From: an uncultured Bacteroidales bacterium
GTDB lineage: Bacteria > Bacteroidota > Bacteroidia > Bacteroidales > WCHB1-69
Direction of reading: 5' to 3'
Length of the DNA: 62,700 nt
Assembly: GCA_905233745.1 (NCBI GenBank)
Contig: CAJODA010000004.1
Span: forward strand, 1 to 62,700
The notes under the pieces were generated by a model, which was given only the letters and a program-made list of their open reading frames with translations, was not told the DNA's origin and made no database searches. The position numbers and the translations under genes were made by a program. This document shows, piece by piece, positions 1 through 62,700 of the stretch; within the stretch, counting starts at the first letter, position 1; every line of letters starts with the position of its first letter.

Positions 1-7
1 CCGGAAG

Positions 8-337
8 TTGTTTGAAGTGTGCCAAATGTCAAAACTCACAACTATGGAAAAAAATGATTATGAGAAGAGCATCTTTGAATACGAGGATGTGCAGGACGCC
101 TTGGAATGCATGCGCCGACACTCACTTCAGGAGGGCTATGAGCAAGGGATACAGCAAGGATTACAACAAGGGATGCAGCAAGGAATACAGCAAGGAATGC
201 AACAAGGTAAAGAAGAAGCGCTCTTCCAAACGGCGCGGAACTTCTTGGATTTGGGTGTTTCTCTCGCCGATGTGGCCAAGGCCACAGGTCTGAGCGAGGA
301 GGAGATACTTGCGCACGAAGGTAATGCTGGCTTTTAG
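8..337 (+). CDS. C-terminal part of an Rpn-family recombination-promoting nuclease / PD-(D/E)XK putative transposase (5' end outside the window)
   Basis: EQGIQQGLQQGMQQGIQQGMQQGKEE repeat followed by the TARNFLDLGVSLADVAKATGLSEEEI helix-turn-helix tail typical of this family. Confidence 0.8.
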   Translation: MFEVCQMSKLTTMEKNDYEKSIFEYEDVQDALECMRRHSLQEGYEQGIQQGLQQGMQQGIQQGMQQGKEEALFQTARNFLDLGVSLADVAKATGLSEEEILAHEGNAGF

Positions 338-340
338 CCA

Positions 341-467
341 TTGGTCATTGGGCTTTGGTTGTTGGGCTTTGGTTGTTGGTCGTTGGTCGTTGGGCTTTGG
401 TCATTGGTCTTTAATATATCCCCCAATTCCCAATTCCCAACTCCCAACTCCCAATTCCTAACTCCCC
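341..467. repeat. Intergenic heptamer tandem repeats, (TTGGNNN)x10 followed by oppositely oriented (TCCCAAY)n
   Basis: ttggtca ttgggct ttggttg ttgggct ttggttg ttggtcg ttggtcg ttgggct ttggtca ttggtct at 341-410; ccccaat/tcccaac/tcccaat units at about 421-467. Confidence 0.85.
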
Positions 468-526
468 TCAAGCACCCCTTTCACCGACTTCACCCATGAC
501 CAATCCCCGACAGCTCATTTTTTTTG

Positions 527-534
527 TATATTTG
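527..534 (+). promoter_or_regulatory. Bacteroidetes primary-sigma -7 box
   Basis: TATATTTG matches TAnnTTTG, 23 nt upstream of ATG 558. Confidence 0.7.
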
Positions 535-557
535 CGGCCTTGTAAAAGTAGCGAATT

Positions 558-2612
558 ATGGCATTTTCCAATCCTCTTCTACTCTTCGGTCTTTTCGCCA
601 TTCTTGTGCCGATTCTCATACATCTGTTCAACTTCAGACGATATAAGACTATCTATTTCTCCAACGTGAAAATGCTGGAGGACATCAAGAAGAAGACCAG
701 GAGGGAACAGACTATCCAGCAGCTGGTGGTGCTGGCACTGCGCATCTTTGGCATCGCTGCTTTGGTTCTAGCCTTCGCCCAACCTTATATCCCCGCCAAA
801 GGGCAGAAAAACAAACACGGCAACCTCATCACAGTCTTCCTTGACAACTCCTATTCCATGGGAGCCCATAGTGAGAACAGCGCCCTGTTGTACGATGCTA
901 CGGATGCCGCCAAGGCCATCGTCAACGCTTTCGATTTCTCCGATGACTTTGTGCTCACCACCCATGATTTCTCCGGTGAAGAGTCGCACATTCTGAACCG
1001 CGACCAGATGCTGGAGATGCTCGACAAGGTCCAAATCTCCCCCAACAGCCATTCACTGAGAGAGATACTTGCCTTCGAACAGAACACATGCGCCAACTCC
1101 CAAAAGAGCAACATTGTCCATTACTATATCTCCGACTTTCAAAAGAACAACTTCAGCATCTCCCAGCTGAAATCCGACAGCAACACCACCACATTCCTAG
1201 TGCCCATGCCTGTTGAAGAGCGTTCCAATGTGGGCATCGACAGCTGCTGGTTCCTCTCCCCCATCTTCAAAGTCGGCAACCAGGTAACCCTGATGGCCCG
1301 GGTGCACAATTATGGCAGCAAAGACCTCAACATGCTGCCCGTGAAACTGTATGTGAACGACAAGCAGAAAGCCATCGCCGCCATCGACCTCAAGGCTGGC
1401 GACTATATGGATTGCCGCATGACCTATAATGTGGACGAGACCGGCACCCAATGCGCCCGCCTGGTCATCGAGGACGCACCCATCACGTTCGACGACCAGT
1501 TGTTCTTCACCTACAACGTCACTGACAACACCAACATCATCGCCATACAGGAAAAGGACAACAACCGGTTCCTGCAATCCCTCTACGGCAAGGATTCTGT
1601 TTTCAACTATCAGACCATGCCTTACACGCAGGTCAACTACTCCTTGCTGAAAGGCTGCGATGTGGTCATTCTCAGTGAGGTGCCCAAATTGTCCTCCGGA
1701 CTTGCCGACGAGCTCACCAAGTTTGTGAAAAGCGGCGGCACGCTGCTGGTCTTTCCAGCCAAGGAGATGGACAAGAGCTGGAAACAGTTTCTGGGCAATC
1801 TGGGCGCGGGAACATACGGCGCTCTCCTCAAGAAAGAGCTGAAATGCAGCGGTATCAACACTGAGAGCATCTATTTCAAAGGTGCCTTGGATAACCCAAC
1901 CGAGCATCTTGACATGCCGGTAACCCTCCAGCACCACGCCATCAGCGGCGGCCAGAACGGCAGTGAAACGGTCATGCTGCTGGAAGACGGTTCCCCCATG
2001 TTGAGCGTCTATCCTGTAGAAAAAGGAAAGGTGATCCTCTCCGCCGTGGCTCTGATCGACGAATACGGTAATGCCCACCGTCATGCCCTGGAATTTGTAG
2101 CCTTGCACAACATCGGCATCATGAGTGCCATTCAAGGCAAGCTTTACAACATTATCGGTATTGACCAGATGCAAACCATCCCTCTGCGCAGCAACTCCGG
2201 CGACGGCAGCATCTCCATAAAATCACGGCGCACCAAGTTCGAGTTCATACCCGAACAGCGCAGCCTCGGCAACGAGACCGCCCTCTACTTCCACGACCAG
2301 GTGCAGGAAGGCGGATTCTACGACATTTTGAAGGACGGCGCTATCATCGGAACCCTAGCCTTTAACCAAAACCGCAGAGAGTCCGACCTCAGCTGCTACT
2401 CGGAAAGCGAACTGAAGAAGATGGCACGCTCCTCCGGAAATAACATTGATGTAATAAGTGCAAACACCAAGAACATCGCCAAAACAGCTACTGACAAGCT
2501 CAACGGGAAGCCCCTATGGCTCCTCTTCCTCATACTATCCCTACTCTGCTTCCTCGCTGAAATCGCCGTACTGAGATTCTGGGGAAAACCGAATGTGAAG
2601 GCGGAGGGTTGA
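558..2612 (+). CDS. BatA N-terminal double-TM / vWA domain membrane protein
   Basis: LxxPILIHL...YFSNV N-terminal motif, vWA DNSYS and YYISDFQ motifs, C-terminal LWLLFLILSLLCFLAE helix. Confidence 0.85.
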   Translation: MAFSNPLLLFGLFAILVPILIHLFNFRRYKTIYFSNVKMLEDIKKKTRREQTIQQLVVLALRIFGIAALVLAFAQPYIPAKGQKNKHGNLITVFLDNSYSMGAHSENSALLYDATDAAKAIVNAFDFSDDFVLTTHDFSGEESHILNRDQMLEMLDKVQISPNSHSLREILAFEQNTCANSQKSNIVHYYISDFQKNNFSISQLKSDSNTTTFLVPMPVEERSNVGIDSCWFLSPIFKVGNQVTLMARVHNYGSKDLNMLPVKLYVNDKQKAIAAIDLKAGDYMDCRMTYNVDETGTQCARLVIEDAPITFDDQLFFTYNVTDNTNIIAIQEKDNNRFLQSLYGKDSVFNYQTMPYTQVNYSLLKGCDVVILSEVPKLSSGLADELTKFVKSGGTLLVFPAKEMDKSWKQFLGNLGAGTYGALLKKELKCSGINTESIYFKGALDNPTEHLDMPVTLQHHAISGGQNGSETVMLLEDGSPMLSVYPVEKGKVILSAVALIDEYGNAHRHALEFVALHNIGIMSAIQGKLYNIIGIDQMQTIPLRSNSGDGSISIKSRRTKFEFIPEQRSLGNETALYFHDQVQEGGFYDILKDGAIIGTLAFNQNRRESDLSCYSESELKKMARSSGNNIDVISANTKNIAKTATDKLNGKPLWLLFLILSLLCFLAEIAVLRFWGKPNVKAEG

Positions 2613-2657
2613 AACCAAACCTTACAAACCTTACGAACTTTATAACCTTATAAACCC
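2612..2657. repeat. Intergenic nonamer tandem repeat (AAACYTTAY)
   Basis: aaaccttac aaaccttac gaactttat aaccttat aaacc. Confidence 0.7.
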
Positions 2658-2665
2658 AATAAAAA

Positions 2666-4126
2666 ATGAACAAAGACCTATTGAAACTGTATCCCCATGA
2701 TTTGTGGGAGAATTTTGCAAATTTGTGTGATGCTCCGCATCCGTCCAAACACGAAGAAGCTGCTATCAAATGGATGAAGCAATGGGCCAAGGAGCACAAT
2801 GTGAAAGTTGAGCAGGACAAGACCGGAAACCTGCTGTTCACCATTCCGGCCACAAAGGGTATGGAGAACCGCACGCCTGTCATTCTGCAAGGCCACACCG
2901 ACATGGTGCCGCAAGCCGATAGCGACAAGAAGCACGACTTCCTGAAAGACCCCATCGAGCCGATAATTGACAACGGCTGGGTACGGGCCAACAAGACCAC
3001 GCTGGGTGCTGACAACGGCATTGGCGTGTGCGCTGCATTGGCATGTGTCACCACTCCTGGCGTGAAACATGGTCCGCTGGAGATTCTGGTTACCATTGAC
3101 GAGGAGACTGGCATGACTGGTGCCTTCGGTCTGAAGAAAGGCTTCGTGAAAGGTAAAATCCTCATCAATTTGGATTCCGAGACTGAGGGTGAACTCTATG
3201 TGGGTTGCGCCGGTGGCATGGACGCCAACTTCGAGCGCAAGTACACGACCATGCCGACTCCTGAGGACATGAAGGGCTTCCAGCTCGTCGTCACGGGTTT
3301 GCACGGCGGCCACTCCGGCATGGACATTAACATGGGCCGTGCCAACGCCAACAAGATAGCCATCCGGTTCCTCACCATCGCAGTGAAGGAGTATGGCGCA
3401 TGCATTGCCAACATCAACGGTGGCAGTTTGCGCAATGCCATCCCACGCGAGGCTGTAGCCATTCTGGCCGTACCCGCCAAGAAAGCCAACGCATTCAAGA
3501 CCTTCGCCAAGAAGTTTGAAGCTACCGTTAAGGCTGAATTCTCCGCTACGGAAGAGAACCTGTCCGTGAGCGTCAAGGCTGTGGATACTCCCAAGAAAGT
3601 AATCCGCACCAAGGCTCAGAACCAGTTCCTCAACATGGTGTTTGCTATTCCCAATGGCGTGCTCCGCATGAGCGACTCCATGGAGAATCTGGTGGAGACC
3701 TCCAACAACGTGGCCGCCATGAAGGCAGAGAACGGCATCATGACCGTCACCTGTCTGCTCCGCAGCTCCGTTGACAGCGCCAAGAACGCTCTCGGTGACC
3801 GTATGACCGCTATCGCTGAGCTCGCCGAATGTGGTATCGAACTCACGGGTGGCTATCCCGGATGGAAACCCAACATGGAGTCTCCAATCCTGAAGACCTG
3901 CCAAACCGTTTATCAGAAAAAGTTCAACAAAGAACCCAAGATCATGGCTATTCACGCCGGTCTCGAATGCGGTCTCTTCGGTGCCTGCTATCCTGACTGG
4001 GATATGGTATCCTTCGGACCCACCATCGAGCACCCGCACTCACCCGTTGAGCGCGTCAACATCGAAACGGTGGGTAAGTTCTTCGACTTCCTCGTCGAAG
4101 TGCTCGCCAATGTGCCGAAGAAATAA
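2666..4126 (+). CDS. pepD: Aminoacyl-histidine dipeptidase (M20C)
   Basis: QGHTDMV, TTLGADNGIG, DEETGM, GGHSG and IHAGLECG motifs. Confidence 0.93.
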   Translation: MNKDLLKLYPHDLWENFANLCDAPHPSKHEEAAIKWMKQWAKEHNVKVEQDKTGNLLFTIPATKGMENRTPVILQGHTDMVPQADSDKKHDFLKDPIEPIIDNGWVRANKTTLGADNGIGVCAALACVTTPGVKHGPLEILVTIDEETGMTGAFGLKKGFVKGKILINLDSETEGELYVGCAGGMDANFERKYTTMPTPEDMKGFQLVVTGLHGGHSGMDINMGRANANKIAIRFLTIAVKEYGACIANINGGSLRNAIPREAVAILAVPAKKANAFKTFAKKFEATVKAEFSATEENLSVSVKAVDTPKKVIRTKAQNQFLNMVFAIPNGVLRMSDSMENLVETSNNVAAMKAENGIMTVTCLLRSSVDSAKNALGDRMTAIAELAECGIELTGGYPGWKPNMESPILKTCQTVYQKKFNKEPKIMAIHAGLECGLFGACYPDWDMVSFGPTIEHPHSPVERVNIETVGKFFDFLVEVLANVPKK

Positions 4127-4149
4127 TGTACTTAAACATCATCTGGTCC

Positions 4150-4182
4150 AAAGAAGCGCCCCGTAAAGGCGCTTCTTTTTTT
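4150..4182 (+). terminator. Rho-independent terminator after pepD
   Basis: aaagaagcgcc-ccgtaaa-ggcgcttcttt stem plus T tract. Confidence 0.85.
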
Positions 4183-4241
4183 GTATTTTCCTCTGATTAT
4201 CATAAAAAACACTACTTTTGCAAAATCAAAAATCATGTAAA

Positions 4242-4448
4242 ATGAAACGAAAAAAATACAAGACGACCGAATACACCTCCAAAGTCGTGGAACCAGCTAT
4301 CATCTATGGCCAGACAGCTGTACAAAAGGATGGCTCAACCAACAAAACCACTTCCACTGAAACAATTTGCAAATCGGATCGCATGACCGTGGAAGAGTAC
4401 TTTGGAATTATTCACACCATGATAGACGATTATTATGACAACCTATAA
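4242..4448 (+). CDS. Small putative antitoxin upstream of the ParE/RelE-like gene
   Basis: ATG 4242 follows a TACTTTTG -7 box (4213-4220); VVEPAIIY and acidic RMTVEEYF...DDYYDNL C-terminus; stop overlaps the start of the next gene. Confidence 0.55.
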   Translation: MKRKKYKTTEYTSKVVEPAIIYGQTAVQKDGSTNKTTSTETICKSDRMTVEEYFGIIHTMIDDYYDNL

Positions 4449-4743
4449 AATTGAAGTCAGCACTTCTGCAAAGATGGACATTGCATAGTTAATGGATTTC
4501 TTAAAGAAGGTAATGTCACGAGAGAATGCACACAAATATGTCGATATCATGGCCTGTGAAATCCAAAATCTTTCCTTTCTCGCCAATTTCTATCATCCCA
4601 GCCAATATGCCACCATCCGTCGATTAAACCCTAAAGCATGTCACATGGTGTCGCACAACAAAAAATGGGTTTACATCTTTCACAAAGAGAATCAAACAGT
4701 GGTTGTGGACCGTATCAGGCCTTCGAAATTGATTGCACGATAA
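4435..4743 (+). pseudogene. RelE/ParE-family toxin interrupted by an in-frame TAG at 4486-4488
   Basis: ATG 4435 reads MTTYKIEVSTSAKMDIA*LMDFLKK..., in frame with the 4492 ORF; ParE-like N-terminal strand/helix and C-terminal WVYIFH...VVVDRI. Confidence 0.75.
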
Positions 4744-4746
4744 TCA

Positions 4747-5346
4747 CTAAAAAATCCTGCTATTCCCCTGGCGCAACTGCTCTTCCGTAGGCTCCATCTG
4801 GGTGATGGTGTCCACTTTTATCTCTATGGGAGGACCGAGTTTTGGCCGTTGAGAGTTGGGTGTTGGAGATTGGGGGTTGGCCGTTGGTTGTTGGGAGTTG
4901 GAGGTTGGTTGTTGGCTGTTAGGAGTTGAACTTTGAACTTTGAACCTAGAGCCTTGAACCTTGGACTCTGAATTTTGGACTCGGTCGCTAGCCGTTGGCT
5001 GTTGGGGGTTGGGGGTTGGGGGTTGGGAGTTGGCTGTTGGAAGTTGGGAGTTGGATGTTGGGAGCTGGGAGTTGGGGGTTGGGGTATTGGGTGTTGGGTG
5101 TTGGGGATTGGGGGCTGGCTGTTTGGTGCTGGTCGTCTCCTGTATTTGATTATGGGATTTGGTGTTATGAATGACGATTACGCCTGCGGTTATAGAAACC
5201 ACCAGGGCGGATACTACAGCGATAGTCCAAGCGGGGAGGCCGGTTTTAATGCCGGCGCGCTTGGCGAAACGTTTCCAGGCGGAATGTTTGTAGGGGTATT
5301 CCGCTTTCTCTGCCTTCTCTTTTATCAATTGGTCAAAATCTGCCAT
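4747..5346 (-). CDS. Putative single-pass anti-sigma-like membrane protein with a Pro/Thr/Ser/Gln-rich linker built from heptamer repeats
   Basis: Starts 4 nt after the ECF sigma stop; [17 protein letters not shown]-terminus; TM helix [20 protein letters not shown]. Confidence 0.65.
4842..5121. repeat. About 38-40 degenerate heptamer units (TTGGNNG / TTGAACY) inside the CDS
   Basis: ttggccg ttgagag ttgggtg ttggaga ttggggg ... ttgaact ttgaact ttgaacc ... ttgggag ttggatg ttgggag. Confidence 0.9.
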
Positions 5347-5349
5347 ACC

Positions 5350-5910
5350 TTATTCGTTATACATTTTCACTATCTCGTTTTTGAGACGGGTGCGGGCGGC
5401 GTTCACGTGCCAGGCGGAGGTACCTTCACTGATGCCCATCTGCTGCGCAATCTCGGCGTGCGAGTAGCCGTCAAACACGAACAGGTTGAACACAGTACGT
5501 GTCATGGGCGGCAATTGCTGTATCAGCGAGATGATGGCCTCCGAAGAGAGCGCACCCACAGCAGCGTTCACGTCATAGCCGATCTGTTCTGACTCGGCCA
5601 CATCCGCCAAGTCGGTCATTTCTGCCTTTGGGGCGTACTTGCGACGATGGTCGAGTGCCGCATTGATCATCACCCGTTTCATCCACGATTCGAAAGAACC
5701 CGTGTTTTCATATTTGTCAAGGTTGGAAAACACTTTCAAGAAACCTTCGCTGAGCATATCCTCAGCCTCGTCCGTACTGTCCGCATAGCGCATACAGAGC
5801 CGGAACATGGGGCTATAGAAATGCTTGAAAAGCTTCTGCTGCGCTCTCGGGCTGCCGTTTCGACAGCCTTCCAGCCAACGAGCCGTTCTTGCATTGTCAT
5901 GCTCTTTCAT
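5350..5910 (-). CDS. ECF RNA polymerase sigma-70 factor
   Basis: Region 2 [13 protein letters not shown] / [11 protein letters not shown]; region 4 [29 protein letters not shown]. Confidence 0.93.
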
Positions 5911-5965
5911 TAAGTATAACGAAAATCGTAAGGAAAACTTTGGGTATCAGACGTAAAAAAACGGA

Positions 5966-6568
5966 TTAATTTTTCAAGAACTTGACTCCTAATGAGACAA
6001 CCACCGAATTTTGTTTCCACGTATAGTTATCCGACGTGTTCGGAATCAGCTTGTCGGCAGCAAAATCATAACGCGCATCCAGCGTAACGTGCCCGAAGTC
6101 AAAGCCCAGGCCCACCTGCCCGGCCCATTGCATCTTGCCTTCCTGATCCACCAGAGGATCAATTTCTTTCAAGTTGCTTCCGATCCTGAATCCGAAGCGC
6201 GGCCCGATGAACAAATGCATTTTGAATTTCTCTTTATTGATGAAATGGTAGCCCAACAATGCCGGAACGTCAATGAAATGCTGATGAAGTTGGACATTCT
6301 CCTGAACATTATGTACGAATGAGCTCGCATCTGTCAGTTTGGTGTTTTTGAATGAATAGCACACCTCCGGCTGAAAGTAGAACCGATTGCCAAAGCGCAT
6401 GAAAAAGCCGGCGTCCACTCCTGGGGAAAGCCGGGTCTGCTTGTTGTAATTGGTGGCATTGGCCGCCACCTTGATGCCGATATTGAACTGTGCATTGGCA
6501 CAAACGGACAAGCCCAACAATAAAACGGACAACAGCAACACTCTTCTCAACAGGATTACCTTTTTCAT
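5966..6568 (-). CDS. Outer-membrane beta-barrel (porin/PorT-like) protein
   Basis: Signal peptide, FQPEVCY and IDVPALLGY strands, C-terminal VSLGVKF. Confidence 0.8.
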   Translation of the reverse strand: MKKVILLRRVLLLSVLLLGLSVCANAQFNIGIKVAANATNYNKQTRLSPGVDAGFFMRFGNRFYFQPEVCYSFKNTKLTDASSFVHNVQENVQLHQHFIDVPALLGYHFINKEKFKMHLFIGPRFGFRIGSNLKEIDPLVDQEGKMQWAGQVGLGFDFGHVTLDARYDFAADKLIPNTSDNYTWKQNSVVVSLGVKFLKN

Positions 6569-6632
6569 AACAGACAGAAATTAAACGGCCGCAAAAATAG
6601 AAAAAAAATGTATTATAAGACACCGAATATAG

Positions 6633-6673
6633 CAAGAGAGAGGAATTGCCTGTGGCAATTCCTCTCTCTCTTG
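6633..6673 (-). terminator. Long hairpin directly downstream of tRNA-Arg
   Basis: caagagagaggaattgcc-tgt-ggcaattcctctctctcttg inverted repeat. Confidence 0.7.
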
Positions 6674-6747
6674 TGATTCCGCTGCGACTCGAACGCAGAA
6701 CCTGCTGCTTAGAAGGCAGCTGCTCTATCCAGTTGAGCTACGGAACC
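6674..6747 (-). tRNA. tRNA-Arg(TCT)
   Basis: Reverse complement GGTTCCGTAGCTCAACTGGATAGAGCAGCTGCCT-TCT-AAGCAGCAGGTTCTGCGTTCGAGTCGCAGCGGAATCA folds as a cloverleaf. Confidence 0.95.
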
Positions 6748-6767
6748 ATAGTCTCTATTCGTAGGAC

Positions 6768-6845
6768 TGGTCGGGATAGCCTGATTCGAACAGGCGACCT
6801 CCTGCTCCCAAAGCAGGCGCGATAACCGGACTACGCTATATCCCG
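6768..6845 (-). tRNA. tRNA-Pro(TGG)
   Basis: Reverse complement CGGGATATAGCGTAGTCCGGTTATCGCGCCTGCTT-TGG-GAGCAGGAGGTCGCCTGTTCGAATCAGGCTATCCCGACCA, with encoded CCA. Confidence 0.95.
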
Positions 6846-6947
6846 TCTCTTTTTTGCGGCTGCAAAAGTACACTTTTTTTCTTTACCTTGGAATGCCGTG
6901 TTAAAAAACCTTTCACAACCCCGTTTTTTTGTACTTTTGCCGCCGCT

Positions 6948-8213
6948 ATGACAGATTCACGAGACATCCGGATTGAAGACTTCAACTATGAGCTCCCAGA
7001 GGAGCGTATCGCCTTTTTCCCCGCAGCACAGCGGGACCACTCCAAACTGCTGATTTACCGTGACGGGGAGATTACAGACAGCCGTTTTGACCGGCTGCCG
7101 GATTTTCTACCCTCCGGTTGCCTGTTGGTTTTCAACAATTCCAAGGTCATCCATGCGCGGCTATTGGTGAACAATGCCACGGGTGCTGCGATAGAGATCT
7201 TCTGTCTGGAACCGCTCCGTCCCACCGCCGATCCCGCCACCGCCTTCGCGCAGACCGGCGAGGTGGCCTGGAAGTGCATGGTGGGCAACGCCAAACGCTG
7301 GAAACATCCTTTGCAAATTGAGGTTCCCCTGGGCAATAAAACCGTCACTGTAACCGCTACCAAAGGTGAGAACACGGAGAGCACTTTTGAGGTCACTTTC
7401 CAATGGGACGACCCCACCGTGTCTTTCGCCGAATGGCTGGAACACTATGGCAAGATTCCCCTTCCGCCCTACATCAAACGTGCCGCAGATGAGAACGATG
7501 AATTGCGTTATCAGACAGTCTATGCCAAGCACGACGGCTCCGTAGCGGCCCCCACCGCCGGACTGCACTTCACCCCCGATGTATTCAAGGCTCTGCGGCA
7601 GAAAGGCATTGACACCGACTTTGTCACCCTTCATGTGGGCGCGGGCACATTCAAGCCCGTCAGCAGTGAAACAATCGGGGAACACTACATGCACGAGGAG
7701 AAGATTGTCATCAACGAAGCGCTGATTGAGCATCTGCAGGGAAGTTTGGACAAGCTGTGCATTGTGGTAGGCACCACAGTAGCCCGTACTTTGGAGTCTC
7801 TGTTCATCATGGGGGCGAAGCTGCACATGGGCCGGCCGGATCCGCTCACGGTCAGCCAGTGGGAGATATACGATGACCGCGCGCTGGGGCAAGTTCCCGT
7901 GGAAGCATCACTCGAAGCGCTCCGGAAGCAATTGCATGAGCAGCACACCGACCTTTTGCGCGGGGCCACCAGCCTCATCATCCTTCCGACTTACCAGCCC
8001 CGGATGGCTCAAGGCATCATCACCAATTTCCACCAGCCACAAAGCACACTCCTGCTGCTCATCTCCGCATTCGTGGGCGACAACTGGCGCAAAATCTACC
8101 GCCATGCCCTGGACAACGGCTACCGGTTCCTCAGCTATGGCGACTCGAACCTGTACTTCAGAACTCCACATAGTGCCCCAATTTCTCCATCAGCTCCGGA
8201 TACGCATGCGTAA
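6948..8213 (+). CDS. queA: S-adenosylmethionine:tRNA ribosyltransferase-isomerase
   Basis: PLPPYIKR, YQTVYA, GSVAAPTAGLHF, TLHVGAGTFKPV, TNFHQPQSTLLLL and YGD motifs; ATG 6948 follows a TACTTTTG box at 6932-6939. Confidence 0.95.
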   Translation: MTDSRDIRIEDFNYELPEERIAFFPAAQRDHSKLLIYRDGEITDSRFDRLPDFLPSGCLLVFNNSKVIHARLLVNNATGAAIEIFCLEPLRPTADPATAFAQTGEVAWKCMVGNAKRWKHPLQIEVPLGNKTVTVTATKGENTESTFEVTFQWDDPTVSFAEWLEHYGKIPLPPYIKRAADENDELRYQTVYAKHDGSVAAPTAGLHFTPDVFKALRQKGIDTDFVTLHVGAGTFKPVSSETIGEHYMHEEKIVINEALIEHLQGSLDKLCIVVGTTVARTLESLFIMGAKLHMGRPDPLTVSQWEIYDDRALGQVPVEASLEALRKQLHEQHTDLLRGATSLIILPTYQPRMAQGIITNFHQPQSTLLLLISAFVGDNWRKIYRHALDNGYRFLSYGDSNLYFRTPHSAPISPSAPDTHA

Positions 8214-8844
8214 TACGCTGTAGCTCTTCCAGAGAGGTGATACCACCATGCTTGTTTCTGTAATTTAAGATGGTCTTCGTCAGATAGGCATCAAAATAGG
8301 GATGTTTCACCATATCCGCGTATGTGGCCGTGTTGACATTGACTTTCCTGACATCACCTGCGTGCACTACAAAGTATCTCTCCAGCAAATCCCCGGGAAT
8401 GTCCTGCAGCACATACACCTCCTGCAACTGCGCCAGCGAATAGAACCCGCCCAGGCGGTCACGATACTCAACCAGCTTGGCCGCCCGTTTACTGCCAAAC
8501 ATCGGCACTACCGTAATATCCGAGGTGTCACATCGGTTAAGATCAATCTTCACAATCTCATACATGGGCTGTTTCGCGGATTTCCCCTTTCGAGGAACTG
8601 TATCACCGTAAAACTTATGGAAATCCCTGTCATAGGATGTTCTCCGACCCTGGTCCAAGGAATCGCGGATTGCCTCCTGCCGGAGGTTAAACTCCTCGAA
8701 CACGGCCGCATACGCCGCCACATTCCCGTCAAACCCGGGTTTACCATCATACAGATAATAAAAGAGATAACTGAATAGAATAAAGGCCAGCAACACCAAC
8801 GATGCCACCCATTCACCGCTTGTAAAATCGAATTTTGTTTTCAT
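8158..8844 (-). CDS. Helix-hairpin-helix (ComEA-like) membrane-anchored protein
   Basis: IDLNRCD...FGSKRAAKLVEYRDRLGGF and VNVNTAT HhH repeats; N-terminal TM. Confidence 0.85.
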   Translation of the reverse strand: MKTKFDFTSGEWVASLVLLAFILFSYLFYYLYDGKPGFDGNVAAYAAVFEEFNLRQEAIRDSLDQGRRTSYDRDFHKFYGDTVPRKGKSAKQPMYEIVKIDLNRCDTSDITVVPMFGSKRAAKLVEYRDRLGGFYSLAQLQEVYVLQDIPGDLLERYFVVHAGDVRKVNVNTATYADMVKHPYFDAYLTKTILNYRNKHGGITSLEELQRITHAYPELMEKLGHYVEF

Positions 8845-8913
8845 GCGGCAAAAATAAAAAAAGATTCAACGAAACCGTCAAATCTTTCATGAAAAAATTC
8901 TATACAATATATA

Positions 8914-11754
8914 TTATCGTATAATAGTCAACGACCCGTTATAAGTAACGGTTTTGGCTTTCCCTTTGTAATAGAAAGAGAAGTAGTACACCCCGTCAGA
9001 CACTCCGGTAGCATCAAACACCTGGGAGCCCCGTTGCAACTGCCCGTTGCGGGTAAATGTATCGTAGTTGTTCGCCTCATAAACCTTCTTACCCCATCGG
9101 TCGAAGATTTCCAGTTTGTTGTTGCGATAACCATCAGGATCATCAGCATGCAAACTCGTATTCAGATTCTCAATGGCAAAGACATCATTAATGCCGTCGC
9201 CGTTAGGGGTTATGACATTGGGGAAGATAAGATCCTGTTCGATAACCACCGTATGCGTAATCTCACTGGAGCATCCATCCCCTGTTTCTATACGGAGGGT
9301 CACGTCATAGTCACCCCATTGGCTATAGATGTGATCAGGCGAAACATTAGCCGTATCGGTCTCTCCGTCACCGAAGTTCCAGAGGAATGAGGTCCCCGGA
9401 GCGGTCATCATAATAGTATCCGAGTAGGTCGTAAAATGCACCAAGCCGTTGTTTTCGCCCATGAGGGATATTTCCGGGTCTGCGGCAAATTCCGCCAAGG
9501 GCTGCAAGCTAATATGAACAGAGTTCCACTTGTACATGGTATCGGTACAGCCGCCTGGGGTTGTGACAATCAGCAGCACGCTGAACACACCCTGTTCATC
9601 AATCACGAAGGATGGATGGCTCAGATTTGAGCTGTAGCGCAAAGAACCTAAGCTGTCTATAATTATCCACTCGCACTGGACATCATCAGGGTAACTGTTG
9701 TTTTCAATGCGCAAGGCCAATGGGGCGCACCCTTGGGGCTCCAGCAGTTCAAAGTCCGCAACAGGATTCTCCAGAGTGGTGATGTGAATCGTATCCTTGC
9801 CATGGCACGTGAGGTTGGCGGCGGCATTGTAATAACCAAGGTCAACTATATAGTCACCTTCACTGGCCACCGTAATCTGCTGGGTATCGTCACCCGTACT
9901 CCATACGCAGGTCATTCCATACGGCAAAGAGTCTATTCTCAGCACCGCCCTTTCGCCGTAACAGAGGCCGATATCTTCGCCAAGGCGGGGTTCCGGACTT
10001 TGAACTACGGTCACCCTAACCACAGTGTCGTAATCACAGCCGAAATCGTCGGTGGCATGTATTGTATAAGGCACCACACCAGCCTCGACAAACCGGATAT
10101 GGTGGCCATGAGCACCGGGACCGGTGATGAAGGTACTGTCTGTATGCACTGTATAATCCCACGTTTCGGGCAGGAGCATGGAGTCTAGCGCGAGTTCCCA
10201 TTCGGCGATATAGCCATTGTCACCGCTCCATCCGTCAATCACCGTAATGGTCCAGATACCGTTCAAGCTGCAACCGATAAGCTGGGAAAAGGATTCATCC
10301 GGGCGGTAAACCTGGGTCATATTCTCCACGTTAGTGGAGTCAATCACATTGCCATGGATATTAACATTTTCATAGACGTGTCTGTTACCTCGGGCATAGC
10401 TGTACCCATAGGCAGGGTCTGTGTTCTCTGACCAGCAATAGTTCCAAGGTTGGCCGATGGGATTGTACAACGGGTCACACTTCTCCGCACTATTGTTGAC
10501 ATCACCGACAATTCCCAGGTGTGCGCTGTGCGACACGCCAGAGGTTTGCTGCCATCCCCAGGGTTGCGGAATGCTGGCAGCGCAAGCCGCCGAACCAGAG
10601 GAGCCGTATTTATTCAGCACTTTCACGGTCTGCTGCTCCGGACAGGCCAGCTCAATGTACAGGTCGCCCACATAGGAATGCTCCATCTTGATGCGCAGAT
10701 AGAGAATGTCGTCGGCACTCTGAATACGGGAGTTAGCGGCAAAGGAGGTGAACTTCACCGGTGACTGGTATGCACAGCCGCCGCCGCAGTTCACACCGTC
10801 AGGCAGGAAAATAGTGTCTTTGACAACCAAGGCCGCATCCTGATGACTATGCTTAGAATCGACAACTTGCACCATAAAATTGGAGTTTGGGCCGAAAGTG
10901 ATATCCGCCTCCTCACCAGAACAATAGGGCCCTATCCTTGACAAGCCCCGGATAGGCGACTGTGATGTCCGGACCCTAAAAGAAACGGGCATCGTTGAAG
11001 TACAACCGTTCACATCAATGATATTGACCGAAATATCATAACCATGGCCGGGCACAAACTGATAGTCCAGCTTGTTCACGCCATAGGTTTCAATGGTTTC
11101 AAAGCCCATGTTCCACACGAAAGTGGAATTAGCGTCTGACTGATGATAAAGGCCGTCATTCTCTGGAAAGATGCCGTGAGCCTCCAGATGGAGAGTCTCA
11201 TTACCACATACATTCATATAGGCTAAACCATCATCCTCCACTTGCGGAAAACGGGAGCACAAAGCGGAATCCAATTCCAGACTCACTTGCTGGCAAGGTG
11301 CCGAACAGGAGGTGGTGATGATGAAGCCGTTCCCTTCGTAGCTGCGGTCCGTCACAAATTTCAAAGTAATGGCACCACTGCTGTTGCTCACGGATGCAGA
11401 GAACACAATCTGTGCAGATGTATAGGCACGGATCAACGAATCATTCAATGCTGTAATCAGAGCTGCGTTATTGTCAGTAGCTGCATCATAAATAAACAAT
11501 GTATCGGAAGGATGAACATTAAAGGCGCTCACATCAATGGAGATGGTGACACAGGGAAGCGCATTGTCGGATGAGTAGATGGTCAGCCGGTCAGTCCGGT
11601 TGTTGCCGTAACCCGACCCACTGCCTCCATTGTCATAGATGATGAAATTGCATCCTCTGACCACGCTCAAACTGCCCCCCATATTGAGAGGGGTCTGTGC
11701 CCAAAGAGCCACGGCCGAAAAGGTGAAATAAAATAGAATGAACACTTTTTTCAT
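8914..11754 (-). CDS. T9SS type-B cargo (gliding-motility-associated CTD) with CUB-like, P-domain-like and PKD domains
   Basis: Signal peptide; MEHSYVGDLYIELACP; WNFGDG PKD; PNVITPNGDGINDVF...IFDRWGKKVY...GSLTIIR CTD. Confidence 0.88.
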   Translation of the reverse strand: MKKVFILFYFTFSAVALWAQTPLNMGGSLSVVRGCNFIIYDNGGSGSGYGNNRTDRLTIYSSDNALPCVTISIDVSAFNVHPSDTLFIYDAATDNNAALITALNDSLIRAYTSAQIVFSASVSNSSGAITLKFVTDRSYEGNGFIITTSCSAPCQQVSLELDSALCSRFPQVEDDGLAYMNVCGNETLHLEAHGIFPENDGLYHQSDANSTFVWNMGFETIETYGVNKLDYQFVPGHGYDISVNIIDVNGCTSTMPVSFRVRTSQSPIRGLSRIGPYCSGEEADITFGPNSNFMVQVVDSKHSHQDAALVVKDTIFLPDGVNCGGGCAYQSPVKFTSFAANSRIQSADDILYLRIKMEHSYVGDLYIELACPEQQTVKVLNKYGSSGSAACAASIPQPWGWQQTSGVSHSAHLGIVGDVNNSAEKCDPLYNPIGQPWNYCWSENTDPAYGYSYARGNRHVYENVNIHGNVIDSTNVENMTQVYRPDESFSQLIGCSLNGIWTITVIDGWSGDNGYIAEWELALDSMLLPETWDYTVHTDSTFITGPGAHGHHIRFVEAGVVPYTIHATDDFGCDYDTVVRVTVVQSPEPRLGEDIGLCYGERAVLRIDSLPYGMTCVWSTGDDTQQITVASEGDYIVDLGYYNAAANLTCHGKDTIHITTLENPVADFELLEPQGCAPLALRIENNSYPDDVQCEWIIIDSLGSLRYSSNLSHPSFVIDEQGVFSVLLIVTTPGGCTDTMYKWNSVHISLQPLAEFAADPEISLMGENNGLVHFTTYSDTIMMTAPGTSFLWNFGDGETDTANVSPDHIYSQWGDYDVTLRIETGDGCSSEITHTVVIEQDLIFPNVITPNGDGINDVFAIENLNTSLHADDPDGYRNNKLEIFDRWGKKVYEANNYDTFTRNGQLQRGSQVFDATGVSDGVYYFSFYYKGKAKTVTYNGSLTIIR

Positions 11755-11879
11755 AATGTTTGATTTTTAATGTTTGATTATTGATTGATGTATGATTCAT
11801 TTCTTTTTTATTTATTAATTTGAATTAAAAAACATATCTGACTTACATCCTTATAGCGTCTATTCCGCTGTATAGCAAA

Positions 11880-11914
11880 CATCCGCCAAATATCTTTATG
11901 GTATTTGGCGGACG
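11880..11914. terminator. Hairpin between the two T9SS paralogues
   Basis: ccgccaaata-tctttatgg-tatttggcgg inverted repeat, no strong T tract. Confidence 0.5.
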
Positions 11915-11966
11915 TATGGAAGATATCCTTTCAACGGACTTCTTCAACCAAACGAAATAGCGTAGT

Positions 11967-14828
11967 TTATCGTATAATAGTCAGTGATCCGTTATAAGTA
12001 ACTGTCTTAGCTTTTCCTTTGTACTGGAACGAGAAGTAGTAAACGCCATCTGCCACATTGGAAGCGTCGAAGATCTGGCTGCCGGGTTGAATCTGTCCGT
12101 CGCGTGAGAATGTGTCGTAGTTCTTGGCCTCATACACTTTCTTGCCCCAGCGGTCATATATGATCAGTTTGTTGTTGCGATAGCCGTCGGGATCTTCCGG
12201 ATTCACATTCGTGTTGAGGTTCTCGATAGCGAACACATCGTTGGACCCGTCCCCATTGGGTGTAATAATGTTGGGGAAGATGAGATCCTGTTCGATAACC
12301 ACTGTATGCGTGATCTCACTGGAACATCCATCACCGGTTTCTATATGGAGGGTTACGTCATAGTCACCCCATTGGCTATAGATGTGATCAGGAGAAAACG
12401 TGACCGTGTCAGTCTCTCCGTCACCAAAGTTCCAGGAGAAGGAGGTACCTGCATCGGTCATCAGCGTGGAGTCGGAATAGGTAATGAAATGCACTTGTCC
12501 GTTATTCTCACCCATAAGAGAGATTTCAGGATCGGCGACAAATTCTGCAACAGGCTGGGCGTTCACGTGCAAATGGTTCCAATAGATCACGGTATCCGAG
12601 CAGCCGTTTTCAGTGAAAGATACCAGAGATACTGTATATACGCCGGGGTCGTCAATCTTGAACACAGGTTCCTTCTGGTTGGAGAACCGTACAGTTGTAG
12701 CATTCTCATCCATAATCTGCCATTGGTAGGATGCATTCTCCGGGGTGGAGTTATTGGTAAACTTAACCGTCAGAGGAGCACATCCACTTATCGTATTGGC
12801 TTCGAAGTCCAGCACTGGCATTTCATAAAAGACCAGATTTACCGTATCCGTTCCCCTACAGGTAAGTCCTGTTACTGGATCGCTTGTCTCCACGTACACC
12901 GTGTACTGTCCTTCGGTGGCCACGCTGGTAGTCGGAGTATCATCGCCGGTACTCCAGGTGTAAGTGGTGTTGGGGGCATCATATCCGGCATCAAGGGTAA
13001 TACGCTGTCCGTAGCATTCGGTTTTGTCCTCACCGAGGTTGGGTTGCGGTGACTGGGTCACGCGAAGCACCATATTGGTGTCATACTGGCATCCGAATCC
13101 ATCTATAATACGTGCAGTGTAATTGATATTACCGGAGTCGGCAGGGACAACCACGCCGTCCGCCGCGCCCGGACCGATAAGATAGGCTGTGTCAACGGTC
13201 AGGTCAAATCCCCAGTTGGTGGGAAGGAGGGTCGGATTGAGAGCCATCTCCCAGCCGCAGATCCAACCGTTGTCAATGGAGAAAGCGTCAATAACCTGGA
13301 TAGACCAGTCGCCGTTCAACGGACAGTTCTGCAATTTGGTAAAGAAGTTGTCATCCGGGTGATAGACATTGGTCATGTTTGCCACATTAGTGGAGTCGGC
13401 ACTTACGCCAGAGCCATAGGGGTTGTTGGTGCTATGGTGGCTACAGGATTCATAGACATACCCACTGCCGCACGCATATTGATAGCCTTCCGTGACATTA
13501 TTTGACCAGCAATAGTTCCAGCATGTTCCCATAGGGTTCGTATTGGGGTCGCATTTGTTAGAGGAGTTATCGTTGTTATCATTTGCAAGACCGAAATAGG
13601 TGCCTGTGCTACCCGACACTATCCAGCCTCGTTCACTCTGCGGCACCATGCTGGAACAACCGGAAGAACCGCTGCCGCCATATTTCATAATCGTGGCATA
13701 TTGGCCGTTGGGACAAGTCAGTTTGATCCAGATATCCCCCATGAAGGAGTGTTCCATGTTGATACGCACATACAGAATGTCGTTAATGGAAGAAATCTTC
13801 GCCGACGGGGAGAACATGTCAAACGTCACTGAGGAGGTATAGGCACAGCCGCCTCCGCAGTCTTGGCCGTCAGGCAGGAATATGGTGTCCGGCACACCAA
13901 GTGCAGTCTGTCGGTAACTGCTCACGGTATCCACCTGGATATTGGAAATCATGTCATAACCGATTGTAAGGTTCACCTCATCTCCCGTGCAGACCGGGGC
14001 CAGCGGGGAAATCTCACGAATGGGGTTTCTGGAGGTCATCACCCTGACTTTGCGGGCCATGAGGGCCTCACAGCCATGGTCGTCAATAATCAGCAGGGTG
14101 AGGTCATAGGCATTTCCGGCAGGGAAATAGTGATCCAGCACATAGCCGCCAACTGTTTCAATAGTGGTATCACCCAAATCCCATCTGAAGCGGGACGTTT
14201 GGTCACTCTGGTGATAGTTATAGTCATTGTCGGGATAGCGTCCACGAGCCACCAAGTGGACAGTGTCGTACTCACAAAGCTGCATATAGTAATATCCGGA
14301 GTCGGCATTCAGGATGGGGAAATGGTTGGAGGCATTCATGTCAAACTGTATTTCCACACGTTGGCACAACTGCACGCAGGAAGTGTACATCTTGAAACCG
14401 GTGCCACCGCCGGAGCCGTTGGTTTTAAAACGGATTGTAACCTCACCTGTCTGGCTGCGCATTGTAGCGGCAAAGGAAAGCGTCACATCGCCATATACGG
14501 ACACCAGAGAGTCATTCAGCACAGCCAGGAGCATGGAATCCACCATGTTGGGGCCATCATAAATGAAAACCGTGTCGGTAGGGTGCACGTTGAAAAAGTT
14601 CAGCGGTATATCCACCTTGACGGCAGGGTGTGTGGCATCGTTGGAATGTATGGTCAAATGGTCGTCGCGGTTGGAAATATAATCGCCATTCTCACCACCG
14701 CTATCATAGATGGTGAAACCACAACCCGTCTGCGGTGACACGGACGAACCTATCACCAGACTCTGCGCCTGGGCGGCAAAAAAGCCCATCACTAAAAGAG
14801 TAAGTAAATATAACTTTTTCATAATCAA
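11967..14828 (-). CDS. T9SS type-B cargo, tandem paralogue of 8914-11754
   Basis: Same domain order; MEHSFMGDIWIKLTCP; PNIITPNGDGSNDVF...YDRWGKKVY...GSLTIIR. Confidence 0.88.
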   Translation of the reverse strand: MIMKKLYLLTLLVMGFFAAQAQSLVIGSSVSPQTGCGFTIYDSGGENGDYISNRDDHLTIHSNDATHPAVKVDIPLNFFNVHPTDTVFIYDGPNMVDSMLLAVLNDSLVSVYGDVTLSFAATMRSQTGEVTIRFKTNGSGGGTGFKMYTSCVQLCQRVEIQFDMNASNHFPILNADSGYYYMQLCEYDTVHLVARGRYPDNDYNYHQSDQTSRFRWDLGDTTIETVGGYVLDHYFPAGNAYDLTLLIIDDHGCEALMARKVRVMTSRNPIREISPLAPVCTGDEVNLTIGYDMISNIQVDTVSSYRQTALGVPDTIFLPDGQDCGGGCAYTSSVTFDMFSPSAKISSINDILYVRINMEHSFMGDIWIKLTCPNGQYATIMKYGGSGSSGCSSMVPQSERGWIVSGSTGTYFGLANDNNDNSSNKCDPNTNPMGTCWNYCWSNNVTEGYQYACGSGYVYESCSHHSTNNPYGSGVSADSTNVANMTNVYHPDDNFFTKLQNCPLNGDWSIQVIDAFSIDNGWICGWEMALNPTLLPTNWGFDLTVDTAYLIGPGAADGVVVPADSGNINYTARIIDGFGCQYDTNMVLRVTQSPQPNLGEDKTECYGQRITLDAGYDAPNTTYTWSTGDDTPTTSVATEGQYTVYVETSDPVTGLTCRGTDTVNLVFYEMPVLDFEANTISGCAPLTVKFTNNSTPENASYQWQIMDENATTVRFSNQKEPVFKIDDPGVYTVSLVSFTENGCSDTVIYWNHLHVNAQPVAEFVADPEISLMGENNGQVHFITYSDSTLMTDAGTSFSWNFGDGETDTVTFSPDHIYSQWGDYDVTLHIETGDGCSSEITHTVVIEQDLIFPNIITPNGDGSNDVFAIENLNTNVNPEDPDGYRNNKLIIYDRWGKKVYEAKNYDTFSRDGQIQPGSQIFDASNVADGVYYFSFQYKGKAKTVTYNGSLTIIR

Positions 14829-14843
14829 CTGTTATCTTAGAGA

Positions 14844-15287
14844 TTAATATTGATATTGGTTAAGACTAGCCTGTTCACGGCTCTCGTATTCATACTTTGA
14901 ATGGATATTGATACAGTATCCGGGAGTATGCATCTGAACCACCGTCACTTTGTTAGCCGACTGAGGGAACGTAAAGTCGTAGGGATTCAGACAGCCCTCG
15001 CGGATAATCTTGGCCTCGTCCACCTTAACACCGGGATTGGCGTACTCTTCCAGATAACCCACCACATCAGCTCCATCCTCATATTTGGTGGAGAGCATGG
15101 CGAAGTTAACCATCTTGAAGTTCATACGGAACAACTTGGCGAAGTCGTTGTCGTACATGTTCTCAATTTCAGTCTGGGAGAAAATCTGATACATTTTCTT
15201 GTCCAGGACAAAATCACTTTTGGGCTTCTGACAGAAACCTGTCAGCACCAGCCCAAGTAAAAAGCAAAACAGAATACTCTTTTTCAT
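14844..15287 (-). CDS. Secreted hypothetical protein
   Basis: MKKSILFCFLLGLVLTGFCQ signal peptide; first gene of the T9SS-cargo unit. Confidence 0.7.
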   Translation of the reverse strand: MKKSILFCFLLGLVLTGFCQKPKSDFVLDKKMYQIFSQTEIENMYDNDFAKLFRMNFKMVNFAMLSTKYEDGADVVGYLEEYANPGVKVDEAKIIREGCLNPYDFTFPQSANKVTVVQMHTPGYCINIHSKYEYESREQASLNQYQY

Positions 15288-15403
15288 AATGGTAGATTGT
15301 CATTAAAGTTTGCAAAAATAACATTTTATGTGAAAAAATCAACATAAAAATTCACTTCCATTTTAAAAGTCGCAACACCTTGAAAAAATGTTACAATATC
15401 ATT

Positions 15404-17305
15404 TTATTTTTTAAAAAAGATTTTGTTTTGGTCTATTAACCAACGCATTACGTTAAGAACATCCTCTTCTTCATATTGAGTGGCGAGACGGTCTCGGATG
15501 GCCTTCTCCTGCAATCCCTGCTGATGCAGGGCAAGGATACGCTTGGAAATTGTCTGGAATTTCTTATCGGACACCGCCTTTCTGCCCGTTTGCAGGCACG
15601 CGTCACACTGACCGCACGCAGGACTTTTCATCTCTCCAAAATAGCGCAGCAGCAGACGGCTACGGCACACGTCCGTGGTCGCGACGTACTCGCGCACAGC
15701 CTCCACACGTTCCTGAGCCTTGCTCTTCTGAACTTCATAAACAGCCGGATCGAAGTAGATGTGTTTTTCGGGCATTCTATCTTGCAAGAAGATAATCAGG
15801 GGTATTTCGTTCTGCGGCTGGTACGACAGCACGCCCGCCTGGTGCAGCGTTCGCAGATGCCCGGCCACCTCTTCCTCCGTCATTTCCGCACGAAGTGCAA
15901 GTGTCCGTTCTTCGATCTTCACATACTGGGTGAACACCCCTCCATAGGAGCGGAGCAACAACTTGACGAATTCGGCCTCCTCCGGATGATTCTCCTCGTA
16001 TGTCATCAGCTCCTCTCCATTGAACTTGAAGTGGATTTGGGAGGTTTCCCTCAGATGTTCGGAAAGGGCTATTACGCCGGCCTTCTCCAAAAACCTGACC
16101 GCGTTGAAAAGCTGAACAGGGTCCATCTTCATGCGCTTGGCATGTTGTTCTATGTAAAAGGGCTTTATGGTATTTTTGCCTGTACCCATCTCGATGCGGT
16201 AGTATTGGCACAGGTCTTCATAGACCTCCCGTATTTTGTCCATTGGCGGGAACGAGAGGGTAAGGTTTCGGGAGAGCTGCCGCAGGTCATTGCTGTCATA
16301 AAGCAGGATTGCCACAGCGGGTTTCTCGTCACGGCCCGCACGTCCGGCCTCTTGAAAGTAGGCTTCCAGCGAATCGGGCGTGTCGATATGGACCACAAAA
16401 CGCACATCCGGTTTGTCAATGCCCATTCCGAACGCGTTGGTCGATACAATGACGCGTGTTTTGCCCGTCATCCAGTCATTCTGACGCAAGTCGCGCGTTT
16501 TAGGGTCCAGGCCAGCGTGGTAGAAGTCGGCGGGGATGCCATGTTCCCGCAGGAAGCCTGCCACCTCTGCCGTCTTGCGACGGTTGCGGACATATACGAC
16601 ACCCGTACCCGGGTAGCGTTGCATAATGCGAAGCATCCGCCCGTTCTTATCCTCCTCCTTCACCACAAAATAGGTCAGGTTGTCTCTCTTGAAACTCTTT
16701 TGGAAAACATTCTCCTTTTTAAAATCCAGGCGATATTGGATATCCTTCACCACCTCGGGAGTGGCGGTGGCCGTGAGCGCCAGCACGGGCGCATCCGGGA
16801 ACACCTTCCGGACATTTGCAATCTCCAGATAGGGAGGACGAAAATCATAGCCCCACTGCGAGATGCAATGGGCCTCATCCACCGCAATCATCTTCACCGG
16901 CATCTTCTCCAGATTCACGCGAAAAGTATCGGTCTGCAGGCGCTCCGGAGAGACATACAAAAAACGGTACTCCGGGTCGAACATCACATTCTGAACAGCA
17001 TCCTGAATCTGACTGTAATTCATGCCGGAATAGAGTGCTGCGGCTTTGATGCCGCGAGCCTTCAGATGGGCCACCTGGTCCTTCATCAGGGCTATAAGCG
17101 GGGATACGACAATACACAGTCCCTCCAGCGCCAACGCGGGAACCTGGAAGCAGATGGACTTTCCGCCGCCGGTAGGCAAAAGGGCCAGCGTGTCATTACC
17201 CGCCAAAACAGAAAGAATAATATCCTCCTGCAGCGGGCGGAACCCGTCGTAGCCCCAATATTGCTTCAATATCCGGCGAACTCGCTGTGAATCTTCGTTT
17301 TTCAT
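15404..17305 (-). CDS. recQ: RecQ-family ATP-dependent DNA helicase
   Basis: LPTGGGKS, VDEAHCISQWGYDFRP, QEAGRAGRD, Zn-binding CR...CGQCDAC; start set at MKNEDSQ (17305). Confidence 0.92.
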   Translation of the reverse strand: MKNEDSQRVRRILKQYWGYDGFRPLQEDIILSVLAGNDTLALLPTGGGKSICFQVPALALEGLCIVVSPLIALMKDQVAHLKARGIKAAALYSGMNYSQIQDAVQNVMFDPEYRFLYVSPERLQTDTFRVNLEKMPVKMIAVDEAHCISQWGYDFRPPYLEIANVRKVFPDAPVLALTATATPEVVKDIQYRLDFKKENVFQKSFKRDNLTYFVVKEEDKNGRMLRIMQRYPGTGVVYVRNRRKTAEVAGFLREHGIPADFYHAGLDPKTRDLRQNDWMTGKTRVIVSTNAFGMGIDKPDVRFVVHIDTPDSLEAYFQEAGRAGRDEKPAVAILLYDSNDLRQLSRNLTLSFPPMDKIREVYEDLCQYYRIEMGTGKNTIKPFYIEQHAKRMKMDPVQLFNAVRFLEKAGVIALSEHLRETSQIHFKFNGEELMTYEENHPEEAEFVKLLLRSYGGVFTQYVKIEERTLALRAEMTEEEVAGHLRTLHQAGVLSYQPQNEIPLIIFLQDRMPEKHIYFDPAVYEVQKSKAQERVEAVREYVATTDVCRSRLLLRYFGEMKSPACGQCDACLQTGRKAVSDKKFQTISKRILALHQQGLQEKAIRDRLATQYEEEDVLNVMRWLIDQNKIFFKK

Positions 17306-17467
17306 ATCACGGCCGCAAAAATACAAAAAACGATTAGAGTGAAAATTGATAATTATCAATAAACATTGAGAATCAGTATTTTAAAAATTTCATTTGCTTA
17401 AAAAACATTAAAAAAGGGTTGGGTTTGCAAATAATATTGTATATTTGCCGCCTTAAAAATAGAAAAA

Positions 17468-17689
17468 ATGGGTAAAAAGAGATTCCTTTTACATATTATA
17501 ATTGTCTTGTTCTGTGTTGCTTTCGCATTATCTTTCACCTCTTGCAGCACGTCGAAAAGTGGAACCAAGTCTCCGTCCTCTTATTCCAAGAAGAGAACAC
17601 GTCACCAGCCCAACTGGAATGCTACCACATCGCAGACCACCACGTACCACATCCGCAAGCACAATTCCCGTAAAAGTCAAAACAACTAA
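17468..17689 (+). CDS. Small basic lipoprotein
   Basis: Hydrophobic leader, FTSC lipobox, Lys/Arg/Ser/Thr-rich mature part; TATATTTG box upstream. Confidence 0.65.
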   Translation: MGKKRFLLHIIIVLFCVAFALSFTSCSTSKSGTKSPSSYSKKRTRHQPNWNATTSQTTTYHIRKHNSRKSQNN

Positions 17690-17719
17690 CCGGCCCCCGG
17701 TTATTTATCTTTCGTCTTT

Positions 17720-18676
17720 ATGAAAAAAAATTGCCAAACTATATATATAGTTCTTTTTGTATTGTTTGTCACTGGCATCATTTCCCATGCCAATGCACAG
17801 GACAACCGCTTTCAGTTCAGTGTAGTGAATGACACTGCGCACATTGACACCGCGATTCCCGAGGACACGTTGGGAGAGATGGCGGGCATTGAAGAAAATC
17901 TGGCCTCATTTGACAACGTGGACCACGGTGACGGAATGTTATTCACCTATTTCAACTGGATGCCCGGGTACGGACGCTACCAGCATTTCGACATCATCAA
18001 CATTCATTACAAGCATGTGGGGTCAGCGCCCAAGGACACGCTGGTTCTGACCGGGTACCATCATCCCGCCAACCATAAGAAAACCTCCGACTACGGCTGG
18101 CGCCGTCGCAGAATGCACCGTGGCGTGGACCTGGGGTATCCTACAGGCACCCCTGTGGCTGCAGCTTGGGATGGTCAGGTGCGCATCTCCAAAGGCAGCA
18201 ACACCGGCGGTTATGGCAATCTCATCGTCATCCGCCACGAGAACGGCCTGGAGACCTACTATGCACACCTCTCTCGCCGGCTGGTGAACCCGGGGCAGAT
18301 TGTGCACGCCGGTGAAATCATTGGACTGGGCGGCAACACGGGGCGCTCTTACGGTTCCCACCTGCACTTCGAAATCCGATACCTCGGCCAGGACATCAAC
18401 CCCAACCGATTAGTGGATTTTGAGAACTTCACGTTGAAGTACGACACCATGTACGTGTCTGGCTATAGCGTCTCCACCCCCAACCCGACACAAAATGATC
18501 CGACACAAGCGGATCCTGCCAAACAGCAGCCTGCCACAGCCTACTATAGAGTAAAAAAAGGCGACAATTTAGGCAAAATCGCCCAAAAATTTCACACATC
18601 CGTTTCCAAGCTCAAAAAGCTCAACCATCTCCGTAGCGACTTTATCCGCGAAGGCCAACGCCTGCGCGTCAGATAG
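17720..18676 (+). CDS. M23 peptidoglycan DD-endopeptidase with C-terminal LysM
   Basis: HRGVD, YAHL and HLHFE Zn motifs; YRVKKGDNLGKIA LysM. Confidence 0.92.
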   Translation: MKKNCQTIYIVLFVLFVTGIISHANAQDNRFQFSVVNDTAHIDTAIPEDTLGEMAGIEENLASFDNVDHGDGMLFTYFNWMPGYGRYQHFDIINIHYKHVGSAPKDTLVLTGYHHPANHKKTSDYGWRRRRMHRGVDLGYPTGTPVAAAWDGQVRISKGSNTGGYGNLIVIRHENGLETYYAHLSRRLVNPGQIVHAGEIIGLGGNTGRSYGSHLHFEIRYLGQDINPNRLVDFENFTLKYDTMYVSGYSVSTPNPTQNDPTQADPAKQQPATAYYRVKKGDNLGKIAQKFHTSVSKLKKLNHLRSDFIREGQRLRVR

Positions 18677-18683
18677 CTCCTCC

Positions 18684-20885
18684 ATGAGAAGACCCCGGCA
18701 TATCTTGTCCACCTTCTGCTGTCTGTGCCTCATCTTGGTAACCCAGGCACAGCACACGACCGATGATTTCAGTTTTTTCCGTCCCCAAAACCCACCCTGT
18801 GTCATTAGTGGCGATACCCTTCTAATGCCCTGGGCCGGTGGGTTCAACGCCCCGCACTTCTCGGAAACAGACTTGGACATGGATGGTGTCAAGGACCTCT
18901 TCGCCTTTGACAAACACGGCAACCGCGTGCTCACCTTTTTGCGCCGCGGCAACCATTATGTATATGCCCCGCAATATGCACGCCTGTTCCCCGAATTGCA
19001 CGACTGGGCATTCCTCAAGGACTACAACAATGACGGCAAGCCCGACATCTTCACCTACGGTCTGGCAGGAGTGCGCGTGTTCAAGAACATCTCCGACAGA
19101 CAGCCAGCCTTCCAGCTGGTTACCGAACAGTTGCAGGCATACTATTACAACGGCTATGTCAACATCTTTGTCTCTCCCGACGACTACCTGATTGTGGAAG
19201 ACTTCGACCATGACGGGCACCTCGACATACTGAACTTCTGGGTGCTCGGAAAATATGTACACCACCTGCGGAACTACAGCAACGACCCGGAGCAGTTCGA
19301 CTTCCGCCTGGAGTCGGAATGTTGGGGGCACTTTGAGGAGGCCGCCGACAACAACACCATCACCCTGAATTCCGACTGCAACAATAAAGGCGGTGGCGAT
19401 GGGCAAACCCGTCACACAGGTTCTTCCATGCTGCTGCACGATTTCGACAGCAACGGTCTTCCCGACATCCTTATCGGAGACATAGACTACCCGAACCTTA
19501 TTGCGCTCTATAACCACGGGAGTGTCCGGGAGGCACGCATGACGATTCAGGAGACGGCATTCCCTGCCGGTTCTCCGGTGCACCTCTACTCCATGCCCGC
19601 CCCCGCCCTTGTGCATTTACCGGGGAACGACATCCCCGCCCTACTGGTGTCACCATCCGACCCATCATTGAACAAATCCCAGGACCTCAACTGCGTATGG
19701 CGCTATGACTACGACACCCTGCTGCGGCAATACACCCTCACCAACACCGCATTCCTTCAAGAGGAGATGATAGACGTTGGCAGCGGCTGCCGCCCAGTAC
19801 TCTTTGATTGGAACGGTGACGGCCTGGTGGACCTCTTCCTAGCCAACTACGGCAGCTTCGACAGCGCACAGTACTCCAACGGATTTCTCACCTCCCACTA
19901 CTCCTCTTCCATTCAATACTACCAAAACACAGGCTCAGCCACTCAACCGACATTCCGGCTGCAGGATCCTGACTTCGGCCATCTGAAAGCGCTCAACTAC
20001 CAAGCGTTACATCCTACTTTCGGCGACTTTGACGGGAATGGGTCCACGGATATGCTCTGCGGCCATGAGGATGGCACGCTACTGCTGGTCCCCCACCAAA
20101 GGCTCACCACAGGAGTGGGAGAAATCACCCGGAACTTCCAAGGCATTGACGTGGGCAAGCACAGCACCCCCACCCTCTTTGATCTGGACCACGACGGCCG
20201 CGAGGACCTCATCATCGGCAACCAGCGCGGGCTGCTGAGCTATTATCGTAACATCGGCACCAGCGGACATACTGACTTTGAACACGTCACTGACACACTC
20301 GGCGGTGTCGATGTGCGCAATTTCGAGCAATCCTATTTCGGTTACAGCGTGCCTTGTTTTCACCGCGATTCGCTGAACGGAACCGTGCTGTTCTGTGGTA
20401 GCGAGCAGGGCCGCATTTTCTACTATAAGGATATTGACGACAATCTTCCGGGGGCCTTCAGTGCTAGCGGTTGCGTTTGGGAGAGCGAGAACGCCGAATG
20501 CCAATACTGCGCCATACCGCTGCGGGAGGGCCGGCGCGTCGGTGCCGCCATCGCCAACCTTGATTGCGATGCCTACCCCGACCTCATCGTGGGCAACTAC
20601 GCTGGCGGAGCCGTTTTCCTCCAAGGACGCACCCCGGCCACTCACGAGGTGGCAACCCGCACCCCCGAACAAACCAACCTACGCGTGCACCCCAACCCCA
20701 CCACAGGCACGATATATGTGGACAGCGACAACCCCATCCCCTGCATCGATCTATACGACCTGACAGGGAGACTACTGTTCCGAAGCAACAACCCGGTCCT
20801 TGATCTCCACACCCTGCCCGACGGGCTCTACATACTCAACATCGACCACCATTCACGGGTGAAAGTGGTCAAAACTTCAAGATAG
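18684..20885 (+). CDS. FG-GAP/VCBS-repeat T9SS type-A cargo protein
   Basis: Multiple DxDxDGxxD repeats; HPNP...YDLTGR...LPDGLYIL...KVVK CTD. Confidence 0.88.
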   Translation: MRRPRHILSTFCCLCLILVTQAQHTTDDFSFFRPQNPPCVISGDTLLMPWAGGFNAPHFSETDLDMDGVKDLFAFDKHGNRVLTFLRRGNHYVYAPQYARLFPELHDWAFLKDYNNDGKPDIFTYGLAGVRVFKNISDRQPAFQLVTEQLQAYYYNGYVNIFVSPDDYLIVEDFDHDGHLDILNFWVLGKYVHHLRNYSNDPEQFDFRLESECWGHFEEAADNNTITLNSDCNNKGGGDGQTRHTGSSMLLHDFDSNGLPDILIGDIDYPNLIALYNHGSVREARMTIQETAFPAGSPVHLYSMPAPALVHLPGNDIPALLVSPSDPSLNKSQDLNCVWRYDYDTLLRQYTLTNTAFLQEEMIDVGSGCRPVLFDWNGDGLVDLFLANYGSFDSAQYSNGFLTSHYSSSIQYYQNTGSATQPTFRLQDPDFGHLKALNYQALHPTFGDFDGNGSTDMLCGHEDGTLLLVPHQRLTTGVGEITRNFQGIDVGKHSTPTLFDLDHDGREDLIIGNQRGLLSYYRNIGTSGHTDFEHVTDTLGGVDVRNFEQSYFGYSVPCFHRDSLNGTVLFCGSEQGRIFYYKDIDDNLPGAFSASGCVWESENAECQYCAIPLREGRRVGAAIANLDCDAYPDLIVGNYAGGAVFLQGRTPATHEVATRTPEQTNLRVHPNPTTGTIYVDSDNPIPCIDLYDLTGRLLFRSNNPVLDLHTLPDGLYILNIDHHSRVKVVKTSR

Positions 20886-20896
20886 CACACCTGACT

Positions 20897-21367
20897 ATGA
20901 TCATTTTCCACAACAACAAACCTATTGAGTTCCAAACCGAAGAGGCGTTTCTGCAATTTGCCCGGGACTTCCGTATCATCCATGCGGCAGGCGGCATCGT
21001 ACAAAACGAGCAACAAGAGATATTGATGATATTCCGCCTTGAGAAATGGGACTTCCCCAAAGGCAAGGTAGAAGAGGGCGAGCAGTACGCGGAAGCTGCT
21101 GTCAGGGAGGTGCAAGAGGAGACCGGCCTGCAGGGTGTCACACTTGGCACAATGCTGCCTAGCACTTTCCACACCTATGAGCTCCACGGAGAGCCCATCC
21201 TCAAGGAGACGCACTGGTACAACATGCGTGCGCCGAAGCAACCCCTCACGCCTCAAACTATCGAAGACATCAGCCAAGCCGTCTGGGTCTCCCGCAACCA
21301 AGTAACCGCCAACCTAAAGCACTCATACCCCTCTCTCGCCGCCCTGTGGGAAGCGTGGGGTGAGTGA
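20897..21367 (+). CDS. NUDIX hydrolase
   Basis: Nudix box GKVEEGEQYAEAAVREVQEETG. Confidence 0.92.
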   Translation: MIIFHNNKPIEFQTEEAFLQFARDFRIIHAAGGIVQNEQQEILMIFRLEKWDFPKGKVEEGEQYAEAAVREVQEETGLQGVTLGTMLPSTFHTYELHGEPILKETHWYNMRAPKQPLTPQTIEDISQAVWVSRNQVTANLKHSYPSLAALWEAWGE

Positions 21368-21385
21368 AGTTTGAATACCAAAAAC

Positions 21386-22765
21386 ATGTTCCGTATTATT
21401 CAAATCCTGTTGCTCTCCCTGTTTTGTTGCTGTGCTTCGGCGCAGAACATCTCCGGCTATTGGGAGGGCGTGTTGCACATCACCAAACGCGACTCTCTCA
21501 CCATCGGCATGCTGGTGGAACGGAGGGGCGACTCCATGTCCGTTGTGATCGACAGTCCCGACCAGTACTACAACGACATCGCCACCAGTGAACATACATG
21601 GAGCGACAGTGTCCTGACATGGAGCGTCAGCAGCCTCGGAGCCTCTTTCAACGGCAGACTCTCTGAAGACGGGCAGCACATTGAGGGCAAGTTCCGTCAG
21701 GGAAAATCATTCCCGCTGACATTGGAGCGCGGGCACGAGCGGCGCACCTTGAACCGTCCGCAAACTCCGCATCCCCCCTACCCTTATACAGAAGAGGACA
21801 TCCGCATCTACGACCGGGAGAGCCGGTACAGCCTCATCAACGGCACACTCACCATGCCCGCGGAAACGCCCAAGGCCCTCGTCATCCTCATCACCGGATC
21901 GGGCTGGCAGGACCGCGACGAGACCCTCATGGGGCATAAGCCGTTTCTGGTGATTGCCGACCACCTCACGCGACAAGGATATGCCGTGTTCCGCTATGAT
22001 GACTTTCCGAAAGCCGTTTTCAACAAATCCACCACCTACGATTTCGCCGATGGGGTCACCTTGATTCTAGACTCCCTAAAGCGCCGAAGCGAACTGGCTG
22101 CTCTGCGCACCGGTTTGCTAGGGCACAGTGAAGGCAGTTTGGTGGCTGCAATCGTAGCCGCCCGTGACCCGCGCGTGCAGTTCATCGTCACGCTCGGCGG
22201 CGTGGCCCAGAAGTGCACCGATGTGCTCCTATACCAGCTTCGCGTCATTAGCGAGGCGGAGAGCAAACTGAGCCAACAGGAGATTGACAACTCTGTGGCC
22301 ATCTCGGCCCGCTTGTATCAGGCACTGGACAAGGCCAAAAACGAAAAGCAGGCTGTGCGCATCCTGAACGACGCCTGGCAACAGATCTCGGACCGGCTCA
22401 CCCCGGAAGAGCAGGAGCGCTATGGCATGAATCCCGAAAACAAAGCCGCCTCGATCATGCAGATGTGCTCCCCATGGTTCTTTGCCTTCATCCACTTCAA
22501 TCCCAAAGGTTACCTCCGCAAAGTGAAATGCCCATTTCTGGCCCTTGGGGGAGAAAAGGATCTGCAAGTGGATGCCGTGGCCAACAACCTGCTGTTCGAG
22601 AAGTACCTTCCAAAGAACCCGAAGCACCGGTTTCTTGTCATCCCACAAGCAAACCACATGCTGCAAACCTGCACCATCGGCACCCCTGACGAATATGGCA
22701 AGATAGAGGAAACCATCAAACCTGAAGTATTGGAAATCATCACGGAATGGATAAAAGGACTATAG
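21386..22765 (+). CDS. Secreted alpha/beta-fold hydrolase
   Basis: GHSEG nucleophile elbow, GSGWQDRDE, GEKDLQV, NH; signal peptide. Confidence 0.88.
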   Translation: MFRIIQILLLSLFCCCASAQNISGYWEGVLHITKRDSLTIGMLVERRGDSMSVVIDSPDQYYNDIATSEHTWSDSVLTWSVSSLGASFNGRLSEDGQHIEGKFRQGKSFPLTLERGHERRTLNRPQTPHPPYPYTEEDIRIYDRESRYSLINGTLTMPAETPKALVILITGSGWQDRDETLMGHKPFLVIADHLTRQGYAVFRYDDFPKAVFNKSTTYDFADGVTLILDSLKRRSELAALRTGLLGHSEGSLVAAIVAARDPRVQFIVTLGGVAQKCTDVLLYQLRVISEAESKLSQQEIDNSVAISARLYQALDKAKNEKQAVRILNDAWQQISDRLTPEEQERYGMNPENKAASIMQMCSPWFFAFIHFNPKGYLRKVKCPFLALGGEKDLQVDAVANNLLFEKYLPKNPKHRFLVIPQANHMLQTCTIGTPDEYGKIEETIKPEVLEIITEWIKGL

Positions 22766-22888
22766 GCCAAAGATTGGATCCCCGTTCATTTTTCATCTTA
22801 TTTACACATTTTTTAACATTCATCGTATTAAAAAAAACATACTTTTGCGGCCTAATTCACAAAAAGAACAAATTAAACACAAAAAAAA

Positions 22889-23413
22889 ATGAAGAAAGTA
22901 CTGATTCTGATGGCAGCAGCTTGCTGTCTGACATTCACCGCCTGCAACAACAACAAACCGGCCGAACAGCCGAAAGAATGCACCGAAATGCAAGGCGAAG
23001 ACCATCCCTGCTGCAAGGACATGACCCCGGAGCAGAAAGCCGAAATGGAAGCTTGTAAGAAAGCTGCCGAAGACTGGGAGAACTGGGAGAACATCACAGA
23101 GGAGCGCAGAGTGGAACTGCTCAACGACCGCAAGGCCAAATATGACGAGATGCAGGCCATGAAGAAAGCCCAGGAGGAGAAGAAAGCCAAATTCGAGGCT
23201 GCCATGAACAACTGGGACAAACTCACCACCGCCGAGAAAAAGGCCGCTTTCGATGAGATGGGCTGCTGCGGAGGTTGCAAGAAAGGCGAGGGCAAATGCT
23301 GCAAAGGCGGCGACAAGCCCGGTTGTCACAAAGAGGGTAAAGCTTGCGACAAAGAGCACAAATGTGCCAAGGAGAAAGGATGTGCCAAAGAGAAAGAATG
23401 CCCCAAGCACTAA
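22889..23413 (+). CDS. Lipoprotein with helical repeats and a Cys/Lys-rich C-terminal tail
   Basis: FTAC lipobox; two WE/WD-x-LTxE-like helical repeats; 10 Cys in the last ~50 aa. Confidence 0.8.
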   Translation: MKKVLILMAAACCLTFTACNNNKPAEQPKECTEMQGEDHPCCKDMTPEQKAEMEACKKAAEDWENWENITEERRVELLNDRKAKYDEMQAMKKAQEEKKAKFEAAMNNWDKLTTAEKKAAFDEMGCCGGCKKGEGKCCKGGDKPGCHKEGKACDKEHKCAKEKGCAKEKECPKH

Positions 23414-23453
23414 AATCGGTTTGGTTGCCCAAGCAATCAAATTCACGAATAAG

Positions 23454-23489
23454 AAAAAGCACCCGTGTTGAAAGCATGGGTGTTTTTTT
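23454..23489. terminator. Probable bidirectional terminator
   Basis: aaaaagcacccgtgtt-ga-aagcatgggtgtttttt between convergent genes. Confidence 0.75.
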
Positions 23490-23526
23490 ATTTGTAAGAA
23501 ACCGTTTTACAGTATTCCCTTACTTA

Positions 23527-23838
23527 TTACCGCTTGGCGATACGGCGGACTGGAATGCCAACAACCAAGAGAATCACAACACTACTGAGAATCTGCAAAA
23601 AGAACATGGCCGCTTCGCTGGTGATATACGGCGACAGCCATTTCTCCGTCAAATCTATGACAGGCACCACTATAAGACCGATAGAGAGACCGCCAATGAT
23701 TTCTGTGAGGTATGCTTTTTTGCGGACCTCTTTTTCTTCTTTCTGAAGTTTATCTTTGCGGACTTCGACATAGACAGAATAGGCATAGCCCACAAATCCT
23801 ATCAACAGCAGGACAATGTAAACAACTGTTTTCCACAT
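23527..23838 (-). CDS. Small 3-TM hypothetical membrane protein
   Basis: Three hydrophobic stretches in a 103-aa ORF. Confidence 0.65.
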   Translation of the reverse strand: MWKTVVYIVLLLIGFVGYAYSVYVEVRKDKLQKEEKEVRKKAYLTEIIGGLSIGLIVVPVIDLTEKWLSPYITSEAAMFFLQILSSVVILLVVGIPVRRIAKR

Positions 23839-23960
23839 AACTATTATCTATTATCTATTAACTCTCAACTCTCAACCATTATCTTCCCCCGCCCTGTTCC
23901 CAATCTCCGCCACATAAAGAAATGCCGTTCTGTTTTCGGCATGATCGGAAATTTGCCCTT

Positions 23961-23988
23961 GTAGAGACGTGGCATGCCGCGTCTCTAC
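23961..23988. repeat. REP-like palindrome GTAGAGACG...CGTCTCTAC
   Basis: GTAGAGACGTGGCATGCCGCGTCTCTAC, 28-nt near-perfect palindrome starting with GTAG. Confidence 0.75.
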
Positions 23989-24068
23989 GGTGCAACGTGT
24001 CTCGGATTTTCGGGGACAAAGGTACATCTTTTTTAGTTATCAGTGAACGAGTTTCGATGGCAAAAATA

Positions 24069-24117
24069 CACTTTTTCCAACGAATAATTACTGCTTAGTC
24101 GCACTTTTTCCAACGAA
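24069..24117. repeat. Perfect 16-bp direct repeat with 33-bp period
   Basis: cactttttccaacgaa at 24069-24084 and 24102-24117. Confidence 0.85.
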
Positions 24118-24417
24118 AGATTAATGTTTCACTCCAAGCATTGAGAATTTGCAAAATATTCTGCGGCAATTTGCGCGTTCTGCGGGAGAATAAACTCAGT
24201 AGATCACCATGACCAGATGTGTATGTCGGTGGTGATGCATAGCTGGATTAATATCAGGTGCGAAAATACAAAATATTCTTCTCCGCATATCTGGCTTTTA
24301 GCTTTCAGGTACGAATCACAGACAAAAGCTAACAGCCAATAGCCAAAGTCATGCTTGTAGGGTAGAACCATATTTAAAAAAAATTCTTTCCACATCTCGT
24401 ATCTCATTTATTTCTAA

Positions 24418-24471
24418 TATTTTTGCCGCGTGTTTGTTCAAAAATAGAAGTTTGTTCAAAAAAATTGAACA
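24418..24471 (+). promoter_or_regulatory. -7 box plus probable autoregulatory operator of the AbiE-type module
   Basis: TATTTTTG 24418-24425; GTTTGTTCAAAAA at 24432 and 24450; TGTTCAA-N5-TTGAACA at 24453-24471. Confidence 0.65.
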
Positions 24472-24475
24472 TCGC

Positions 24476-25075
24476 ATGAAAAATGAAAAAAAAGACAATA
24501 TGCAAAAGACAGAATTATTGATCACCTTTTATCTCTTGCGATCGAAAGAGAATGTGAACCGGACGATACGGGAAATTGCCGCTGAAACGGGTGTCTCGGT
24601 TGGGTCTGTACATGGTGTGCTCAAAAAATTGACAGAGCAAGGGTATATCGTGGAATCTGGCGACCGTCGCATCTTGCGCAAACGAGCAAATCTGATTGAA
24701 CGTTGGGCACATGGATATGCAGACGGACTGAAAAACAAGCTGTTAATCAACCGATTCACCTTTCTGACACCACAAGTCAGGGAACAGTGGCAAGACATCG
24801 TGCTGCCATCAAGCTGTCATTGGGGTGGCGAGCCCGCAGCTGCATTATTAGATGCTTACATACAACCGGGGAAATGGGAAGTCTATGTACCCGACAATGC
24901 CAATGCATTGATTATTACGGGAAGAATGATTCCAGCTCCTCAAGGAGAAATTTATGTTCACAAACAATTTTGGCCGGGCAATGAGATGCCGTTGTTGGTG
25001 GTCTATGCCGACCTGCTGGCAACTGGGGATGACCGCTGCCGTGAGGCCGCCGAACGTTTAAAAACGCAGCTGTAA
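24476..25075 (+). CDS. Type IV TA AbiEi-family antitoxin (wHTH + C-terminal domain)
   Basis: TIREIAAETGVSVGSVHGVLKKL HTH; WGGEPAA and LLVVYADLL...DDRCREAA motifs. Confidence 0.8.
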   Translation: MKNEKKDNMQKTELLITFYLLRSKENVNRTIREIAAETGVSVGSVHGVLKKLTEQGYIVESGDRRILRKRANLIERWAHGYADGLKNKLLINRFTFLTPQVREQWQDIVLPSSCHWGGEPAAALLDAYIQPGKWEVYVPDNANALIITGRMIPAPQGEIYVHKQFWPGNEMPLLVVYADLLATGDDRCREAAERLKTQL

Positions 25076-25076
25076 A

Positions 25077-25979
25077 ATGGAATATCATATTCATAAAACG
25101 GACTTGCAGAACCGGTTGCTTGCAGATACCTTGCAGGCATTGGCCGAATGTTACGCAAAGATGGGAATGGAATTGTATGTGGTGGGTGCAGCAGCACGTG
25201 ACATCACTATGCATTTGCATAACATACAAAACGTTCCACGTCGCACGCTGGATTTGGATGTCGCAGTAGCCTTGAAAAATTGGGAGCAATACAGTCAGCT
25301 GTCAGACATGCTTTTGCAACGCGATTTTGTGAAAGCACCTGAAAAGCAATGCTTTTATTACGAAGGTATTAAACCATACAAATATGAGGTGGATATAGTC
25401 CCTTTCGGGATGATTGCTGAACAAGAGGTGGTAGCTTGGCCACCTGACGACTCGCCTATAATGTCAGTCCGTTGTTTCAATGATGTAATGCAATATGCTG
25501 ACACAATATGTGTTGAAAACATCTTCTCCTTTAAGATTGCTTCTTTGAGCGGACAGTTCCTGATCAAACTTGACACTTGGTCAGACCGTCACACATCAAC
25601 GAAAAAAGATGCTGCGGACATGGTCTTCTTCCTACAAAACACATATGTGGCGTACGCTTTAGCGCGACCTGAAATACCGCCTGAGATAGATGTAGATGCC
25701 AACCGATTTGACGTGATGGTGGCAGGGGCCGAATGGATAGCCTCCGACCTGAAACAGATGCTCACGACTGAGCATCGGCTTTTTTATGCGAACCTATTTC
25801 ATGAAGAGGTGAGCAAAGGAGAAGAAAGTGCATTGCTGAACGACCTGCTTGACATGTCAAGCACCAAATACTACGACCTGTTCCGCCGCGCCTTGCAGCG
25901 AATGGCGGAAATACTAAACACTTCCCCATTCTTCCCAGCCACACATCCATGCGCCCACATTCTCAACCCTAAACTCTAA
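25077..25979 (+). CDS. AbiEii-like nucleotidyltransferase toxin
   Basis: VVGAAARD...RRTLDLD polbeta-type NTase motif, VDIVPFG, KKDAAD; starts 2 nt after the antitoxin stop. Confidence 0.8.
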   Translation: MEYHIHKTDLQNRLLADTLQALAECYAKMGMELYVVGAAARDITMHLHNIQNVPRRTLDLDVAVALKNWEQYSQLSDMLLQRDFVKAPEKQCFYYEGIKPYKYEVDIVPFGMIAEQEVVAWPPDDSPIMSVRCFNDVMQYADTICVENIFSFKIASLSGQFLIKLDTWSDRHTSTKKDAADMVFFLQNTYVAYALARPEIPPEIDVDANRFDVMVAGAEWIASDLKQMLTTEHRLFYANLFHEEVSKGEESALLNDLLDMSSTKYYDLFRRALQRMAEILNTSPFFPATHPCAHILNPKL

Positions 25980-26402
25980 ACTATTATCTCTCCACTATCA
26001 CCGCCGCTCCCCCTCCTGGGGGCCAATTCCACACTCAACTTGCCCTCGTCAGGCACGGAAATCGTTTTCTTCTGGTAGTCAACGCCTTTGCGGTGCGCGT
26101 TGTGAACATCCACAAACATCGTCACCGCGCCGGAGGTGATGCCCATGTCCTTAAGGTCAATCTCAATAGTACGGGCGTTCCAGTCGGTGATAGGCTCCTT
26201 GAAGGCGGTCTCGAAGCGGTAGGCCACGCCGGAGTTGTACACGCAGAACACAACGCTATAGCCCGCTTTATACTGGAGATACAGCTCATTATACTGTTCG
26301 TGAATGGTGTCCTTGCGGTACAGCGGGGTTTCTGGTTTGGGTAGTCTGCGACAAAATGGACAATCCGCAGACAAGGAGAAATATGACAAGGAGGTTTTTC
26401 AT
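25976..26402 (-). pseudogene. Secreted hypothetical protein, frameshifted just after the signal peptide
   Basis: ATG 26402 gives MKNLLVIFLLVCGLSILSQT then stops at 26289-26291; the coding-like body (PKPETPLYRKDT...) is in another frame. Confidence 0.6.
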
Positions 26403-26458
26403 GAGTGTAGCGTTTTGAAAACTACTGCAAAAACACAAAAAAATCCCCCCCCACCAGT

Positions 26459-26482
26459 GTAACCTTTTGTTATTTTTGCGTC
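26459..26482 (+). promoter_or_regulatory. Putative ECF-type promoter GTAACC-N14-CGTC overlapping a TATTTTTG box
   Basis: GTAACCTTTTGTTATTTTTGCGTC, 22 nt upstream of the sigma ATG. Confidence 0.55.
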
Positions 26483-26504
26483 ATCACTATGTAATAGGAA
26501 AAAA

Positions 26505-27527
26505 ATGGAGAATGCTGAATTTTGGGAAAGGATGTATGTGGCCAACATTGGCAAGATGATCGGGCTTTGTCACCGCTATGTCAATGACTTATCGTTGGCG
26601 GAGGATTTAGCGCACGAAGCGTTTCTCAAGGCGATTGAGCGTGCCGACACCTTCCGTGCAACAGGCAATTTCGAGGCCTGGCTCATGCGTATCACCGTGA
26701 ACCACACCATCCAGCACCTGCGAAAGAGAATTGATATGGTGCCGGTTGAGGACGAGGAGACGCCCGATGTTGCCACTGAGGAAACCCCGGTTTTAGGAAT
26801 GGACTTTACTCAAGAGGAATTGCTTCAGACAGTGCAACAACTGCCAGTCCGGGAGCGTACTGTTTTCAATCTCTATGCCATTGACAAACAGTCACACGCC
26901 TACATTGCCGACCTGCTGAATATCTCCATCGCAAGTTCCAAAGAGACGCTGTATCGGGCCCGTAAGCGATTGCGACAGTCGCTCAATCAGATGGCTCAAA
27001 AGCAAGAAAAACGAAAAAAGGGAGTTTTTGTCATGATACTGCTATCATTTTTACATCATTCCGAGGCCGCTCGCACCGACCGGATGTTCCGAAACGGGCT
27101 CTCCTCTTTGGAGTATGCACCGGCGAAACCGTTCTCAACTGTCCAGATACGGCAGGCGGCGGCAGAGGCCCCGTCCAGTTCCGGCGTGTTTGTGGCGACA
27201 CACCGTGCGGCATTAGCCACCGCCACCATTGCGGGGGTTGTCGGCGGAGTCTGCATCTGGCAAGTTGCCCGTACTGCGTTGGCCAACAATCCGTTGCAAG
27301 ATCCGATTCCAACATCCGAATCGTCTGTTTCTATTCCTGTTGACAGTATTGGCGAGAAAAAAATATCTGTTGAGACACATGAAGCGAACATGGCATTGGA
27401 AAACCGCGAGGCGCAAAGCAACACCAAAATCATCATCGTTACCAAAGAAGTTGTGGTGAACGACACGGTTTTTATCCGTGACACCGCCATCGTGAAAGAC
27501 ACGCTCTATTTAATGGAAAAGCCATGA
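26505..27527 (+). CDS. ECF sigma factor with C-terminal anti-sigma-like, TM and periplasmic extension
   Basis: AEDLAHEAFLKA / FEAWLMRITVN; LPVRERTVFNLYAIDKQSHAYIADLL; TM ALATATIAGVVGGVCIW; DTV repeats at the C-terminus. Confidence 0.88.
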   Translation: MENAEFWERMYVANIGKMIGLCHRYVNDLSLAEDLAHEAFLKAIERADTFRATGNFEAWLMRITVNHTIQHLRKRIDMVPVEDEETPDVATEETPVLGMDFTQEELLQTVQQLPVRERTVFNLYAIDKQSHAYIADLLNISIASSKETLYRARKRLRQSLNQMAQKQEKRKKGVFVMILLSFLHHSEAARTDRMFRNGLSSLEYAPAKPFSTVQIRQAAAEAPSSSGVFVATHRAALATATIAGVVGGVCIWQVARTALANNPLQDPIPTSESSVSIPVDSIGEKKISVETHEANMALENREAQSNTKIIIVTKEVVVNDTVFIRDTAIVKDTLYLMEKP

Positions 27528-29215
27528 AAAAACATTACATCATCCTGTTTTTAGTGCTGGTATTCAGTACGACGGAAGGTCTTCTCGCGCAAAGCACAGA
27601 CACCATGTATGTGGTGAAGCGGCACGTGGTGCGCGACACCGTTTATCTGCGTGACACGGTACGCATCCAAGACACCATCATTATCGCCGACTACATCCAC
27701 AGTGTGGAATTCAAGCGGCTGTTTTACGAGTTGAACGGTGCCGATGCGCAGACGCCGCCCGATTCGTTGGAAAAATTGTGGGCCCAGACGGTTACTTTTT
27801 TGGAAAATCGCGTCGTACATCATGAACAACAAAACGTTTCAACAATGGACAGCATCAAAAAATACGGTTTGGCGGGACTCATGCTGCTGGGCTTGAACGC
27901 CCTCGCGCCTGCGCAGACGCCTTCCCCTTCGCCCGCGGCACATCAGACGAAGGTGCAGAAAGTGCTTCATGACAGCCCATTCAATGGGATCCATTTCGGG
28001 TACACGCTGGAGGCGAATCTGGTTCACCCAGTGGAGATGACAAGTGTGAATACAGGTGCCAAAACATTCTCTTCTCTTCGCTTTGGCGGACGTTTGGGTT
28101 TGGAATGCTCCTACAATTTTGCAGATTATTTCGGCGTGTCGGCGGCCTTGGATTTTGGCTATATAGGGAAGGACAAGAGCGGTGTTTTTTACCCTTACTA
28201 CGGTGTGTCGATGCCTTTGAAGTTTGAGTTTCACCATCCAGTTGCAGACAAATTGTGGGTAACGGCAAATGTTGGGACTCAGCTGCGAATGCCGTGGAGC
28301 ACATTTCTTTACGGTTATGATGGCTCGAAAGGGAGTAATGAATCCAGTAATTATTTAGATGACTTTCAGCAAATAGATTATCATGACTTTGCTTACAACA
28401 GACGTGTGTTTTACGCAGATATTATGGTGGACGTGGGACTCTATTTTCAATTACCGAATCAAGACTATTTACGTTTCTTGGTAGGGTTAAATGTTGCTAC
28501 GACGGATTATTCAAGCGGTACGGTTTTGTCTGGAGCTTATCTTACGATGTATGACTACCCGTACGTATCTCAACGTAACCACTACCTCTACGGCCAGATT
28601 GCCTATTTGCACAGTTTCAGCAAACAGCGAGCCATCATGCAAGCGCAACCTCACTGGAATGCAGACAAGTCATTTTATCGTCATGAGTTTCGGTTGGGGG
28701 TGAGTGATCCCTTAGGCTTTACTTATCTGAGGGAATTGTTTGGTTCTTCTATTTTGGGAGAACCGATAGACGGTATCTCACCCACAAAGCAAATATTCAC
28801 TCCCGTGTTCTCCATGGACTATCATTACCGTGCCTCAAAATGGTTTTGGTTAGGCCTTACCGCTGGTTATAATTTATATAAAGAGAAAGGCTATGGGGAA
28901 CCAGAGAATCTTACGTGGCAGTATAAAGAGCATCATATTCTGATAATGCCCTCTTTGCGGTTCTCCTATCTTAACCGTCCGCATCTGACCCTTTACTCTG
29001 GGCTTTCCGTGGGTTTGTATATTAAACATGGACGAGAATACAGAGATGATGATTGTCTTATCCGGCCGATAACTACTGACCATAACAGAGTGTTCTCCGC
29101 GTTCCAACTTACCGCCTTCGGGTTGAAGGCTGGCGCAAAACACTGGTTCGGCAGTTTCGAACTGGGTGCCGGTATCAAAGGGTTCGTCAATTTTGGGGTG
29201 GGGTACGAGTTTTAA
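27524..29215 (+). CDS. Outer-membrane protein with two beta-barrel-like halves and a second internal signal peptide
   Basis: N-terminal signal peptide, DTV repeats, internal MDSIKKYGLAGLMLLGLNALAPAQ, amphipathic strands, ends GVGYEF. Confidence 0.8.
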   Translation: MKKHYIILFLVLVFSTTEGLLAQSTDTMYVVKRHVVRDTVYLRDTVRIQDTIIIADYIHSVEFKRLFYELNGADAQTPPDSLEKLWAQTVTFLENRVVHHEQQNVSTMDSIKKYGLAGLMLLGLNALAPAQTPSPSPAAHQTKVQKVLHDSPFNGIHFGYTLEANLVHPVEMTSVNTGAKTFSSLRFGGRLGLECSYNFADYFGVSAALDFGYIGKDKSGVFYPYYGVSMPLKFEFHHPVADKLWVTANVGTQLRMPWSTFLYGYDGSKGSNESSNYLDDFQQIDYHDFAYNRRVFYADIMVDVGLYFQLPNQDYLRFLVGLNVATTDYSSGTVLSGAYLTMYDYPYVSQRNHYLYGQIAYLHSFSKQRAIMQAQPHWNADKSFYRHEFRLGVSDPLGFTYLRELFGSSILGEPIDGISPTKQIFTPVFSMDYHYRASKWFWLGLTAGYNLYKEKGYGEPENLTWQYKEHHILIMPSLRFSYLNRPHLTLYSGLSVGLYIKHGREYRDDDCLIRPITTDHNRVFSAFQLTAFGLKAGAKHWFGSFELGAGIKGFVNFGVGYEF

Positions 29216-29326
29216 AAAGATTCGTTTCATTGAAAAAGAATCCGAATGTGATTTATAATACGTATTAAATGATAAGTTTCGCCTGCACGACCTTCGCGCA
29301 GTCTAGTGCTCAACCAGCGTAAAATC

Positions 29327-31030
29327 CTACTTCACGGGGAACTCGAAATAAGTGTCCGGGAAAGGTTCGTCCCTGAGGGTGAAGTGCCACCATTCGCTAT
29401 CGTAGGGCTTGAACCCGTGTCGTAGCATAGCCTCACGCAGAATCATACGGTTGCGGAACTGCTCCTCCGTAATCCTGTCATTGACCGTATATTCCCCATT
29501 CTCGGGATGACCGCCAAAGTCGGGATGGCTTTCCTCGCCGAACCAGTCGAAAGTGCCGCCCATATCCAGTTCCTTTTCCGTATTCATATCGAAGAGGGTC
29601 AGGTCAACGGTTGAGCCTCGCGTGTGCCCGCTCTTCTCTGCTATGTAATCGAGTTCAAAGAGCCGGCTTTTGTCCACATTGGGGTAGAAATAGCGCCGCA
29701 TAAGCGTATCGGACACATCGGCCCCCCAACGCATAAAATGATCCACCGCCATCTGCGGACGGTAGGCATCGTATATCTTCAACCGGTAGCCGAGGCGCAT
29801 CACATCATCGCTGACGGCCTTCAAGCTGTCGGCAGCCTGTTTCGTCAACAAAGCAACGGGCTGCAAATAGCCGTCAATACGTTCTCCCACAAAATTATAG
29901 GTGCCGTAGTAACGAATCTCCAGAATGGCATCCGGCACCACTTCAGCAATTTTCACAAACTGGCTAGCATCAAGTTCCGGCGCGTTTTTCTTTGGCTCAC
30001 GCAGCTCTTTCGTTCGCACAACACGCTGTTTGCCAGGCATGTCAAACGTTAGGCTAGCGCCATCCGCACGCACGTCCAACGTCACCGGGGCGCCTATAAC
30101 GAGCGGCAAGTTCTTGCGCTCGTGTCCCGCCGGAAATCCGCACATCACCGGGATGTTGTACGGGGCCAAAAGTTCCCGCAACATCTCCACTTCACTATCG
30201 TAGCCCAAGTCTATGTCGCAGTCGGAGAAATCACCCAAGATGACACCCTTGCAATGGGACAGCGCTCCGCTCATTTTCAATACATTGAAAAGACGGTCTA
30301 TGCTGTGCAACGTCTCCTCCACCTCTTCCACGAAGAGGATAAGGTCGGCGCCACCGATTGTCTCGGACTGCATACCCATCAGTGGTGCAAAGGAGGCCAA
30401 ATTTCCACCCACAAGGGTGCCGGTAGCATGTCCGGGAATGTTAAGTTCGTGCGCCGGGAGCTCATAGCGCGGCACCTGGCCCTTGAGCAGGTCACGCACG
30501 AGCGTGCATGAGAGGTCCGTTCCACCCCGTTCGCCAATATTGCAACCCATGACCCCATGGATGCCCATCACACCGGCACACACTTCCATGCCAAGAAGCG
30601 TGGTAATGTCGCTATACCCCACTATCCATTTGGGATTGGAAGTCATCTCCTCCAGCGGAAGCTCCTCCGCCAAATGCAGAGTCCCATAGCCCCCACGCAT
30701 ACAGACGACAGCCTTGATATCAGGGTCGTTGAGCGCCCAGCGAAGATCGGCGAGCCTTTCCTCCGGCGTGCCAGCATACTTGTCCCTGTACCGCTTGCCC
30801 ACATTAGGGCCTACAACCGGCTTAAATCCCCAGTTCTTCAGCACATTCGCCGCCTTGCGGGTTGATTCTTCGGAAACGTAATATGATGGAGTGATGAGTG
30901 CCACCTTGTCCCCGGATTTCAAATAGTCGGGTGCAACACACTTCAATGTCGCGTCACTCTGCTGTCCCTTTGCAAAAGGCACCAGCGTGACAAACAGCAA
31001 TACTAGGAAGGATTTGAAAAACTTTGACAT
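29327..31030 (-). CDS. Secreted fusion of LD-carboxypeptidase (S66) and D-Ala-D-Ala dipeptidase (VanX/M15D)
   Basis: RGGYG, GYSDIT, FVEEV, PAGH; then YDAYRP, SGHTRGSTVD, EWWHF. Confidence 0.9.
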   Translation of the reverse strand: MSKFFKSFLVLLFVTLVPFAKGQQSDATLKCVAPDYLKSGDKVALITPSYYVSEESTRKAANVLKNWGFKPVVGPNVGKRYRDKYAGTPEERLADLRWALNDPDIKAVVCMRGGYGTLHLAEELPLEEMTSNPKWIVGYSDITTLLGMEVCAGVMGIHGVMGCNIGERGGTDLSCTLVRDLLKGQVPRYELPAHELNIPGHATGTLVGGNLASFAPLMGMQSETIGGADLILFVEEVEETLHSIDRLFNVLKMSGALSHCKGVILGDFSDCDIDLGYDSEVEMLRELLAPYNIPVMCGFPAGHERKNLPLVIGAPVTLDVRADGASLTFDMPGKQRVVRTKELREPKKNAPELDASQFVKIAEVVPDAILEIRYYGTYNFVGERIDGYLQPVALLTKQAADSLKAVSDDVMRLGYRLKIYDAYRPQMAVDHFMRWGADVSDTLMRRYFYPNVDKSRLFELDYIAEKSGHTRGSTVDLTLFDMNTEKELDMGGTFDWFGEESHPDFGGHPENGEYTVNDRITEEQFRNRMILREAMLRHGFKPYDSEWWHFTLRDEPFPDTYFEFPVK

Positions 31031-31068
31031 TTTTGAATACTAGCTATGAAGTTAAACAGTTTCAGAGC

Positions 31069-31998
31069 TCAACTATTATTGAGCAGGGCAAGGGTTTGGT
31101 CATAAAATTCATCAAAATCATTGATGCGCAGCAGTTGTCGAAGCGTATCTGATGGCAAGCGGAGGTGGAATGCGTAATAGTGCCACAATTCCTTAAGTTT
31201 CGCCAAGGTGCTTTTCTCTTTTACTGCATCCAGCATCTCACTAGTCCAAAGCTGGTAGTATTTCAGGAAGCGCTGGCGACTGTCTCCCGTGTCCATTCCC
31301 TTGAGTTCCTCGGCCAGGAAAGGGTTTTGCAGGACACCTCGGCCCAGCATCCAGTCATCCACGGTCGGGAAGCGGACACTTAGCCGCTGGTAATCTTCCA
31401 CAGAAAACAAGTCACCACTGTAAACGATTCTGTGTGTCGTATGGCGACAGAACACGTCCATTTGTTCTAAGTCGGGGGTACCGTCGTACATCTGCACGCC
31501 CAATCGAGGGTGTATAACAATAAAATCCAGGGGGTAATTCTCCAGGCGTTCCAGAATAGCCAGGCCCTCTGAGGGGTCAAGGAGGCCCAGTCGCATTTTC
31601 ACGGAAAATCTGAAGGGTGTCTGTGTGGTGGCGGCGCGCACCACTGCTTCCACGGTGTCTGGATCGGGCATAATGCCGCACCCGCGCCGCCGGCGCACCA
31701 CTTGGGCCACCGGACAGCCGATGTTCCAGTTGAACGCTTCATAGCCGTACAGATTGTGCACCGCCCGCATGGTATCCACAAAATGATCCGGTTTGTTGCC
31801 CATCAACTGCGGTATGGCCGGCACCTGCGTATTGTGTTTCGGCCAGATGTCACGCCAATTGCGCACATTCAGTTTCGCAGCCTCCTGAACGGGCAAAAAG
31901 GGTGTAACACAACAGTCCATACCGCCAAAGTGGCGATACAGACTGTTGCGGAACATAAAGTTCGTAATTCCGTGCAGGGGCGCCAGCCAGATTCTCAT
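31069..31998 (-). CDS. tRNA-dihydrouridine synthase family protein
   Basis: LAPLHG, NIGCP, SVKMRLG, HPR, MLGRG motifs. Confidence 0.88.
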   Translation of the reverse strand: MRIWLAPLHGITNFMFRNSLYRHFGGMDCCVTPFLPVQEAAKLNVRNWRDIWPKHNTQVPAIPQLMGNKPDHFVDTMRAVHNLYGYEAFNWNIGCPVAQVVRRRRGCGIMPDPDTVEAVVRAATTQTPFRFSVKMRLGLLDPSEGLAILERLENYPLDFIVIHPRLGVQMYDGTPDLEQMDVFCRHTTHRIVYSGDLFSVEDYQRLSVRFPTVDDWMLGRGVLQNPFLAEELKGMDTGDSRQRFLKYYQLWTSEMLDAVKEKSTLAKLKELWHYYAFHLRLPSDTLRQLLRINDFDEFYDQTLALLNNS

Positions 31999-31999
31999 C

Positions 32000-32974
32000 C
32001 TACTGGACCACAACTTTTTTGGTCAGCGTCTGGTTCCCTTGTTCAATAAACAGCATGTAAACACCGGGAACCAAGCTGTGGACATTCACCTCTTCCACAC
32101 CTGTGACGTTCTTTCTAAACGCTATTGTACGACCGGTGAGATCTGAAAGTTTATACTGATAACGTTCACCGGAGGCCGGGGCAATGCAGAAACGGTCTGT
32201 TGCAGGGTTGGGATAGATGTTGACTTTCACAGTTTCGTGCTCCGCGACACCCACGTAATAGTTGAGCTCCACGTCATCCACATAGAGTTCTGTAGAGTCG
32301 CTGGTGGTAAATCCACCGGAAGCGATGATAATGCAGATGGAATCGCACGGAGCAAACGGACTGTCAAAGGAGCAAACCAGCTGTGTGTACTCAGGTAAAG
32401 TTTCAGAGACCTCAATTTGCGCATAAGACACAGGGGTGCCATTCTGCTTGGTATAGGCAATAACGCGCATGGTATCCATATTCTGAGGCAGATACTTCAC
32501 CCATAATTTCAGGTTTTCGGGAGTGCTCTCACAGGGCATACCGGAAGCCAAAGAATTCAAGAAAGTGGCCAGAGACTCAATATTATCCATATTCAAGCTA
32601 TCCAAACCGCCACTAATCAAATCCGTAATGACACTCATCGGGATATTGAACTCTCCGGCGCTACCCAACTGGGCGATACCGGGAATCTTCAAGCTGTAAG
32701 AGGTAGAAGGCACACCGATGGTGGAAGCCATCAGTTTGAGGGCATAGTTCCCGCTATGCGCATCAGAGGTTTGTGAACCGAAGTTCGCACTCACAGGATA
32801 GGGAAATTCTCCAATATACGGGAGAGTGGCTATCACATTACCACTGATACTGGTGGTCCAGTTATCCGGCCGGCCATTGGTCCAGTTTTCAAACCCACCG
32901 TTCGGCACTGTGGTTTGTGCCATGGCACATGCCACTAAAGCCACTAAAAAGAGGGAAAAAATCGATTTTTTCAT
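32000..32974 (-). CDS. T9SS type-A cargo with putative carbohydrate-metabolism (PCMD-like) domain
   Basis: PNGGFENW, AHSGNYALKL, LYVDDV; YPNPA...DLTGR...PGVYML...KKVVVQ CTD. Confidence 0.82.
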   Translation of the reverse strand: MKKSIFSLFLVALVACAMAQTTVPNGGFENWTNGRPDNWTTSISGNVIATLPYIGEFPYPVSANFGSQTSDAHSGNYALKLMASTIGVPSTSYSLKIPGIAQLGSAGEFNIPMSVITDLISGGLDSLNMDNIESLATFLNSLASGMPCESTPENLKLWVKYLPQNMDTMRVIAYTKQNGTPVSYAQIEVSETLPEYTQLVCSFDSPFAPCDSICIIIASGGFTTSDSTELYVDDVELNYYVGVAEHETVKVNIYPNPATDRFCIAPASGERYQYKLSDLTGRTIAFRKNVTGVEEVNVHSLVPGVYMLFIEQGNQTLTKKVVVQ

Positions 32975-33025
32975 ATTATTGGGATTTTTAAAGATTTAAT
33001 ACAATTGTCAATCCAATATCGTTCA

Positions 33026-33811
33026 TCACCAAACACTGGTCCAATCTTCGCGGTCGCGGACGGAGGGATCTTTCCAATACTCGCGCAGCTTCGCATATTT
33101 GAGAAAACTGTTATGCGCGATAGCTTTGGAGAGCACATATCCGTCAAGTCCGCCGAAGAGGCCGCCACGCAGAAAATAGTTGACGAAAAAGGCAGTGAAC
33201 CCATGGAGAAACGGGGAGAGCGGGCCCGATTTTTTTCCGTTCAGGAAGAGAATTTTAGCGCCACGGGTACTGTAGTTCCGTTCCGGTTTGGCAAAGAGTT
33301 CGTCATAGTTATGATAACGATAGTGTATCAGGTCTGCATCCAGGCGTTTTGTGTTATGAGTGGGCACATAAGCGTGCTGCTTCAGCTGCGCAAACTGCAA
33401 GCGATCTTTGCGGAACACTCTCACCAGGTAGTCGGGATACCAGCGACAGCACTTCACCCACCGCTGGCCGATGTAGTTGCGACGGCGCACTGCGAAACCG
33501 TCGTACTGAGTATGCTCCAAGTCTGTCCGTTGCAACATTTCCACCAACTCATCCGACAATCTCTCGTCTGCATCTATGCTGATCACCCAATTGTTCTTGG
33601 CATATGGCAGTGCCAGGTTCTTTTGCAGCCCGTCACCTATGTATTCGTGCAGATAGACCTTCGCTCCGGCGGCACGCGCCACCTCCACGGTCCGGTCCTT
33701 GCTGTATGAGTCGGTCACAATGACCTCATCGCACACGCGCAACAGCGACTGCACGCACTCGGTGATGTTGCGCTCTTCGTTGAGGGTGGTTATGATGCCG
33801 GTGATGTTCAT
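33026..33811 (-). CDS. GT2 glycosyltransferase (WaaE-like)
   Basis: TLNEERNI, DSYSKDRT, IDADE, WYPDYLVR. Confidence 0.9.
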   Translation of the reverse strand: MNITGIITTLNEERNITECVQSLLRVCDEVIVTDSYSKDRTVEVARAAGAKVYLHEYIGDGLQKNLALPYAKNNWVISIDADERLSDELVEMLQRTDLEHTQYDGFAVRRRNYIGQRWVKCCRWYPDYLVRVFRKDRLQFAQLKQHAYVPTHNTKRLDADLIHYRYHNYDELFAKPERNYSTRGAKILFLNGKKSGPLSPFLHGFTAFFVNYFLRGGLFGGLDGYVLSKAIAHNSFLKYAKLREYWKDPSVRDREDWTSVW

Positions 33812-33912
33812 GAGGGGTAAACGGTAAAAGGGGTGAAGGGTGTAAAGGGGGTAAAGGGGGTGAATGGGGTGAATGGGGTGAATGAGGTAAAAGGGGTGAA
33901 TGCGGTGAAGGG
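33812..33912. repeat. Intergenic nonamer tandem repeat (GGGGTRAAN), about 11 units
   Basis: ggggtgaag ggtgtaaag ggggtaaag ggggtgaat ggggtgaat ggggtgaat gaggtaaaa ggggtgaat gcggtgaag. Confidence 0.9.
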
Positions 33913-35220
33913 TTATTTGCGGCGTTCGATGGCAGCGCCCAAGTCGTTAAGGCGTTCCACGATATATTGGTAACCGCGGTCGATTTGCTCGACGTTCTGG
34001 ATAACGCTGGTACCCTTGGCGGACAACGCAGCGATAAGCAGGGATACACCCGCACGAATATCCGGAGAGTACATCGTCGTGGCACGTAGAGGTTTACGGC
34101 GTTCAAGTCCGATAACAATTGCCCGGTGGGGATCGCAAAGGGTAATCTGCGCGCCCATCGACTGCAGGTTATCAACAAAGAAGAGGCGGCTCTCGAACAT
34201 CTTCTGATGGATAAGCACGCTGCCACGGGCTTGGATGGCGGTCACAAGTGCGATGCTGATCAAGTCGGGAGTGAAGCCGGGCCACGGGGCATCCGCAATG
34301 GTGAGGATGGAGCCGTCCATGTTGGTCTCCACTTCGTAGAAATCCTGCTCGTGGACCACAATATCATCGCCCTGCAGCTCAAAGTCGATGCCGAGTTTCT
34401 TGAAGGTATAGGGAATGATGCCCAGATGCTGGCATGAACAATCTTTGATTGTAATCGAAGACTGATTCAGGGCGGCCATGCCGATAAAGCTGCCGATCTC
34501 AATCATGTCGGGTAAAATGCGGTGTTCGCAGCCGTGCAGTTTCTCCACACCTTCTATGGTAAGCAGGTTTGATCCGATTCCGGAGATGCGGGCGCCCATA
34601 TTGTTCAGCATAGTACACAGCTGATAGAGATAGGGTTCGCACGCTGCATTGAAGATGGTGGTCTTGCCCTCCGCCAGCACGGCAGCCATCACAATGTTGG
34701 CCGTGCCCGTCACGGAGGCCTCGCTGAGCAGCATGTAAGTGCCTTTCAGATGTTCGGCCTCAAGCTGGAAGAAGTTGCCATCATCCGAAAGATGGATGTT
34801 TGCGCCGAGATTCTCAAAACCTTCAAAGTGGGTGGTAAGCGGACGACGGCCGATCTGATCACCTCCGGGGCGACCAGCGTAAGCCTTGCCAAATCGCGCC
34901 AAAAGCGGTCCGAGCACCATAATGGAAGCCCGAATGGAAGCCGACAACTTGCCAAACTCCGGAGTCGTCAACATCTCAAGATTCACGTCATCAGCCTGAA
35001 AAGTAAACGTGTCCTTGCTGATCTCGGTAATCTTCACTCCCATCAATGAGAGAATGTCCTTATAGCGCCGCGTATCACGGATGTCCGGCAGGTTAGATAT
35101 GGTAACCGGCTCCGAGGTGAGCAGCACAGCAGACAGCACCTGGAGGGCTTCGTTCTTAGCCCCTTGGGGAATAATCTCCCCGTGCAACTTATGACCGCCT
35201 TCTATGATAAACTCTGACAT
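33913..35220 (-). CDS. murA: UDP-N-acetylglucosamine 1-carboxyvinyltransferase
   Basis: GAKNEAL, RAS...GPLLARFG, PGGDQIGRRP, PWPGFTPD, DIRAG, IDRGY. Confidence 0.96.
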   Translation of the reverse strand: MSEFIIEGGHKLHGEIIPQGAKNEALQVLSAVLLTSEPVTISNLPDIRDTRRYKDILSLMGVKITEISKDTFTFQADDVNLEMLTTPEFGKLSASIRASIMVLGPLLARFGKAYAGRPGGDQIGRRPLTTHFEGFENLGANIHLSDDGNFFQLEAEHLKGTYMLLSEASVTGTANIVMAAVLAEGKTTIFNAACEPYLYQLCTMLNNMGARISGIGSNLLTIEGVEKLHGCEHRILPDMIEIGSFIGMAALNQSSITIKDCSCQHLGIIPYTFKKLGIDFELQGDDIVVHEQDFYEVETNMDGSILTIADAPWPGFTPDLISIALVTAIQARGSVLIHQKMFESRLFFVDNLQSMGAQITLCDPHRAIVIGLERRKPLRATTMYSPDIRAGVSLLIAALSAKGTSVIQNVEQIDRGYQYIVERLNDLGAAIERRK

Positions 35221-35286
35221 GTTTGACTATAAACATTGACTATAAACCATGTACCTTGAACCTTGTACCCTGCACCGGTTCCTCAA

Positions 35287-36519
35287 TTATTCAGGAATGA
35301 CAATCGGGAATTGCTGCGTGAATTCCATACGGTACGGGGCACCGATGATGTTCGTCAGGAAGTCCACATACTGGTCGGTGAACATGAACTTGTTGGAATC
35401 GTAGTATGCGGCTGGGAGGGGGAAGTTGCCCACGTTGCCCATTTCAATTTCAGAGGCATGGAACTCCTCAAGTTCTTCGTAGGGCACGATGTCGCGCATC
35501 ACAGCCATCTTACCGTAATCCTCACGGAGGAGGAGATCCACCACCTTGTCAGCCAGGGTAGAGGTAAGGCGGCGATCGTACTCATAGCACTTGCCAGAAC
35601 GCGGAATGTAACCGGAAATCTGTCCACGAGCCTCAACACCGAGTCTCTTGTTGATTTCGGAAGCGATGACGCCGCTCACGCCACCAAAGCGCGGGTGTCC
35701 ATACTCGTCCAGATCAGAGGAGGCGTAAACCATACCCAGTTCCTGTTTCTCATCATCCCACCAGCGAACGCCTTCAGACACTGCGATAATCAAGCTGTGT
35801 TTCGGGGAGCGCATGTAGTTCTCCTTCACAGACTCAAAGAAGAACTCCTTGCGTTCCTTGGTCATCTCAACCTCAGGAACAAGGGCCATCTGAGCGCCGC
35901 CGAAGATGGCAGAGCCGGTAAGCCAGCCGGCATCACGGCCCATCACCTCCAGCACCATGATGCGCTGGTGAGACTCGTTGGTGGTATGAAGTTTGCTGGT
36001 CAGCTTCTTTATTGCCATGGCACCGGATGCGAAACCGGGGCACAAGACGGTCTCGTGCTGCTGTCCCTGATAATGGTGCCAGGTATGGGTGCGCAAGTCA
36101 TTGTCAATGGTCTTTGGGAATCCGATCACAGGGATGCCGAATTTCTCATACATCTTGCGGGCTGCGCCATTGGTGTCGTCTCCGCCGATGGTCACGAGCA
36201 CATCGATTTTGTATCGCTCAATGTTGCGAAGAATCTGCTGGGAGCGATCCTCAGGATTCTTCTTGCTGGGGAAAGGATTGGTTCTGGAGGAGAGCAATGC
36301 CGTACCACCATAAATACCATTGTAGGAGATATTGGTCAAATCGACCACATCGCCATCTCCAAGCAGACCTTTCCAGCCGCGGAGGATACCGTAAACCTTA
36401 AAACCGAGCATGGACGCCCTATTGCGCACACATTCGATGCTAGAATTGATAGCCGGGGTGTCGCCACCGCCAGAAAGAATGGCTAAAGTTTTGCCTTTAA
36501 ACAATTTGTCTGTTCTCAT
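35287..36519 (-). CDS. 6-phosphofructokinase with PPi-dependent signature
   Basis: GGGDTPAIN, GGDDT, PKTIDND, EVMGRDAGW. Confidence 0.88.
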   Translation of the reverse strand: MRTDKLFKGKTLAILSGGGDTPAINSSIECVRNRASMLGFKVYGILRGWKGLLGDGDVVDLTNISYNGIYGGTALLSSRTNPFPSKKNPEDRSQQILRNIERYKIDVLVTIGGDDTNGAARKMYEKFGIPVIGFPKTIDNDLRTHTWHHYQGQQHETVLCPGFASGAMAIKKLTSKLHTTNESHQRIMVLEVMGRDAGWLTGSAIFGGAQMALVPEVEMTKERKEFFFESVKENYMRSPKHSLIIAVSEGVRWWDDEKQELGMVYASSDLDEYGHPRFGGVSGVIASEINKRLGVEARGQISGYIPRSGKCYEYDRRLTSTLADKVVDLLLREDYGKMAVMRDIVPYEELEEFHASEIEMGNVGNFPLPAAYYDSNKFMFTDQYVDFLTNIIGAPYRMEFTQQFPIVIPE

Positions 36520-36549
36520 ATAGATAGTCTTTAAAATAATAATTTCACT

Positions 36550-37239
36550 CTATTCTCCTAAAAGCCGGTTGTCTTCCACTCTATGAGTGCTGTCTGTTCT
36601 AATCAGATACTCTTCGCAGCGCATCTCCTCCAAAATTCCATCTACCATTTTGTCCAGAATATAACTCTGAACATCAAAGGAAACAGGTTTGCCCGTAATC
36701 GTATAGTATGTTCCCACCATCTCATCCCAGACGTCGTTCACTTTGAAGATTCCCATACGGATAGCGACTTGGGACCTCATAGCCTCACACACGGTGCTTT
36801 TCTGCATCTTGGCAAAATAATTGGTGATAGCCGGTGATTCGCCCTTAATCAGCTCATCATAATCATACACCACAAGATTGGTAATGGCGTCTGAGAATGC
36901 CGTTTTCGCAACGGAATAACAGCTCTCTGCCATACCGTTGGTGAAAACAACCAGGGAATCGGTGAGGTTTCCATGGCCATGTGCAGCCAGCGTGTCAATC
37001 ATAGCCTGGTTAGAAGCGAAATCTATCTTGTAAATGCCATCTTTATAGGCAGAGAAACCGTCTGCCTTGCAGAGATAGGTTACAGCCGTATCCAAAGAGG
37101 ACTCCAGACATGTTTTAATGGCGTTCGCCTTCTGACCGTTGGTGTATAAGTTGTCGGCATACGTGCCCGTATTATCGTGACAAGCGCTAAAAAGAGCCAA
37201 GCCAAGCACAGCAAGGCATAAGATTCGAATTTTCTTCAT
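36550..37239 (-). CDS. DUF4197-like lipoprotein
   Basis: FSAC lipobox; DVQSYILDKMVDGILEEMRCEEYLIR C-terminal motif; start set at MKKIRIL. Confidence 0.65.
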   Translation of the reverse strand: MKKIRILCLAVLGLALFSACHDNTGTYADNLYTNGQKANAIKTCLESSLDTAVTYLCKADGFSAYKDGIYKIDFASNQAMIDTLAAHGHGNLTDSLVVFTNGMAESCYSVAKTAFSDAITNLVVYDYDELIKGESPAITNYFAKMQKSTVCEAMRSQVAIRMGIFKVNDVWDEMVGTYYTITGKPVSFDVQSYILDKMVDGILEEMRCEEYLIRTDSTHRVEDNRLLGE

Positions 37240-37281
37240 TATTTTATAAAATTTGTGTGCAAAGATACTTATTTTTGCAGT

Positions 37282-38028
37282 ATGAAAAACATGTTGATTC
37301 AATTTATTGATAACGTTCAATCCACCAACAAGTTATTATCTGAAATGGTAATGAATGGCCATGCATCCGGCAGCGCCATTCCTCCATTTTTTGCACTATG
37401 CACCGACCATCAGACGGCAGGCCGGGGGATGGGCTCCAACACATGGTTCAGCGACAGGGGACGTAACATCCTGGCCAGCTTCTATTTTGAACCGGACCTG
37501 CCCGCCTCCAGACAGTTCATCTTCAATCAATATTTCGCCCTAAGCACACTGGTGTTTTTACGGAAAAGACTCCCTAACACGCTCATCAAGTGGCCCAACG
37601 ACATGTATGTTGAAGGCAAAAAGATTGCCGGCATCCTCATCGAACATGCGGTCACAGGCGACCACCTCCGGCACACCATCGCCGGTATCGGCATCAACAT
37701 CAACCAGGACCACTTCCCCGACGATATCCCCCACCCCACTTCTCTGCTATTGGAGACTGGCAACGAGTCGGATCCCCACACCCTATTGGAAGAGTACTGG
37801 CAAATATTGCACGACCAGTTCCCCATCTGCGGTCTAGCCCACGCAGACCAACTTAAAGCAAGATATATCAGCAATCTATATCTATACAATGAGTATCACG
37901 ACTACAATATCCAAGGCATACGGACAGAGGCCCGCATTACCGACCTTGACGAGTATGGGAGATTAGTGCTACACGACAGAAACGGGAAACAATATGTTTG
38001 CGGATTCAAAGAAGCGCAACCCCTTTGA
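37282..38028 (+). CDS. birA: Biotin--[acetyl-CoA-carboxylase] ligase
   Basis: STN, QTAGRG, KWPND, KIAGILIE, GIGININQ; exact start uncertain (37282 or 37291). Confidence 0.92.
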   Translation: MKNMLIQFIDNVQSTNKLLSEMVMNGHASGSAIPPFFALCTDHQTAGRGMGSNTWFSDRGRNILASFYFEPDLPASRQFIFNQYFALSTLVFLRKRLPNTLIKWPNDMYVEGKKIAGILIEHAVTGDHLRHTIAGIGININQDHFPDDIPHPTSLLLETGNESDPHTLLEEYWQILHDQFPICGLAHADQLKARYISNLYLYNEYHDYNIQGIRTEARITDLDEYGRLVLHDRNGKQYVCGFKEAQPL

Positions 38029-38098
38029 AATCCAAAATTCAAAATTCATAGTTAAACCCCTTAAGACCAAGCCCAAAAGCCCAAAAGCCCAAATCCCC
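38028..38098. repeat. Short intergenic tandem repeats
   Basis: aaatcca aaattca aaattca and aagccca aaagccca aaagccca. Confidence 0.6.
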
Positions 38099-38100
38099 TC

Positions 38101-39522
38101 ATGACCCAACCCCAATTCCACAAGAGACTCCAAACGCATTTCGGATTCGAACCGACGGATAGCCAGCGCGAAGTGATGCAGACGTTGTCATCGTTCATCT
38201 TCGAGAAGGGTGAGAACTTCCTTTTCATCCTGCAGGGGTACGCGGGCACAGGTAAGACCAGTCTGGTGAGTGCGTTGATCCGGACATTGGAGGACGTGGG
38301 GGTGAACACGGTTATTCTGGCGCCTACCGGGCGTGCCGCAAAGGTCATCTCACAATATGCAGGTCGCAAGGCATATACCATCCACAAGTGGATTTACCGG
38401 CTGGGCGTGCGCAACGGCATACGGCAGTTTTTCCGCAAGGAGAACAAGTACAGCCACACGCTTTTCATTGTGGATGAGGCCTCCATGATTTCCTCAGAAT
38501 CCGCGCCGGGTGAATTTCCGGGCATGAGCAGTCTGCTGGACGACCTGATGGAGTATGTCTTTTCGGCCCCGCACAACCGGATGCTGTTCATCGGAGACAG
38601 CGCGCAGCTGCCTCCGGTGCACGCCACCGAGAGTCCCGCACTGAGCGCCGAATACCTGCAACATGCATACTGTTTGAACATCAGGGGCAGCCGTCTAACC
38701 GATGTGGTGCGCCAGACGCTGGACTCCGGCATTCTGTACAACGCCACCCTCCTGCGCGACAAGCTGAGCCGCGATGAAATCAGCTTCCCGTTCTTCAGCA
38801 GGAAACCCTTCAACGACTTCACGCGGGTGCCCGGCGGCGAGCTCGAGGACCTGCTCAACAACTTGTACAACCAAAACGACTGTGACGAGATTGTAGCTAT
38901 CACCCGCTCCAACAAGCGTGCCTGGCTCTTCAACAACGAAATCCGAAGCCGCATCCTCTTCCGCGAGAACCGCATCACCACGGGTGATTATCTGATGGCC
39001 GTGAAAAACAACTATTTCTGGCTGGACGAAACCTCCGAAGTGGGATTCATCGCCAACGGCGACATCATGGAAGTAATGGCCATTCACAAACAACAGGAAA
39101 TTTACGGTTTCAATTTCGCTGATGTGACGGTACGGCTATGCGACTACCCGAACTATCCGGACATCGACATCAAAATCATCCTGGAGAGTCTGGAGGTGGA
39201 AGGTCCGTCGCTGACCTACGAGGACAACCAGCGTCTGTATCAGGCAATTGCAGAGGATTTTGAAGACATCGCCAACAAGCGGGCCCGATTTTTGAGAATC
39301 AAGAACAGCCCATTCCTCAATGCCGTGCAGGTGAAGTTCGCCTACTCGCTCACCTGCCACAAAACACAGGGCGGCCAGTGGAAACATGTGCTTATTGACC
39401 AAGGCTATCTGACGGAAGAGAACCTGGACAAGGAGTATCTGCGCTGGCTCTACACGGCTGTAACACGCAGCACACAGAACGTGTATCTGATTAATTTTGA
39501 GGACAAGCTATTCGGAGTGTAA
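38101..39522 (+). CDS. RecD-like superfamily-1 helicase (exonuclease V alpha-like)
   Basis: GYAGTGKT, APTGRAAK, VDEASM, GDSAQLPPV, VVRQ, TCHKTQG, YTAVTR. Confidence 0.9.
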   Translation: MTQPQFHKRLQTHFGFEPTDSQREVMQTLSSFIFEKGENFLFILQGYAGTGKTSLVSALIRTLEDVGVNTVILAPTGRAAKVISQYAGRKAYTIHKWIYRLGVRNGIRQFFRKENKYSHTLFIVDEASMISSESAPGEFPGMSSLLDDLMEYVFSAPHNRMLFIGDSAQLPPVHATESPALSAEYLQHAYCLNIRGSRLTDVVRQTLDSGILYNATLLRDKLSRDEISFPFFSRKPFNDFTRVPGGELEDLLNNLYNQNDCDEIVAITRSNKRAWLFNNEIRSRILFRENRITTGDYLMAVKNNYFWLDETSEVGFIANGDIMEVMAIHKQQEIYGFNFADVTVRLCDYPNYPDIDIKIILESLEVEGPSLTYEDNQRLYQAIAEDFEDIANKRARFLRIKNSPFLNAVQVKFAYSLTCHKTQGGQWKHVLIDQGYLTEENLDKEYLRWLYTAVTRSTQNVYLINFEDKLFGV

Positions 39523-39538
39523 ATCCCTTTTCTTCAGA

Positions 39539-40468
39539 TTATTTTTTTGTTTCTGCCGCCTTTTCCACTATTTTCGCATAAGCACAATCGCATTCCATGC
39601 TGCTTGTATCCCCATCGATGAACGTAATCTTCTTCTGAATCCTGCTTTTGTCCACACCCGAAGCGACAAAATAATCGGTTATCTTTTTCAGCCTACTTTT
39701 AATCAAGAAAGAAGCAAAGAGGTTTTTAAACCATGATTTCTTACACCAAGTTATCTCAATCAGCAAGCCATAATCCTTATTTTCTCCCAAGACTTTAATG
39801 ATATTTCCTACGTTTTCAAAACTGGGTGCTGACTTTCCAGGTTCAAAAGTAATCTTCACGCTGGTTTCAAGGTTCTGTATTGCAGATTTGGATGCCGTTC
39901 CTCCCGGCTTCTGCTGGACAGTAACCTTTCCCATGCGGGTCCCGTTGTCGCAAATAATGCCAATGCTGCAATCCCTTTTCTCTCGTGAAGGGTTGGGGGC
40001 ACAACGCACAACCAAGTAACTGCCGCCCTCTGAAACCGACAACCAGCTCGTATCCTTAACGGGGACTGATGAAAACCAGTCGCTGCAAGTAATCCTCACG
40101 TCAGAACAAACGCCACCCTCAGCATCAAAAATCAATTCTGAGCCAATGATAAAATCAGACTCCTGTTGACGATGCACCACATAATGCGAATTACCTTTGG
40201 AGCTGTTCGTGTTGCTAGCAGATGATGGGGTATTGAAGGACTTCAGCATATTAGCCGCCGCTTTGCGACAATTCTCCGGATTACTCGGTGTATTGATAAT
40301 GTTCGTCAACACTTTGCGAGCTGCTTCAAGTTGCTTCACATCCTTGGTTTTTCTGTACTTGTCATACATTTTACCTGCCGACTGGATGCGGTCGGCACAA
40401 TCTTGGGCATATACTGTGCAAAGAGGCATACATAACGCCAATAGTAAAAAAACAACAATTCTCTTCAT
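39539..40468 (-). CDS. Secreted protein: helical N-domain + BACON-like domain + degenerate OmpA-C-like domain
   Basis: Signal peptide; FDAEGG...SWLSVS...CAPNPSREKR...VTVQQ (BACON pattern); ITFEPGKS...RLKKITDYFVASGVDKSRI. Confidence 0.7.
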   Translation of the reverse strand: MKRIVVFLLLALCMPLCTVYAQDCADRIQSAGKMYDKYRKTKDVKQLEAARKVLTNIINTPSNPENCRKAAANMLKSFNTPSSASNTNSSKGNSHYVVHRQQESDFIIGSELIFDAEGGVCSDVRITCSDWFSSVPVKDTSWLSVSEGGSYLVVRCAPNPSREKRDCSIGIICDNGTRMGKVTVQQKPGGTASKSAIQNLETSVKITFEPGKSAPSFENVGNIIKVLGENKDYGLLIEITWCKKSWFKNLFASFLIKSRLKKITDYFVASGVDKSRIQKKITFIDGDTSSMECDCAYAKIVEKAAETKK

Positions 40469-40482
40469 ATTCGTATAGTTCT

Positions 40483-41871
40483 TTAATCTTCGGGAATATA
40501 AATGTACTGTATGGAATCGATAAGGGTGTTCACCTCACTATCGTCGTTGATGAGTTTTGCTAATTTCAAATAGTTCAGCACATTCTCTCGCAAACCGTTT
40601 TCCAAAAATGCCCCGGGCAAGTTCTCCTTGGCCTCGGCAAGGCAATAGTCATGTATATTTCCACGTATAATATTTATGCTGTCCGTGTAAACTTCCTGAA
40701 ATTCAGTATTCTGACAGGCTTGGGCACTATCGAACAAGACAAGCGCGTGTTTGAACCTTTCGAGTTGTCCTTGCGTATTGTCCATACCTTGCTGATAGGT
40801 TTGCACGCCACGTTGGTAAAATCCCATGGCCTCATCGTATGCCTGGTGGGATTTTTTGCCCCGTACACTGAACAATACAACAAGCAGGACAACGACAGCG
40901 ACGCACGCACCTATGATTATTCCCTTAACCGGCAGCTTCTTGGACTTCGGGGATTGTGCATGTGACGACGAATTGGCCGGATACTGACCACTTATATGAA
41001 TGGACGAGCTATTGTACGGGCCATTTGATGTGTGTATGGAGCTTGGTGTGTACGAAATCTGAGCCAGGTGTTCAGCGGCAAACCGCTCCAGATCAGTGGC
41101 AAAAGGCCGGTTGCCCGGCACAGGAGCCAGGCACTGCATGATAACCTCTTTCAAATCATCTGAGTAGTTGGCTGGCAGCGGCGGGACTTCCTCTCCTGCA
41201 AGTTGGGCTTCGCCGCCCTTGCCCCCGAACGGCAACCGTCCGGTGAGCATCTCGTAAAGCGATGCGCCCAACGCCCAAATGTCACTGGCCACCAAGGGCA
41301 TCTGATTCCGCTGGAACTTCTCGGGCGGCATATACGGTCTAGTACCCTGAACCGTGGATTTACCCTCAGCCGATTCGCCTAACATGTGCTTCACATTAGA
41401 GCTGATACCGAAATCGGTGATGATGTAGCTGTTGCCGTCTAACAGCACATTGGCGGGCTTGATGTCCTGGTGAATAATCGGCGGCTGGTGCTCATGCATG
41501 CAGGCCAAACCGGAGGAGACGTCATGCAGAAACTGCCAAGCTTTGCGCTCGCTGCAATTTCCAAGCAAGTCCTCCGCCGATCCGGAATTATAGTACGGCA
41601 TCACCAAATACGGGTGACCCACACAAACACCGAAATACGTGTATTTTAACAGATTGGGGTGATTCAAATTATAGACTAAGGCAAACTCCTGACGGAACAT
41701 CTCTATACCCGACTCGTCCAATTGCGCCGTCGGCAAAAACACCTTTAACACCAGCGTCAGCTGCGCGGAAGTGTCCTCTACAAGCCAAACCTCGGAGAAC
41801 CCTCCTTCTCCAAGTTTCTTCAAAAGTTTATATCGACTGTCAAAAAGGTAGCCTTGTTGTAATCTTGACAT
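40483..41871 (-). CDS. Membrane Ser/Thr kinase (non-RD) with periplasmic helical domain
   Basis: GEGGFSEV, VLK, HQDIKPAN, DFG, GTRPYMPPE, DIWALG; TM GIIIGACVAVVVLLVVLF. Confidence 0.93.
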   Translation of the reverse strand: MSRLQQGYLFDSRYKLLKKLGEGGFSEVWLVEDTSAQLTLVLKVFLPTAQLDESGIEMFRQEFALVYNLNHPNLLKYTYFGVCVGHPYLVMPYYNSGSAEDLLGNCSERKAWQFLHDVSSGLACMHEHQPPIIHQDIKPANVLLDGNSYIITDFGISSNVKHMLGESAEGKSTVQGTRPYMPPEKFQRNQMPLVASDIWALGASLYEMLTGRLPFGGKGGEAQLAGEEVPPLPANYSDDLKEVIMQCLAPVPGNRPFATDLERFAAEHLAQISYTPSSIHTSNGPYNSSSIHISGQYPANSSSHAQSPKSKKLPVKGIIIGACVAVVVLLVVLFSVRGKKSHQAYDEAMGFYQRGVQTYQQGMDNTQGQLERFKHALVLFDSAQACQNTEFQEVYTDSINIIRGNIHDYCLAEAKENLPGAFLENGLRENVLNYLKLAKLINDDSEVNTLIDSIQYIYIPED

Positions 41872-41931
41872 ATTAGTTGAAAATTAGATTCTGACTTTAA
41901 CAAAGTTGGTCTTCCTCACCAGAGCCAACGC

Positions 41932-43341
41932 TTAATTACCGTTTGTTGAAGTATATTTTTTACTATGCTGGTATCCGAATTCCGGATTCAAATCTGAACT
42001 GCCGTCCGGATCATCACCATCTTGTGTTGGTTGGATGGTATGGCCTTTTGTATTGATATTCTTTTTTTTGAGGCCTTGATTTTTATCCTTTGCAGGCGGG
42101 GTCCCATTCTCAGCAATAGGCTGGTTCTCCTCTTTCTTTTCATGCTTGGTCCCATTCTCCGCAACAGGCTGGTTCTCCTCCACATTTTCATGCGTGGTCA
42201 CCTCCTCAACAACAGGCTTGTTCTCCTCACCTTTATTACCATTATCGTCCTTGACATAGAAAATGGAAAAAATGGCAACGAAAATTGCGATGCCTACAAC
42301 ACAGGCGGCAGCAATAAACCAAGGCATCGGATTCTTCTTCTTTTTCAAAGAGGAGTGTCCATAGTATATATCATCATCCGAATACTGATGGCTATTTGAC
42401 GAAGAATAAACCCCCGACATATAATCTTTTGAGTAACTGCCAGAAGAGGTGTAGTCATTAGAAAAGCCTCTTCCGGATGATGTGTTGTTCGTGTCCGGAC
42501 CATTGAAAGGATTTAAATCCCAGTCCGTAGTCGCCTTTTGGGAGAGATGCCGTTCGGCGTACTGTTTCAGTTCTTTGGCAGTAGGGCGTTCATTAGGATT
42601 TTGGGAGAGGCATTGCCGGATGATTCCTTTCAAATCATCGGAGAAAGAGCTCGGCAATATTGGGATGCCCACGCCATCCAACTGGCTTTGGCCCCCTTTC
42701 CCTCCGAAAGGCAACTGGCCTGTAAGCATTTCGTACAGAGACGCTCCCAATGACCAGATGTCGTTTTCCACCGACACAAGAGGTTCTTCCTGGAATTTTT
42801 CAGGTGGCATATAGGCACGAGTCCCCTGTACAAAACGCTTGTTTTTGAAGAGGCTGTACACGCTTGCGCTAATACCGAAGTCGGTGATAATGAAGTTACC
42901 CTCGTCATCCACCAACACATTAGCGGGTTTAATATCCTGGTGAATAATGGCAGGGCGATGTTTGTGCAGACAAGTGAGTCCCGCTGCCACATCGCGAAGA
43001 TACTGCCAGGCTGTCGGTTCGTCGCATCGTCCGATTAAATTCTCCGCTGAACCAGCGCTATAATAGGGCATCACCAAAAAAGGATAGCCTACACAAATAT
43101 CGTAATAACTGTATTTCAGCAGGTTTGTATGGTTGAGGTCAAACACCAGCGAGAACTCTTTGCGAAAAAGTTCCTTTGCCGTATCGTCCAACGTCTCCGA
43201 AGGAAGGAAAATCTTAAGTGCCATGAGATGCTTGGCCGTGGTATCCTCCACCAGCCACACCTCGGCATATCCGCCTTCGCCAATCTTTTTTTTCAGAAGA
43301 TAGCGTTCGTGAAACAGGAATCCTTCTTGTAAGTGTGCCAT
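41932..43341 (-). CDS. Membrane Ser/Thr kinase (non-RD) with low-complexity periplasmic tail
   Basis: GEGGYAEV, ALK, HQDIKPAN, DFG, GTRAYMPPE; TM WFIAAACVVGIAIFVAIFSIFY. Confidence 0.93.
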   Translation of the reverse strand: MAHLQEGFLFHERYLLKKKIGEGGYAEVWLVEDTTAKHLMALKIFLPSETLDDTAKELFRKEFSLVFDLNHTNLLKYSYYDICVGYPFLVMPYYSAGSAENLIGRCDEPTAWQYLRDVAAGLTCLHKHRPAIIHQDIKPANVLVDDEGNFIITDFGISASVYSLFKNKRFVQGTRAYMPPEKFQEEPLVSVENDIWSLGASLYEMLTGQLPFGGKGGQSQLDGVGIPILPSSFSDDLKGIIRQCLSQNPNERPTAKELKQYAERHLSQKATTDWDLNPFNGPDTNNTSSGRGFSNDYTSSGSYSKDYMSGVYSSSNSHQYSDDDIYYGHSSLKKKKNPMPWFIAAACVVGIAIFVAIFSIFYVKDDNGNKGEENKPVVEEVTTHENVEENQPVAENGTKHEKKEENQPIAENGTPPAKDKNQGLKKKNINTKGHTIQPTQDGDDPDGSSDLNPEFGYQHSKKYTSTNGN

Positions 43342-43377
43342 AATGAAAAACAGTTCGTGTTGTGGTTTAGCTATCTT

Positions 43378-44832
43378 TTATTGATTTTGGTTCTTTACAT
43401 CAGAACTATTATTCGTCTGCAGCTCGTTATTGTCCAGGTTCTTACCCCCGGTACGGAGCAAATCGTTGCCTCCTGTATTTGATGGGGTGCCCGGAGCATT
43501 CGTGGATTTGCCTGACCTGAGACTCGGCACATCACCATTCGCAGTTGTTCCTGCGGCAGACGAAGCGTCAGCTCTGCCTGCATTCCCCGATTGTGAGTCC
43601 TTGTCTCTCGTTACGGGCTTGGAAGCCGCAGACGGCACGGTCGTGACCGTCTTGTTCTGATGCTGATATTCGACTTCTGTCAGACTGACATCTTCATTGT
43701 CAGAAGTGCTGTTGGAGGATTCTGCCTGTGTGTCCACATGGGTGTTCCCCGGGGTTTGGGAAACTGCATCTCCATTTTCCACTTTCTTGGGTGAATCAAA
43801 GTATCTGAAGCAGGCATAGCCACCTACAAACACTACCACCACAGCCAGAAGTGCGATGAGCGTGTCTTTCAAGCGATTATTTTGGCGGCGGGACGGGTCG
43901 CTTTTCTCGCTTGACACAGCTGCAACATTATTCTTTTGAGTTATGCTCAAGGGATTGCTCTGCTTCACCGGCCGTTCGGGACCTGAAGCCACCTGGCAAA
44001 GCAGCGTGGTCACATTGTCGTGCCAGTGAGCGGCGGCGGCATCTGTCCATAACTGCTCAATGGCCTCTGGCAGATGGTTTGCGTCCGGAATAGTTTCGAT
44101 GACATTCTGGATTTCATCAGTGCGCAGCACCCCGCATAAGCCATCGCTGCAAAGCAGGAAAATGTCGTCTTTGTAAATGTTAATCGGACCCTCCACATCA
44201 GGATTGGCTTTCTCGGAAGGGTTACCGAGACTCCGAGTGATTATATTGTTGTTGGGATGCTCGAAAGCCTCTTCTTCGCTGAGTTGAAGCACCTCCATCA
44301 CATAGGAGTGGTCACGGGACAACATTTTAAGAAAATGGTCAGGTGAGTAGTAATAAATCCGGCTGTCACCACACCATGCATAGTAGGCGGTATTGTTCTC
44401 CAGCAGCCAAAGCAGAGCCACTGTGGTACCCATCCCCTCCTTCTCGCTATCTCTGGCAGCCTCCTTCTTAATGGCAATGTCTGCGGCGACAATAGCCTTA
44501 CGAATAAACTTCTTGATGGCGGCATCAGAAGACATATCCAGATGCTTCATGCCCTCTTCGCTGAATTGATCCTGAAGCGTGGTCACGGCAATCTGGGAGG
44601 CAACCTCCCCGGCGTTCATTCCGCCCATACCGTCAGCCACCACTAACAGACATCCCTTCCCCTGCAGGGGAATCATTTTGGAGAAGTCCCTTACGGTCAC
44701 ATCCCCAAAATGATTCACGGAGGGGTTGGCAACACCCACTTCAGACACCACGAGACAATTGTCCTCATTTGCGCCGTCGCGGGCAGCCCTGTCGCATTGT
44801 ACAGCAATACTCAGTATTGTTTCCTCACTCAT
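43378..44832 (-). CDS. Membrane-anchored PP2C/PPM Ser/Thr phosphatase
   Basis: NED, VADGMGG, GMGTT, GDSR, LCSDGL, DNVT; TM LIALLAVVVVFVGGYACF. Confidence 0.93.
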   Translation of the reverse strand: MSEETILSIAVQCDRAARDGANEDNCLVVSEVGVANPSVNHFGDVTVRDFSKMIPLQGKGCLLVVADGMGGMNAGEVASQIAVTTLQDQFSEEGMKHLDMSSDAAIKKFIRKAIVAADIAIKKEAARDSEKEGMGTTVALLWLLENNTAYYAWCGDSRIYYYSPDHFLKMLSRDHSYVMEVLQLSEEEAFEHPNNNIITRSLGNPSEKANPDVEGPINIYKDDIFLLCSDGLCGVLRTDEIQNVIETIPDANHLPEAIEQLWTDAAAAHWHDNVTTLLCQVASGPERPVKQSNPLSITQKNNVAAVSSEKSDPSRRQNNRLKDTLIALLAVVVVFVGGYACFRYFDSPKKVENGDAVSQTPGNTHVDTQAESSNSTSDNEDVSLTEVEYQHQNKTVTTVPSAASKPVTRDKDSQSGNAGRADASSAAGTTANGDVPSLRSGKSTNAPGTPSNTGGNDLLRTGGKNLDNNELQTNNSSDVKNQNQ

Positions 44833-44844
44833 TCTTCAGTGTTA

Positions 44845-45822
44845 CTATTTGTTTTTTCCTTTCTTTTTGCCTTTATTGTTATCCTTTTCAGGAATTATGG
44901 AATCGTCATCCTGACCCTGATTTTTCTTGTCAGAAGCAGACTTTCCTGACGCTGTTGGCTGTGACAGCATCTTCACCAACTCCCACTTGCGGGAGCCGTA
45001 AGGATCCATACGCGCCATGCCCATCAGGTTGAAGCGGATACAGCCGGGCTCATCCACATTCATGTTCAGGAAAGCACCACCGATAACGCTGGCAGGATTA
45101 GCGGGCTGGCGCAAATTGAAGATGGTGTTCTCATTGAACGTGATTGTTGTGGGAATAATCGTACAATGCGTCTCTCCCATATCATCCAAAGAGAACCAAA
45201 CCATATAGCCAGACTTCATGCCATCACCTGTCTCAACACCCAGACCAAGATTATGGAAAGTGGTGTCCAAAACGTTGTAAAAACCTGAAGCGAGCATCTC
45301 GCTAACGGTCTTGTTCATGTCAAACGGACGAAATTCTTTGTCTTTCAACATTTTGTATTGGACATTATCCACCGAAACCATATCTTCGCCGTATTTGTTG
45401 GCATCGAATTTCGGATCCGACTTCCAAGGTTTCAGGAATCGGTTGTCCACTCCGTAGCCATAAGCCAGGAGTGGAACAACACTATATACGGTACCGAAAA
45501 AGTCATTGCCAGAGACATTGCTGCCACTCTCATTGTCACGCACGTTATAGTCCGATTTCACCACAAGGAAAGCGTTTTCCACGGCGCGTTCAATAATGGC
45601 ATTCGCATCAGAAGAGACTCTGGAGGAACTCGGTGCCTGAGGATTGAGGGAAGGTATCTCCTTGTTCTCAGGTGTCACGGCAGACTCTTCGCCGGCGTTT
45701 GTCTTTTCCGCCTGCTCTTTATTGGTTCCTTTCTTGTTCCCATGCAAACTGGGAATATTATTCTGCGCATTGCCAAGCACAACAGCGGCAATAAGCAGGA
45801 ATATTAAGCTAATTTTTTTCAT
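44845..45822 (-). CDS. Secreted protein, probable catalytically dead trypsin-fold paralogue
   Basis: Signal peptide; VDNRFLKPW and SVIGGAFL...FNLMGM align by eye to TARHVVEPW and GNSGGPVF...YLVGL of the upstream gene. Confidence 0.6.
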   Translation of the reverse strand: MKKISLIFLLIAAVVLGNAQNNIPSLHGNKKGTNKEQAEKTNAGEESAVTPENKEIPSLNPQAPSSSRVSSDANAIIERAVENAFLVVKSDYNVRDNESGSNVSGNDFFGTVYSVVPLLAYGYGVDNRFLKPWKSDPKFDANKYGEDMVSVDNVQYKMLKDKEFRPFDMNKTVSEMLASGFYNVLDTTFHNLGLGVETGDGMKSGYMVWFSLDDMGETHCTIIPTTITFNENTIFNLRQPANPASVIGGAFLNMNVDEPGCIRFNLMGMARMDPYGSRKWELVKMLSQPTASGKSASDKKNQGQDDDSIIPEKDNNKGKKKGKNK

Positions 45823-45836
45823 AATCGTTTGAAATT

Positions 45837-47354
45837 TTAGTGGGTGATAGCGGAAATCGGAACGATACTGCCGGAATTATTACCATGACGGGTGGAAACG
45901 AGACCCACCAGATAGTACTTGCCATTTTGCTTGTAGAACACAGGGCCACCGCTATTGCCGTTTTCATAGTTGGCACCGGTCACTGGAATCACACCGTGAA
46001 GCAGACCCGTGTTGGAGGTGGTGGCATATGTGTATTGCGGACGGATGTCGTTCTTGTCGCCGCCTCTTCCGTATGGGAATCCTAACACTTCCAGACGGGC
46101 ACCGGCAGGAAGGTTCTTCGACAACTGGGCATCGGCCACAATGTTGCTGTGTACATTAACCTTGCGATAAGCATAGTCGCTGCCATTGGCAAGATAAATG
46201 GAAAGGCCGTCGCCAAGTTCAACCTTCTTGTCATTCTTACGGCTCACATTGAAGTCGGTGTAGTGGAAGACGCGTTGGTCACCAGTTTTGCTTTCAGCCA
46301 CGATGGTGGCATCGATGATGGCGCCCAGCTGTGACAAGACGTTGGCCACGGTGAAGGTGTTTCCTTCGTCAATGTTGGCCCAGTAAGCCCAAGGTTCCAC
46401 CACGTGACGGGCGGTGATGAAATAGCCGTCGCTGGTGATAAAACCAGTGGCTAACGGGGTCTCGTCACCCACAAAATAGTACTCCCACGGATCGTCGCCG
46501 ATGATATCGTAGGCATCAGAGCTCTTGGGTGCAGAGATGGTGAACTTTGTCATCTTCACGAAATACACATAGGGTTCGAAAGATGTAAGATTGCCAGACA
46601 ATGGAACATCCGCCGGTCTGCTGGGTGTTGCCGGAACAATATTACTGCTTGAAGTACGACTACCACTTTTTCTAAAGCCATCGATAATCTTGCGAAGGCC
46701 AGAAATTTCTTCTTGTGCAGCCTTTGTCTGTTCAACTGCATTCTTTGATTGTTCAATTGCGGCAGCAGCTTCCCCTTTGGCTAATCTCGTCTCCTTGTTG
46801 GCCATTAGCAAGCCTGCGACGAGTCCTGCAATGGCAAGACAGAAGATGATGCATATGGTAACCAAGGCGGTCTTGTAGGGTCTCAGAGCCTGCTGGCGGA
46901 AGAGATTGAGACGGGCGGTCATGCCGATGGACTTCACAAAAGACTGTTCGCCTTGCGGGACGATGAAGCCGAGGCGCGGGCCGTTGTAGGAGAGTTGGAT
47001 TTCATCTCCGTTTTGCAGCATCTGCTCACCCATCACACGCTGACCGTTCACGAACGTGTCATTAGTGCTGCTGCGATGGATAAGTTTCCATTGGTCGCCT
47101 TCGCGGACAATGACGGCGTGCTCACGGCTCACCGTGCCGAACTGCTCGTCAATGAGCACCTGGCACTTCTTGTCGCGCCCGATGAACACCTCATCAATAA
47201 TGAGCTTCTGCTGCTCACCACGGCGGTGTGTTGCCGAGTCATCCTTGTGTTCAATGATAAAATAGCGTCTGCCGTCTCCGCCGAATACGGAGCGCATGCC
47301 GGAATTGATGGTTCCGGAAACCGTTCTTTTGAATTGAGTAGTTTGATTTGCCAT
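45837..47354 (-). CDS. FHA-TM-coiled coil-trypsin-like serine protease
   Basis: FHA IGR...VSREHA...NDTFVNG; TM; TARH, DYA, GNSGGP catalytic triad. Confidence 0.92.
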   Translation of the reverse strand: MANQTTQFKRTVSGTINSGMRSVFGGDGRRYFIIEHKDDSATHRRGEQQKLIIDEVFIGRDKKCQVLIDEQFGTVSREHAVIVREGDQWKLIHRSSTNDTFVNGQRVMGEQMLQNGDEIQLSYNGPRLGFIVPQGEQSFVKSIGMTARLNLFRQQALRPYKTALVTICIIFCLAIAGLVAGLLMANKETRLAKGEAAAAIEQSKNAVEQTKAAQEEISGLRKIIDGFRKSGSRTSSSNIVPATPSRPADVPLSGNLTSFEPYVYFVKMTKFTISAPKSSDAYDIIGDDPWEYYFVGDETPLATGFITSDGYFITARHVVEPWAYWANIDEGNTFTVANVLSQLGAIIDATIVAESKTGDQRVFHYTDFNVSRKNDKKVELGDGLSIYLANGSDYAYRKVNVHSNIVADAQLSKNLPAGARLEVLGFPYGRGGDKNDIRPQYTYATTSNTGLLHGVIPVTGANYENGNSGGPVFYKQNGKYYLVGLVSTRHGNNSGSIVPISAITH

Positions 47355-47403
47355 AATGGAAAAGTTAAGTTGTTAATATTGAGAAATGAATTGTTCATTT
47401 TTA

Positions 47404-48693
47404 TCAAATGCCCTCCACACGTAGTTTCACCTCACCGATAGAGATAATGTCGCCAGCTTTCAGCTCCACACCTTCAAGTCCATGAAGTTCCCTCGAATTG
47501 ACATACGTGCCGTTGAGCGAGTTCTCCCACTTTCCGTCATAGAACTGGCCATCGCGCAAGTACCAGCTATTCTGCACAGGGTTGAACTCCAGCGTGAAGT
47601 GCCTGCGAGAAATGTAGCTTGTATTAAAGTCCTTTATACTAATGTTGTTGCTGATATATTTGCTGTAGCGGCCGCCTGTTACCAAATAAATGTCATCTTG
47701 CAAGAAATCGTTGAGATTATAACGCTTGCCATGTTCCTCGCCCTGCATCACTTTCAGCACCAAACCCTTGCTGATGTTGGTACTGAAATCCAGTACCGGT
47801 GTCATCACACGCGGTTGCTCCTGTTGGTTAGGAATATGCGCCAGCACTTCATCCACACTTTGATAGCGTTTCTCATAATTGGGTTCAAGACACCCGTTCA
47901 GAACAGTCTCCCAATGGCTCAGATGTGGTTTCATGCGCAACTTGTCACGATTCCAGCGCCCGCTCACCGCCTTGTCGATATATGGCTCCAAGTCCGCCTC
48001 ACTCTCCAACCTTCCATAAGGCAATTCGTGGAAAAGTATTTCATACAGAACCACGCCAAATGAAAAGATGTCAGTAGTGGGAAGCACCGTGGCTTTTGCC
48101 TTTTTAGGACGTGTCTGCTCGGGTGCCATGTAGGCAAACGTGCCGAAGATATCCACTTTATTGAAAAGTTTTTTCCAAAACGGGATATCGGCGATGGCAC
48201 CGGTAGTGCCGAAATCAGACAGGGCCACCTTGCCGTCGCTCTTCACCAGAATATTTTCAGGCTTGAGATCGCGGTGGACCTTGCCACTGCGGTGCAAAGC
48301 CTGCAAACCGTATAAGATTTGGCAGGCAATACGTTCATAATTAGGTGAGACATTCTCCACAAGGTTATATAGGTTACCTTTTTGACAGAATTCCATCACA
48401 ATATATGGATTACCCATCACAATATCGTACTCGATAGAATGGACCAAATAGGGGCTGTCAATGCGGCCAGTCTCAAATTCCATCTTGAAACGCTGGACCA
48501 ATTCGGCCCTTTCCTCGCCGGTGCGTTTCCATAATGGCAAAATCTTCAGCGCGTATGGCTGATTACGGGCATCCAACACTTTGAACACCATCCCAAAGCT
48601 TCCCTCTCCCAACGTCTTCTCCACGCGGTAGCGTCCGTTGACGTATTCACCAGCCTTGAAATCGCATTTTTCAGCAAAGTAGTTTTCAGCCAT
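47404..48693 (-). CDS. Soluble RD-type Ser/Thr kinase with C-terminal FHA domain
   Basis: GEGSFG, ALK, HRDLKPEN, DFG, GTFAYMAPE; FHA GGR...ISRRH...SLNGTYVN. Confidence 0.93.
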   Translation of the reverse strand: MAENYFAEKCDFKAGEYVNGRYRVEKTLGEGSFGMVFKVLDARNQPYALKILPLWKRTGEERAELVQRFKMEFETGRIDSPYLVHSIEYDIVMGNPYIVMEFCQKGNLYNLVENVSPNYERIACQILYGLQALHRSGKVHRDLKPENILVKSDGKVALSDFGTTGAIADIPFWKKLFNKVDIFGTFAYMAPEQTRPKKAKATVLPTTDIFSFGVVLYEILFHELPYGRLESEADLEPYIDKAVSGRWNRDKLRMKPHLSHWETVLNGCLEPNYEKRYQSVDEVLAHIPNQQEQPRVMTPVLDFSTNISKGLVLKVMQGEEHGKRYNLNDFLQDDIYLVTGGRYSKYISNNISIKDFNTSYISRRHFTLEFNPVQNSWYLRDGQFYDGKWENSLNGTYVNSRELHGLEGVELKAGDIISIGEVKLRVEGI

Positions 48694-48704
48694 ACCAAAA
48701 AAAA

Positions 48705-49556
48705 TTATTTAGTTGAAAATTCGAAATCACGATCACCCATAGACACAATATCACCGTCATGAAGCTCTGTCCGGCGGGTCACCCGGATATAGGTGCTCTT
48801 GAAGGCGCTGCGGTCCTCAATGTACCATTTGCCGTCCTCAAAAGTGAGCAATGCCTGCTGCTGCGAGGTGATAGTGAAATTGTCAGGCTCAGTGTTCTGG
48901 CGGTTCAGGACAACTTCAGCAGAGGAATACTCCTGTTTCACCATTCTCGCTGCGGGCTCATTTTCGTGCGGTACAGGCTGAAGGGAGCAATGTGGAGGCA
49001 GTTCAGGCTCGGTCATCTTTGCCCTTGGATTCTGCATCTGGTGGATATTGACCGTTTTCTTGTTAACAGCTTCTTCTTGATTCGTGGCGGGCACAAAACG
49101 CTCTGTCTTCTTGGCGGCAGAGATATTCTGATCGGGTGCAACATAACGTTCCGTCTTTTTGGGAACTGTCGCATCTCTGTCAGGTGCCACGTATGGTTGG
49201 GTGACCTTAGGGCCAACCGGTTGTTGCTGGAGATTCGGATTGCTGATAACAACAGTCTTCTTTCCCCCTCCATCTTGCATTTGAGGAGGTGTACTGTTCC
49301 CTATCGGACGATGGCATTTCGGACATACCTGCATTCCCGGAAGAATGGGATAGCCGCAGTCGTGCACAGTCACACCGCCACCCTTGGGTTCCTCCGGACG
49401 GGTTTCCATTCGCATTGTTTTTTTGTCGTCATCCACGACAGGAGCTGCAGATGATACCGCAGCAGCCGCTTTACGGTTCTCTTTTAAAGGTGAGCCGCAC
49501 CGGCTACAAAATGTAGCATCATCGGCATTGTTCAGTCCACAAAATTTACATATCAT
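48705..49556 (-). CDS. Zinc-ribbon + Thr-motif linker + FHA protein
   Basis: CKFC/CSRC and HDC/CPKC Zn pairs; FHA LNR...ITSQQQA...STYI...GDIVSMG. Confidence 0.88.
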   Translation of the reverse strand: MICKFCGLNNADDATFCSRCGSPLKENRKAAAAVSSAAPVVDDDKKTMRMETRPEEPKGGGVTVHDCGYPILPGMQVCPKCHRPIGNSTPPQMQDGGGKKTVVISNPNLQQQPVGPKVTQPYVAPDRDATVPKKTERYVAPDQNISAAKKTERFVPATNQEEAVNKKTVNIHQMQNPRAKMTEPELPPHCSLQPVPHENEPAARMVKQEYSSAEVVLNRQNTEPDNFTITSQQQALLTFEDGKWYIEDRSAFKSTYIRVTRRTELHDGDIVSMGDRDFEFSTK

Positions 49557-49562
49557 AATCGT

Positions 49563-50138
49563 TTATTTTACTATCAAGTTATTAGTCAAATACCTATTCG
49601 TACCCATCCGCTCATTTGCAGTGACAACTTCCATCTGACTGTTGTCACCGTACAAGTAACAGGTACGCCATGTTTTTTCCGCCTCAACAGCGTAATAGAA
49701 AGGCAGGAACAACGTTCTCCCATAATCACGATAATACTGTTCATCGCCGAACCAGTAGACGGTAATGGGTTTCAAAGGCTGGAATTTTTGATTCTCAGAA
49801 GTGTACAGAGGTTGAAAAGTGCGACATAGCATATCCTTCTCGGAAGCTGCGAGCACCGAACAACGGTCAATGTAATCAAGTAGTCCCTTAGCCTCATCCC
49901 ACGCCGACCTGTCGGTGATTTTTACCGCATCGAACACCTTGCCATCCTTGTTCACACCACCGCGGATATAAATCACAAAATCGCTTACCTTATTATTATT
50001 AAGGGCATCGTCTATCACATTTGCTATATAGGTGCCATCTGTGTGGTCGCCAAGATTGATACAGAAGAAATAGAAGTCTTGCGCCCGCGACACAAAACCC
50101 GCCAACAATACCACTATAAATATCATTGCCTTTCGCAT
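49563..50138 (-). CDS. Secreted hypothetical alpha/beta protein
   Basis: MRKAMIFIVVLLAGFVSRA-Q signal peptide; tight operon spacing. Confidence 0.75.
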   Translation of the reverse strand: MRKAMIFIVVLLAGFVSRAQDFYFFCINLGDHTDGTYIANVIDDALNNNKVSDFVIYIRGGVNKDGKVFDAVKITDRSAWDEAKGLLDYIDRCSVLAASEKDMLCRTFQPLYTSENQKFQPLKPITVYWFGDEQYYRDYGRTLFLPFYYAVEAEKTWRTCYLYGDNSQMEVVTANERMGTNRYLTNNLIVK

Positions 50139-50151
50139 ATTCCTTCTGTAT

Positions 50152-51717
50152 TTAAAAATTGTACTTTACACCGAGTTGAAAATCCAGAAACTGGGTTGGC
50201 TGAGTCCAAAGGTTCCGGCAAACGGAGTTGAAATCAGCCGAATTAGCCGAAAGACGGAAACCACCATGTTGTTCAGCCGGTTTTGTGAGAATACGATAAC
50301 GGTACCCGGCTGAAAAATCCAGTGACCATCGTTTATCGGAAGTGATGAAATATTGGGCACCTATTCTTGCAAGAGCATCAACATGCCAACGATGAGTCCT
50401 CATTACATTTTCAGAAAGGTTAACCACATCAAACGTGCCGAAATCATAATATCCGTTCTGATCAATCAGCACGTTGTAATATTCTTCGCCATACAGACCT
50501 GCATAATGCCCGTTGAACGATGCTTTTGCAGGAGAGATAAAAGCCATTGCACCACGAAGGCCCACAGCCGCGAAAACCGACAGACTGGGAATCACATAAT
50601 AGTCATAACGGACAATGGCAGGAATTGCAAACGAAATACTGCGGCCTGCCTCATCATATCCCAACAATTGCGTCTTTCGCGTATATCTGGCGCCATCCGT
50701 GTCGATTGTATCATATTGGTCCACATAGGTATCCGCTGAAAAATGTTGAACGCCGATATCAAGTACCAGACCTGTCTCAAAGGAAACCCTATGCCGGCCT
50801 TTCGCAAAAATCTGGCGCAAGTAGGTTGCACCGACTCGGAAAGTATGGCTTCTGTATGCAATATTTTCGAAAGTGTAGTCAGCGTCCGACGGAACCTCGA
50901 TATTTCCCATGCTTAAAGGCATGACATATCCGAATTCCAAACCAACGGCGTTTTTCACTGTGTTGACGGAAATCGTATGATAGCGAAGCGTGTCGTTATG
51001 AGGGGTGAACTCATATTGGAATGTGGCACAGTTCTGTTTGGAAAGTTGTTTGTACATCTCTGCCGACAACGGCTGGACACGACTGTCCAAATAGGTTTCA
51101 CCACCTCCTACTTCCTTCACTTTCAAAGTTTTAGGAATATATAGTGTATGGGTATTATTCTCATAGTTGGCCAAAATATGCGGTTTCATCCGGTTGTCGG
51201 CACGGTTACACTCTATACGGACAATCTTCGCCGCCTTACGAACAAAACTGTAATCTATGACTAATACCAGACGGCTGACCACAGGGGTGGTATCTGTAAT
51301 AGTATTATATTCTTTGGTCAGCACCGCAGTATAGATTCCCCCAATGTCCGAAAGACTCTGACGGTCAATTTGCACGTCCTTGATGTCGAACTGTCGGAAT
51401 GTTCCCTGCTGCTGCTCATAGAAAGCACAATAGTTGGACAGTGTGACCGAATCTTTTCGGTTCGAATTGTTATACCAATCAATGTGGTCCATATAGACCG
51501 TAGTGTTCTGACTCTCGAAAAGGTTGCGAAAAGCGCCTATTTTCTGAGCATAACGTTCCGTAAGGTTCGCATTATCCACATAGGCATCTACCAATTCAAA
51601 CACCTTTTGATTGGCATACATCACGTCACGAACCGTTTGAGCCATACAGCCGGATGTAGCAAATAACCCACACACCAAAATAGATAATATGACATTTTTC
51701 ATATTCATTGCTGGCAT
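50152..51717 (-). CDS. Outer-membrane protein: N-terminal soluble domain + C-terminal beta-barrel
   Basis: Signal peptide; amphipathic strands; FQLGVKYNF C-terminal beta-signal. Confidence 0.8.
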   Translation of the reverse strand: MPAMNMKNVILSILVCGLFATSGCMAQTVRDVMYANQKVFELVDAYVDNANLTERYAQKIGAFRNLFESQNTTVYMDHIDWYNNSNRKDSVTLSNYCAFYEQQQGTFRQFDIKDVQIDRQSLSDIGGIYTAVLTKEYNTITDTTPVVSRLVLVIDYSFVRKAAKIVRIECNRADNRMKPHILANYENNTHTLYIPKTLKVKEVGGGETYLDSRVQPLSAEMYKQLSKQNCATFQYEFTPHNDTLRYHTISVNTVKNAVGLEFGYVMPLSMGNIEVPSDADYTFENIAYRSHTFRVGATYLRQIFAKGRHRVSFETGLVLDIGVQHFSADTYVDQYDTIDTDGARYTRKTQLLGYDEAGRSISFAIPAIVRYDYYVIPSLSVFAAVGLRGAMAFISPAKASFNGHYAGLYGEEYYNVLIDQNGYYDFGTFDVVNLSENVMRTHRWHVDALARIGAQYFITSDKRWSLDFSAGYRYRILTKPAEQHGGFRLSANSADFNSVCRNLWTQPTQFLDFQLGVKYNF

Positions 51718-51782
51718 AATATTTTAGTGGTGTGTCGTTTGTTACCGACCTGTATAGTCAAAAGGTAGATTAGTACTTGTGT

Positions 51783-52373
51783 TTATACCAAATTAGAGAA
51801 GCCCATGAAGGCCATGGCCAGAATGCCGGCGGTGATGAGGGCGATTGGCACACCCTTCATGCCTTTGGGAATGTCAACCAGCTCCATCTGTTCGCGGAGA
51901 CCGGCGAAAATCACAATGGCCAACGTGAAACCGATGGCGATGGCCACTGAATAGAAAGTGCTGTCGAGAATAGAGAACCCGTGGGCAGCGATCAACGGTT
52001 GCTCCGTCACCTTGATGGCAATACCCAACACAGCACAGTTCGTGGTAATGAGGGGCAAATAGACACCAAGAGCCCTATAGAGTGAGGGGCTCATCTTCTT
52101 CAGCATGATTTCCACCATCTGGACCAAAGAGGCGATCACCAAGATAAACACGATGGTCTGCAGGAAGGTGATGTTGAGCGGTACCAGAACATACTTCTGC
52201 AATGAAGAGGTCACCAAAGTGGCCAATGCCATGACAAAGGTGACAGCAGCACCCATGCCAAGAGCGGTGTTCACCTTACTGGAGACGCCCAAAAAGGGAC
52301 ATATACCGAGGAACTGCACCAAAATGATATTGTTGACCAATACAGCTCCGATTATCATCAATATGTATTCCAT
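51783..52373 (-). CDS. rnfA: Rnf/Rsx electron transport complex subunit A
   Basis: QFLGICPFLGVS, LPLITTNCAVLG. Confidence 0.95.
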   Translation of the reverse strand: MEYILMIIGAVLVNNIILVQFLGICPFLGVSSKVNTALGMGAAVTFVMALATLVTSSLQKYVLVPLNITFLQTIVFILVIASLVQMVEIMLKKMSPSLYRALGVYLPLITTNCAVLGIAIKVTEQPLIAAHGFSILDSTFYSVAIAIGFTLAIVIFAGLREQMELVDIPKGMKGVPIALITAGILAMAFMGFSNLV

Positions 52374-52401
52374 AATTTCAGTTTTTTACAGATTGGTTTT
52401 T

Positions 52402-52429
52402 GTTGAGACGCACGGCCGCGCGTCTTTAC
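52402..52429. repeat. Degenerate REP-like palindrome between rnfE and rnfA
   Basis: GTTGAGACGCACGGCCGCGCGTCTTTAC, same 28-nt layout as 23961-23988. Confidence 0.65.
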
Positions 52430-52433
52430 CGTA

Positions 52434-53057
52434 TTATTTTGCGGCGCACATTTTGTCCTTGCGTTTATCCTCCACACGGTTGATGATATGGCGCATCAGG
52501 GCCATGATGAAGCCGAGCACGAGGAATGCACCGGGCGCGAGGACGAAAATCAGGATATTGTACTGTGACGGGATAAACTGCCAGCCCATGAAGGAGCCTG
52601 CACCGAGAATTTCGCGCACAGCGGCCACCAAAATCAAGGAGATGGTGAAACCGATACCCATTCCAAGACCATCGAGGATAGAGTCAAACACGCTGTTCTT
52701 GTTGGCGAAGGCCTCGGCACGTCCGAGCACGATACAGTTGACCACAATCAGCGGGATGAAGACGCCAAGGCTCTCGGAGAGCGCGGGCAGAAAACCCTTG
52801 ATGATCAAATCAACCATACTCACGAAGGTGGCGATAATAACGATATAGCACGGAATACGCACCTTATCGGGAATCACATTCTTCAGCAGGGAGATGATAA
52901 TATTGGACATAAGGAGCACGAAGGTCGTGGCGGCACCCATACCGATGGCGTTGTTCACGGAGGTGGTGACAGCCAGCGTGGGGCACATGCCGAGCACCAG
53001 GATAAGGCTCGGGTTCTCCTTGAAAAAACCTTTGGTTAAAATTTTCACTTTACTCAT
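52434..53057 (-). CDS. rnfE: Rnf/Rsx subunit E
   Basis: LGMCPTLAVT, PLIVVNCIVLGRAEAFA. Confidence 0.95.
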   Translation of the reverse strand: MSKVKILTKGFFKENPSLILVLGMCPTLAVTTSVNNAIGMGAATTFVLLMSNIIISLLKNVIPDKVRIPCYIVIIATFVSMVDLIIKGFLPALSESLGVFIPLIVVNCIVLGRAEAFANKNSVFDSILDGLGMGIGFTISLILVAAVREILGAGSFMGWQFIPSQYNILIFVLAPGAFLVLGFIMALMRHIINRVEDKRKDKMCAAK

Positions 53058-53637
53058 GATAATCCTCCTTTACTTTCATAAAAACATTATAAGCCCGTTG
53101 CACGGCATCGCAGTAAGCGCGGGAAGAGATGGTGGCTGCTGTGATGGCATCCACATCGCCGCCGTCTTTAGTCACCTGCAGCTTGTATTCTGCCGGATCG
53201 TTGTTGTTGAACTGTTTGGCGAAATCGCTCTTGTTCTTGTTGATCTTGTCACCGAGGCCAGGGGTTTCGGAAGCCTTAATAACTTCCGTATTCAGGATAA
53301 CGCCCTCGTTGTCAAAGCCCACCATCAGATCGAAGCGACCGGAGAAGGCCTTCATGGTGAAGGTTTCCACACCGGCGCCAAAGAGTTTGCCGTTCTTGTC
53401 GACAGCCTTGTGGACGAGAATGTCATCGCCTTCGAAGTTAACCACGGTATCCACGATTGTGCCGTCGAATCCGGGCAGCACATCACTGAGCGCTTTCTCT
53501 TTCTTCTGTTTCTGTGACAGTTCAATAGGTCCTTTGGTCAGTGCATACACGCCAGTCAGAGCCAGGCCGGCCACCAAGGCGATGGAAGTCAGCACGACCA
53601 CCAATATAATCAATGAAGGTTCTTTTTTCTGTGCCAT
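53050..53637 (-). CDS. rnfG: Rnf/Rsx subunit G
   Basis: ETPGLG, DAITAATISS FMN-binding motif. Confidence 0.93.
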   Translation of the reverse strand: MAQKKEPSLIILVVVLTSIALVAGLALTGVYALTKGPIELSQKQKKEKALSDVLPGFDGTIVDTVVNFEGDDILVHKAVDKNGKLFGAGVETFTMKAFSGRFDLMVGFDNEGVILNTEVIKASETPGLGDKINKNKSDFAKQFNNNDPAEYKLQVTKDGGDVDAITAATISSRAYCDAVQRAYNVFMKVKEDYHE

Positions 53638-53655
53638 AGTTTTCGGTTTTAAGGA

Positions 53656-54612
53656 TTATTTGGCGAAAGTTCTCGGTTTGCACATCCTGTTAATCAGGGG
53701 TACGAAGGCGTTCATGATCAGAATCGAGAAGGAGACACCTTCGGGGTAGGCGCCGAACATACGGATGATGATGGTGAAGAGACCGCAGCCGCAGCCGAAC
53801 ACAAGCATACCCAACGGGGTCACCGGGGAGGTCACCATATCCGTAGCCATGAAGCATGCGCCAAGGACAAGTCCGCCGGCGAGCACATGGAAGAAGGGGT
53901 TGGCATATTGGTTAGGATCGATGAGCCAGAAGATTCCGGCGAACACGAACACGGTAAGGATGAACGAAACGGGGATATGCCAGCTGATCACTTTGCGGAT
54001 CATCAGGAAGATGGCGCCGATAATCAGGGCGATGGCGGACACTTCGCCAAAGCTGCCGCCCATCTGGCCCAGCAACATGTTCATATAGGTGGGCATTTCC
54101 ACATTGGCGCCCTCCTTGAGGATACCCAGCGGGGTAGGACCCGTGACGGCATCCGCAAAGCCCCATACCGGAACAGGCACTGGCCAGGAGGTCATGGCCA
54201 CCGGGAAGGCGATGAGCAGGAACACGCGGGCCACCAGTGCCGGGTTGAACGGGTTATGCCCCAGACCGCCGAACGGCATCTTGGCAATGCCAATGGCCAC
54301 AATGGCACCCACCACCATCATCCAGATGGGCAGGTTGGAGGGAACGTTGAAGGCAAGCAGCACACCCGTCACCACCGCGGAGCCGTCGCTGACAGTAGGC
54401 TTCACCTTCATGAGGAAACGCTGGATGAGGTACTCAAACAGCACACAGCATCCAACGGACACCAAAGTTAGAATTATCACCGGCAGCCCGAAATAGAAGA
54501 CGGACACCACAAAAGCCGGTATCAACGCAATCACCACCGACCACATGATCTTCTGTACGGAGTCGTCACTGTGGACGTGCGGTGAACCGGAAACATTTAA
54601 CAATCTGTTCAT
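53656..54612 (-). CDS. rnfD: Rnf/Rsx subunit D
   Basis: SPH, FGGLGHNPFNPAL, DAVTGPTPL, MATDMVTSP, YPEGVSF. Confidence 0.95.
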   Translation of the reverse strand: MNRLLNVSGSPHVHSDDSVQKIMWSVVIALIPAFVVSVFYFGLPVIILTLVSVGCCVLFEYLIQRFLMKVKPTVSDGSAVVTGVLLAFNVPSNLPIWMMVVGAIVAIGIAKMPFGGLGHNPFNPALVARVFLLIAFPVAMTSWPVPVPVWGFADAVTGPTPLGILKEGANVEMPTYMNMLLGQMGGSFGEVSAIALIIGAIFLMIRKVISWHIPVSFILTVFVFAGIFWLIDPNQYANPFFHVLAGGLVLGACFMATDMVTSPVTPLGMLVFGCGCGLFTIIIRMFGAYPEGVSFSILIMNAFVPLINRMCKPRTFAK

Positions 54613-54799
54613 TCTTTCTCTATTTTATTAGGAGGCGCAAAAACTGCGCCCGCATTTGTTTCTATGCAAAAATACTCTTCGTCAGAAAACCTGCAAAAAT
54701 ACACTTTTTTAATTTAAAATAAAAGATAAAAAATATAAAATATATTATTGTTTATCTTCAATACATTTTTGTATCTTTGCAGGCTAAAATTTTCTTGAA

Positions 54800-55837
54800 T
54801 TGAAGAAGCAAGACATCCTTAAAGTCCAGACCGCCTTGCGCGACACGAAAAAGATCGCCATCGTATTCCATTTCAACCCTGACGGGGATGCAGTGGGCAG
54901 TGCCTTGGCGCTTTATCACTATTTCAAAGAGGACGGGTTTGAGGTATCGGTTATCTCTCCGAACCCGTTCCCCGACTTCCTGCACTGGATGCAGGGAAGT
55001 GATGAGATCATCATCGCCCAGAAGAATCTCACCAAGGCCAGAAAAGCCATCAAGAGTGCGGACATGTTGTTTGTGGTGGACATGAATGCGCCGCACCGTG
55101 CAGGACAGGACCTGCAGGGCAGCATTAGCAAATTCGGCGGATTCAAAGTGCTGATCGACCACCACGTGCAACCCGACATCCAATGCGACGTGATGTACTC
55201 CACGCACCTCACCAGCTCCGCCAGCGAACTGGTGTACCATTTCCTATACCGCTATCTGACCCCCAAACGCAAGTTCACACGCCCCATTGCAGAGGCTCTC
55301 TATGTCGGCATCATCACCGACACAGGCTCGCTGACCTATGCTTGTGACCGCCCGAGCACCTATGACGTGCTCCGCAAACTGATCGCCTCCGGCATCAACG
55401 GGGAAGCCATCCACCGGAAAGTGTACGACAACTACACCGAAAGCCGCATCAAGCTGCTCGGACTCGCCCTGTCGCAACGCCTTACCGTGATGCCCGAATA
55501 CGGCGCCTCCTACATGTACCTTACCAAACAGGATTTGCTGGACCACAACTTCCAGATTGGCGACACGGAGGGCTTTGTGAACTACGGACTCTCTATCAAT
55601 GTGGTGAAATTCACGGCATTCTTCACCGAACGCGACAACCGCGTGCGCGTTTCCTTCCGCTCACAAGGGGACTTCGATGTGAACCTCTTCGCCCGCAAGC
55701 ATTTCAACGGGGGTGGCCACCACAACGCCGCCGGCGCTTTCTACAATGGAGATATCCTCGATGCCATAAAGCATTTTGAAAATGTTGTCAAGAAAGAGGT
55801 CAAGCCTATCCGTAACATAAAATCCAAGAACAAATAG
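54800..55837 (+). CDS. nrnA: DHH/DHHA1 oligoribonuclease / pAp phosphatase
   Basis: HFNPDGD, IDHH, TDTG, GGGH; TTG start after a TATCTTTG box. Confidence 0.9.
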   Translation: MKKQDILKVQTALRDTKKIAIVFHFNPDGDAVGSALALYHYFKEDGFEVSVISPNPFPDFLHWMQGSDEIIIAQKNLTKARKAIKSADMLFVVDMNAPHRAGQDLQGSISKFGGFKVLIDHHVQPDIQCDVMYSTHLTSSASELVYHFLYRYLTPKRKFTRPIAEALYVGIITDTGSLTYACDRPSTYDVLRKLIASGINGEAIHRKVYDNYTESRIKLLGLALSQRLTVMPEYGASYMYLTKQDLLDHNFQIGDTEGFVNYGLSINVVKFTAFFTERDNRVRVSFRSQGDFDVNLFARKHFNGGGHHNAAGAFYNGDILDAIKHFENVVKKEVKPIRNIKSKNK

Positions 55838-56377
55838 ATGCGTACCAGCGTATCACATATCATCCTTTCCGCCATACTCCTCTGCGTCATCCTTGCCACC
55901 GGCTGCCGCGACAGGAGCACGGGGGAAGTCGTCACCAACAACAAAAAGGCCGCAGAAGACAGAGAGGCTCCCTATATTGAGGGCAACAAGAAAATCCTGC
56001 ATTGGGAAGACGAGGAGATGAGCCTTTTCATCAAACGTTACCGGTGGGACATGCAACGCACAGGTACGGGAATGTACATCCAAATCCTTGACCCCGGCCA
56101 AGGCGACACTTTCCAAGAGGGGGACAATATCACCCTTAAGTACAAGACCTTCCTCCTCAGCGGCGAGATGGTCTATGACTCGGAACACGACGGGGTGAAA
56201 AACTTTACGGTAGCCCGTTCAGAGGAGCTTGAGGCCCTGCACGAAGCCGCCCTCATGCTGCGCCCCGGCGCACGCGCCCGCCTCGTCATCCCCTCTTACC
56301 TGGCCTATGGCGTCAGCGGCGACGGCAACCGCATAAACGGCCGCCTCCCCATCGCCATGACGGTGGAAGTGCAGTGA
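55838..56377 (+). CDS. FKBP-type PPIase lipoprotein (GldI-like)
   Basis: ATGC lipobox; IPSYLAYGVSGD. Confidence 0.85.
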   Translation: MRTSVSHIILSAILLCVILATGCRDRSTGEVVTNNKKAAEDREAPYIEGNKKILHWEDEEMSLFIKRYRWDMQRTGTGMYIQILDPGQGDTFQEGDNITLKYKTFLLSGEMVYDSEHDGVKNFTVARSEELEALHEAALMLRPGARARLVIPSYLAYGVSGDGNRINGRLPIAMTVEVQ

Positions 56378-56384
56378 GAGACTG

Positions 56385-56433
56385 AAACATTAAAAACTTT
56401 ATAACTTTACGAACATTACAAACTTTATAAACC
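56385..56433. repeat. Intergenic nonamer repeat, same family as 2612-2657
   Basis: aaacattaa aaactttat aactttac gaacattac aaactttat aaacc. Confidence 0.7.
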
Positions 56434-56441
56434 AATATTTC

Positions 56442-57512
56442 ATGGAAGAAGAAAAATTTGAACAAGAAGAAAATGTCACAACGAATGATATTCAAGAAGA
56501 AATCAAAGAAGAAGTGACAGAAATTCAAGAAGAAGCAACCGAACCCGTTGCGGAAAAAGCCACCCCTGTAGAGGAGATACCGCCCACAGGCGATGACAAT
56601 GTGGAGAACCCCACCGCTCCGATTTCGAGAAAAAGGCTCTGGATCATCATAGCCGCTGTGATCGGCGTGTTGGCAGTGGCCGCACTGGTTTACTGCCTTA
56701 TTGGCGGATGCAGCAAATACAAAGGATTCAAGAAGGACCGCACCAGCGGCATCTATTACCAGTTCTATGGTGACATCCACGACACGGCCGCCATGCCGAA
56801 GACGGGAGACCTCATCGGCATTCTGTTTTCTTTACGCGCCGGCGACTCCCTGCTCATCCCGATGAGCCCGAACGAGATGCTGATGGACTCTCTGTACAAC
56901 GGAGACATCTACACAGCCCTGCGCATGATGCATGTGGGCGATTCCGCCTGCTTTATCATGGATGGCAAGGAGTTTTTCAAACATTTCATGCAGGATACGA
57001 TTTATCCTTTCGGCAACGACCCACTCTACTTTGAAGCGAAACTGTATGGCCTTATGCCAGCCGCCCAGTTCCAGCAGATGCGTGCCGAATACGAAAAGAT
57101 GATGCAAGACAAGCAGGCTGAAGAGGCCCAAAGCATTAAGGAGTATGTGGCCAAGAACAACATCAAAGTGGAACCCACTCCGGAAGGCATCTACATTGTA
57201 ACCACCAAGAAAGGCACCGGAGCACAACCTCAGCCCATGCAGGACGTAACCGTTCATTACACCGGCAAGTTCCTTAACGGAGAGGAATTTGACAGTTCCA
57301 AGAAGAGTGGCCAACCGTTCACCTTCACCTTGGGTTCCCGCCAAGTGATTCCTGGCTGGGAAATAGCCGTCTCCAAAATGCATGTCGGAGAGAAAGCCAC
57401 CGTGCTTATCCCCTCCGCATTCGCTTATGGAGACAGGGGGAACTACGGCATCCCTCCCTTCAGTCCTCTGGTATTTGACATTGAGGTGCTGAGTGTCAGC
57501 AACGGCGAATAA
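56442..57512 (+). CDS. Membrane-anchored FKBP-type PPIase with two FKBP-like domains
   Basis: VHYTGKFLNGEEFDSS, VIPGWE, IPSAFAYG; acidic N-terminus plus TM. Confidence 0.92.
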   Translation: MEEEKFEQEENVTTNDIQEEIKEEVTEIQEEATEPVAEKATPVEEIPPTGDDNVENPTAPISRKRLWIIIAAVIGVLAVAALVYCLIGGCSKYKGFKKDRTSGIYYQFYGDIHDTAAMPKTGDLIGILFSLRAGDSLLIPMSPNEMLMDSLYNGDIYTALRMMHVGDSACFIMDGKEFFKHFMQDTIYPFGNDPLYFEAKLYGLMPAAQFQQMRAEYEKMMQDKQAEEAQSIKEYVAKNNIKVEPTPEGIYIVTTKKGTGAQPQPMQDVTVHYTGKFLNGEEFDSSKKSGQPFTFTLGSRQVIPGWEIAVSKMHVGEKATVLIPSAFAYGDRGNYGIPPFSPLVFDIEVLSVSNGE

Positions 57513-57520
57513 TACTGAAC

Positions 57521-59197
57521 ATGAGAATTTCGACCCGACATATTATAACGCTCCTACTGGGGGTTGTGCTTCTGTTCTCTGCATCCTGCAAACGGAATAA
57601 AGATGCCGCAAGCAAACAGTTTCAGGGGAAGAAGCCTTCCCCTGAGGCTGTAACCTATACAGAAGGCCAGAAAGTGGATCTTCTGTCGATAGATACGGCA
57701 TATTACTACTATGGCATGGTCGAAGACAGCAGCTACATCTTCAAGATTGACAAAAAATCCCCAAGCTCCCTCTCAGGTCACTACTACCGGGTCGGCAACT
57801 CCGCCTGGGTGAAAGCGGAACCTTTCAAGATTACTTACAAGAACAGAAACTACTATTTTGAAAAGAACGGCGTTAAAAAGGAGATCCGCTTTTCCATCAC
57901 CATTGACACCGCATCCATCTTCGGTGATTTCACCACAACTCAGATCGGGCTTTTGGACAAGACCCTGGATTTTGAACGCTACCGCAAACCTTTGTATGTT
58001 GAATATGATTCCAAACGGTTCTGTGATTCCGCATTCCACGTAGACACGCAGACAGACGTGACTTACGGCAAGGCAAAGGGTTACTGGTGCTCTTATCCGC
58101 TCAACGACACCAAGTATCTGAAGATGATGACCAAGACTATTGGAAAAACGGCGTCACAGCGGAATCTGGACCTGGCCATGGATGTATATATGCCTGCTGA
58201 CGACACTATGAAGCTGCACCCTCTCATTATGTTCATCCATGGCGGTGCCTTCTATTTCGGTGACAAGGGCGAGTCCAACATGACAAACTATTGCAGGCAC
58301 TTTGCGGCAGAAGGCTATGTGACGGCTTCCATCAACTACCGTATGGGGTTCCTGTTCACAAAACCATCCATCCAGAAGTGCGGATACATAGCCATTCAAG
58401 ACGCCCACGCCGCCCTGCGTTATCTGGTCGCGAACGCCCGGAAATTCGGCATTGACACTACCGCGATTTTTGTCGCAGGTGCCAGCGCCGGAGCGATTAC
58501 CGCCATGAACGTGGCTTTGCTAACCAACAATACACGTCCCACATTTGTACATGATCTGAAGCTTGACCAAAAATTCGGAAAGTTGGAATCTTCCGGCAAC
58601 AATCTACACAACACCTTCAAAATAAAAGGAATCGCCAACCTGTGGGGCGCACTGTACGACCTTTCTGTCATCAAGAACAACCGCATCCCCATCATCTCCT
58701 TCCACGGCACAGAAGATGATATTGTCCCTTACGATGAAGGGATTCCCTTCTCATTTTTGACTTCAGGGATAGGAGGGCTTCTTTTCGACAAGATGTATGG
58801 ATCTAAATCCATCCACAAAAAGATGGACGAGCTGCACATCCACAACAAGTTCTACCCGATAGAGGGAGCCGGGCACTCGCCTTTCCAGGATCCGGACGGC
58901 AAACTCAACCAGCACTACTATTTTATTCAAAGCAAAATCAATGATTTCTTTTATGACCTGTTGTGCGGAAACTGCTCTGTATCTTACGACAAATTGAATC
59001 CACGGTCATTTTCCCTTTCCAACGACCACATCAAAGCCGTGAGCTGGGAGGCTAAAGGCGGGTTTATCACCAAGGTGGGCAAAAACAGCGTCGATGTAAT
59101 CTGGGCCAAAGACGCGCCCTCCTGCACACTGATTGTTTCCGGCCAATTGGACAACGGTGCCACTTTCACTAAGCAACTCCATATTAAAACTAAATAA
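57521..59197 (+). CDS. Lipoprotein alpha/beta hydrolase (esterase/lipase, HSL-like)
   Basis: SASC lipobox; HGGAF, GASAG, HGTEDDIVP, GAGH. Confidence 0.88.
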   Translation: MRISTRHIITLLLGVVLLFSASCKRNKDAASKQFQGKKPSPEAVTYTEGQKVDLLSIDTAYYYYGMVEDSSYIFKIDKKSPSSLSGHYYRVGNSAWVKAEPFKITYKNRNYYFEKNGVKKEIRFSITIDTASIFGDFTTTQIGLLDKTLDFERYRKPLYVEYDSKRFCDSAFHVDTQTDVTYGKAKGYWCSYPLNDTKYLKMMTKTIGKTASQRNLDLAMDVYMPADDTMKLHPLIMFIHGGAFYFGDKGESNMTNYCRHFAAEGYVTASINYRMGFLFTKPSIQKCGYIAIQDAHAALRYLVANARKFGIDTTAIFVAGASAGAITAMNVALLTNNTRPTFVHDLKLDQKFGKLESSGNNLHNTFKIKGIANLWGALYDLSVIKNNRIPIISFHGTEDDIVPYDEGIPFSFLTSGIGGLLFDKMYGSKSIHKKMDELHIHNKFYPIEGAGHSPFQDPDGKLNQHYYFIQSKINDFFYDLLCGNCSVSYDKLNPRSFSLSNDHIKAVSWEAKGGFITKVGKNSVDVIWAKDAPSCTLIVSGQLDNGATFTKQLHIKTK

Positions 59198-59205
59198 CCC
59201 AAATC

Positions 59206-61059
59206 ATGAGCAGAATCAAAGTGGCAAGACAGAATCGTTCCACCTTGAGAAGAGTGTTATTGATCTGCATTTGCATCTTATGTATCAGCGGATGCACCAA
59301 ACTGAAGGGAAAAGTCGAGCCAAAGCCGCACTGGTTCAAGTACTACAGCGTTTTTAACAACGGCGACTATCAAGCCTATTTTCAAGAGCATATGGGCATT
59401 GACAGCCTCTTTGCCGATGAACCTTACCGTGAATGGTTCTACGGGACAGAACCGAGCCCGGTTTGGACAGCCAACGGACTTCAGGAGCACCGGACCGATG
59501 CACTGTTGGAGCAACTGTCCCTTTCTTACGAGCATGGCATTCCATCCTCATTCTTCGGATATGACACCCTGGTGGCCAGTATCCGGCGTCTTCATGACCA
59601 CGAATTTCCCAACACCGACAGTCTCTACGCTGTTCTCTTCAATCTGGAGCACGCCCTCACCAAGGCATATGTGCAATATGCCCACGCACTGCAATTCGGC
59701 GCCACTGACCCCAAAGTGGTGAACGGCGGCAAATGGCTATATAAGATGATCCAGCCCGACAGCTCCTTCTACCGGCAGCTGGCAGACGGCATTGCAGAGG
59801 TGAGCAACACCTTAACCACCATGAAGCCTACCGACACTATATACCTGCGGTATCAGGAAGAGTTGCTACGGCTCTATCCTTTGAAGGATACATTGTTGGA
59901 GGAGATTCCCGTGAAGTCTGTCAAGAAGGGGCACACCAGCGACATCATCCCGCTGGTATGCCGCCGGCTGCGCCTCACCGGCGAACTGCCCGAAAACTAT
60001 CCCGACACCACCTTGCTAACCAGCCAGGTAATAGAGAGTATCAACCTGTTCAGAATCGCCAACAACATTCCCACCTGTGACTCTCTGGGCAAAGAGACTA
60101 TCGAGAAACTCAACCGGCCCGTCTCTTACTACCTTGACAAATTGAGCGCCAACATGGAACGGTTGCGCTGGCGCACGGCTGCCACAAAGGCAGATAATTT
60201 CATTGCGGTGAACATTCCCGATTTCACCTTGCAGGCTTTCGTTAATCAGAAGTGCGAGTTCAAGACGAAAATCTGCTGTGGAAAGACCCAGAACCCGAAA
60301 AATGACCCTTCGCGGGTGCACAACGGCATCACCAAAGCATACAAGGCCGAAACCCCGCTGCTGCACAGCGAAATCCGCCGTATCATTCTCAATCCCGAAT
60401 GGAATATCCCATACGACATCGTCAAGAATGAGTATTACTACAAACTGTGCAAAAACAACACGGCCGTCATCAACCGCGAACAGCTGTACATCATAGACAC
60501 ACGAACAGGGAAATATGTGGCTCCGGAGTCTATCGACTGGACCAAAATCAAGCGCAACAACATCCCCTACCGGCTGTTCCAAAGCTCCGGAAGGCACAAC
60601 GCCCTCGGTCTGGTCAAGTTCGACTTTGCCAACACCGAATCGGTATATTTGCACGACACGAACAACAAGGGCGCCTTCAAACGTCGTGTGCGCACCTTCA
60701 GCCACGGCTGCGTGCGCGTGGAGAACCCCTTCGACCTTGTTAACATTCTCTATGCCTACAACGAATTCGACGAATGGGAGCTGGAAAGACTGGGCATGGT
60801 TATGGGTGAGGAACCCATAACCAAGAAAGGCGAAAAGTATCTGGAGAAGATGGAGGAGAAAGAGACCGAACGCTATGAGAAACTTTCGGATGAGGAGAAG
60901 CTATACTACCGCAAGCTCCGCCCAACGCCCGTTCATCTTCCTAAAGCCATGCCCCTCTTCATCGAATATTACACCTGCTTCGTTGGCGACGACGGACAGA
61001 TGCAATACCGGGAAGACATCTATTACAAAGATGACAATATCTTGAATGTAATGAGATAA
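59206..61059 (+). CDS. L,D-transpeptidase (YcbB/LdtD-like)
   Basis: NMERLRW, VNIPDF, YLHDT, SHGCVRV. Confidence 0.9.
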   Translation: MSRIKVARQNRSTLRRVLLICICILCISGCTKLKGKVEPKPHWFKYYSVFNNGDYQAYFQEHMGIDSLFADEPYREWFYGTEPSPVWTANGLQEHRTDALLEQLSLSYEHGIPSSFFGYDTLVASIRRLHDHEFPNTDSLYAVLFNLEHALTKAYVQYAHALQFGATDPKVVNGGKWLYKMIQPDSSFYRQLADGIAEVSNTLTTMKPTDTIYLRYQEELLRLYPLKDTLLEEIPVKSVKKGHTSDIIPLVCRRLRLTGELPENYPDTTLLTSQVIESINLFRIANNIPTCDSLGKETIEKLNRPVSYYLDKLSANMERLRWRTAATKADNFIAVNIPDFTLQAFVNQKCEFKTKICCGKTQNPKNDPSRVHNGITKAYKAETPLLHSEIRRIILNPEWNIPYDIVKNEYYYKLCKNNTAVINREQLYIIDTRTGKYVAPESIDWTKIKRNNIPYRLFQSSGRHNALGLVKFDFANTESVYLHDTNNKGAFKRRVRTFSHGCVRVENPFDLVNILYAYNEFDEWELERLGMVMGEEPITKKGEKYLEKMEEKETERYEKLSDEEKLYYRKLRPTPVHLPKAMPLFIEYYTCFVGDDGQMQYREDIYYKDDNILNVMR

Positions 61060-61065
61060 TGCAAT

Positions 61066-61091
61066 AGGGGGCGCAAATTTTTGCGCCCCCT
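61066..61091. terminator. Hairpin between convergent genes
   Basis: agggggcgcaaa-tt-tttgcgccccct perfect inverted repeat. Confidence 0.75.
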
Positions 61092-61098
61092 CACTTTA

Positions 61099-62565
61099 TT
61101 ATTTCAATAATCTGAAGAACTCCATCAGAAGGTCCCAACACATCTGGACCGTCTTGATTTCAAGTTTTTCATCAGGCGAGTGCACGCCTCTAAGGGTCGG
61201 TCCTATGGAAACCATATCCAAGCCCGGATACTTCTCGGAGAAGAGACCGCATTCCAGACCGGCATGGATAGCCAGCACTTCCGGTTCCTTTTGGAAGAGA
61301 TTCTTGTACGCGTCAACCAGCACGCGGAGCACTTCGGAGTCCGGGTTAGGATTCCAGCCAGGATAACCGTCACCGGAAACCACATCAGCGCCAATCATCC
61401 AGAACGCGGTAGAGACCCTGTCCACAATCGCTTGCTTCTTGGACTCCACCGAGCTGCGCTGACTGGTAGTGATGATAATCTTATCGTCCACTTTCTTCAC
61501 AGAGGCCAGATTGGTGGAAGTCTCCACAAAGCCGGGGATATCCTGTGACATGGCCTGCACACCATGCGGGCACACAAGCAGAGCATTCAAGAGGTCAATC
61601 TGCAAAGACTCTTCAAGAACCATGTCCACTGCATCGGCCGGTTCGATGGTCAATGCAACACCGCTATCGGTCGTATGGAACTCACTCTTCAGTGTGGCAT
61701 CCATCTCTTTGACATAGGCTTCCAGGGATTCCGAATTGACAACAGGCACGGTCACTATTGCATGGCCTTCGCGTGCGATAGCGTTGCGCAGGTTACCGGC
61801 TTGAATGTCTGCCACGCGAATATCGTAATCGCAGTATGCATTCCAAAGCACGCGTGTGAGCAGTTTAACGGCATTACCACGGCCTTTGTTGATGTCATCA
61901 CCGGAGTGTCCGCCCTGCAAACCTTTCACCATAATTTTGTAGAAAGCGCATTCATTATCCTCAAGGTCTTTCACATTCTCATAGTCGCACTCCAGAGTTG
62001 CCACGGTATCTTTGCCGCCAGCGCAACCGATGAAGAACTGGCCTTCATCCTCAGAGTCAAGGTTGATGAGCATCTTGCCGCTCATGAAGCCGGCCTCCAA
62101 AGCCTTGGCACCACTAAGGCCTGTCTCCTCATCAATGGTGAAAAGGCACTCAATCGGGCCGTGTTGCAACTCCTTGTCGTCAAGAATTGCGAGTGCAATG
62201 GCCATGCCAATACCGTCATCTGCACCGAGGGTGGTACCTTTGGCCTTGAGCCACTCCCCATCCACATAGGTCTGAATGCCGTCCTTCTCAAAATCGAAGT
62301 TCACATCATTGTTCTTTTCACAAACCATATCCATGTGGGACTGGAAAATCACGGGAGTGACATTCTCCTTGCCTGGGGTGGCAGGCTTGGAAATCAGCAC
62401 ATTGCCGACCTTGTCGCGCTTGGTAGGCAGTCCGAGAGCCAAGCCGGTCTTCTCCAACCACTCCGATATTCTTTCCTCTTTTTTGGACGGGCGTGGAATC
62501 TTGGTAATCTCATTGAAATAGTAAAAAACCTTTGCAGGCTTTAGATTTAACATTTCTTCATTCAT
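61099..62565 (-). CDS. pepD: Second aminoacyl-histidine dipeptidase paralogue
   Basis: QSHMDMV, TTLGADDGIG, DEETGL, GGHSG, IHAGLECG. Confidence 0.93.
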   Translation of the reverse strand: MNEEMLNLKPAKVFYYFNEITKIPRPSKKEERISEWLEKTGLALGLPTKRDKVGNVLISKPATPGKENVTPVIFQSHMDMVCEKNNDVNFDFEKDGIQTYVDGEWLKAKGTTLGADDGIGMAIALAILDDKELQHGPIECLFTIDEETGLSGAKALEAGFMSGKMLINLDSEDEGQFFIGCAGGKDTVATLECDYENVKDLEDNECAFYKIMVKGLQGGHSGDDINKGRGNAVKLLTRVLWNAYCDYDIRVADIQAGNLRNAIAREGHAIVTVPVVNSESLEAYVKEMDATLKSEFHTTDSGVALTIEPADAVDMVLEESLQIDLLNALLVCPHGVQAMSQDIPGFVETSTNLASVKKVDDKIIITTSQRSSVESKKQAIVDRVSTAFWMIGADVVSGDGYPGWNPNPDSEVLRVLVDAYKNLFQKEPEVLAIHAGLECGLFSEKYPGLDMVSIGPTLRGVHSPDEKLEIKTVQMCWDLLMEFFRLLK

Positions 62566-62700
62566 AGTGAAAATATTTTAAGTTGATAAAAAATTCGAGG
62601 TGGCAAATGTACATAATTTATAAAATCGCACAGACGCATAAAAATAATACGCGCAAACCGCAGGATTCTGTATCTTTGTAATTTAATTCGCAAACAGTTA

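Follow-up and report, generated by a model that had tools for sequence, protein, structure and literature searches.

Which function unites protein kinases, a phosphatase, phospho-threonine (pThr) readers and a protease in a single run of bacterial genes? The question is raised by the locus at positions 39539-51717 of the window, by which we mean the whole 62,700-nt stretch that was analysed. Ten co-oriented genes separated by 6-60 nt had been described here in the initial annotation, and an ORF check bore this out: ten minus-strand ORFs were found at exactly the same coordinates, with gaps, in transcription order, of 13, 6, 11, 49, 14, 12, 36, 60 and 14 nt (Table 1). Its domain calls stood for eight of the ten genes, whereas a pseudo-trypsin (g6) and an OmpA-like part of g10 were not recovered.

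Gene content and topology

The layout had also been described as trans-envelope, and the topology agrees with this, as the kinase, PP2C and FHA domains are cytoplasmic and the protease domain lies outside the inner membrane. In a whole-genome Pfam search g7 was the sole PP2C_2 match, and the locus holds all three Pfam-level FHA matches and three of the four strong Pkinase (Hanks) matches of the genome. This concentration suggests that the readers, writers and eraser are dedicated to one another.

Table 1. Features of the locus in transcription order, with positions in the window.
Feature	Coordinates	Strand	Description
g1, 521 aa	50152..51717	-	leader, N-terminal domain without known family, C-terminal OM beta-barrel-like half
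g2, 191 aa	49563..50138	-	secreted protein without known family
g3, 283 aa	48705..49556	-	cytoplasmic; two Zn-ribbons, disordered linker, C-terminal FHA (Pfam)
g4, 429 aa	47404..48693	-	soluble Hanks kinase with C-terminal FHA (Pfam)
g5, 505 aa	45837..47354	-	FHA, one TM, Trypsin_2 (Pfam)
g6, 325 aa	44845..45822	-	secreted, undescribed family
g7, 484 aa	43378..44832	-	PP2C, then one TM, disordered extracytoplasmic tail
g8, 469 aa	41932..43341	-	Pkinase, then one TM, ~100-aa disordered ectodomain
g9, 462 aa	40483..41871	-	Pkinase, then one TM, ~120-aa ectodomain, helical-looking by eye
g10, 309 aa	39539..40468	-	secreted; N-terminal module, BACON-like domain, C-terminal part
rnfA-g1 spacer, 65 nt	51718..51782	-	

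The signature gene of the module is g5, whose FHA and Trypsin_2 domains scored 61.7 and 35.4 bits in Pfam. Its PDB sequence matches were headed by FHA domains of the GarA/OdhI type and included HtrA chains at about E=2e-5. The N-terminus is a conserved S/T-rich leader placed directly before the canonical FHA domain, and S/T at positions 11, 15, 22, 142 and 146 is kept in 94-100% of 82 relatives. All 82 retain the FHA motifs GR, SxxH and NG and the pThr-contact residues G59, R60, S76, H79, N98 and N103. The juxtamembrane motif ..LFRQQALRPYK.. is invariant, the TM segment covers about residues 157-190, and the linker at about 190-235 reads as variable and charged. Beyond it lies a periplasmic S1 (HtrA-like) protease domain with the triad H317 (81/82), D393 (82/82) and S468 (81/82). 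No PDZ domain was detected by Pfam at E<=0.01, and the protein ends some 20 residues past the catalytic Ser region. With its S1 fold, intact His/Asp/Ser triad and single N-terminal membrane anchor g5 resembles DegS/HtrA (S1C) proteases, but it differs from them in lacking a PDZ and in having a cytoplasmic FHA across the membrane as its regulatory domain; unlike for DegS, an anti-sigma substrate is not encoded nearby in the window.

Among the kinases, g4 (Pkinase 136 bits, FHA 48.8 bits) is of the RD type with HRD and DFG motifs, and its FHA domain is canonical, with GR, SRRH and NGT visible in the sequence. By contrast, g8 (154.9 bits; HQD/DFG) and its paralogue g9 (145 bits; HQD) are non-RD. 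HRD occurs in 73 of 73 g4-like relatives and HQD in 91 of 108 TM kinases of the 80 loci collected, a pattern suggestive of a split of labour between soluble and TM kinases. Phospho-threonine sites in the juxtamembrane region of kinases are expected docking sites, and this stretch of g8 is rich in S/T/Y. The phosphatase g7 scored 57 bits with the Pfam PP2C model and has its TM at about residues 319-346. Being short and disordered, the g7 and g8 ectodomains are poor sensor candidates.

The remaining cytoplasmic protein, g3, combines Zn_Ribbon_1 (42.9 bits), DZR (33.2 bits) and FHA (23.6 bits) matches. Five [KR][KR]T motifs lie in its linker and a sixth inside the FHA domain; such KKT repeats, 5-10 per protein, are confined to the window and seven related loci (L016-L022), while the g3 family as a whole keeps LNR...ITS..QA and a Thr near residue 47. 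The FHA domain is divergent, retaining Arg and Ser but with His replaced by Gln and without an NG motif, and it may not bind pThr. We propose that g3 is a scaffold or adaptor.

Hydrophobic N-terminal leaders ending in A|Q were recognised by eye in g1, g2, g6 and g10 (...SRA|QD in g2). Residues ~227-521 of g1 resemble OMP_b-brl_2 barrels in an ESM Atlas model (TM 0.74-0.78 by target) and its C-terminus is aromatic (...KYNF); no Pfam or NCBIfam match was found for g1, nor any match in Pfam, NCBIfam or PADLOC for g2. Orthologues of both occur in only seven of the 80 loci (again L016-L022), which form the window's own clade and in which g2 always directly follows g1; the two are thus clade-specific accessory genes.

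As to g6, the call of a pseudo-trypsin was not sustained: the best hhalign comparison with the trypsin domain gave P=0.0011 and a probability of 20% over 25 columns, and searches of Pfam, NCBIfam, PADLOC and the PDB returned no match. Its PW motif is invariant and its tail rich in Lys. At E<=1e-3 its profile retrieves 728 representative proteins; the top 150 of these are 248-368 aa long. Usually g6 lies next to g5, and it is present in 47 of 80 loci; its absence from the other 33 means that it cannot be a universal substrate.

For g10, the BACON match of 24.9 bits falls just below the Pfam cut-off of 25, and an orthologue with 61% identity (L019) reaches 29.4 bits. Its N-terminal module of ~80 aa looks helical by eye, the first 90 aa being 68% identical to a 626-aa paralogue. 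The part described as OmpA-like gave no OmpA match even at E<=10. We regard g10 as an accessory surface-binding protein.

Conserved core, accessory genes and distribution

Co-conservation was counted over 61 untruncated loci with enough flank, from many Bacteroidales families. Upstream of g5, the Zn-ribbon FHA gene (g3) was found in 56 and the kinase-FHA gene (g4) in 58 of the 61; downstream, PP2C (g7) was found in 60 and a TM kinase in 55, and all four partners flank g5 in 50. The co-oriented run has a median of ten genes. The ten-gene unit that had been put forward is therefore a real block, but its conserved core is smaller, at five to six genes: g3, g4, g5, with or without g6, g7 and at least one TM kinase.

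The other genes of the co-oriented runs were grouped into 109 clusters, whose representatives included BACON (10), TPR (4), Lcl_C (4), FGE-sulfatase (3), OMP_b-brl_2 (3), Sel1 (2), Big_2 (2) and MotA_ExbB (2). From these domains, the accessory genes appear to encode extracytoplasmic binding or envelope proteins, with g10-like BACON proteins as one of several interchangeable types. The only NTPase family among the 25 commonest of their 82 Pfam families was ABC_tran, with two members.

The module is rare, patchy and accessory in gut and rumen Bacteroidales. This distribution bears on an anti-phage or conflict role, which the initial annotation had suggested, and in which the kinases would sense an infection or an attack on the envelope, to which the protease would mount an abortive or receptor-shedding response. 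Several observations are consistent with such inter-bacterial or phage defence. A sample of 400 other genomes of the order yielded 6 with the module and a sample of 400 from the phylum none, and among 24 other genomes of the same genus there were two full-length matches (70% and 40% identity to the window) and one further match split over two contigs (57/44%). The g5 tree is at odds with host family (8 changes in 9 rows for Bacteroidaceae, 7 in 8 for Prevotellaceae; no better than shuffles), and one MAG carries two loci (L064 and L073). Kinase ectodomains are, like the accessory genes, highly variable (5-966 aa, including FGE-sulfatase and RHS repeats). In addition, the kinase domains matched PD-T4-6 and mad6 and the protease RT-Protease_XI in PADLOC. 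However, no nuclease, NADase, pore-former or STAND/AAA protein appeared among the 25 commonest accessory families, and no copy of the module was found in 50,697 phage and 72,556 plasmid records. An integrase domain was present in only 2 of 150 flanking ORFs, the others being spread over 145 mostly housekeeping-type families in a scan without matched control. The locus is not a clean insert between rnfA and the RecD-like gene; in every relative examined, other DNA lies downstream of rnfA.

The PADLOC kinase matches are generic and cover the kinase domain only, so that identity with PD-T4-6, MADS, BREX or Mokosh was rejected; for MADS and BREX the NCBIfam scores were also far under the cut-offs (MAD6 117-132 bits vs 460, PglW 34-39 vs 990). 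Partner genes of the methyltransferase, PglX/Z or helicase kind are absent from the locus. KKP of Pf prophages is reported as a phage-defence module with a Hanks-type kinase and a phosphatase (PMC11341870). Our module shares Hanks-type kinases and an accessory, patchy occurrence with KKP, PD-T4-6, MADS MAD6 and BREX PglW, but differs from all of them in its FHA readers and periplasmic protease. Taken together, a role in defence is possible but on balance unlikely.

Comparison with known signalling systems

No curated NCBIfam or PADLOC model accounts for the locus and no paper describing the module was found in the literature searched, in line with the view that it matches no already characterised system. 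The TerY-P triad (vWA-PP2C-kinase) was rejected, as none of the ten proteins has a vWA domain; nor does vWA figure in the 25 commonest accessory families.

The actinobacterial cluster fhaA-fhaB-pstP-rodA-pbpA-pknA-pknB (FhaB = FipA) serves envelope growth and division. As in our locus, FHA proteins of both the soluble and the membrane kind are encoded there together with a PP2C-TM phosphatase and a pair of TM kinases, whose juxtamembrane pThr sites would be the docking sites. A comparable housekeeping regulator would account for the at least two FHA proteins (one of them membrane-anchored), and the best NCBIfam models were FhaB_Rv0019c for the g5 FHA and Stp1/IreP PP2C (Stp1_PP2C_phos) for g7. 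Yet these scores remain under their cut-offs (45 vs 125 and 174 vs 230 bits), and PknB_PASTA (NF033483) reaches 137-164 bits vs 450, over the kinase domain only. Neither PASTA nor RodA/FtsW nor PBP/PbpA was found among the ten proteins, and the TM kinases are non-RD. Moreover, instead of being universal the locus is rare and patchily distributed: it was not found in 394 of the 400 order genomes, and about 21 of the 24 genomes of the genus gave no full-length match, a poor fit to a core function. We consider a housekeeping role highly improbable.

In the Pseudomonas T6SS pathway, PpkA, PppA, Fha1 and TagQ/R/S/T form a trans-envelope switch driven by threonine phosphorylation. There, as here, genes for a TM Hanks kinase, a PP2C phosphatase as eraser, an FHA protein as reader and OM and periplasmic accessories lie together. 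The module might accordingly be pictured as controlling, at the post-translational level, some separate envelope machine, either T6SS, T9SS/gliding (GltG/GltJ with AglRQS) or an ECF pathway in which g5 is a DegS-like site-1 protease, as its TM-anchored HtrA-like architecture would allow. A MotA/ExbB-like and a coiled-coil protein lie between g4 and g5 in 8-9 of the 80 loci, and an ECF sigma factor with a CHU_C (T9SS-signal) protein lies just upstream of g1 in four close relatives. These neighbours are, however, limited to small subsets of loci; the MotA/ExbB-like protein is not encoded in the window, and no sigma or anti-sigma gene lies in or beside the locus there. The absence of T6SS, Ter and MoxR genes that had been noted holds at the locus (Pfam), and for T6SS it extends to the whole genome (G000, 100% complete), where PF05943 (VipB/TssC) had no match. 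VI_FHA (TIGR03354) gave 33.8 bits for g5 against a cut-off of 120.25 and no match for g3 or g4. Unlike the T6SS pathway, the locus has three readers and three kinases, and one reader is fused via a TM to a periplasmic protease. Myxococcus GltG (NF033760, FHA-TM-TonB_C-like) was rejected at 16.5 bits vs 650, the periplasmic domain of g5 being a protease. A switch for such a machine is thus quite unlikely.

Two further likenesses concern single proteins. Chk2 and Rad53 are FHA kinases, and GarA/OdhI is an FHA switch. Like the former, g4 combines an RD kinase with an FHA domain, but the latter is C-terminal in g4; as in GarA, an S/T-rich leader immediately precedes the FHA domain of g5, a resemblance at the level of sequence. 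What differs in both cases is the setting in a bacterial envelope module.

Proposed relay and transcription of the locus

We put at roughly 50% the probability that the module is an accessory, self-contained pThr relay of host-associated Bacteroidales that gates a DegS-like membrane-anchored periplasmic serine protease. What follows is our inference as to signal direction, mode of activation, substrate and role. The non-RD single-pass kinases g8 and g9 would be triggered by a cue from the periplasmic side of the membrane, in the sensing of which the accessory secreted and OM proteins g1, g2 and g10 may take part, and would phosphorylate Thr residues of their own and of g3, the Zn-ribbon scaffold. 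Through its FHA domain the soluble RD kinase g4 would then dock on those pThr sites and become activated, in a logic like that of Chk2/Rad53. The cytoplasmic FHA of g5 would bind phosphorylated Thr of either the scaffold or the kinases or, alternatively, the conserved leader of g5 itself, as in GarA. The oligomeric state of g5 or its orientation across the membrane would thereby shift, switching the HtrA-like domain on or off, and the protease would cleave an envelope target, g6 being the likeliest candidate for its partner, regulator or substrate. Finally, the membrane PP2C g7 would reset the system. The role served may be envelope surveillance, which the initial annotation had also suggested, or conflict. 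Signal flow could also run in reverse: g4 might sense a cue from the cytoplasm, or the protease might process the kinase ectodomains. The coupling of kinases, phosphatase and pThr readers to a periplasmic protease looks like a new trans-envelope signalling route.

Co-transcription of the genes, which had been implied, is so far not supported. The rnfA-g1 spacer contains no TAnnTTTG motif, and sigma-70 promoter and terminator scans of it stayed at chance level. Contigs assembled from two bovine-gut metatranscriptome libraries contain pieces of g1, g3, g4, g5, g6, g7 and g9 with 93-100% identity, a range bounded by the matching threshold; DNA carry-over is possible. These pieces are fragments inside genes, apart from one contig of an RNA library (X20, 51668-51914) that bridges rnfA and g1 across the spacer, the only junction so covered.

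Gene order and conserved core

The genome assembly G000 (2.39 Mb in 130 contigs, rated 100% complete) includes the window as one entire contig, C4 (62,700 bp), and the nearest public relatives of the locus come from uncultured rumen and gut Bacteroidales. The ten co-oriented and tightly spaced genes of the initial annotation, here called g1 to g10 in transcription order, were recovered as ten ORFs on one strand with intergenic gaps of 13, 6, 11, 49, 14, 12, 36, 60 and 14 nt. Residues ~227-521 of g1 superpose on OMP_b-brl_2 barrels in the ESM Atlas's own model (TM 0.74-0.78, target-normalised). The leader peptides of g1, g2, g6 and g10 end in Ala|Gln in all four cases, a pattern consistent with substrates of signal peptidase I under the Bacteroidetes 'Q-rule'. 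For g10, the BACON domain is above the cut-off in the orthologue of the related locus L019 (61% identical), and the OmpA-like part ascribed to this protein could not be recovered, with zero matches even at E<=10. The long antisense ORFs over the rnf genes are most likely non-genes; their tblastn matches in relatives arise because these ORFs mirror conserved rnf genes.

Features of the locus in the window, on two further contigs of the same genome (C47 and C68) and in loci cut from relatives' genomes (L numbers)
Feature	Sequence	Position	Strand	Description
Ten-gene locus	window	39539-51717	-	g1 to g10
g1	window		-	no family (Pfam)
g2	window		-	signal leader; no family (Pfam)
g3	window	48705-49556	-	two zinc ribbons + FHA (Pfam)
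g4	window		-	Pkinase + FHA (Pfam)
g5	window		-	FHA, one TM segment, Trypsin_2 (Pfam)
g6	window		-	signal leader; no family (Pfam)
g7	window		-	PP2C, one TM segment, disordered tail
g8, g9	window		-	each Pkinase, then one TM segment
g10	window		-	signal leader; BACON match 0.1 bit below cut-off
rnfD/G/E/A	window	upstream of g1	same as g1	rnfA end to g1, 65 nt
RecD-like helicase gene	window	end 16 nt from g10 end	convergent	AAA_30 + UvrD_C_2
Antisense ORFs	window	52105-53749	+	206-247 aa, overlapping rnfA/E/G
RNA-library contig	window	51668-51914		spans rnfA stop, 65-nt spacer and g1 start
Split g5-like gene, first half	C47 (L132)	1-525	-	FHA-like N-terminus at C47 start
Split g5-like gene, second half	C68 (L130)	9906-10745	-	Trypsin_2 at C68 end
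Extra trypsin-like gene	L019	8203-9141		between g5 and g6
Extra trypsin-like gene	L022	11535-12515		between g5 and g6; Trypsin_2 38.6 bits
ECF sigma/CHU_C genes	L017	2592-4036		upstream of g1
ECF sigma/CHU_C genes	L018	3726-4985		upstream of g1
ECF sigma/CHU_C genes	L020	3822-5040		upstream of g1
ECF sigma/CHU_C genes	L021	3863-5081		upstream of g1
MotA/ExbB + coiled-coil pair	L023, L024, L031, L033, L044-L047, L093			between g4 and g5

When 40 relatives were searched for the signature gene g5, five loci were cut out, from the same genus and from other families of the order. All five share the order Zn-FHA, kinase-FHA, FHA-TM-trypsin, PP2C-TM and TM kinase, and in three of them (L011-L013) a g6-like gene follows g5. 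Scanning one genome for each of 185,579 species by pattern yielded 426 candidate stretches; 317 of them encode a g5 relative, and the best 80 of these 317 were examined. Neighbours were counted in the 61 loci whose sequence around g5 reaches at least 2.5 kb upstream and at least 4 kb downstream. The co-oriented, closely spaced run around g5 (median 10 genes, 12.9 kb) contains Zn-FHA in 56, kinase-FHA in 58, PP2C in 60 and a TM kinase in 55 of the 61 loci, and all four of them in 50. Of the 80 loci, 47 have a member of the g6 family and 31 a short FHA-TM protein, and the two are largely alternatives (g6 only in 40, the short protein only in 24, both in 7, neither in 9). g1 and g2 are confined to the seven closest of the 80 loci (L016-L022), which form with the window a separate long-branched clade on the g5 tree (SH-aLRT 100%). 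The ten-gene block is therefore real and co-conserved, but the conserved system is a core of five to six genes, with g1, g2 and g10 as accessories at the level of the clade.

Among 109 cluster representatives of the non-core run genes, 82 families were matched and the 25 commonest listed. The most frequent were BACON and further Pkinase (10 each), TPR and Lcl_C (4 each) and FGE-sulfatase, OMP_b-brl_2 and CarbopepD_reg_2 (3 each), while Sel1, Big_2 and MotA_ExbB had two members each; the commonest accessory genes encode envelope or surface-binding proteins. These 25 families include no nuclease, and ABC_tran (2 members) is their sole NTPase family. A ~300-aa coiled-coil protein together with a ~245-aa MotA/ExbB-like protein is inserted between g4 and g5 in 8-9 of the 80 loci, and this proton-channel-like insert is a hint that the proton gradient powers some variants. 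Moreover, TM kinases of 1,114-1,276 aa (~1,215) with RHS repeats in the ectodomain were found in five loci (L077, L081, L087, L064 and L025), and FGE-sulfatase or Lcl_C domains were seen in accessory genes of other loci. Just upstream of g1, four close relatives carry genes for an ECF-type sigma factor and a ~270-aa CHU_C (T9SS) signal protein, with a DUF4837 gene ahead of them; in the window, rnfA takes this place. The start of g1 is overlapped by a 389-414 aa gene in L016 and L017, by a 752-aa Ig_7 protein in L019 and by a 782-aa protein in L022.

Conserved residues and the g6 protein

In an alignment of 82 g5 relatives, the pThr-contact residues of the FHA domain (G59, R60, S76, H79, N98 and N103) are present in 82/82, and the protease triad is kept in 81/82 (H317), 82/82 (D393) and 81/82 (S468). 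The leader directly N-terminal to the FHA domain has a hydroxyl residue at positions 11 (98%), 15 (99%) and 22 (94%), and further hydroxyl residues at 142 (98%) and 146 (100%) lie in the near-invariant juxtamembrane segment ..LFRQQALRPYK.. The solved structures closest to g5 by sequence are GarA/OdhI-type FHA domains and HtrA proteases; g5 has no PDZ domain.

The kinases of the module fall into two types. All g4-like soluble kinases have HRD (73/73), whereas the TM kinases have HQD in 91/108, HRD in 9, HHD in 6 and no recognisable motif in 2; g8 and g9 are both HQD. This RD/non-RD division suggests two tiers of kinases.

The FHA domain of g3 is divergent: 71 sequences retain the Arg and Ser, a conserved Gln takes the place of the His, and the NG motif is missing. 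A single Thr near residue 47 shows at least 90% conservation. The disordered linker of the window's g3 (residues ~45-170) contains five [KR][KR]T motifs, with a sixth match within the FHA domain. In L016-L022, the window's own clade, each g3 protein has 5-10 such motifs, with a regular 14-residue spacing in L022, while the other 63 family members mostly have none and never more than two. These repeats may be multi-site phospho-acceptors.

The g6 product had been taken for a pseudo-trypsin. Aligned to the g5 protease domain by hhalign, from shallow as well as deep profiles, it reached at best P=0.0011 at 20% probability, always over the same 25-28 columns around the catalytic-His strand, and global mode returned nothing. 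Pfam, NCBIfam and PADLOC gave no fold, a PDB profile search had no match at E<=10, and the ESM Atlas had neither a model of g6 nor a match to it. With hhalign at 20% or lower and no database matches, we therefore assign no fold to g6, and the pseudo-trypsin label could not be confirmed. The g6 profile finds 728 representative proteins. No periplasmic neighbour of g5 is more constant than g6, the first candidate for a partner, inhibitor or substrate of this protease. An extra stand-alone trypsin-like gene (312-326 aa) was observed in two loci of the window's clade.

Relation to known systems and proposed signalling logic

In its way of working the module resembles both the T6SS threonine-phosphorylation pathway and the Fha/PstP/Pkn cluster of actinobacteria, but it is a member of neither (VI_FHA 33.8 against a cut-off of 120; FhaB 45 against 125). 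It also stays below the Stp1 (174 against 230) and PknB_PASTA (137-164 against 450) models, and no PASTA, RodA or PBP gene is in the locus. In line with the initial annotation, in which no T6SS core genes were visible, G000 has zero T6SS sheath genes. Matches of the kinases to the PD-T4-6, mad6, PglW and MkoA defence models are generic, domain-level and below the cut-offs. Every curated model falls far under its cut-off, and the locus is unmatched by characterised systems, as had been proposed. Searches of the full-text literature turned up neither an FHA-TM-trypsin protein nor the present set of genes, although supplementary tables of comparative-genomics papers could list the architecture, and no description of FHA-controlled proteolysis across a membrane as a bacterial signalling principle. 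Passages on FHA, PP2C or kinase-FHA fusions in PMC7159879, PMC8195603 and PMC1262709 deal with other architectures or settings only. The module is real, well conserved and uncharacterised; it is a variant form of signalling by Hanks kinases, PP2C and FHA domains, and its output is new.

The module is compact, with its own writers, readers and eraser: within G000 the locus holds all three Pfam FHA matches, the sole PP2C_2 match and three of the four Pkinase matches that exceed the cut-off. Chemistry of the kinase, PP2C and FHA type requires ATP and is therefore expected in the cytoplasm. Since g5, g7, g8 and g9 each have one TM segment, the protease domain of the first and the ectodomains of the other three are predicted to lie outside the inner membrane. 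The output is an enzyme across the membrane from the phosphorylation chemistry.

For the molecular logic as a whole, a pThr relay gating an HtrA-like protease, we estimate a probability of roughly 0.5. The non-RD, receptor-like TM kinases g8 and g9 would act first, and the RD kinase g4, which would need activation, would be recruited through its own FHA domain to pThr sites, with g3 as a putative scaffold. This two-tier g4/g8/g9 scheme resembles the logic of Rad53/Chk2 signalling. The FHA domain of g5 might bind the same pThr sites or, in a GarA-like manner, its own phosphorylated leader; either event could alter the clustering of the single-pass g5 and so control its HtrA-like domain. Known HtrA-like relatives are regulated by their oligomer state. 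PP2C would reset the system.

What such a relay would serve is a more tentative matter. The conflict interpretation of the initial annotation is possible, and a conflict or surveillance role in general is a reading that we hold with reserve. In a specific form of it, which we regard as doubtful, the module would be a receptor-kinase-type surveillance system of gut Bacteroidales that senses envelope attack and ends in an FHA-switched protease across the inner membrane. The detectors would be the non-RD TM kinases with their fast-changing ectodomains and swappable surface-binding partners (BACON, TPR/Sel1, OM barrel), and the cues could be phage adsorption, contact-dependent toxins or host factors. 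The signal would be relayed by the Chk2-like kinase-FHA protein and a multi-pThr scaffold, and as a last step a phospho-threonine reader would turn on the protease across the inner membrane. Control of another envelope machine or of an ECF pathway is unlikely, and a housekeeping part in envelope growth very unlikely. If it is true that an FHA domain gates a periplasmic protease, this would be a new route for information across a bacterial membrane and would offer a way to study how these commensals detect events at the envelope. To our knowledge, Ser/Thr phospho-signalling in Bacteroidales, a dominant gut and rumen order, is almost unexplored.

Expression, distribution and genomic setting

Contigs from two RNA libraries of one bovine-gut metatranscriptome study (X19 and X20), placed with a threshold of 93% identity, matched pieces of g9, g7, g6, g5, g4, g3 and g1 at 93-100%, and parts of the locus had no cover in X19 or X20. 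The contig that joins rnfA to g1 would fit read-through from the rnf operon, with DNA carry-over also possible. As these data are assembled contigs from RNA libraries, neither transcription nor a single transcript is proven. Promoter and terminator scans of the locus were at chance level (21 sigma-70 sites against 17.8 expected; 17 terminators against 14.4), and the Bacteroides-type -7 promoter motif TAnnTTTG is present a single time, within g10, with none ahead of g1. A low-depth skip of 4,083 nt was seen in the DNA run X2.

A second, weaker and diverged g5-like gene of G000 seems to be divided between C47 and C68 by an assembly gap. Next on C68 come the genes for a 399-aa protein with a kinase C-lobe only and for a TPR protein, and the whole may be a degenerate paralogous module.

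At E<=1e-30 the g5 profile matched 6/400 other genomes drawn evenly from the order, and at E<=1e-20 it matched 0/400 drawn from the phylum. The 24 other genomes of the same genus gave two full-length matches (70% and 40% identical) and one split across two contigs. Metagenome collections yielded at least 1,673 clusters of g5 relatives at E<=1e-5 among 8,000 candidates scored, with 'FHA protein' as the sole name given, and phage and plasmid collections had no match to the module. By record title, carriers include Palleniella intestinalis strain PINT and bins labelled Segatella copri, Leyella stercorea and Bacteroides uniformis; with such named carriers, the module should be testable.

Placed on the g5 tree, the family names given in record titles are scattered: Bacteroidaceae (8 changes, 9 rows) and Prevotellaceae (7 changes, 8 rows) do no better than shuffled labels, and only Paludibacteraceae cluster (3 changes, 12 rows). 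This suggests transfer among Bacteroidales, which is not proven because MAG labels are unreliable and paralogues exist. g5 was also seen in bins titled Firmicutes CAG:95, Azospirillum CAG:239, Acutalibacteraceae and Treponema (L040, L049, L060, L063 and L091). These titles do not count as evidence of spread beyond Bacteroidales, since the g5 sequences concerned fall within Bacteroidales rows of the tree and some are nearly identical to them; errors of binning or labelling are the likelier cause.

The flanks are heterogeneous and not obviously mobile: 150 flanking ORFs, chosen from 179 with no control set, fall into 145 families, with an integrase domain in 2, RhuM in 2 and AAA_14 in 3. Presence or absence of the block between rnfA and the RecD-like gene had been suggested as a check. 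rnfA is present in 28/30 other genomes of the genus, and neither g1 nor the RecD-like gene was within 1.5 kb of it in any of these 28 loci. Moreover, 9-15 kb downstream of rnfA in four relatives held four different gene sets, none in common with window 28000-39500. The DNA downstream of rnfA thus differs in each of the 28 loci and the four longer stretches; there is no clean empty site, and a clean insertion was rejected. The position after rnfA, as in the window, recurs in 3 of the 80 loci (L023, L034 and L043).

Follow-up and report, generated by a model that had tools for sequence, protein, structure and literature searches.

How would an HtrA-like protease be controlled if it had no PDZ domain and carried a phosphothreonine (pThr) reader on the other side of the membrane? 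HtrA-type proteases hold a central place in envelope quality control and in stress signalling; to our knowledge all the well-understood ones are regulated periplasmically via PDZ domains. We also know of next to no established role for Hanks-type kinases in Bacteroidales. The gene that raises the question lies at 45837..47354 on the minus strand of the window, the whole stretch of 62,700 nucleotides from an uncultured Bacteroidales bacterium that was analysed; all features given below are on the same strand. The ORF list and the translation gave a protein of 505 aa with an ATG start, and Pfam together with homologues of 40-88% identity over the full length defined it as FHA domain, transmembrane (TM) helix, linker and HtrA-like protease (P0001). 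It was not a chance ORF, with at least 1681 homologues at E ≤ 1e-3 among 8000 scored candidates, and 291 cluster representatives matched at E ≤ 1e-30 when 1.84 billion proteins were searched. A full-text literature search turned up no study on the function of the Bacteroidales cluster or of any FHA-TM-protease.

The FHA domain and the cytoplasmic part

The FHA domain that the first-pass annotation had placed at the N-terminus was recovered by Pfam (PF00498) at residues 57-121 with 61.7 bits against a cut-off of 20.7 (E 9.1e-17), and with structure matching the cytoplasmic domain was set at residues 31-131 (46962..47264). Its structure matched the FHA domain of EmbR (2fez; Z 16.4, rmsd 2.6, 102 aligned) and a chain of a GarA complex (6i2r_B; Z 16.2, rmsd 1.3, 94 aligned), and its residues aligned with the GR..SRRH..N motifs of the GarA FHA domain. 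The GR-loop Arg, the SRxH-loop Ser-Arg and the TNxT-loop Asn were all in place, and the pThr-contact residues R60, S76, R77, H79 and N98 were identical in 121 of 121 proteins; judged by these residues, this is a canonical FHA domain, predicted to bind pThr.

The FHA domain is preceded by a Ser/Thr-rich segment, residues 1-30 (47265..47354), which was partly conserved (mean top-residue frequency 0.67, with G14 and G19 invariant in alignment A1) and poorly modelled (pLDDT 33-61). That this segment might act as a phospho-acceptor or FHA ligand is speculation. Behind the domain, conservation defined a juxtamembrane motif at residues 132-163 (46866..46961), which contains a short helix at 145-156 and ends in FRQQALRPY ahead of the TM. 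Among 80 sequences, 13 of its 32 columns were at least 95% identical, and I143, R148, F152, Q155, A156, L157, P159 and Y160 were invariant in A1. The scan of the sequence collection picked this same stretch, 132-163, as its search pattern.

Membrane topology and the linker

The only strong hydrophobic segment was at residues 167-185, with a Kyte-Doolittle peak of 2.82, and hydropathy together with charge bias set a single TM helix at residues 164-186 (46797..46865). Hydropathy found no hydrophobic segment at the N-terminus, here or in any of the 80 sequences, so the one TM and the missing signal peptide that had been proposed both held. K+R within 15 residues of the TM averaged 3.89 on the N side against 2.26 on the C side (80 sequences), and the N-side net charge exceeded the C-side charge in 79 of 80. 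Stand-alone paralogues of the protease domain carried Sec-type signal peptides. The charge bias, the absence of a signal peptide and these Sec-exported paralogues therefore point to an N-in/C-out topology, and the FHA domain and the protease are predicted to lie on opposite sides of the membrane as had been claimed. pThr ligands of an FHA domain can only arise where ATP and kinases are. Sequence features thus give strong support to a bitopic inner-membrane protein with the FHA domain inside and a PDZ-less HtrA-like protease outside.

The periplasmic linker, residues 187-256 (46587..46796), was delimited by AlphaFold2 (AF2), a heptad test and conservation. It was the least conserved part of the family and ranged from 32 to 86 residues in length. 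AF2 gave one continuous helix over residues 161-227 (pLDDT about 59-83), followed by a disordered, Ser/Thr/Pro-rich stretch at 227-253 (pLDDT <50). The first-pass annotation had called a coiled coil here, and this stood only in part: the helix was there, and heptad a/d positions were enriched if Ala was counted (0.75 vs 0.54 in shuffles, a value reached by 1.45% of them), but I/L/M/V/F alone gave no enrichment over shuffles.

The protease domain and its catalytic residues

Pfam, Foldseek and VIA-align identified residues 257-505 (45840..46586) as an HtrA-like S1 protease domain of chymotrypsin fold, a PA-clan serine peptidase. Trypsin_2 matched residues 302-484 (35.4 bits, cut-off 27.6) and Trypsin matched residues 293-495 (32.0 bits, cut-off 20.6). 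Translation confirmed the expected His (TARH), Asp (DYAY) and Ser (GNSGG) motifs and placed the triad at His317 (46404-46406), Asp393 (46176-46178, assigned by the family alignment and the DYAY motif) and Ser468 (45951-45953); TARH and GNSGGP aligned to TAAH and GDSGGP of protein C and chymotrypsin. The top Foldseek and VIA-align matches were HtrA1, HtrA3, DegS, DegP, DegQ and AlgW (AlgW by Foldseek), and after re-alignment 994 of 994 Foldseek matches had a Z of at least 8. By VIA-align the domain matched HtrA1 (3tjn_B; Z 17.5, rmsd 3.6, 180 aligned), DegQ (4ynn_A; Z 17.4, rmsd 2.8, 175 aligned), DegS-dPDZ (2qf3_C; Z 16.9, rmsd 3.8, 181 aligned), the RsgI9 S1C domain (7sjy_A; Z 16.9, rmsd 2.6, 171 aligned), MarP (3k6z_A; Z 16.4, rmsd 2.5, 160 aligned) and AlgW (7co2_A; Z 16.2, rmsd 2.4, 167 aligned), where rows within 1 Z unit count as tied and RsgI9 and MarP are inside that range. 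Sequence similarity to solved HtrA proteins was marginal, with profile E about 1e-4 to 1e-3. The annotated lack of a PDZ domain was confirmed, since Pfam gave no PDZ family at E ≤ 0.01 and the chain stops 37 residues past Ser468, and we therefore call the domain HtrA-like and not canonical HtrA.

Of 121 proteins, 109 kept the H-D-S triad, as did 77 of 79 fused homologues, a retention which indicates that catalysis is under selection in the fused family. The catalytic His and/or Ser was lost in 11 of 120 homologues, all of which kept the phosphate-binding residues of the FHA domain, and the same loss with intact FHA contact residues was seen in 2 of the 79 species-representative homologues. At one locus (L038/L059) the anchored copy was dead (N-D-A) and an exported H-D-S paralogue lay directly downstream, and at another (L075, R-N-S triad) no live paralogue was found within its 17-kb locus. 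Mean top-residue frequency was 0.83 in the FHA domain, 0.77 in the juxtamembrane motif and 0.51 in the protease domain. In one congeneric genome (G211), the same ectodomain, at 51% identity and with His changed to Gln, was fused via a TM to a cytoplasmic TIR domain; the gene lay outside any kinase module and adjoined a second TIR gene. The variant was seen once, in this genome, and the ectodomain is more plausibly the input there because the kinase module is absent and the second TIR gene is adjacent.

Such members bear on an explanation in which information flows inward, as in DegS or the RsgI anti-sigma factors. The ectodomain would bind or cleave a ligand in the periplasm, for example a peptide, a polysaccharide or an envelope protein that has unfolded, and shift its own oligomeric state. 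The FHA domains, clustered in this way, would form a multivalent platform to which autophosphorylated kinases are recruited and by which they are stimulated (or sequestered). The far better conservation of the FHA domain and juxtamembrane motif than of the ectodomain fits this explanation, as do the dead members with a perfect FHA domain and the ectodomain joined to TIR where kinases are absent. RsgI9, which is described as a bitopic signalling protein whose S1C ectodomain binds cellulose (PMC12203970), gives it a structurally matching precedent. But the retained triad would be superfluous in a pure binding sensor, an FHA domain only reads and has no catalytic output, which makes it an odd transmitter, receptor kinases with their own periplasmic parts are already in the module, and the TIR variant is known from one genome only. 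We regard the inward flow as possible but somewhat unlikely.

A conserved phosphorylation module

The neighbouring kinase and PP2C genes noted earlier were found again, and the 505-aa gene sits within a kinase/PP2C/FHA operon. From the common strand and gaps of 6-60 nt we infer co-transcription; predicted sigma-70 promoters (20 vs 18.0 in shuffles) and terminators (17 vs 13.8) of the operon were no better than shuffles. Directly upstream is a cytoplasmic Hanks-type Ser/Thr kinase with a C-terminal FHA domain (429 aa, 47404..48693; Pkinase E 1.8e-39, FHA E 9.7e-13), in which hydropathy found no TM. Before it lies a cytoplasmic Zn-ribbon-FHA protein (283 aa, 48705..49556) with two zinc ribbons, a long disordered linker and a C-terminal FHA domain (Zn_Ribbon_1, DZR and FHA in Pfam). 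On the downstream side, past a 325-aa gene treated below, come a PP2C phosphatase (484 aa, 43378..44832; PP2C E 3.1e-15) with one TM at 324-342 and a low-complexity periplasmic tail, for which the Stp1/IreP model gave 174 bits, under its cut-off of 230, and two receptor-type Ser/Thr kinases. The first of these (469 aa, 41932..43341; Pkinase E 3.6e-45) has one TM at 342-360 and a disordered periplasmic tail, and the second (462 aa, 40483..41871; Pkinase E 3.5e-42) has one TM at 318-336 and a periplasmic domain of ~125 aa. The tails on PP2C and kinase, which the first-pass annotation had named as possible substrates, do exist: PP2C orthologues had one TM and a tail (median 132 aa) in 75 of 75 cases, and receptor kinases had one TM in 74 of 90, with a median tail of 139 aa. 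Their cleavage would be a further assumption.

In 80 species-representative loci, the kinase-FHA gene was present in 78, Zn-ribbon-FHA in 76, PP2C in 75 and a receptor kinase in 66, and 18 loci taken from genome searches, some of them among the 80, showed the same gene order. The 505-aa gene is thus a core part of a Bacteroidales-wide module of Zn-ribbon-FHA, kinase-FHA, FHA-TM-protease, PP2C-TM and receptor kinase(s). The Zn-ribbon-FHA linker contained five [KR][KR]TxxPhi repeats (0.04 ± 0.21 in shuffles), which are candidate FHA docking sites by their sequence. As a family-wide docking array the motif was rejected, because at least three KKTxxPhi copies occurred in 7 of 74 orthologues and none in 67, and the multi-copy form was confined to close relatives. 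Under a post hoc definition, one or two other Thr motifs remain in distant Zn-ribbon-FHA orthologues.

Further genes are specific to some loci. At the operon head (49563..51717) are two exported proteins of 521 and 191 aa with signal-peptide-like N-termini and no Pfam match, present in just 9/80 and 8/80 loci. The C-terminal half of the 521-aa protein was like an outer-membrane (OM) beta-barrel, with structural TM scores of 0.74-0.78 to OMP_b-brl_2-type clusters over residues 227-521 (Atlas structure rows). A vWA fold was considered for the 191-aa protein and not adopted, its score of 0.88 being below the 0.9 bar. At the operon tail is an exported BACON-domain protein (309 aa, 39539..40468; E 2e-5, 24.9 bits against a cut-off of 25), and BACON-type proteins occurred in 34 of 80 loci. 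These OM-like, 191-aa and BACON proteins, which the operon adds in this clade, would suit a scaffold for a trans-envelope complex, in which the FHA domain binds phosphorylated partners inside, the ectodomain binds the 325-aa neighbour and OM or periplasmic partners, and proteolysis serves only component maturation, on the pattern of the FHA-bearing inner-membrane proteins YscD, FhaB/FipA and GltG. The invariance of the juxtamembrane motif hints at a fixed contact with another protein, members with a dead triad occur, and the best NCBIfam matches of the FHA domain were FhaB/FipA, TagH, OdhI and GltG, all under their cut-offs. Such a scaffold is nevertheless improbable: the OM-like and 191-aa proteins are not core, Pfam found no secretion, motility or cell-wall synthesis genes in the operon, and most members conserve the triad.

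The distribution was patchy, with matches in 10 of 54 congeneric species and, elsewhere in the family, in 16 of 151 genomes; 200 other genomes of the order gave 4 full-length matches. By record title the carriers include Bacteroides, Segatella/Prevotella, Alistipes and Muribaculaceae, and the FHA-TM-protease is a real protein of gut and rumen Bacteroidales. Contigs from the RNA libraries of four bovine-gut metatranscriptome runs (one study) covered parts of the gene and operon at 95% identity or more, which is weak evidence for the module as DNA carry-over is possible. The flanks were not conserved: Rnf genes were upstream in 2 fetched loci and the downstream 473-aa gene was found in 1. A patchy distribution with changing flanks could mean a conflict or defence island, that is, an accessory anti-phage or inter-bacterial system with the protease as its abortive or effector arm. 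PADLOC-DB models of mad6, PD-T4-6 and MkoA matched the kinases, RT-Protease matched the protease weakly (E 5e-8), and a TIR-fused relative exists. However, these matches reflect generic kinase and trypsin-domain similarity, and system-specific partners such as a methylase, nuclease or reverse transcriptase were absent from the operon by Pfam and PADLOC-DB, as were mobile-element genes by Pfam. The protease would also be periplasmic, away from phage replication, and we consider a defence role very unlikely.

A predicted pseudoprotease downstream of the protease gene

In 52 of 79 loci the 325-aa gene (44845..45822) immediately followed the protease gene, and in 27 it was missing. Its product has a signal peptide which ends in an invariant Gln, a low-complexity N-linker, a core at residues ~70-293 and a Lys-rich tail, and it had no match in Pfam, NCBIfam or PADLOC. 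AF2 modelled the core at pLDDT about 80-95, and VIA-align of the core against 48,161 chains gave 9ect_B as the best match (Z 12.0, rmsd 3.6, 173 aligned); 94 chains had a Z of at least 8, and the best 50 rows were all chymotrypsin-fold proteases or protease-like by title. No invariant His, Asp or Ser was found in an 18-sequence alignment of the family. The protein is therefore predicted to be an exported chymotrypsin-fold pseudoprotease without a catalytic triad.

Its link to the protease domain of the 505-aa protein is by predicted fold only: BLASTP gave nothing between the two and hhalign gave a probability of 0.5. The 325-aa profile hit stand-alone protease paralogues weakly in hmmsearch (E 3.6e-7 and 3.1e-6), possibly through the signal peptides. 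When the protease domain (255-505) and the pseudoprotease core (68-295) were modelled as a complex, each of the two runs scored 0.00, where the mark is 0.32; this gives no verdict on binding either way.

Proposed inside-out control of periplasmic proteolysis

The first-pass annotation had suggested an inside-out activated protease, and this is plausible. We prefer a mechanism in which the protease is the output of the module and periplasmic proteolysis is gated from inside by the FHA domain, and we give it a probability of roughly 0.4. The receptor kinases would sense the envelope and write pThr on cytoplasmic partners, for example on themselves or on the Zn-ribbon-FHA protein within its Thr-rich linker. 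Docking of the FHA domain on these marks would gather protease protomers at the membrane, and because HtrA-type proteases act as oligomers, this gathering might switch on or localise proteolysis. PP2C would reset the module, and the exported pseudoprotease or the pairing of live and dead proteases would probably modulate the activity. A fuller version is put forward tentatively: a cytoplasmic multi-site pThr scaffold would recruit the FHA domains and so drive the ectodomains to assemble into active oligomers, while the pseudoprotease or the live/dead pairing would tune proteolysis. Which way control runs, whether oligomerisation is the switch and which proteins are cleaved are points that we infer, and the module probably links protein phosphorylation to envelope proteolysis.

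The protease is read as the output because it is the only conserved core enzyme besides the kinases and phosphatase, because Pfam found no DNA-binding, sigma/anti-sigma or RseP-like domain in the 15 ORFs scanned at the locus, and because the kinases carry their own periplasmic parts. The retained triad, and the dead N-D-A copy with its live exported paralogue downstream, also support inside-out control. On the other side, a purely catalytic, inside-out reading is weakened by dead-triad members that keep all FHA contact residues, by the ectodomain fused to TIR away from any kinase module, and by a cytoplasmic part far more conserved than the protease, a pattern typical also of receptors whose sensor ectodomains evolve fast. 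The restriction of the multi-copy KKT motif to close relatives and the loci without the pseudoprotease weaken inside-out control as well.

If inside-out control is true, a cytoplasmic pThr reader replaces PDZ gating, and extracytoplasmic proteolysis is governed here by another logic. It would be a bacterial transmembrane route in which phospho-reading instead of PDZ-peptide sensing controls an HtrA-type enzyme, and it would give the Hanks-type kinases of Bacteroidales a function. The live/dead pairing and the TIR-fused relative suggest that the ectodomain is a reusable transmembrane signalling part. Abundant gut genera are among the carriers, so commensals that are genetically tractable are open to tests of the hypothesis.

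Comparison with known systems

Like DegS and AlgW, which are among its best structural matches, the 505-aa protein places a periplasmic chymotrypsin-fold protease with an intact H-D-S triad behind an N-terminal membrane anchor. Unlike them, it lacks a PDZ domain and with it the gating by OMP C-termini, its cytoplasmic side is a folded FHA domain where theirs is a bare anchor, and no anti-sigma, sigma-E or RseP genes were found in the operon when the locus was searched. MarP (Rv3671c) of mycobacteria is likewise a membrane-tethered chymotrypsin-fold periplasmic protease without a PDZ domain, but its anchor is polytopic and it is not known to have an FHA domain or kinase linkage.

The actinobacterial cluster fhaA-fhaB(fipA)-pstP-rodA-pbpA-pknA-pknB is similar in gene content, with two FHA proteins (one membrane-anchored), a PP2C that has a TM and a tail outside the cell, and two receptor Hanks kinases in a single operon. 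FhaB_Rv0019c was also the best NCBIfam match of the FHA domain (E 8.6e-12), although the FhaB/FipA equivalog (NF049868) gave 45.4 bits, far under its cut-off of 125. The operon here differs in having no RodA/PbpA and in the protease ectodomain of its membrane FHA protein, and the module adds a kinase-FHA fusion and often the pseudoprotease.

The bare FHA-trypsin architecture is already known, since a 2008 survey of prokaryotic serine proteases catalogued FHA-FHA-Tryp in Bacteroides thetaiotaomicron NP_811686.1 as a single occurrence (PMC2605481). By its described architecture we take it as the same kind of fusion; the survey's entry gives the architecture without topology, operon context or function (PMC2605481). 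What is new here is the exported pseudoprotease predicted next to the 505-aa protein, the rare dead anchored proteases, one of them with a live secreted paralogue beside it, and the TIR-TM variant with the same ectodomain.

RsgI9 of Clostridium thermocellum is described as having a cellulose-binding, protease-like S1C ectodomain, one TM and a cytoplasmic anti-sigma domain (PMC12203970). The 505-aa protein shares the order of cytoplasmic interaction domain, one TM and extracellular S1C fold, and differs in its FHA domain in place of the anti-sigma domain, its intact triad and its kinase and phosphatase partners. In the T6SS threonine-phosphorylation pathway of PpkA, PppA and Fha1-TagH, post-translational control of an envelope machine is described as the joint work of receptor Hanks kinase, PP2C and FHA reader (PMC5995506). 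No T6SS families were found in the operon, and the TagH/Fha model (TIGR03354) gave the FHA domain 33.8 bits against a cut-off of 120.25; the trio of receptor Hanks kinase, PP2C and FHA reader is nevertheless the same, and here the reader is fused to the effector enzyme.

Domain architecture of the FHA-TM-protease

The gene 45837..47354 was a single ORF of 505 aa on the minus strand, with an FHA domain at residues 57-121 (Pfam, E 9.1e-17), two overlapping trypsin-family matches within 293-495, each exceeding the curated cut-off, and no PDZ domain by Pfam. The protease motifs quoted in the first-pass annotation were real, and a codon-by-codon check gave the triad His317, Asp393 and Ser468, of which the His and Ser motifs aligned with TAAH and GDSGGP of classical S1 proteases. 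The phosphate-binding FHA residues R60, S76, R77, H79 and N98 aligned with their GarA counterparts and were identical in 121/121 proteins. GarA/OdhI-type FHA proteins have phospho-switch tails, and the 30 residues ahead of the FHA domain (window 47265-47354, minus strand), which were Ser/Thr-rich with invariant Gly14 and Gly19, are by analogy reminiscent of them.

In the AlphaFold2 model (input alignment of 44 sequences, mean pLDDT 80.2), an FHA sandwich (residues 31-131) was followed by a short helix (145-156), a long helix containing the TM (161-227), disordered residues (227-253) and a confidently modelled protease domain (257-505). The closest structural matches of the protease domain were HtrA-family catalytic domains (HtrA1 Z 17.5, DegQ 17.4, DegS-dPDZ 16.9), and the RsgI9 S1C domain (Z 16.9) and MarP (Z 16.4) lay inside the same tie range. 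A coiled coil had been claimed after the TM; a helix was indeed predicted, but a heptad signal appeared only with Ala as core residue, and the linker was the segment conserved least.

Topology, conservation and catalytic triad

The sole strong hydrophobic segment was residues 167-185, and no N-terminal one was found in the window protein and 79 homologues (0/80). In these 80 proteins, the mean number of Lys + Arg within 15 residues of the TM was 3.89 N-terminal to it against 2.26 C-terminal to it, and net charge was greater on the N side in 79/80. Sec-type signal peptides preceded the protease domain in paralogues encoded as separate genes (one each in L038 and L045, and P0190), so the protease domain works outside the cytoplasm, and pThr signalling is cytoplasmic. 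Taken with the charge bias and the single TM, an N-in/C-out topology is therefore well supported, though not proven.

Mean top-residue frequency was 0.83 in the FHA domain, 0.77 in the juxtamembrane region, 0.51 in the protease, 0.38 in the TM and 0.22 in the linker, which makes the cytoplasmic side the most conserved part. This gradient is compatible with an outside-in sensor that has the periplasmic ectodomain as its input, and so are members with a dead triad. The H-D-S triad was nevertheless present in 109/121 proteins and 77/79 fused homologues, and it is under selection. In locus L038/L059 the anchored copy had N-D-A, and directly downstream lay an exported paralogue with H-D-S. Locus L075 had R-N-S, and no live protease paralogue was found within it. 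The stand-alone signal-peptide-bearing paralogues (L038 11457-12512, plus strand, same contig as L059; L045 8203-9141, plus strand, same contig as L055) separated the fused gene from the pseudoprotease gene, and in L045 the triad was intact in both the fused and the secreted copies.

The window's own genome also had a more distant second protease-domain paralogue (L002, contig C68, 1471-2310, minus strand; 31% identity), which kept the His and Ser motifs and ran off the contig end. The 399-aa protein encoded downstream (265-1464, minus strand) joined a kinase-like but degenerate N-terminus through a single TM to a periplasmic domain, and the two may be a second, partial module.

Operon and distribution

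The gene belonged to a ten-gene same-strand array with intergenic gaps of 6-60 nt, in the order outer-membrane-barrel-like protein, 191-aa exported protein, Zn-ribbon-FHA, kinase-FHA, FHA-TM-protease, 325-aa exported protein, PP2C-TM, two receptor kinases and BACON. Among 80 loci of species-representative genomes (hmmscan E<=1e-5), kinase-FHA was found in 78, Zn-FHA in 76, PP2C in 75, receptor kinase in 66, the 325-aa protein in 52 and BACON in 34; the 521-aa barrel-like (9/80) and 191-aa (8/80) proteins were confined to the window's close relatives. Gene order was identical in 18 loci from genome searches, a set not independent of the 80 loci since several contigs were common to both.

The two operon-head genes encoded the 521-aa protein, whose C-terminal half was outer-membrane beta-barrel-like (window 50152-51717, minus strand), and the 191-aa protein, whose sole lead, to vWA, fell below threshold (49563-50138, minus strand). 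Rnf/Nqr-type genes (RnfA/E-like, FMN-binding RnfG-like and RnfD; 51783-54612, minus strand) immediately preceded the operon head in the same orientation, at a distance of 65 nt, and this adjacency recurred in only 2 fetched loci.

The disordered linker of the Zn-ribbon-FHA protein (48705-49556, minus strand) contained five [KR][KR]TxxPhi repeats, where shuffling gave an expectation of 0.04. Multiple copies were limited to close relatives (7/74 orthologues), and distant orthologues had one or two different conserved Thr motifs instead, such as T-[VIL]-[NW]-[PSI]-[WYH] in 43/74, a pattern defined post hoc. By sequence, these Thr motifs are candidate phospho-acceptor or FHA-docking sites.

The distribution was patchy: matches at E<=1e-20 were found in 10/54 congeneric species and 16/151 other genomes of the family, full-length matches were four in 200 other genomes sampled across the order, and at E<=1e-15 there were none in 400 other genomes sampled across the phylum. 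A pattern-limited collection scan gave 295 relatives, and an exhaustive representative search gave 291 clusters at E<=1e-30. By record titles the carriers were Bacteroides, Prevotella/Segatella/Leyella, Paludibacteraceae, Muribaculaceae, Alistipes, Odoribacter and Lentimicrobiaceae, and a few bins were obviously mislabelled.

A predicted pseudoprotease neighbor

The 325-aa exported protein (44845-45822, minus strand), encoded directly downstream of the protease gene, had no family match in Pfam, NCBIfam or PADLOC. The predicted core, which spans about residues 70-293 and is modelled mostly at pLDDT 80-95, matched only chymotrypsin-fold proteins (best Z 12.0; 94 chains at Z>=8), and the best 50 rows were all proteases or protease-like by title, including RsgI9 S1C, MamO, haptoglobin, HGF and protein Z, which we take to be non-catalytic. 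Since no invariant His, Asp or Ser was found in the family alignment, the modelled fold indicates that it is most likely an exported chymotrypsin-fold pseudoprotease.

Its gene was directly 3' of the protease gene in 52/79 loci. Of the 27 loci that lacked it, 22 (L063-L128) encoded a small FHA protein (about 200-270 aa, with a Trp/Gly-rich multi-pass membrane C-terminus) upstream of the fused gene. The two were nearly mutually exclusive (both in 4 loci, neither in 5), and the small FHA-membrane protein stands in for the pseudoprotease-containing arrangement.

Possible mechanism

In the conserved core, the kinases are writers, PP2C the eraser and three FHA domains the readers, and exactly one further enzyme, the periplasmic protease, was present. 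A domain scan of the locus ORFs found no transcriptional output, and the kinases own periplasmic parts, through which they would sense. For these reasons and the selection on the triad, we prefer inside-out control of the periplasmic protease, with a probability of roughly 40%. The FHA domain would dock on clustered pThr sites and so gather protease protomers; the HtrA-type enzyme class works as oligomers. The PP2C and kinase tails, candidate substrates in the first-pass annotation, were a conserved feature. The observation in that annotation was confirmed, and its interpretation was borne out in part only.

The outside-in sensor is a somewhat less probable alternative to this, and it has a precedent in RsgI9 (in the part of PMC12203970 consulted) and a relative with the same ectodomain fused to TIR. 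This relative, a TIR_2-TM-ectodomain protein of the congeneric genome G211, was 51% identical in the ectodomain with His replaced by Gln, and its gene was split over two contig ends (L140 15530-16702, continuing at L141 226-510, plus strand). A TerB-domain gene preceded it, a second TIR_2 gene followed (L141 538-1041, plus strand, E 2.4e-17), and no kinase or PP2C was found nearby. In this fusion the ectodomain seems to be put to another use, possibly a conflict-type one. For the FHA-TM-protease a conflict system is very improbable, and a scaffold role, beside a triad kept in 77/79 fused homologues, is unlikely.

Expression and relation to known systems

Bovine-gut metatranscriptome contigs from four runs of one study covered pieces of the gene (e.g., 46034-46391, 46271-46892 and 46976-47310) and parts of the operon at >=95% identity; contigs of this kind carry no information on strand or expression level, and carry-over of DNA is possible. 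Full-text literature searches gave no functional work on the FHA-TM-protease or the Bacteroidales cluster. In the part of a 2008 survey that we consulted (PMC2605481), FHA-FHA-Tryp was listed as a single occurrence in B. thetaiotaomicron and was not analysed further. The FHA-TM-protease combines an HtrA-like protease with a phospho-reader.
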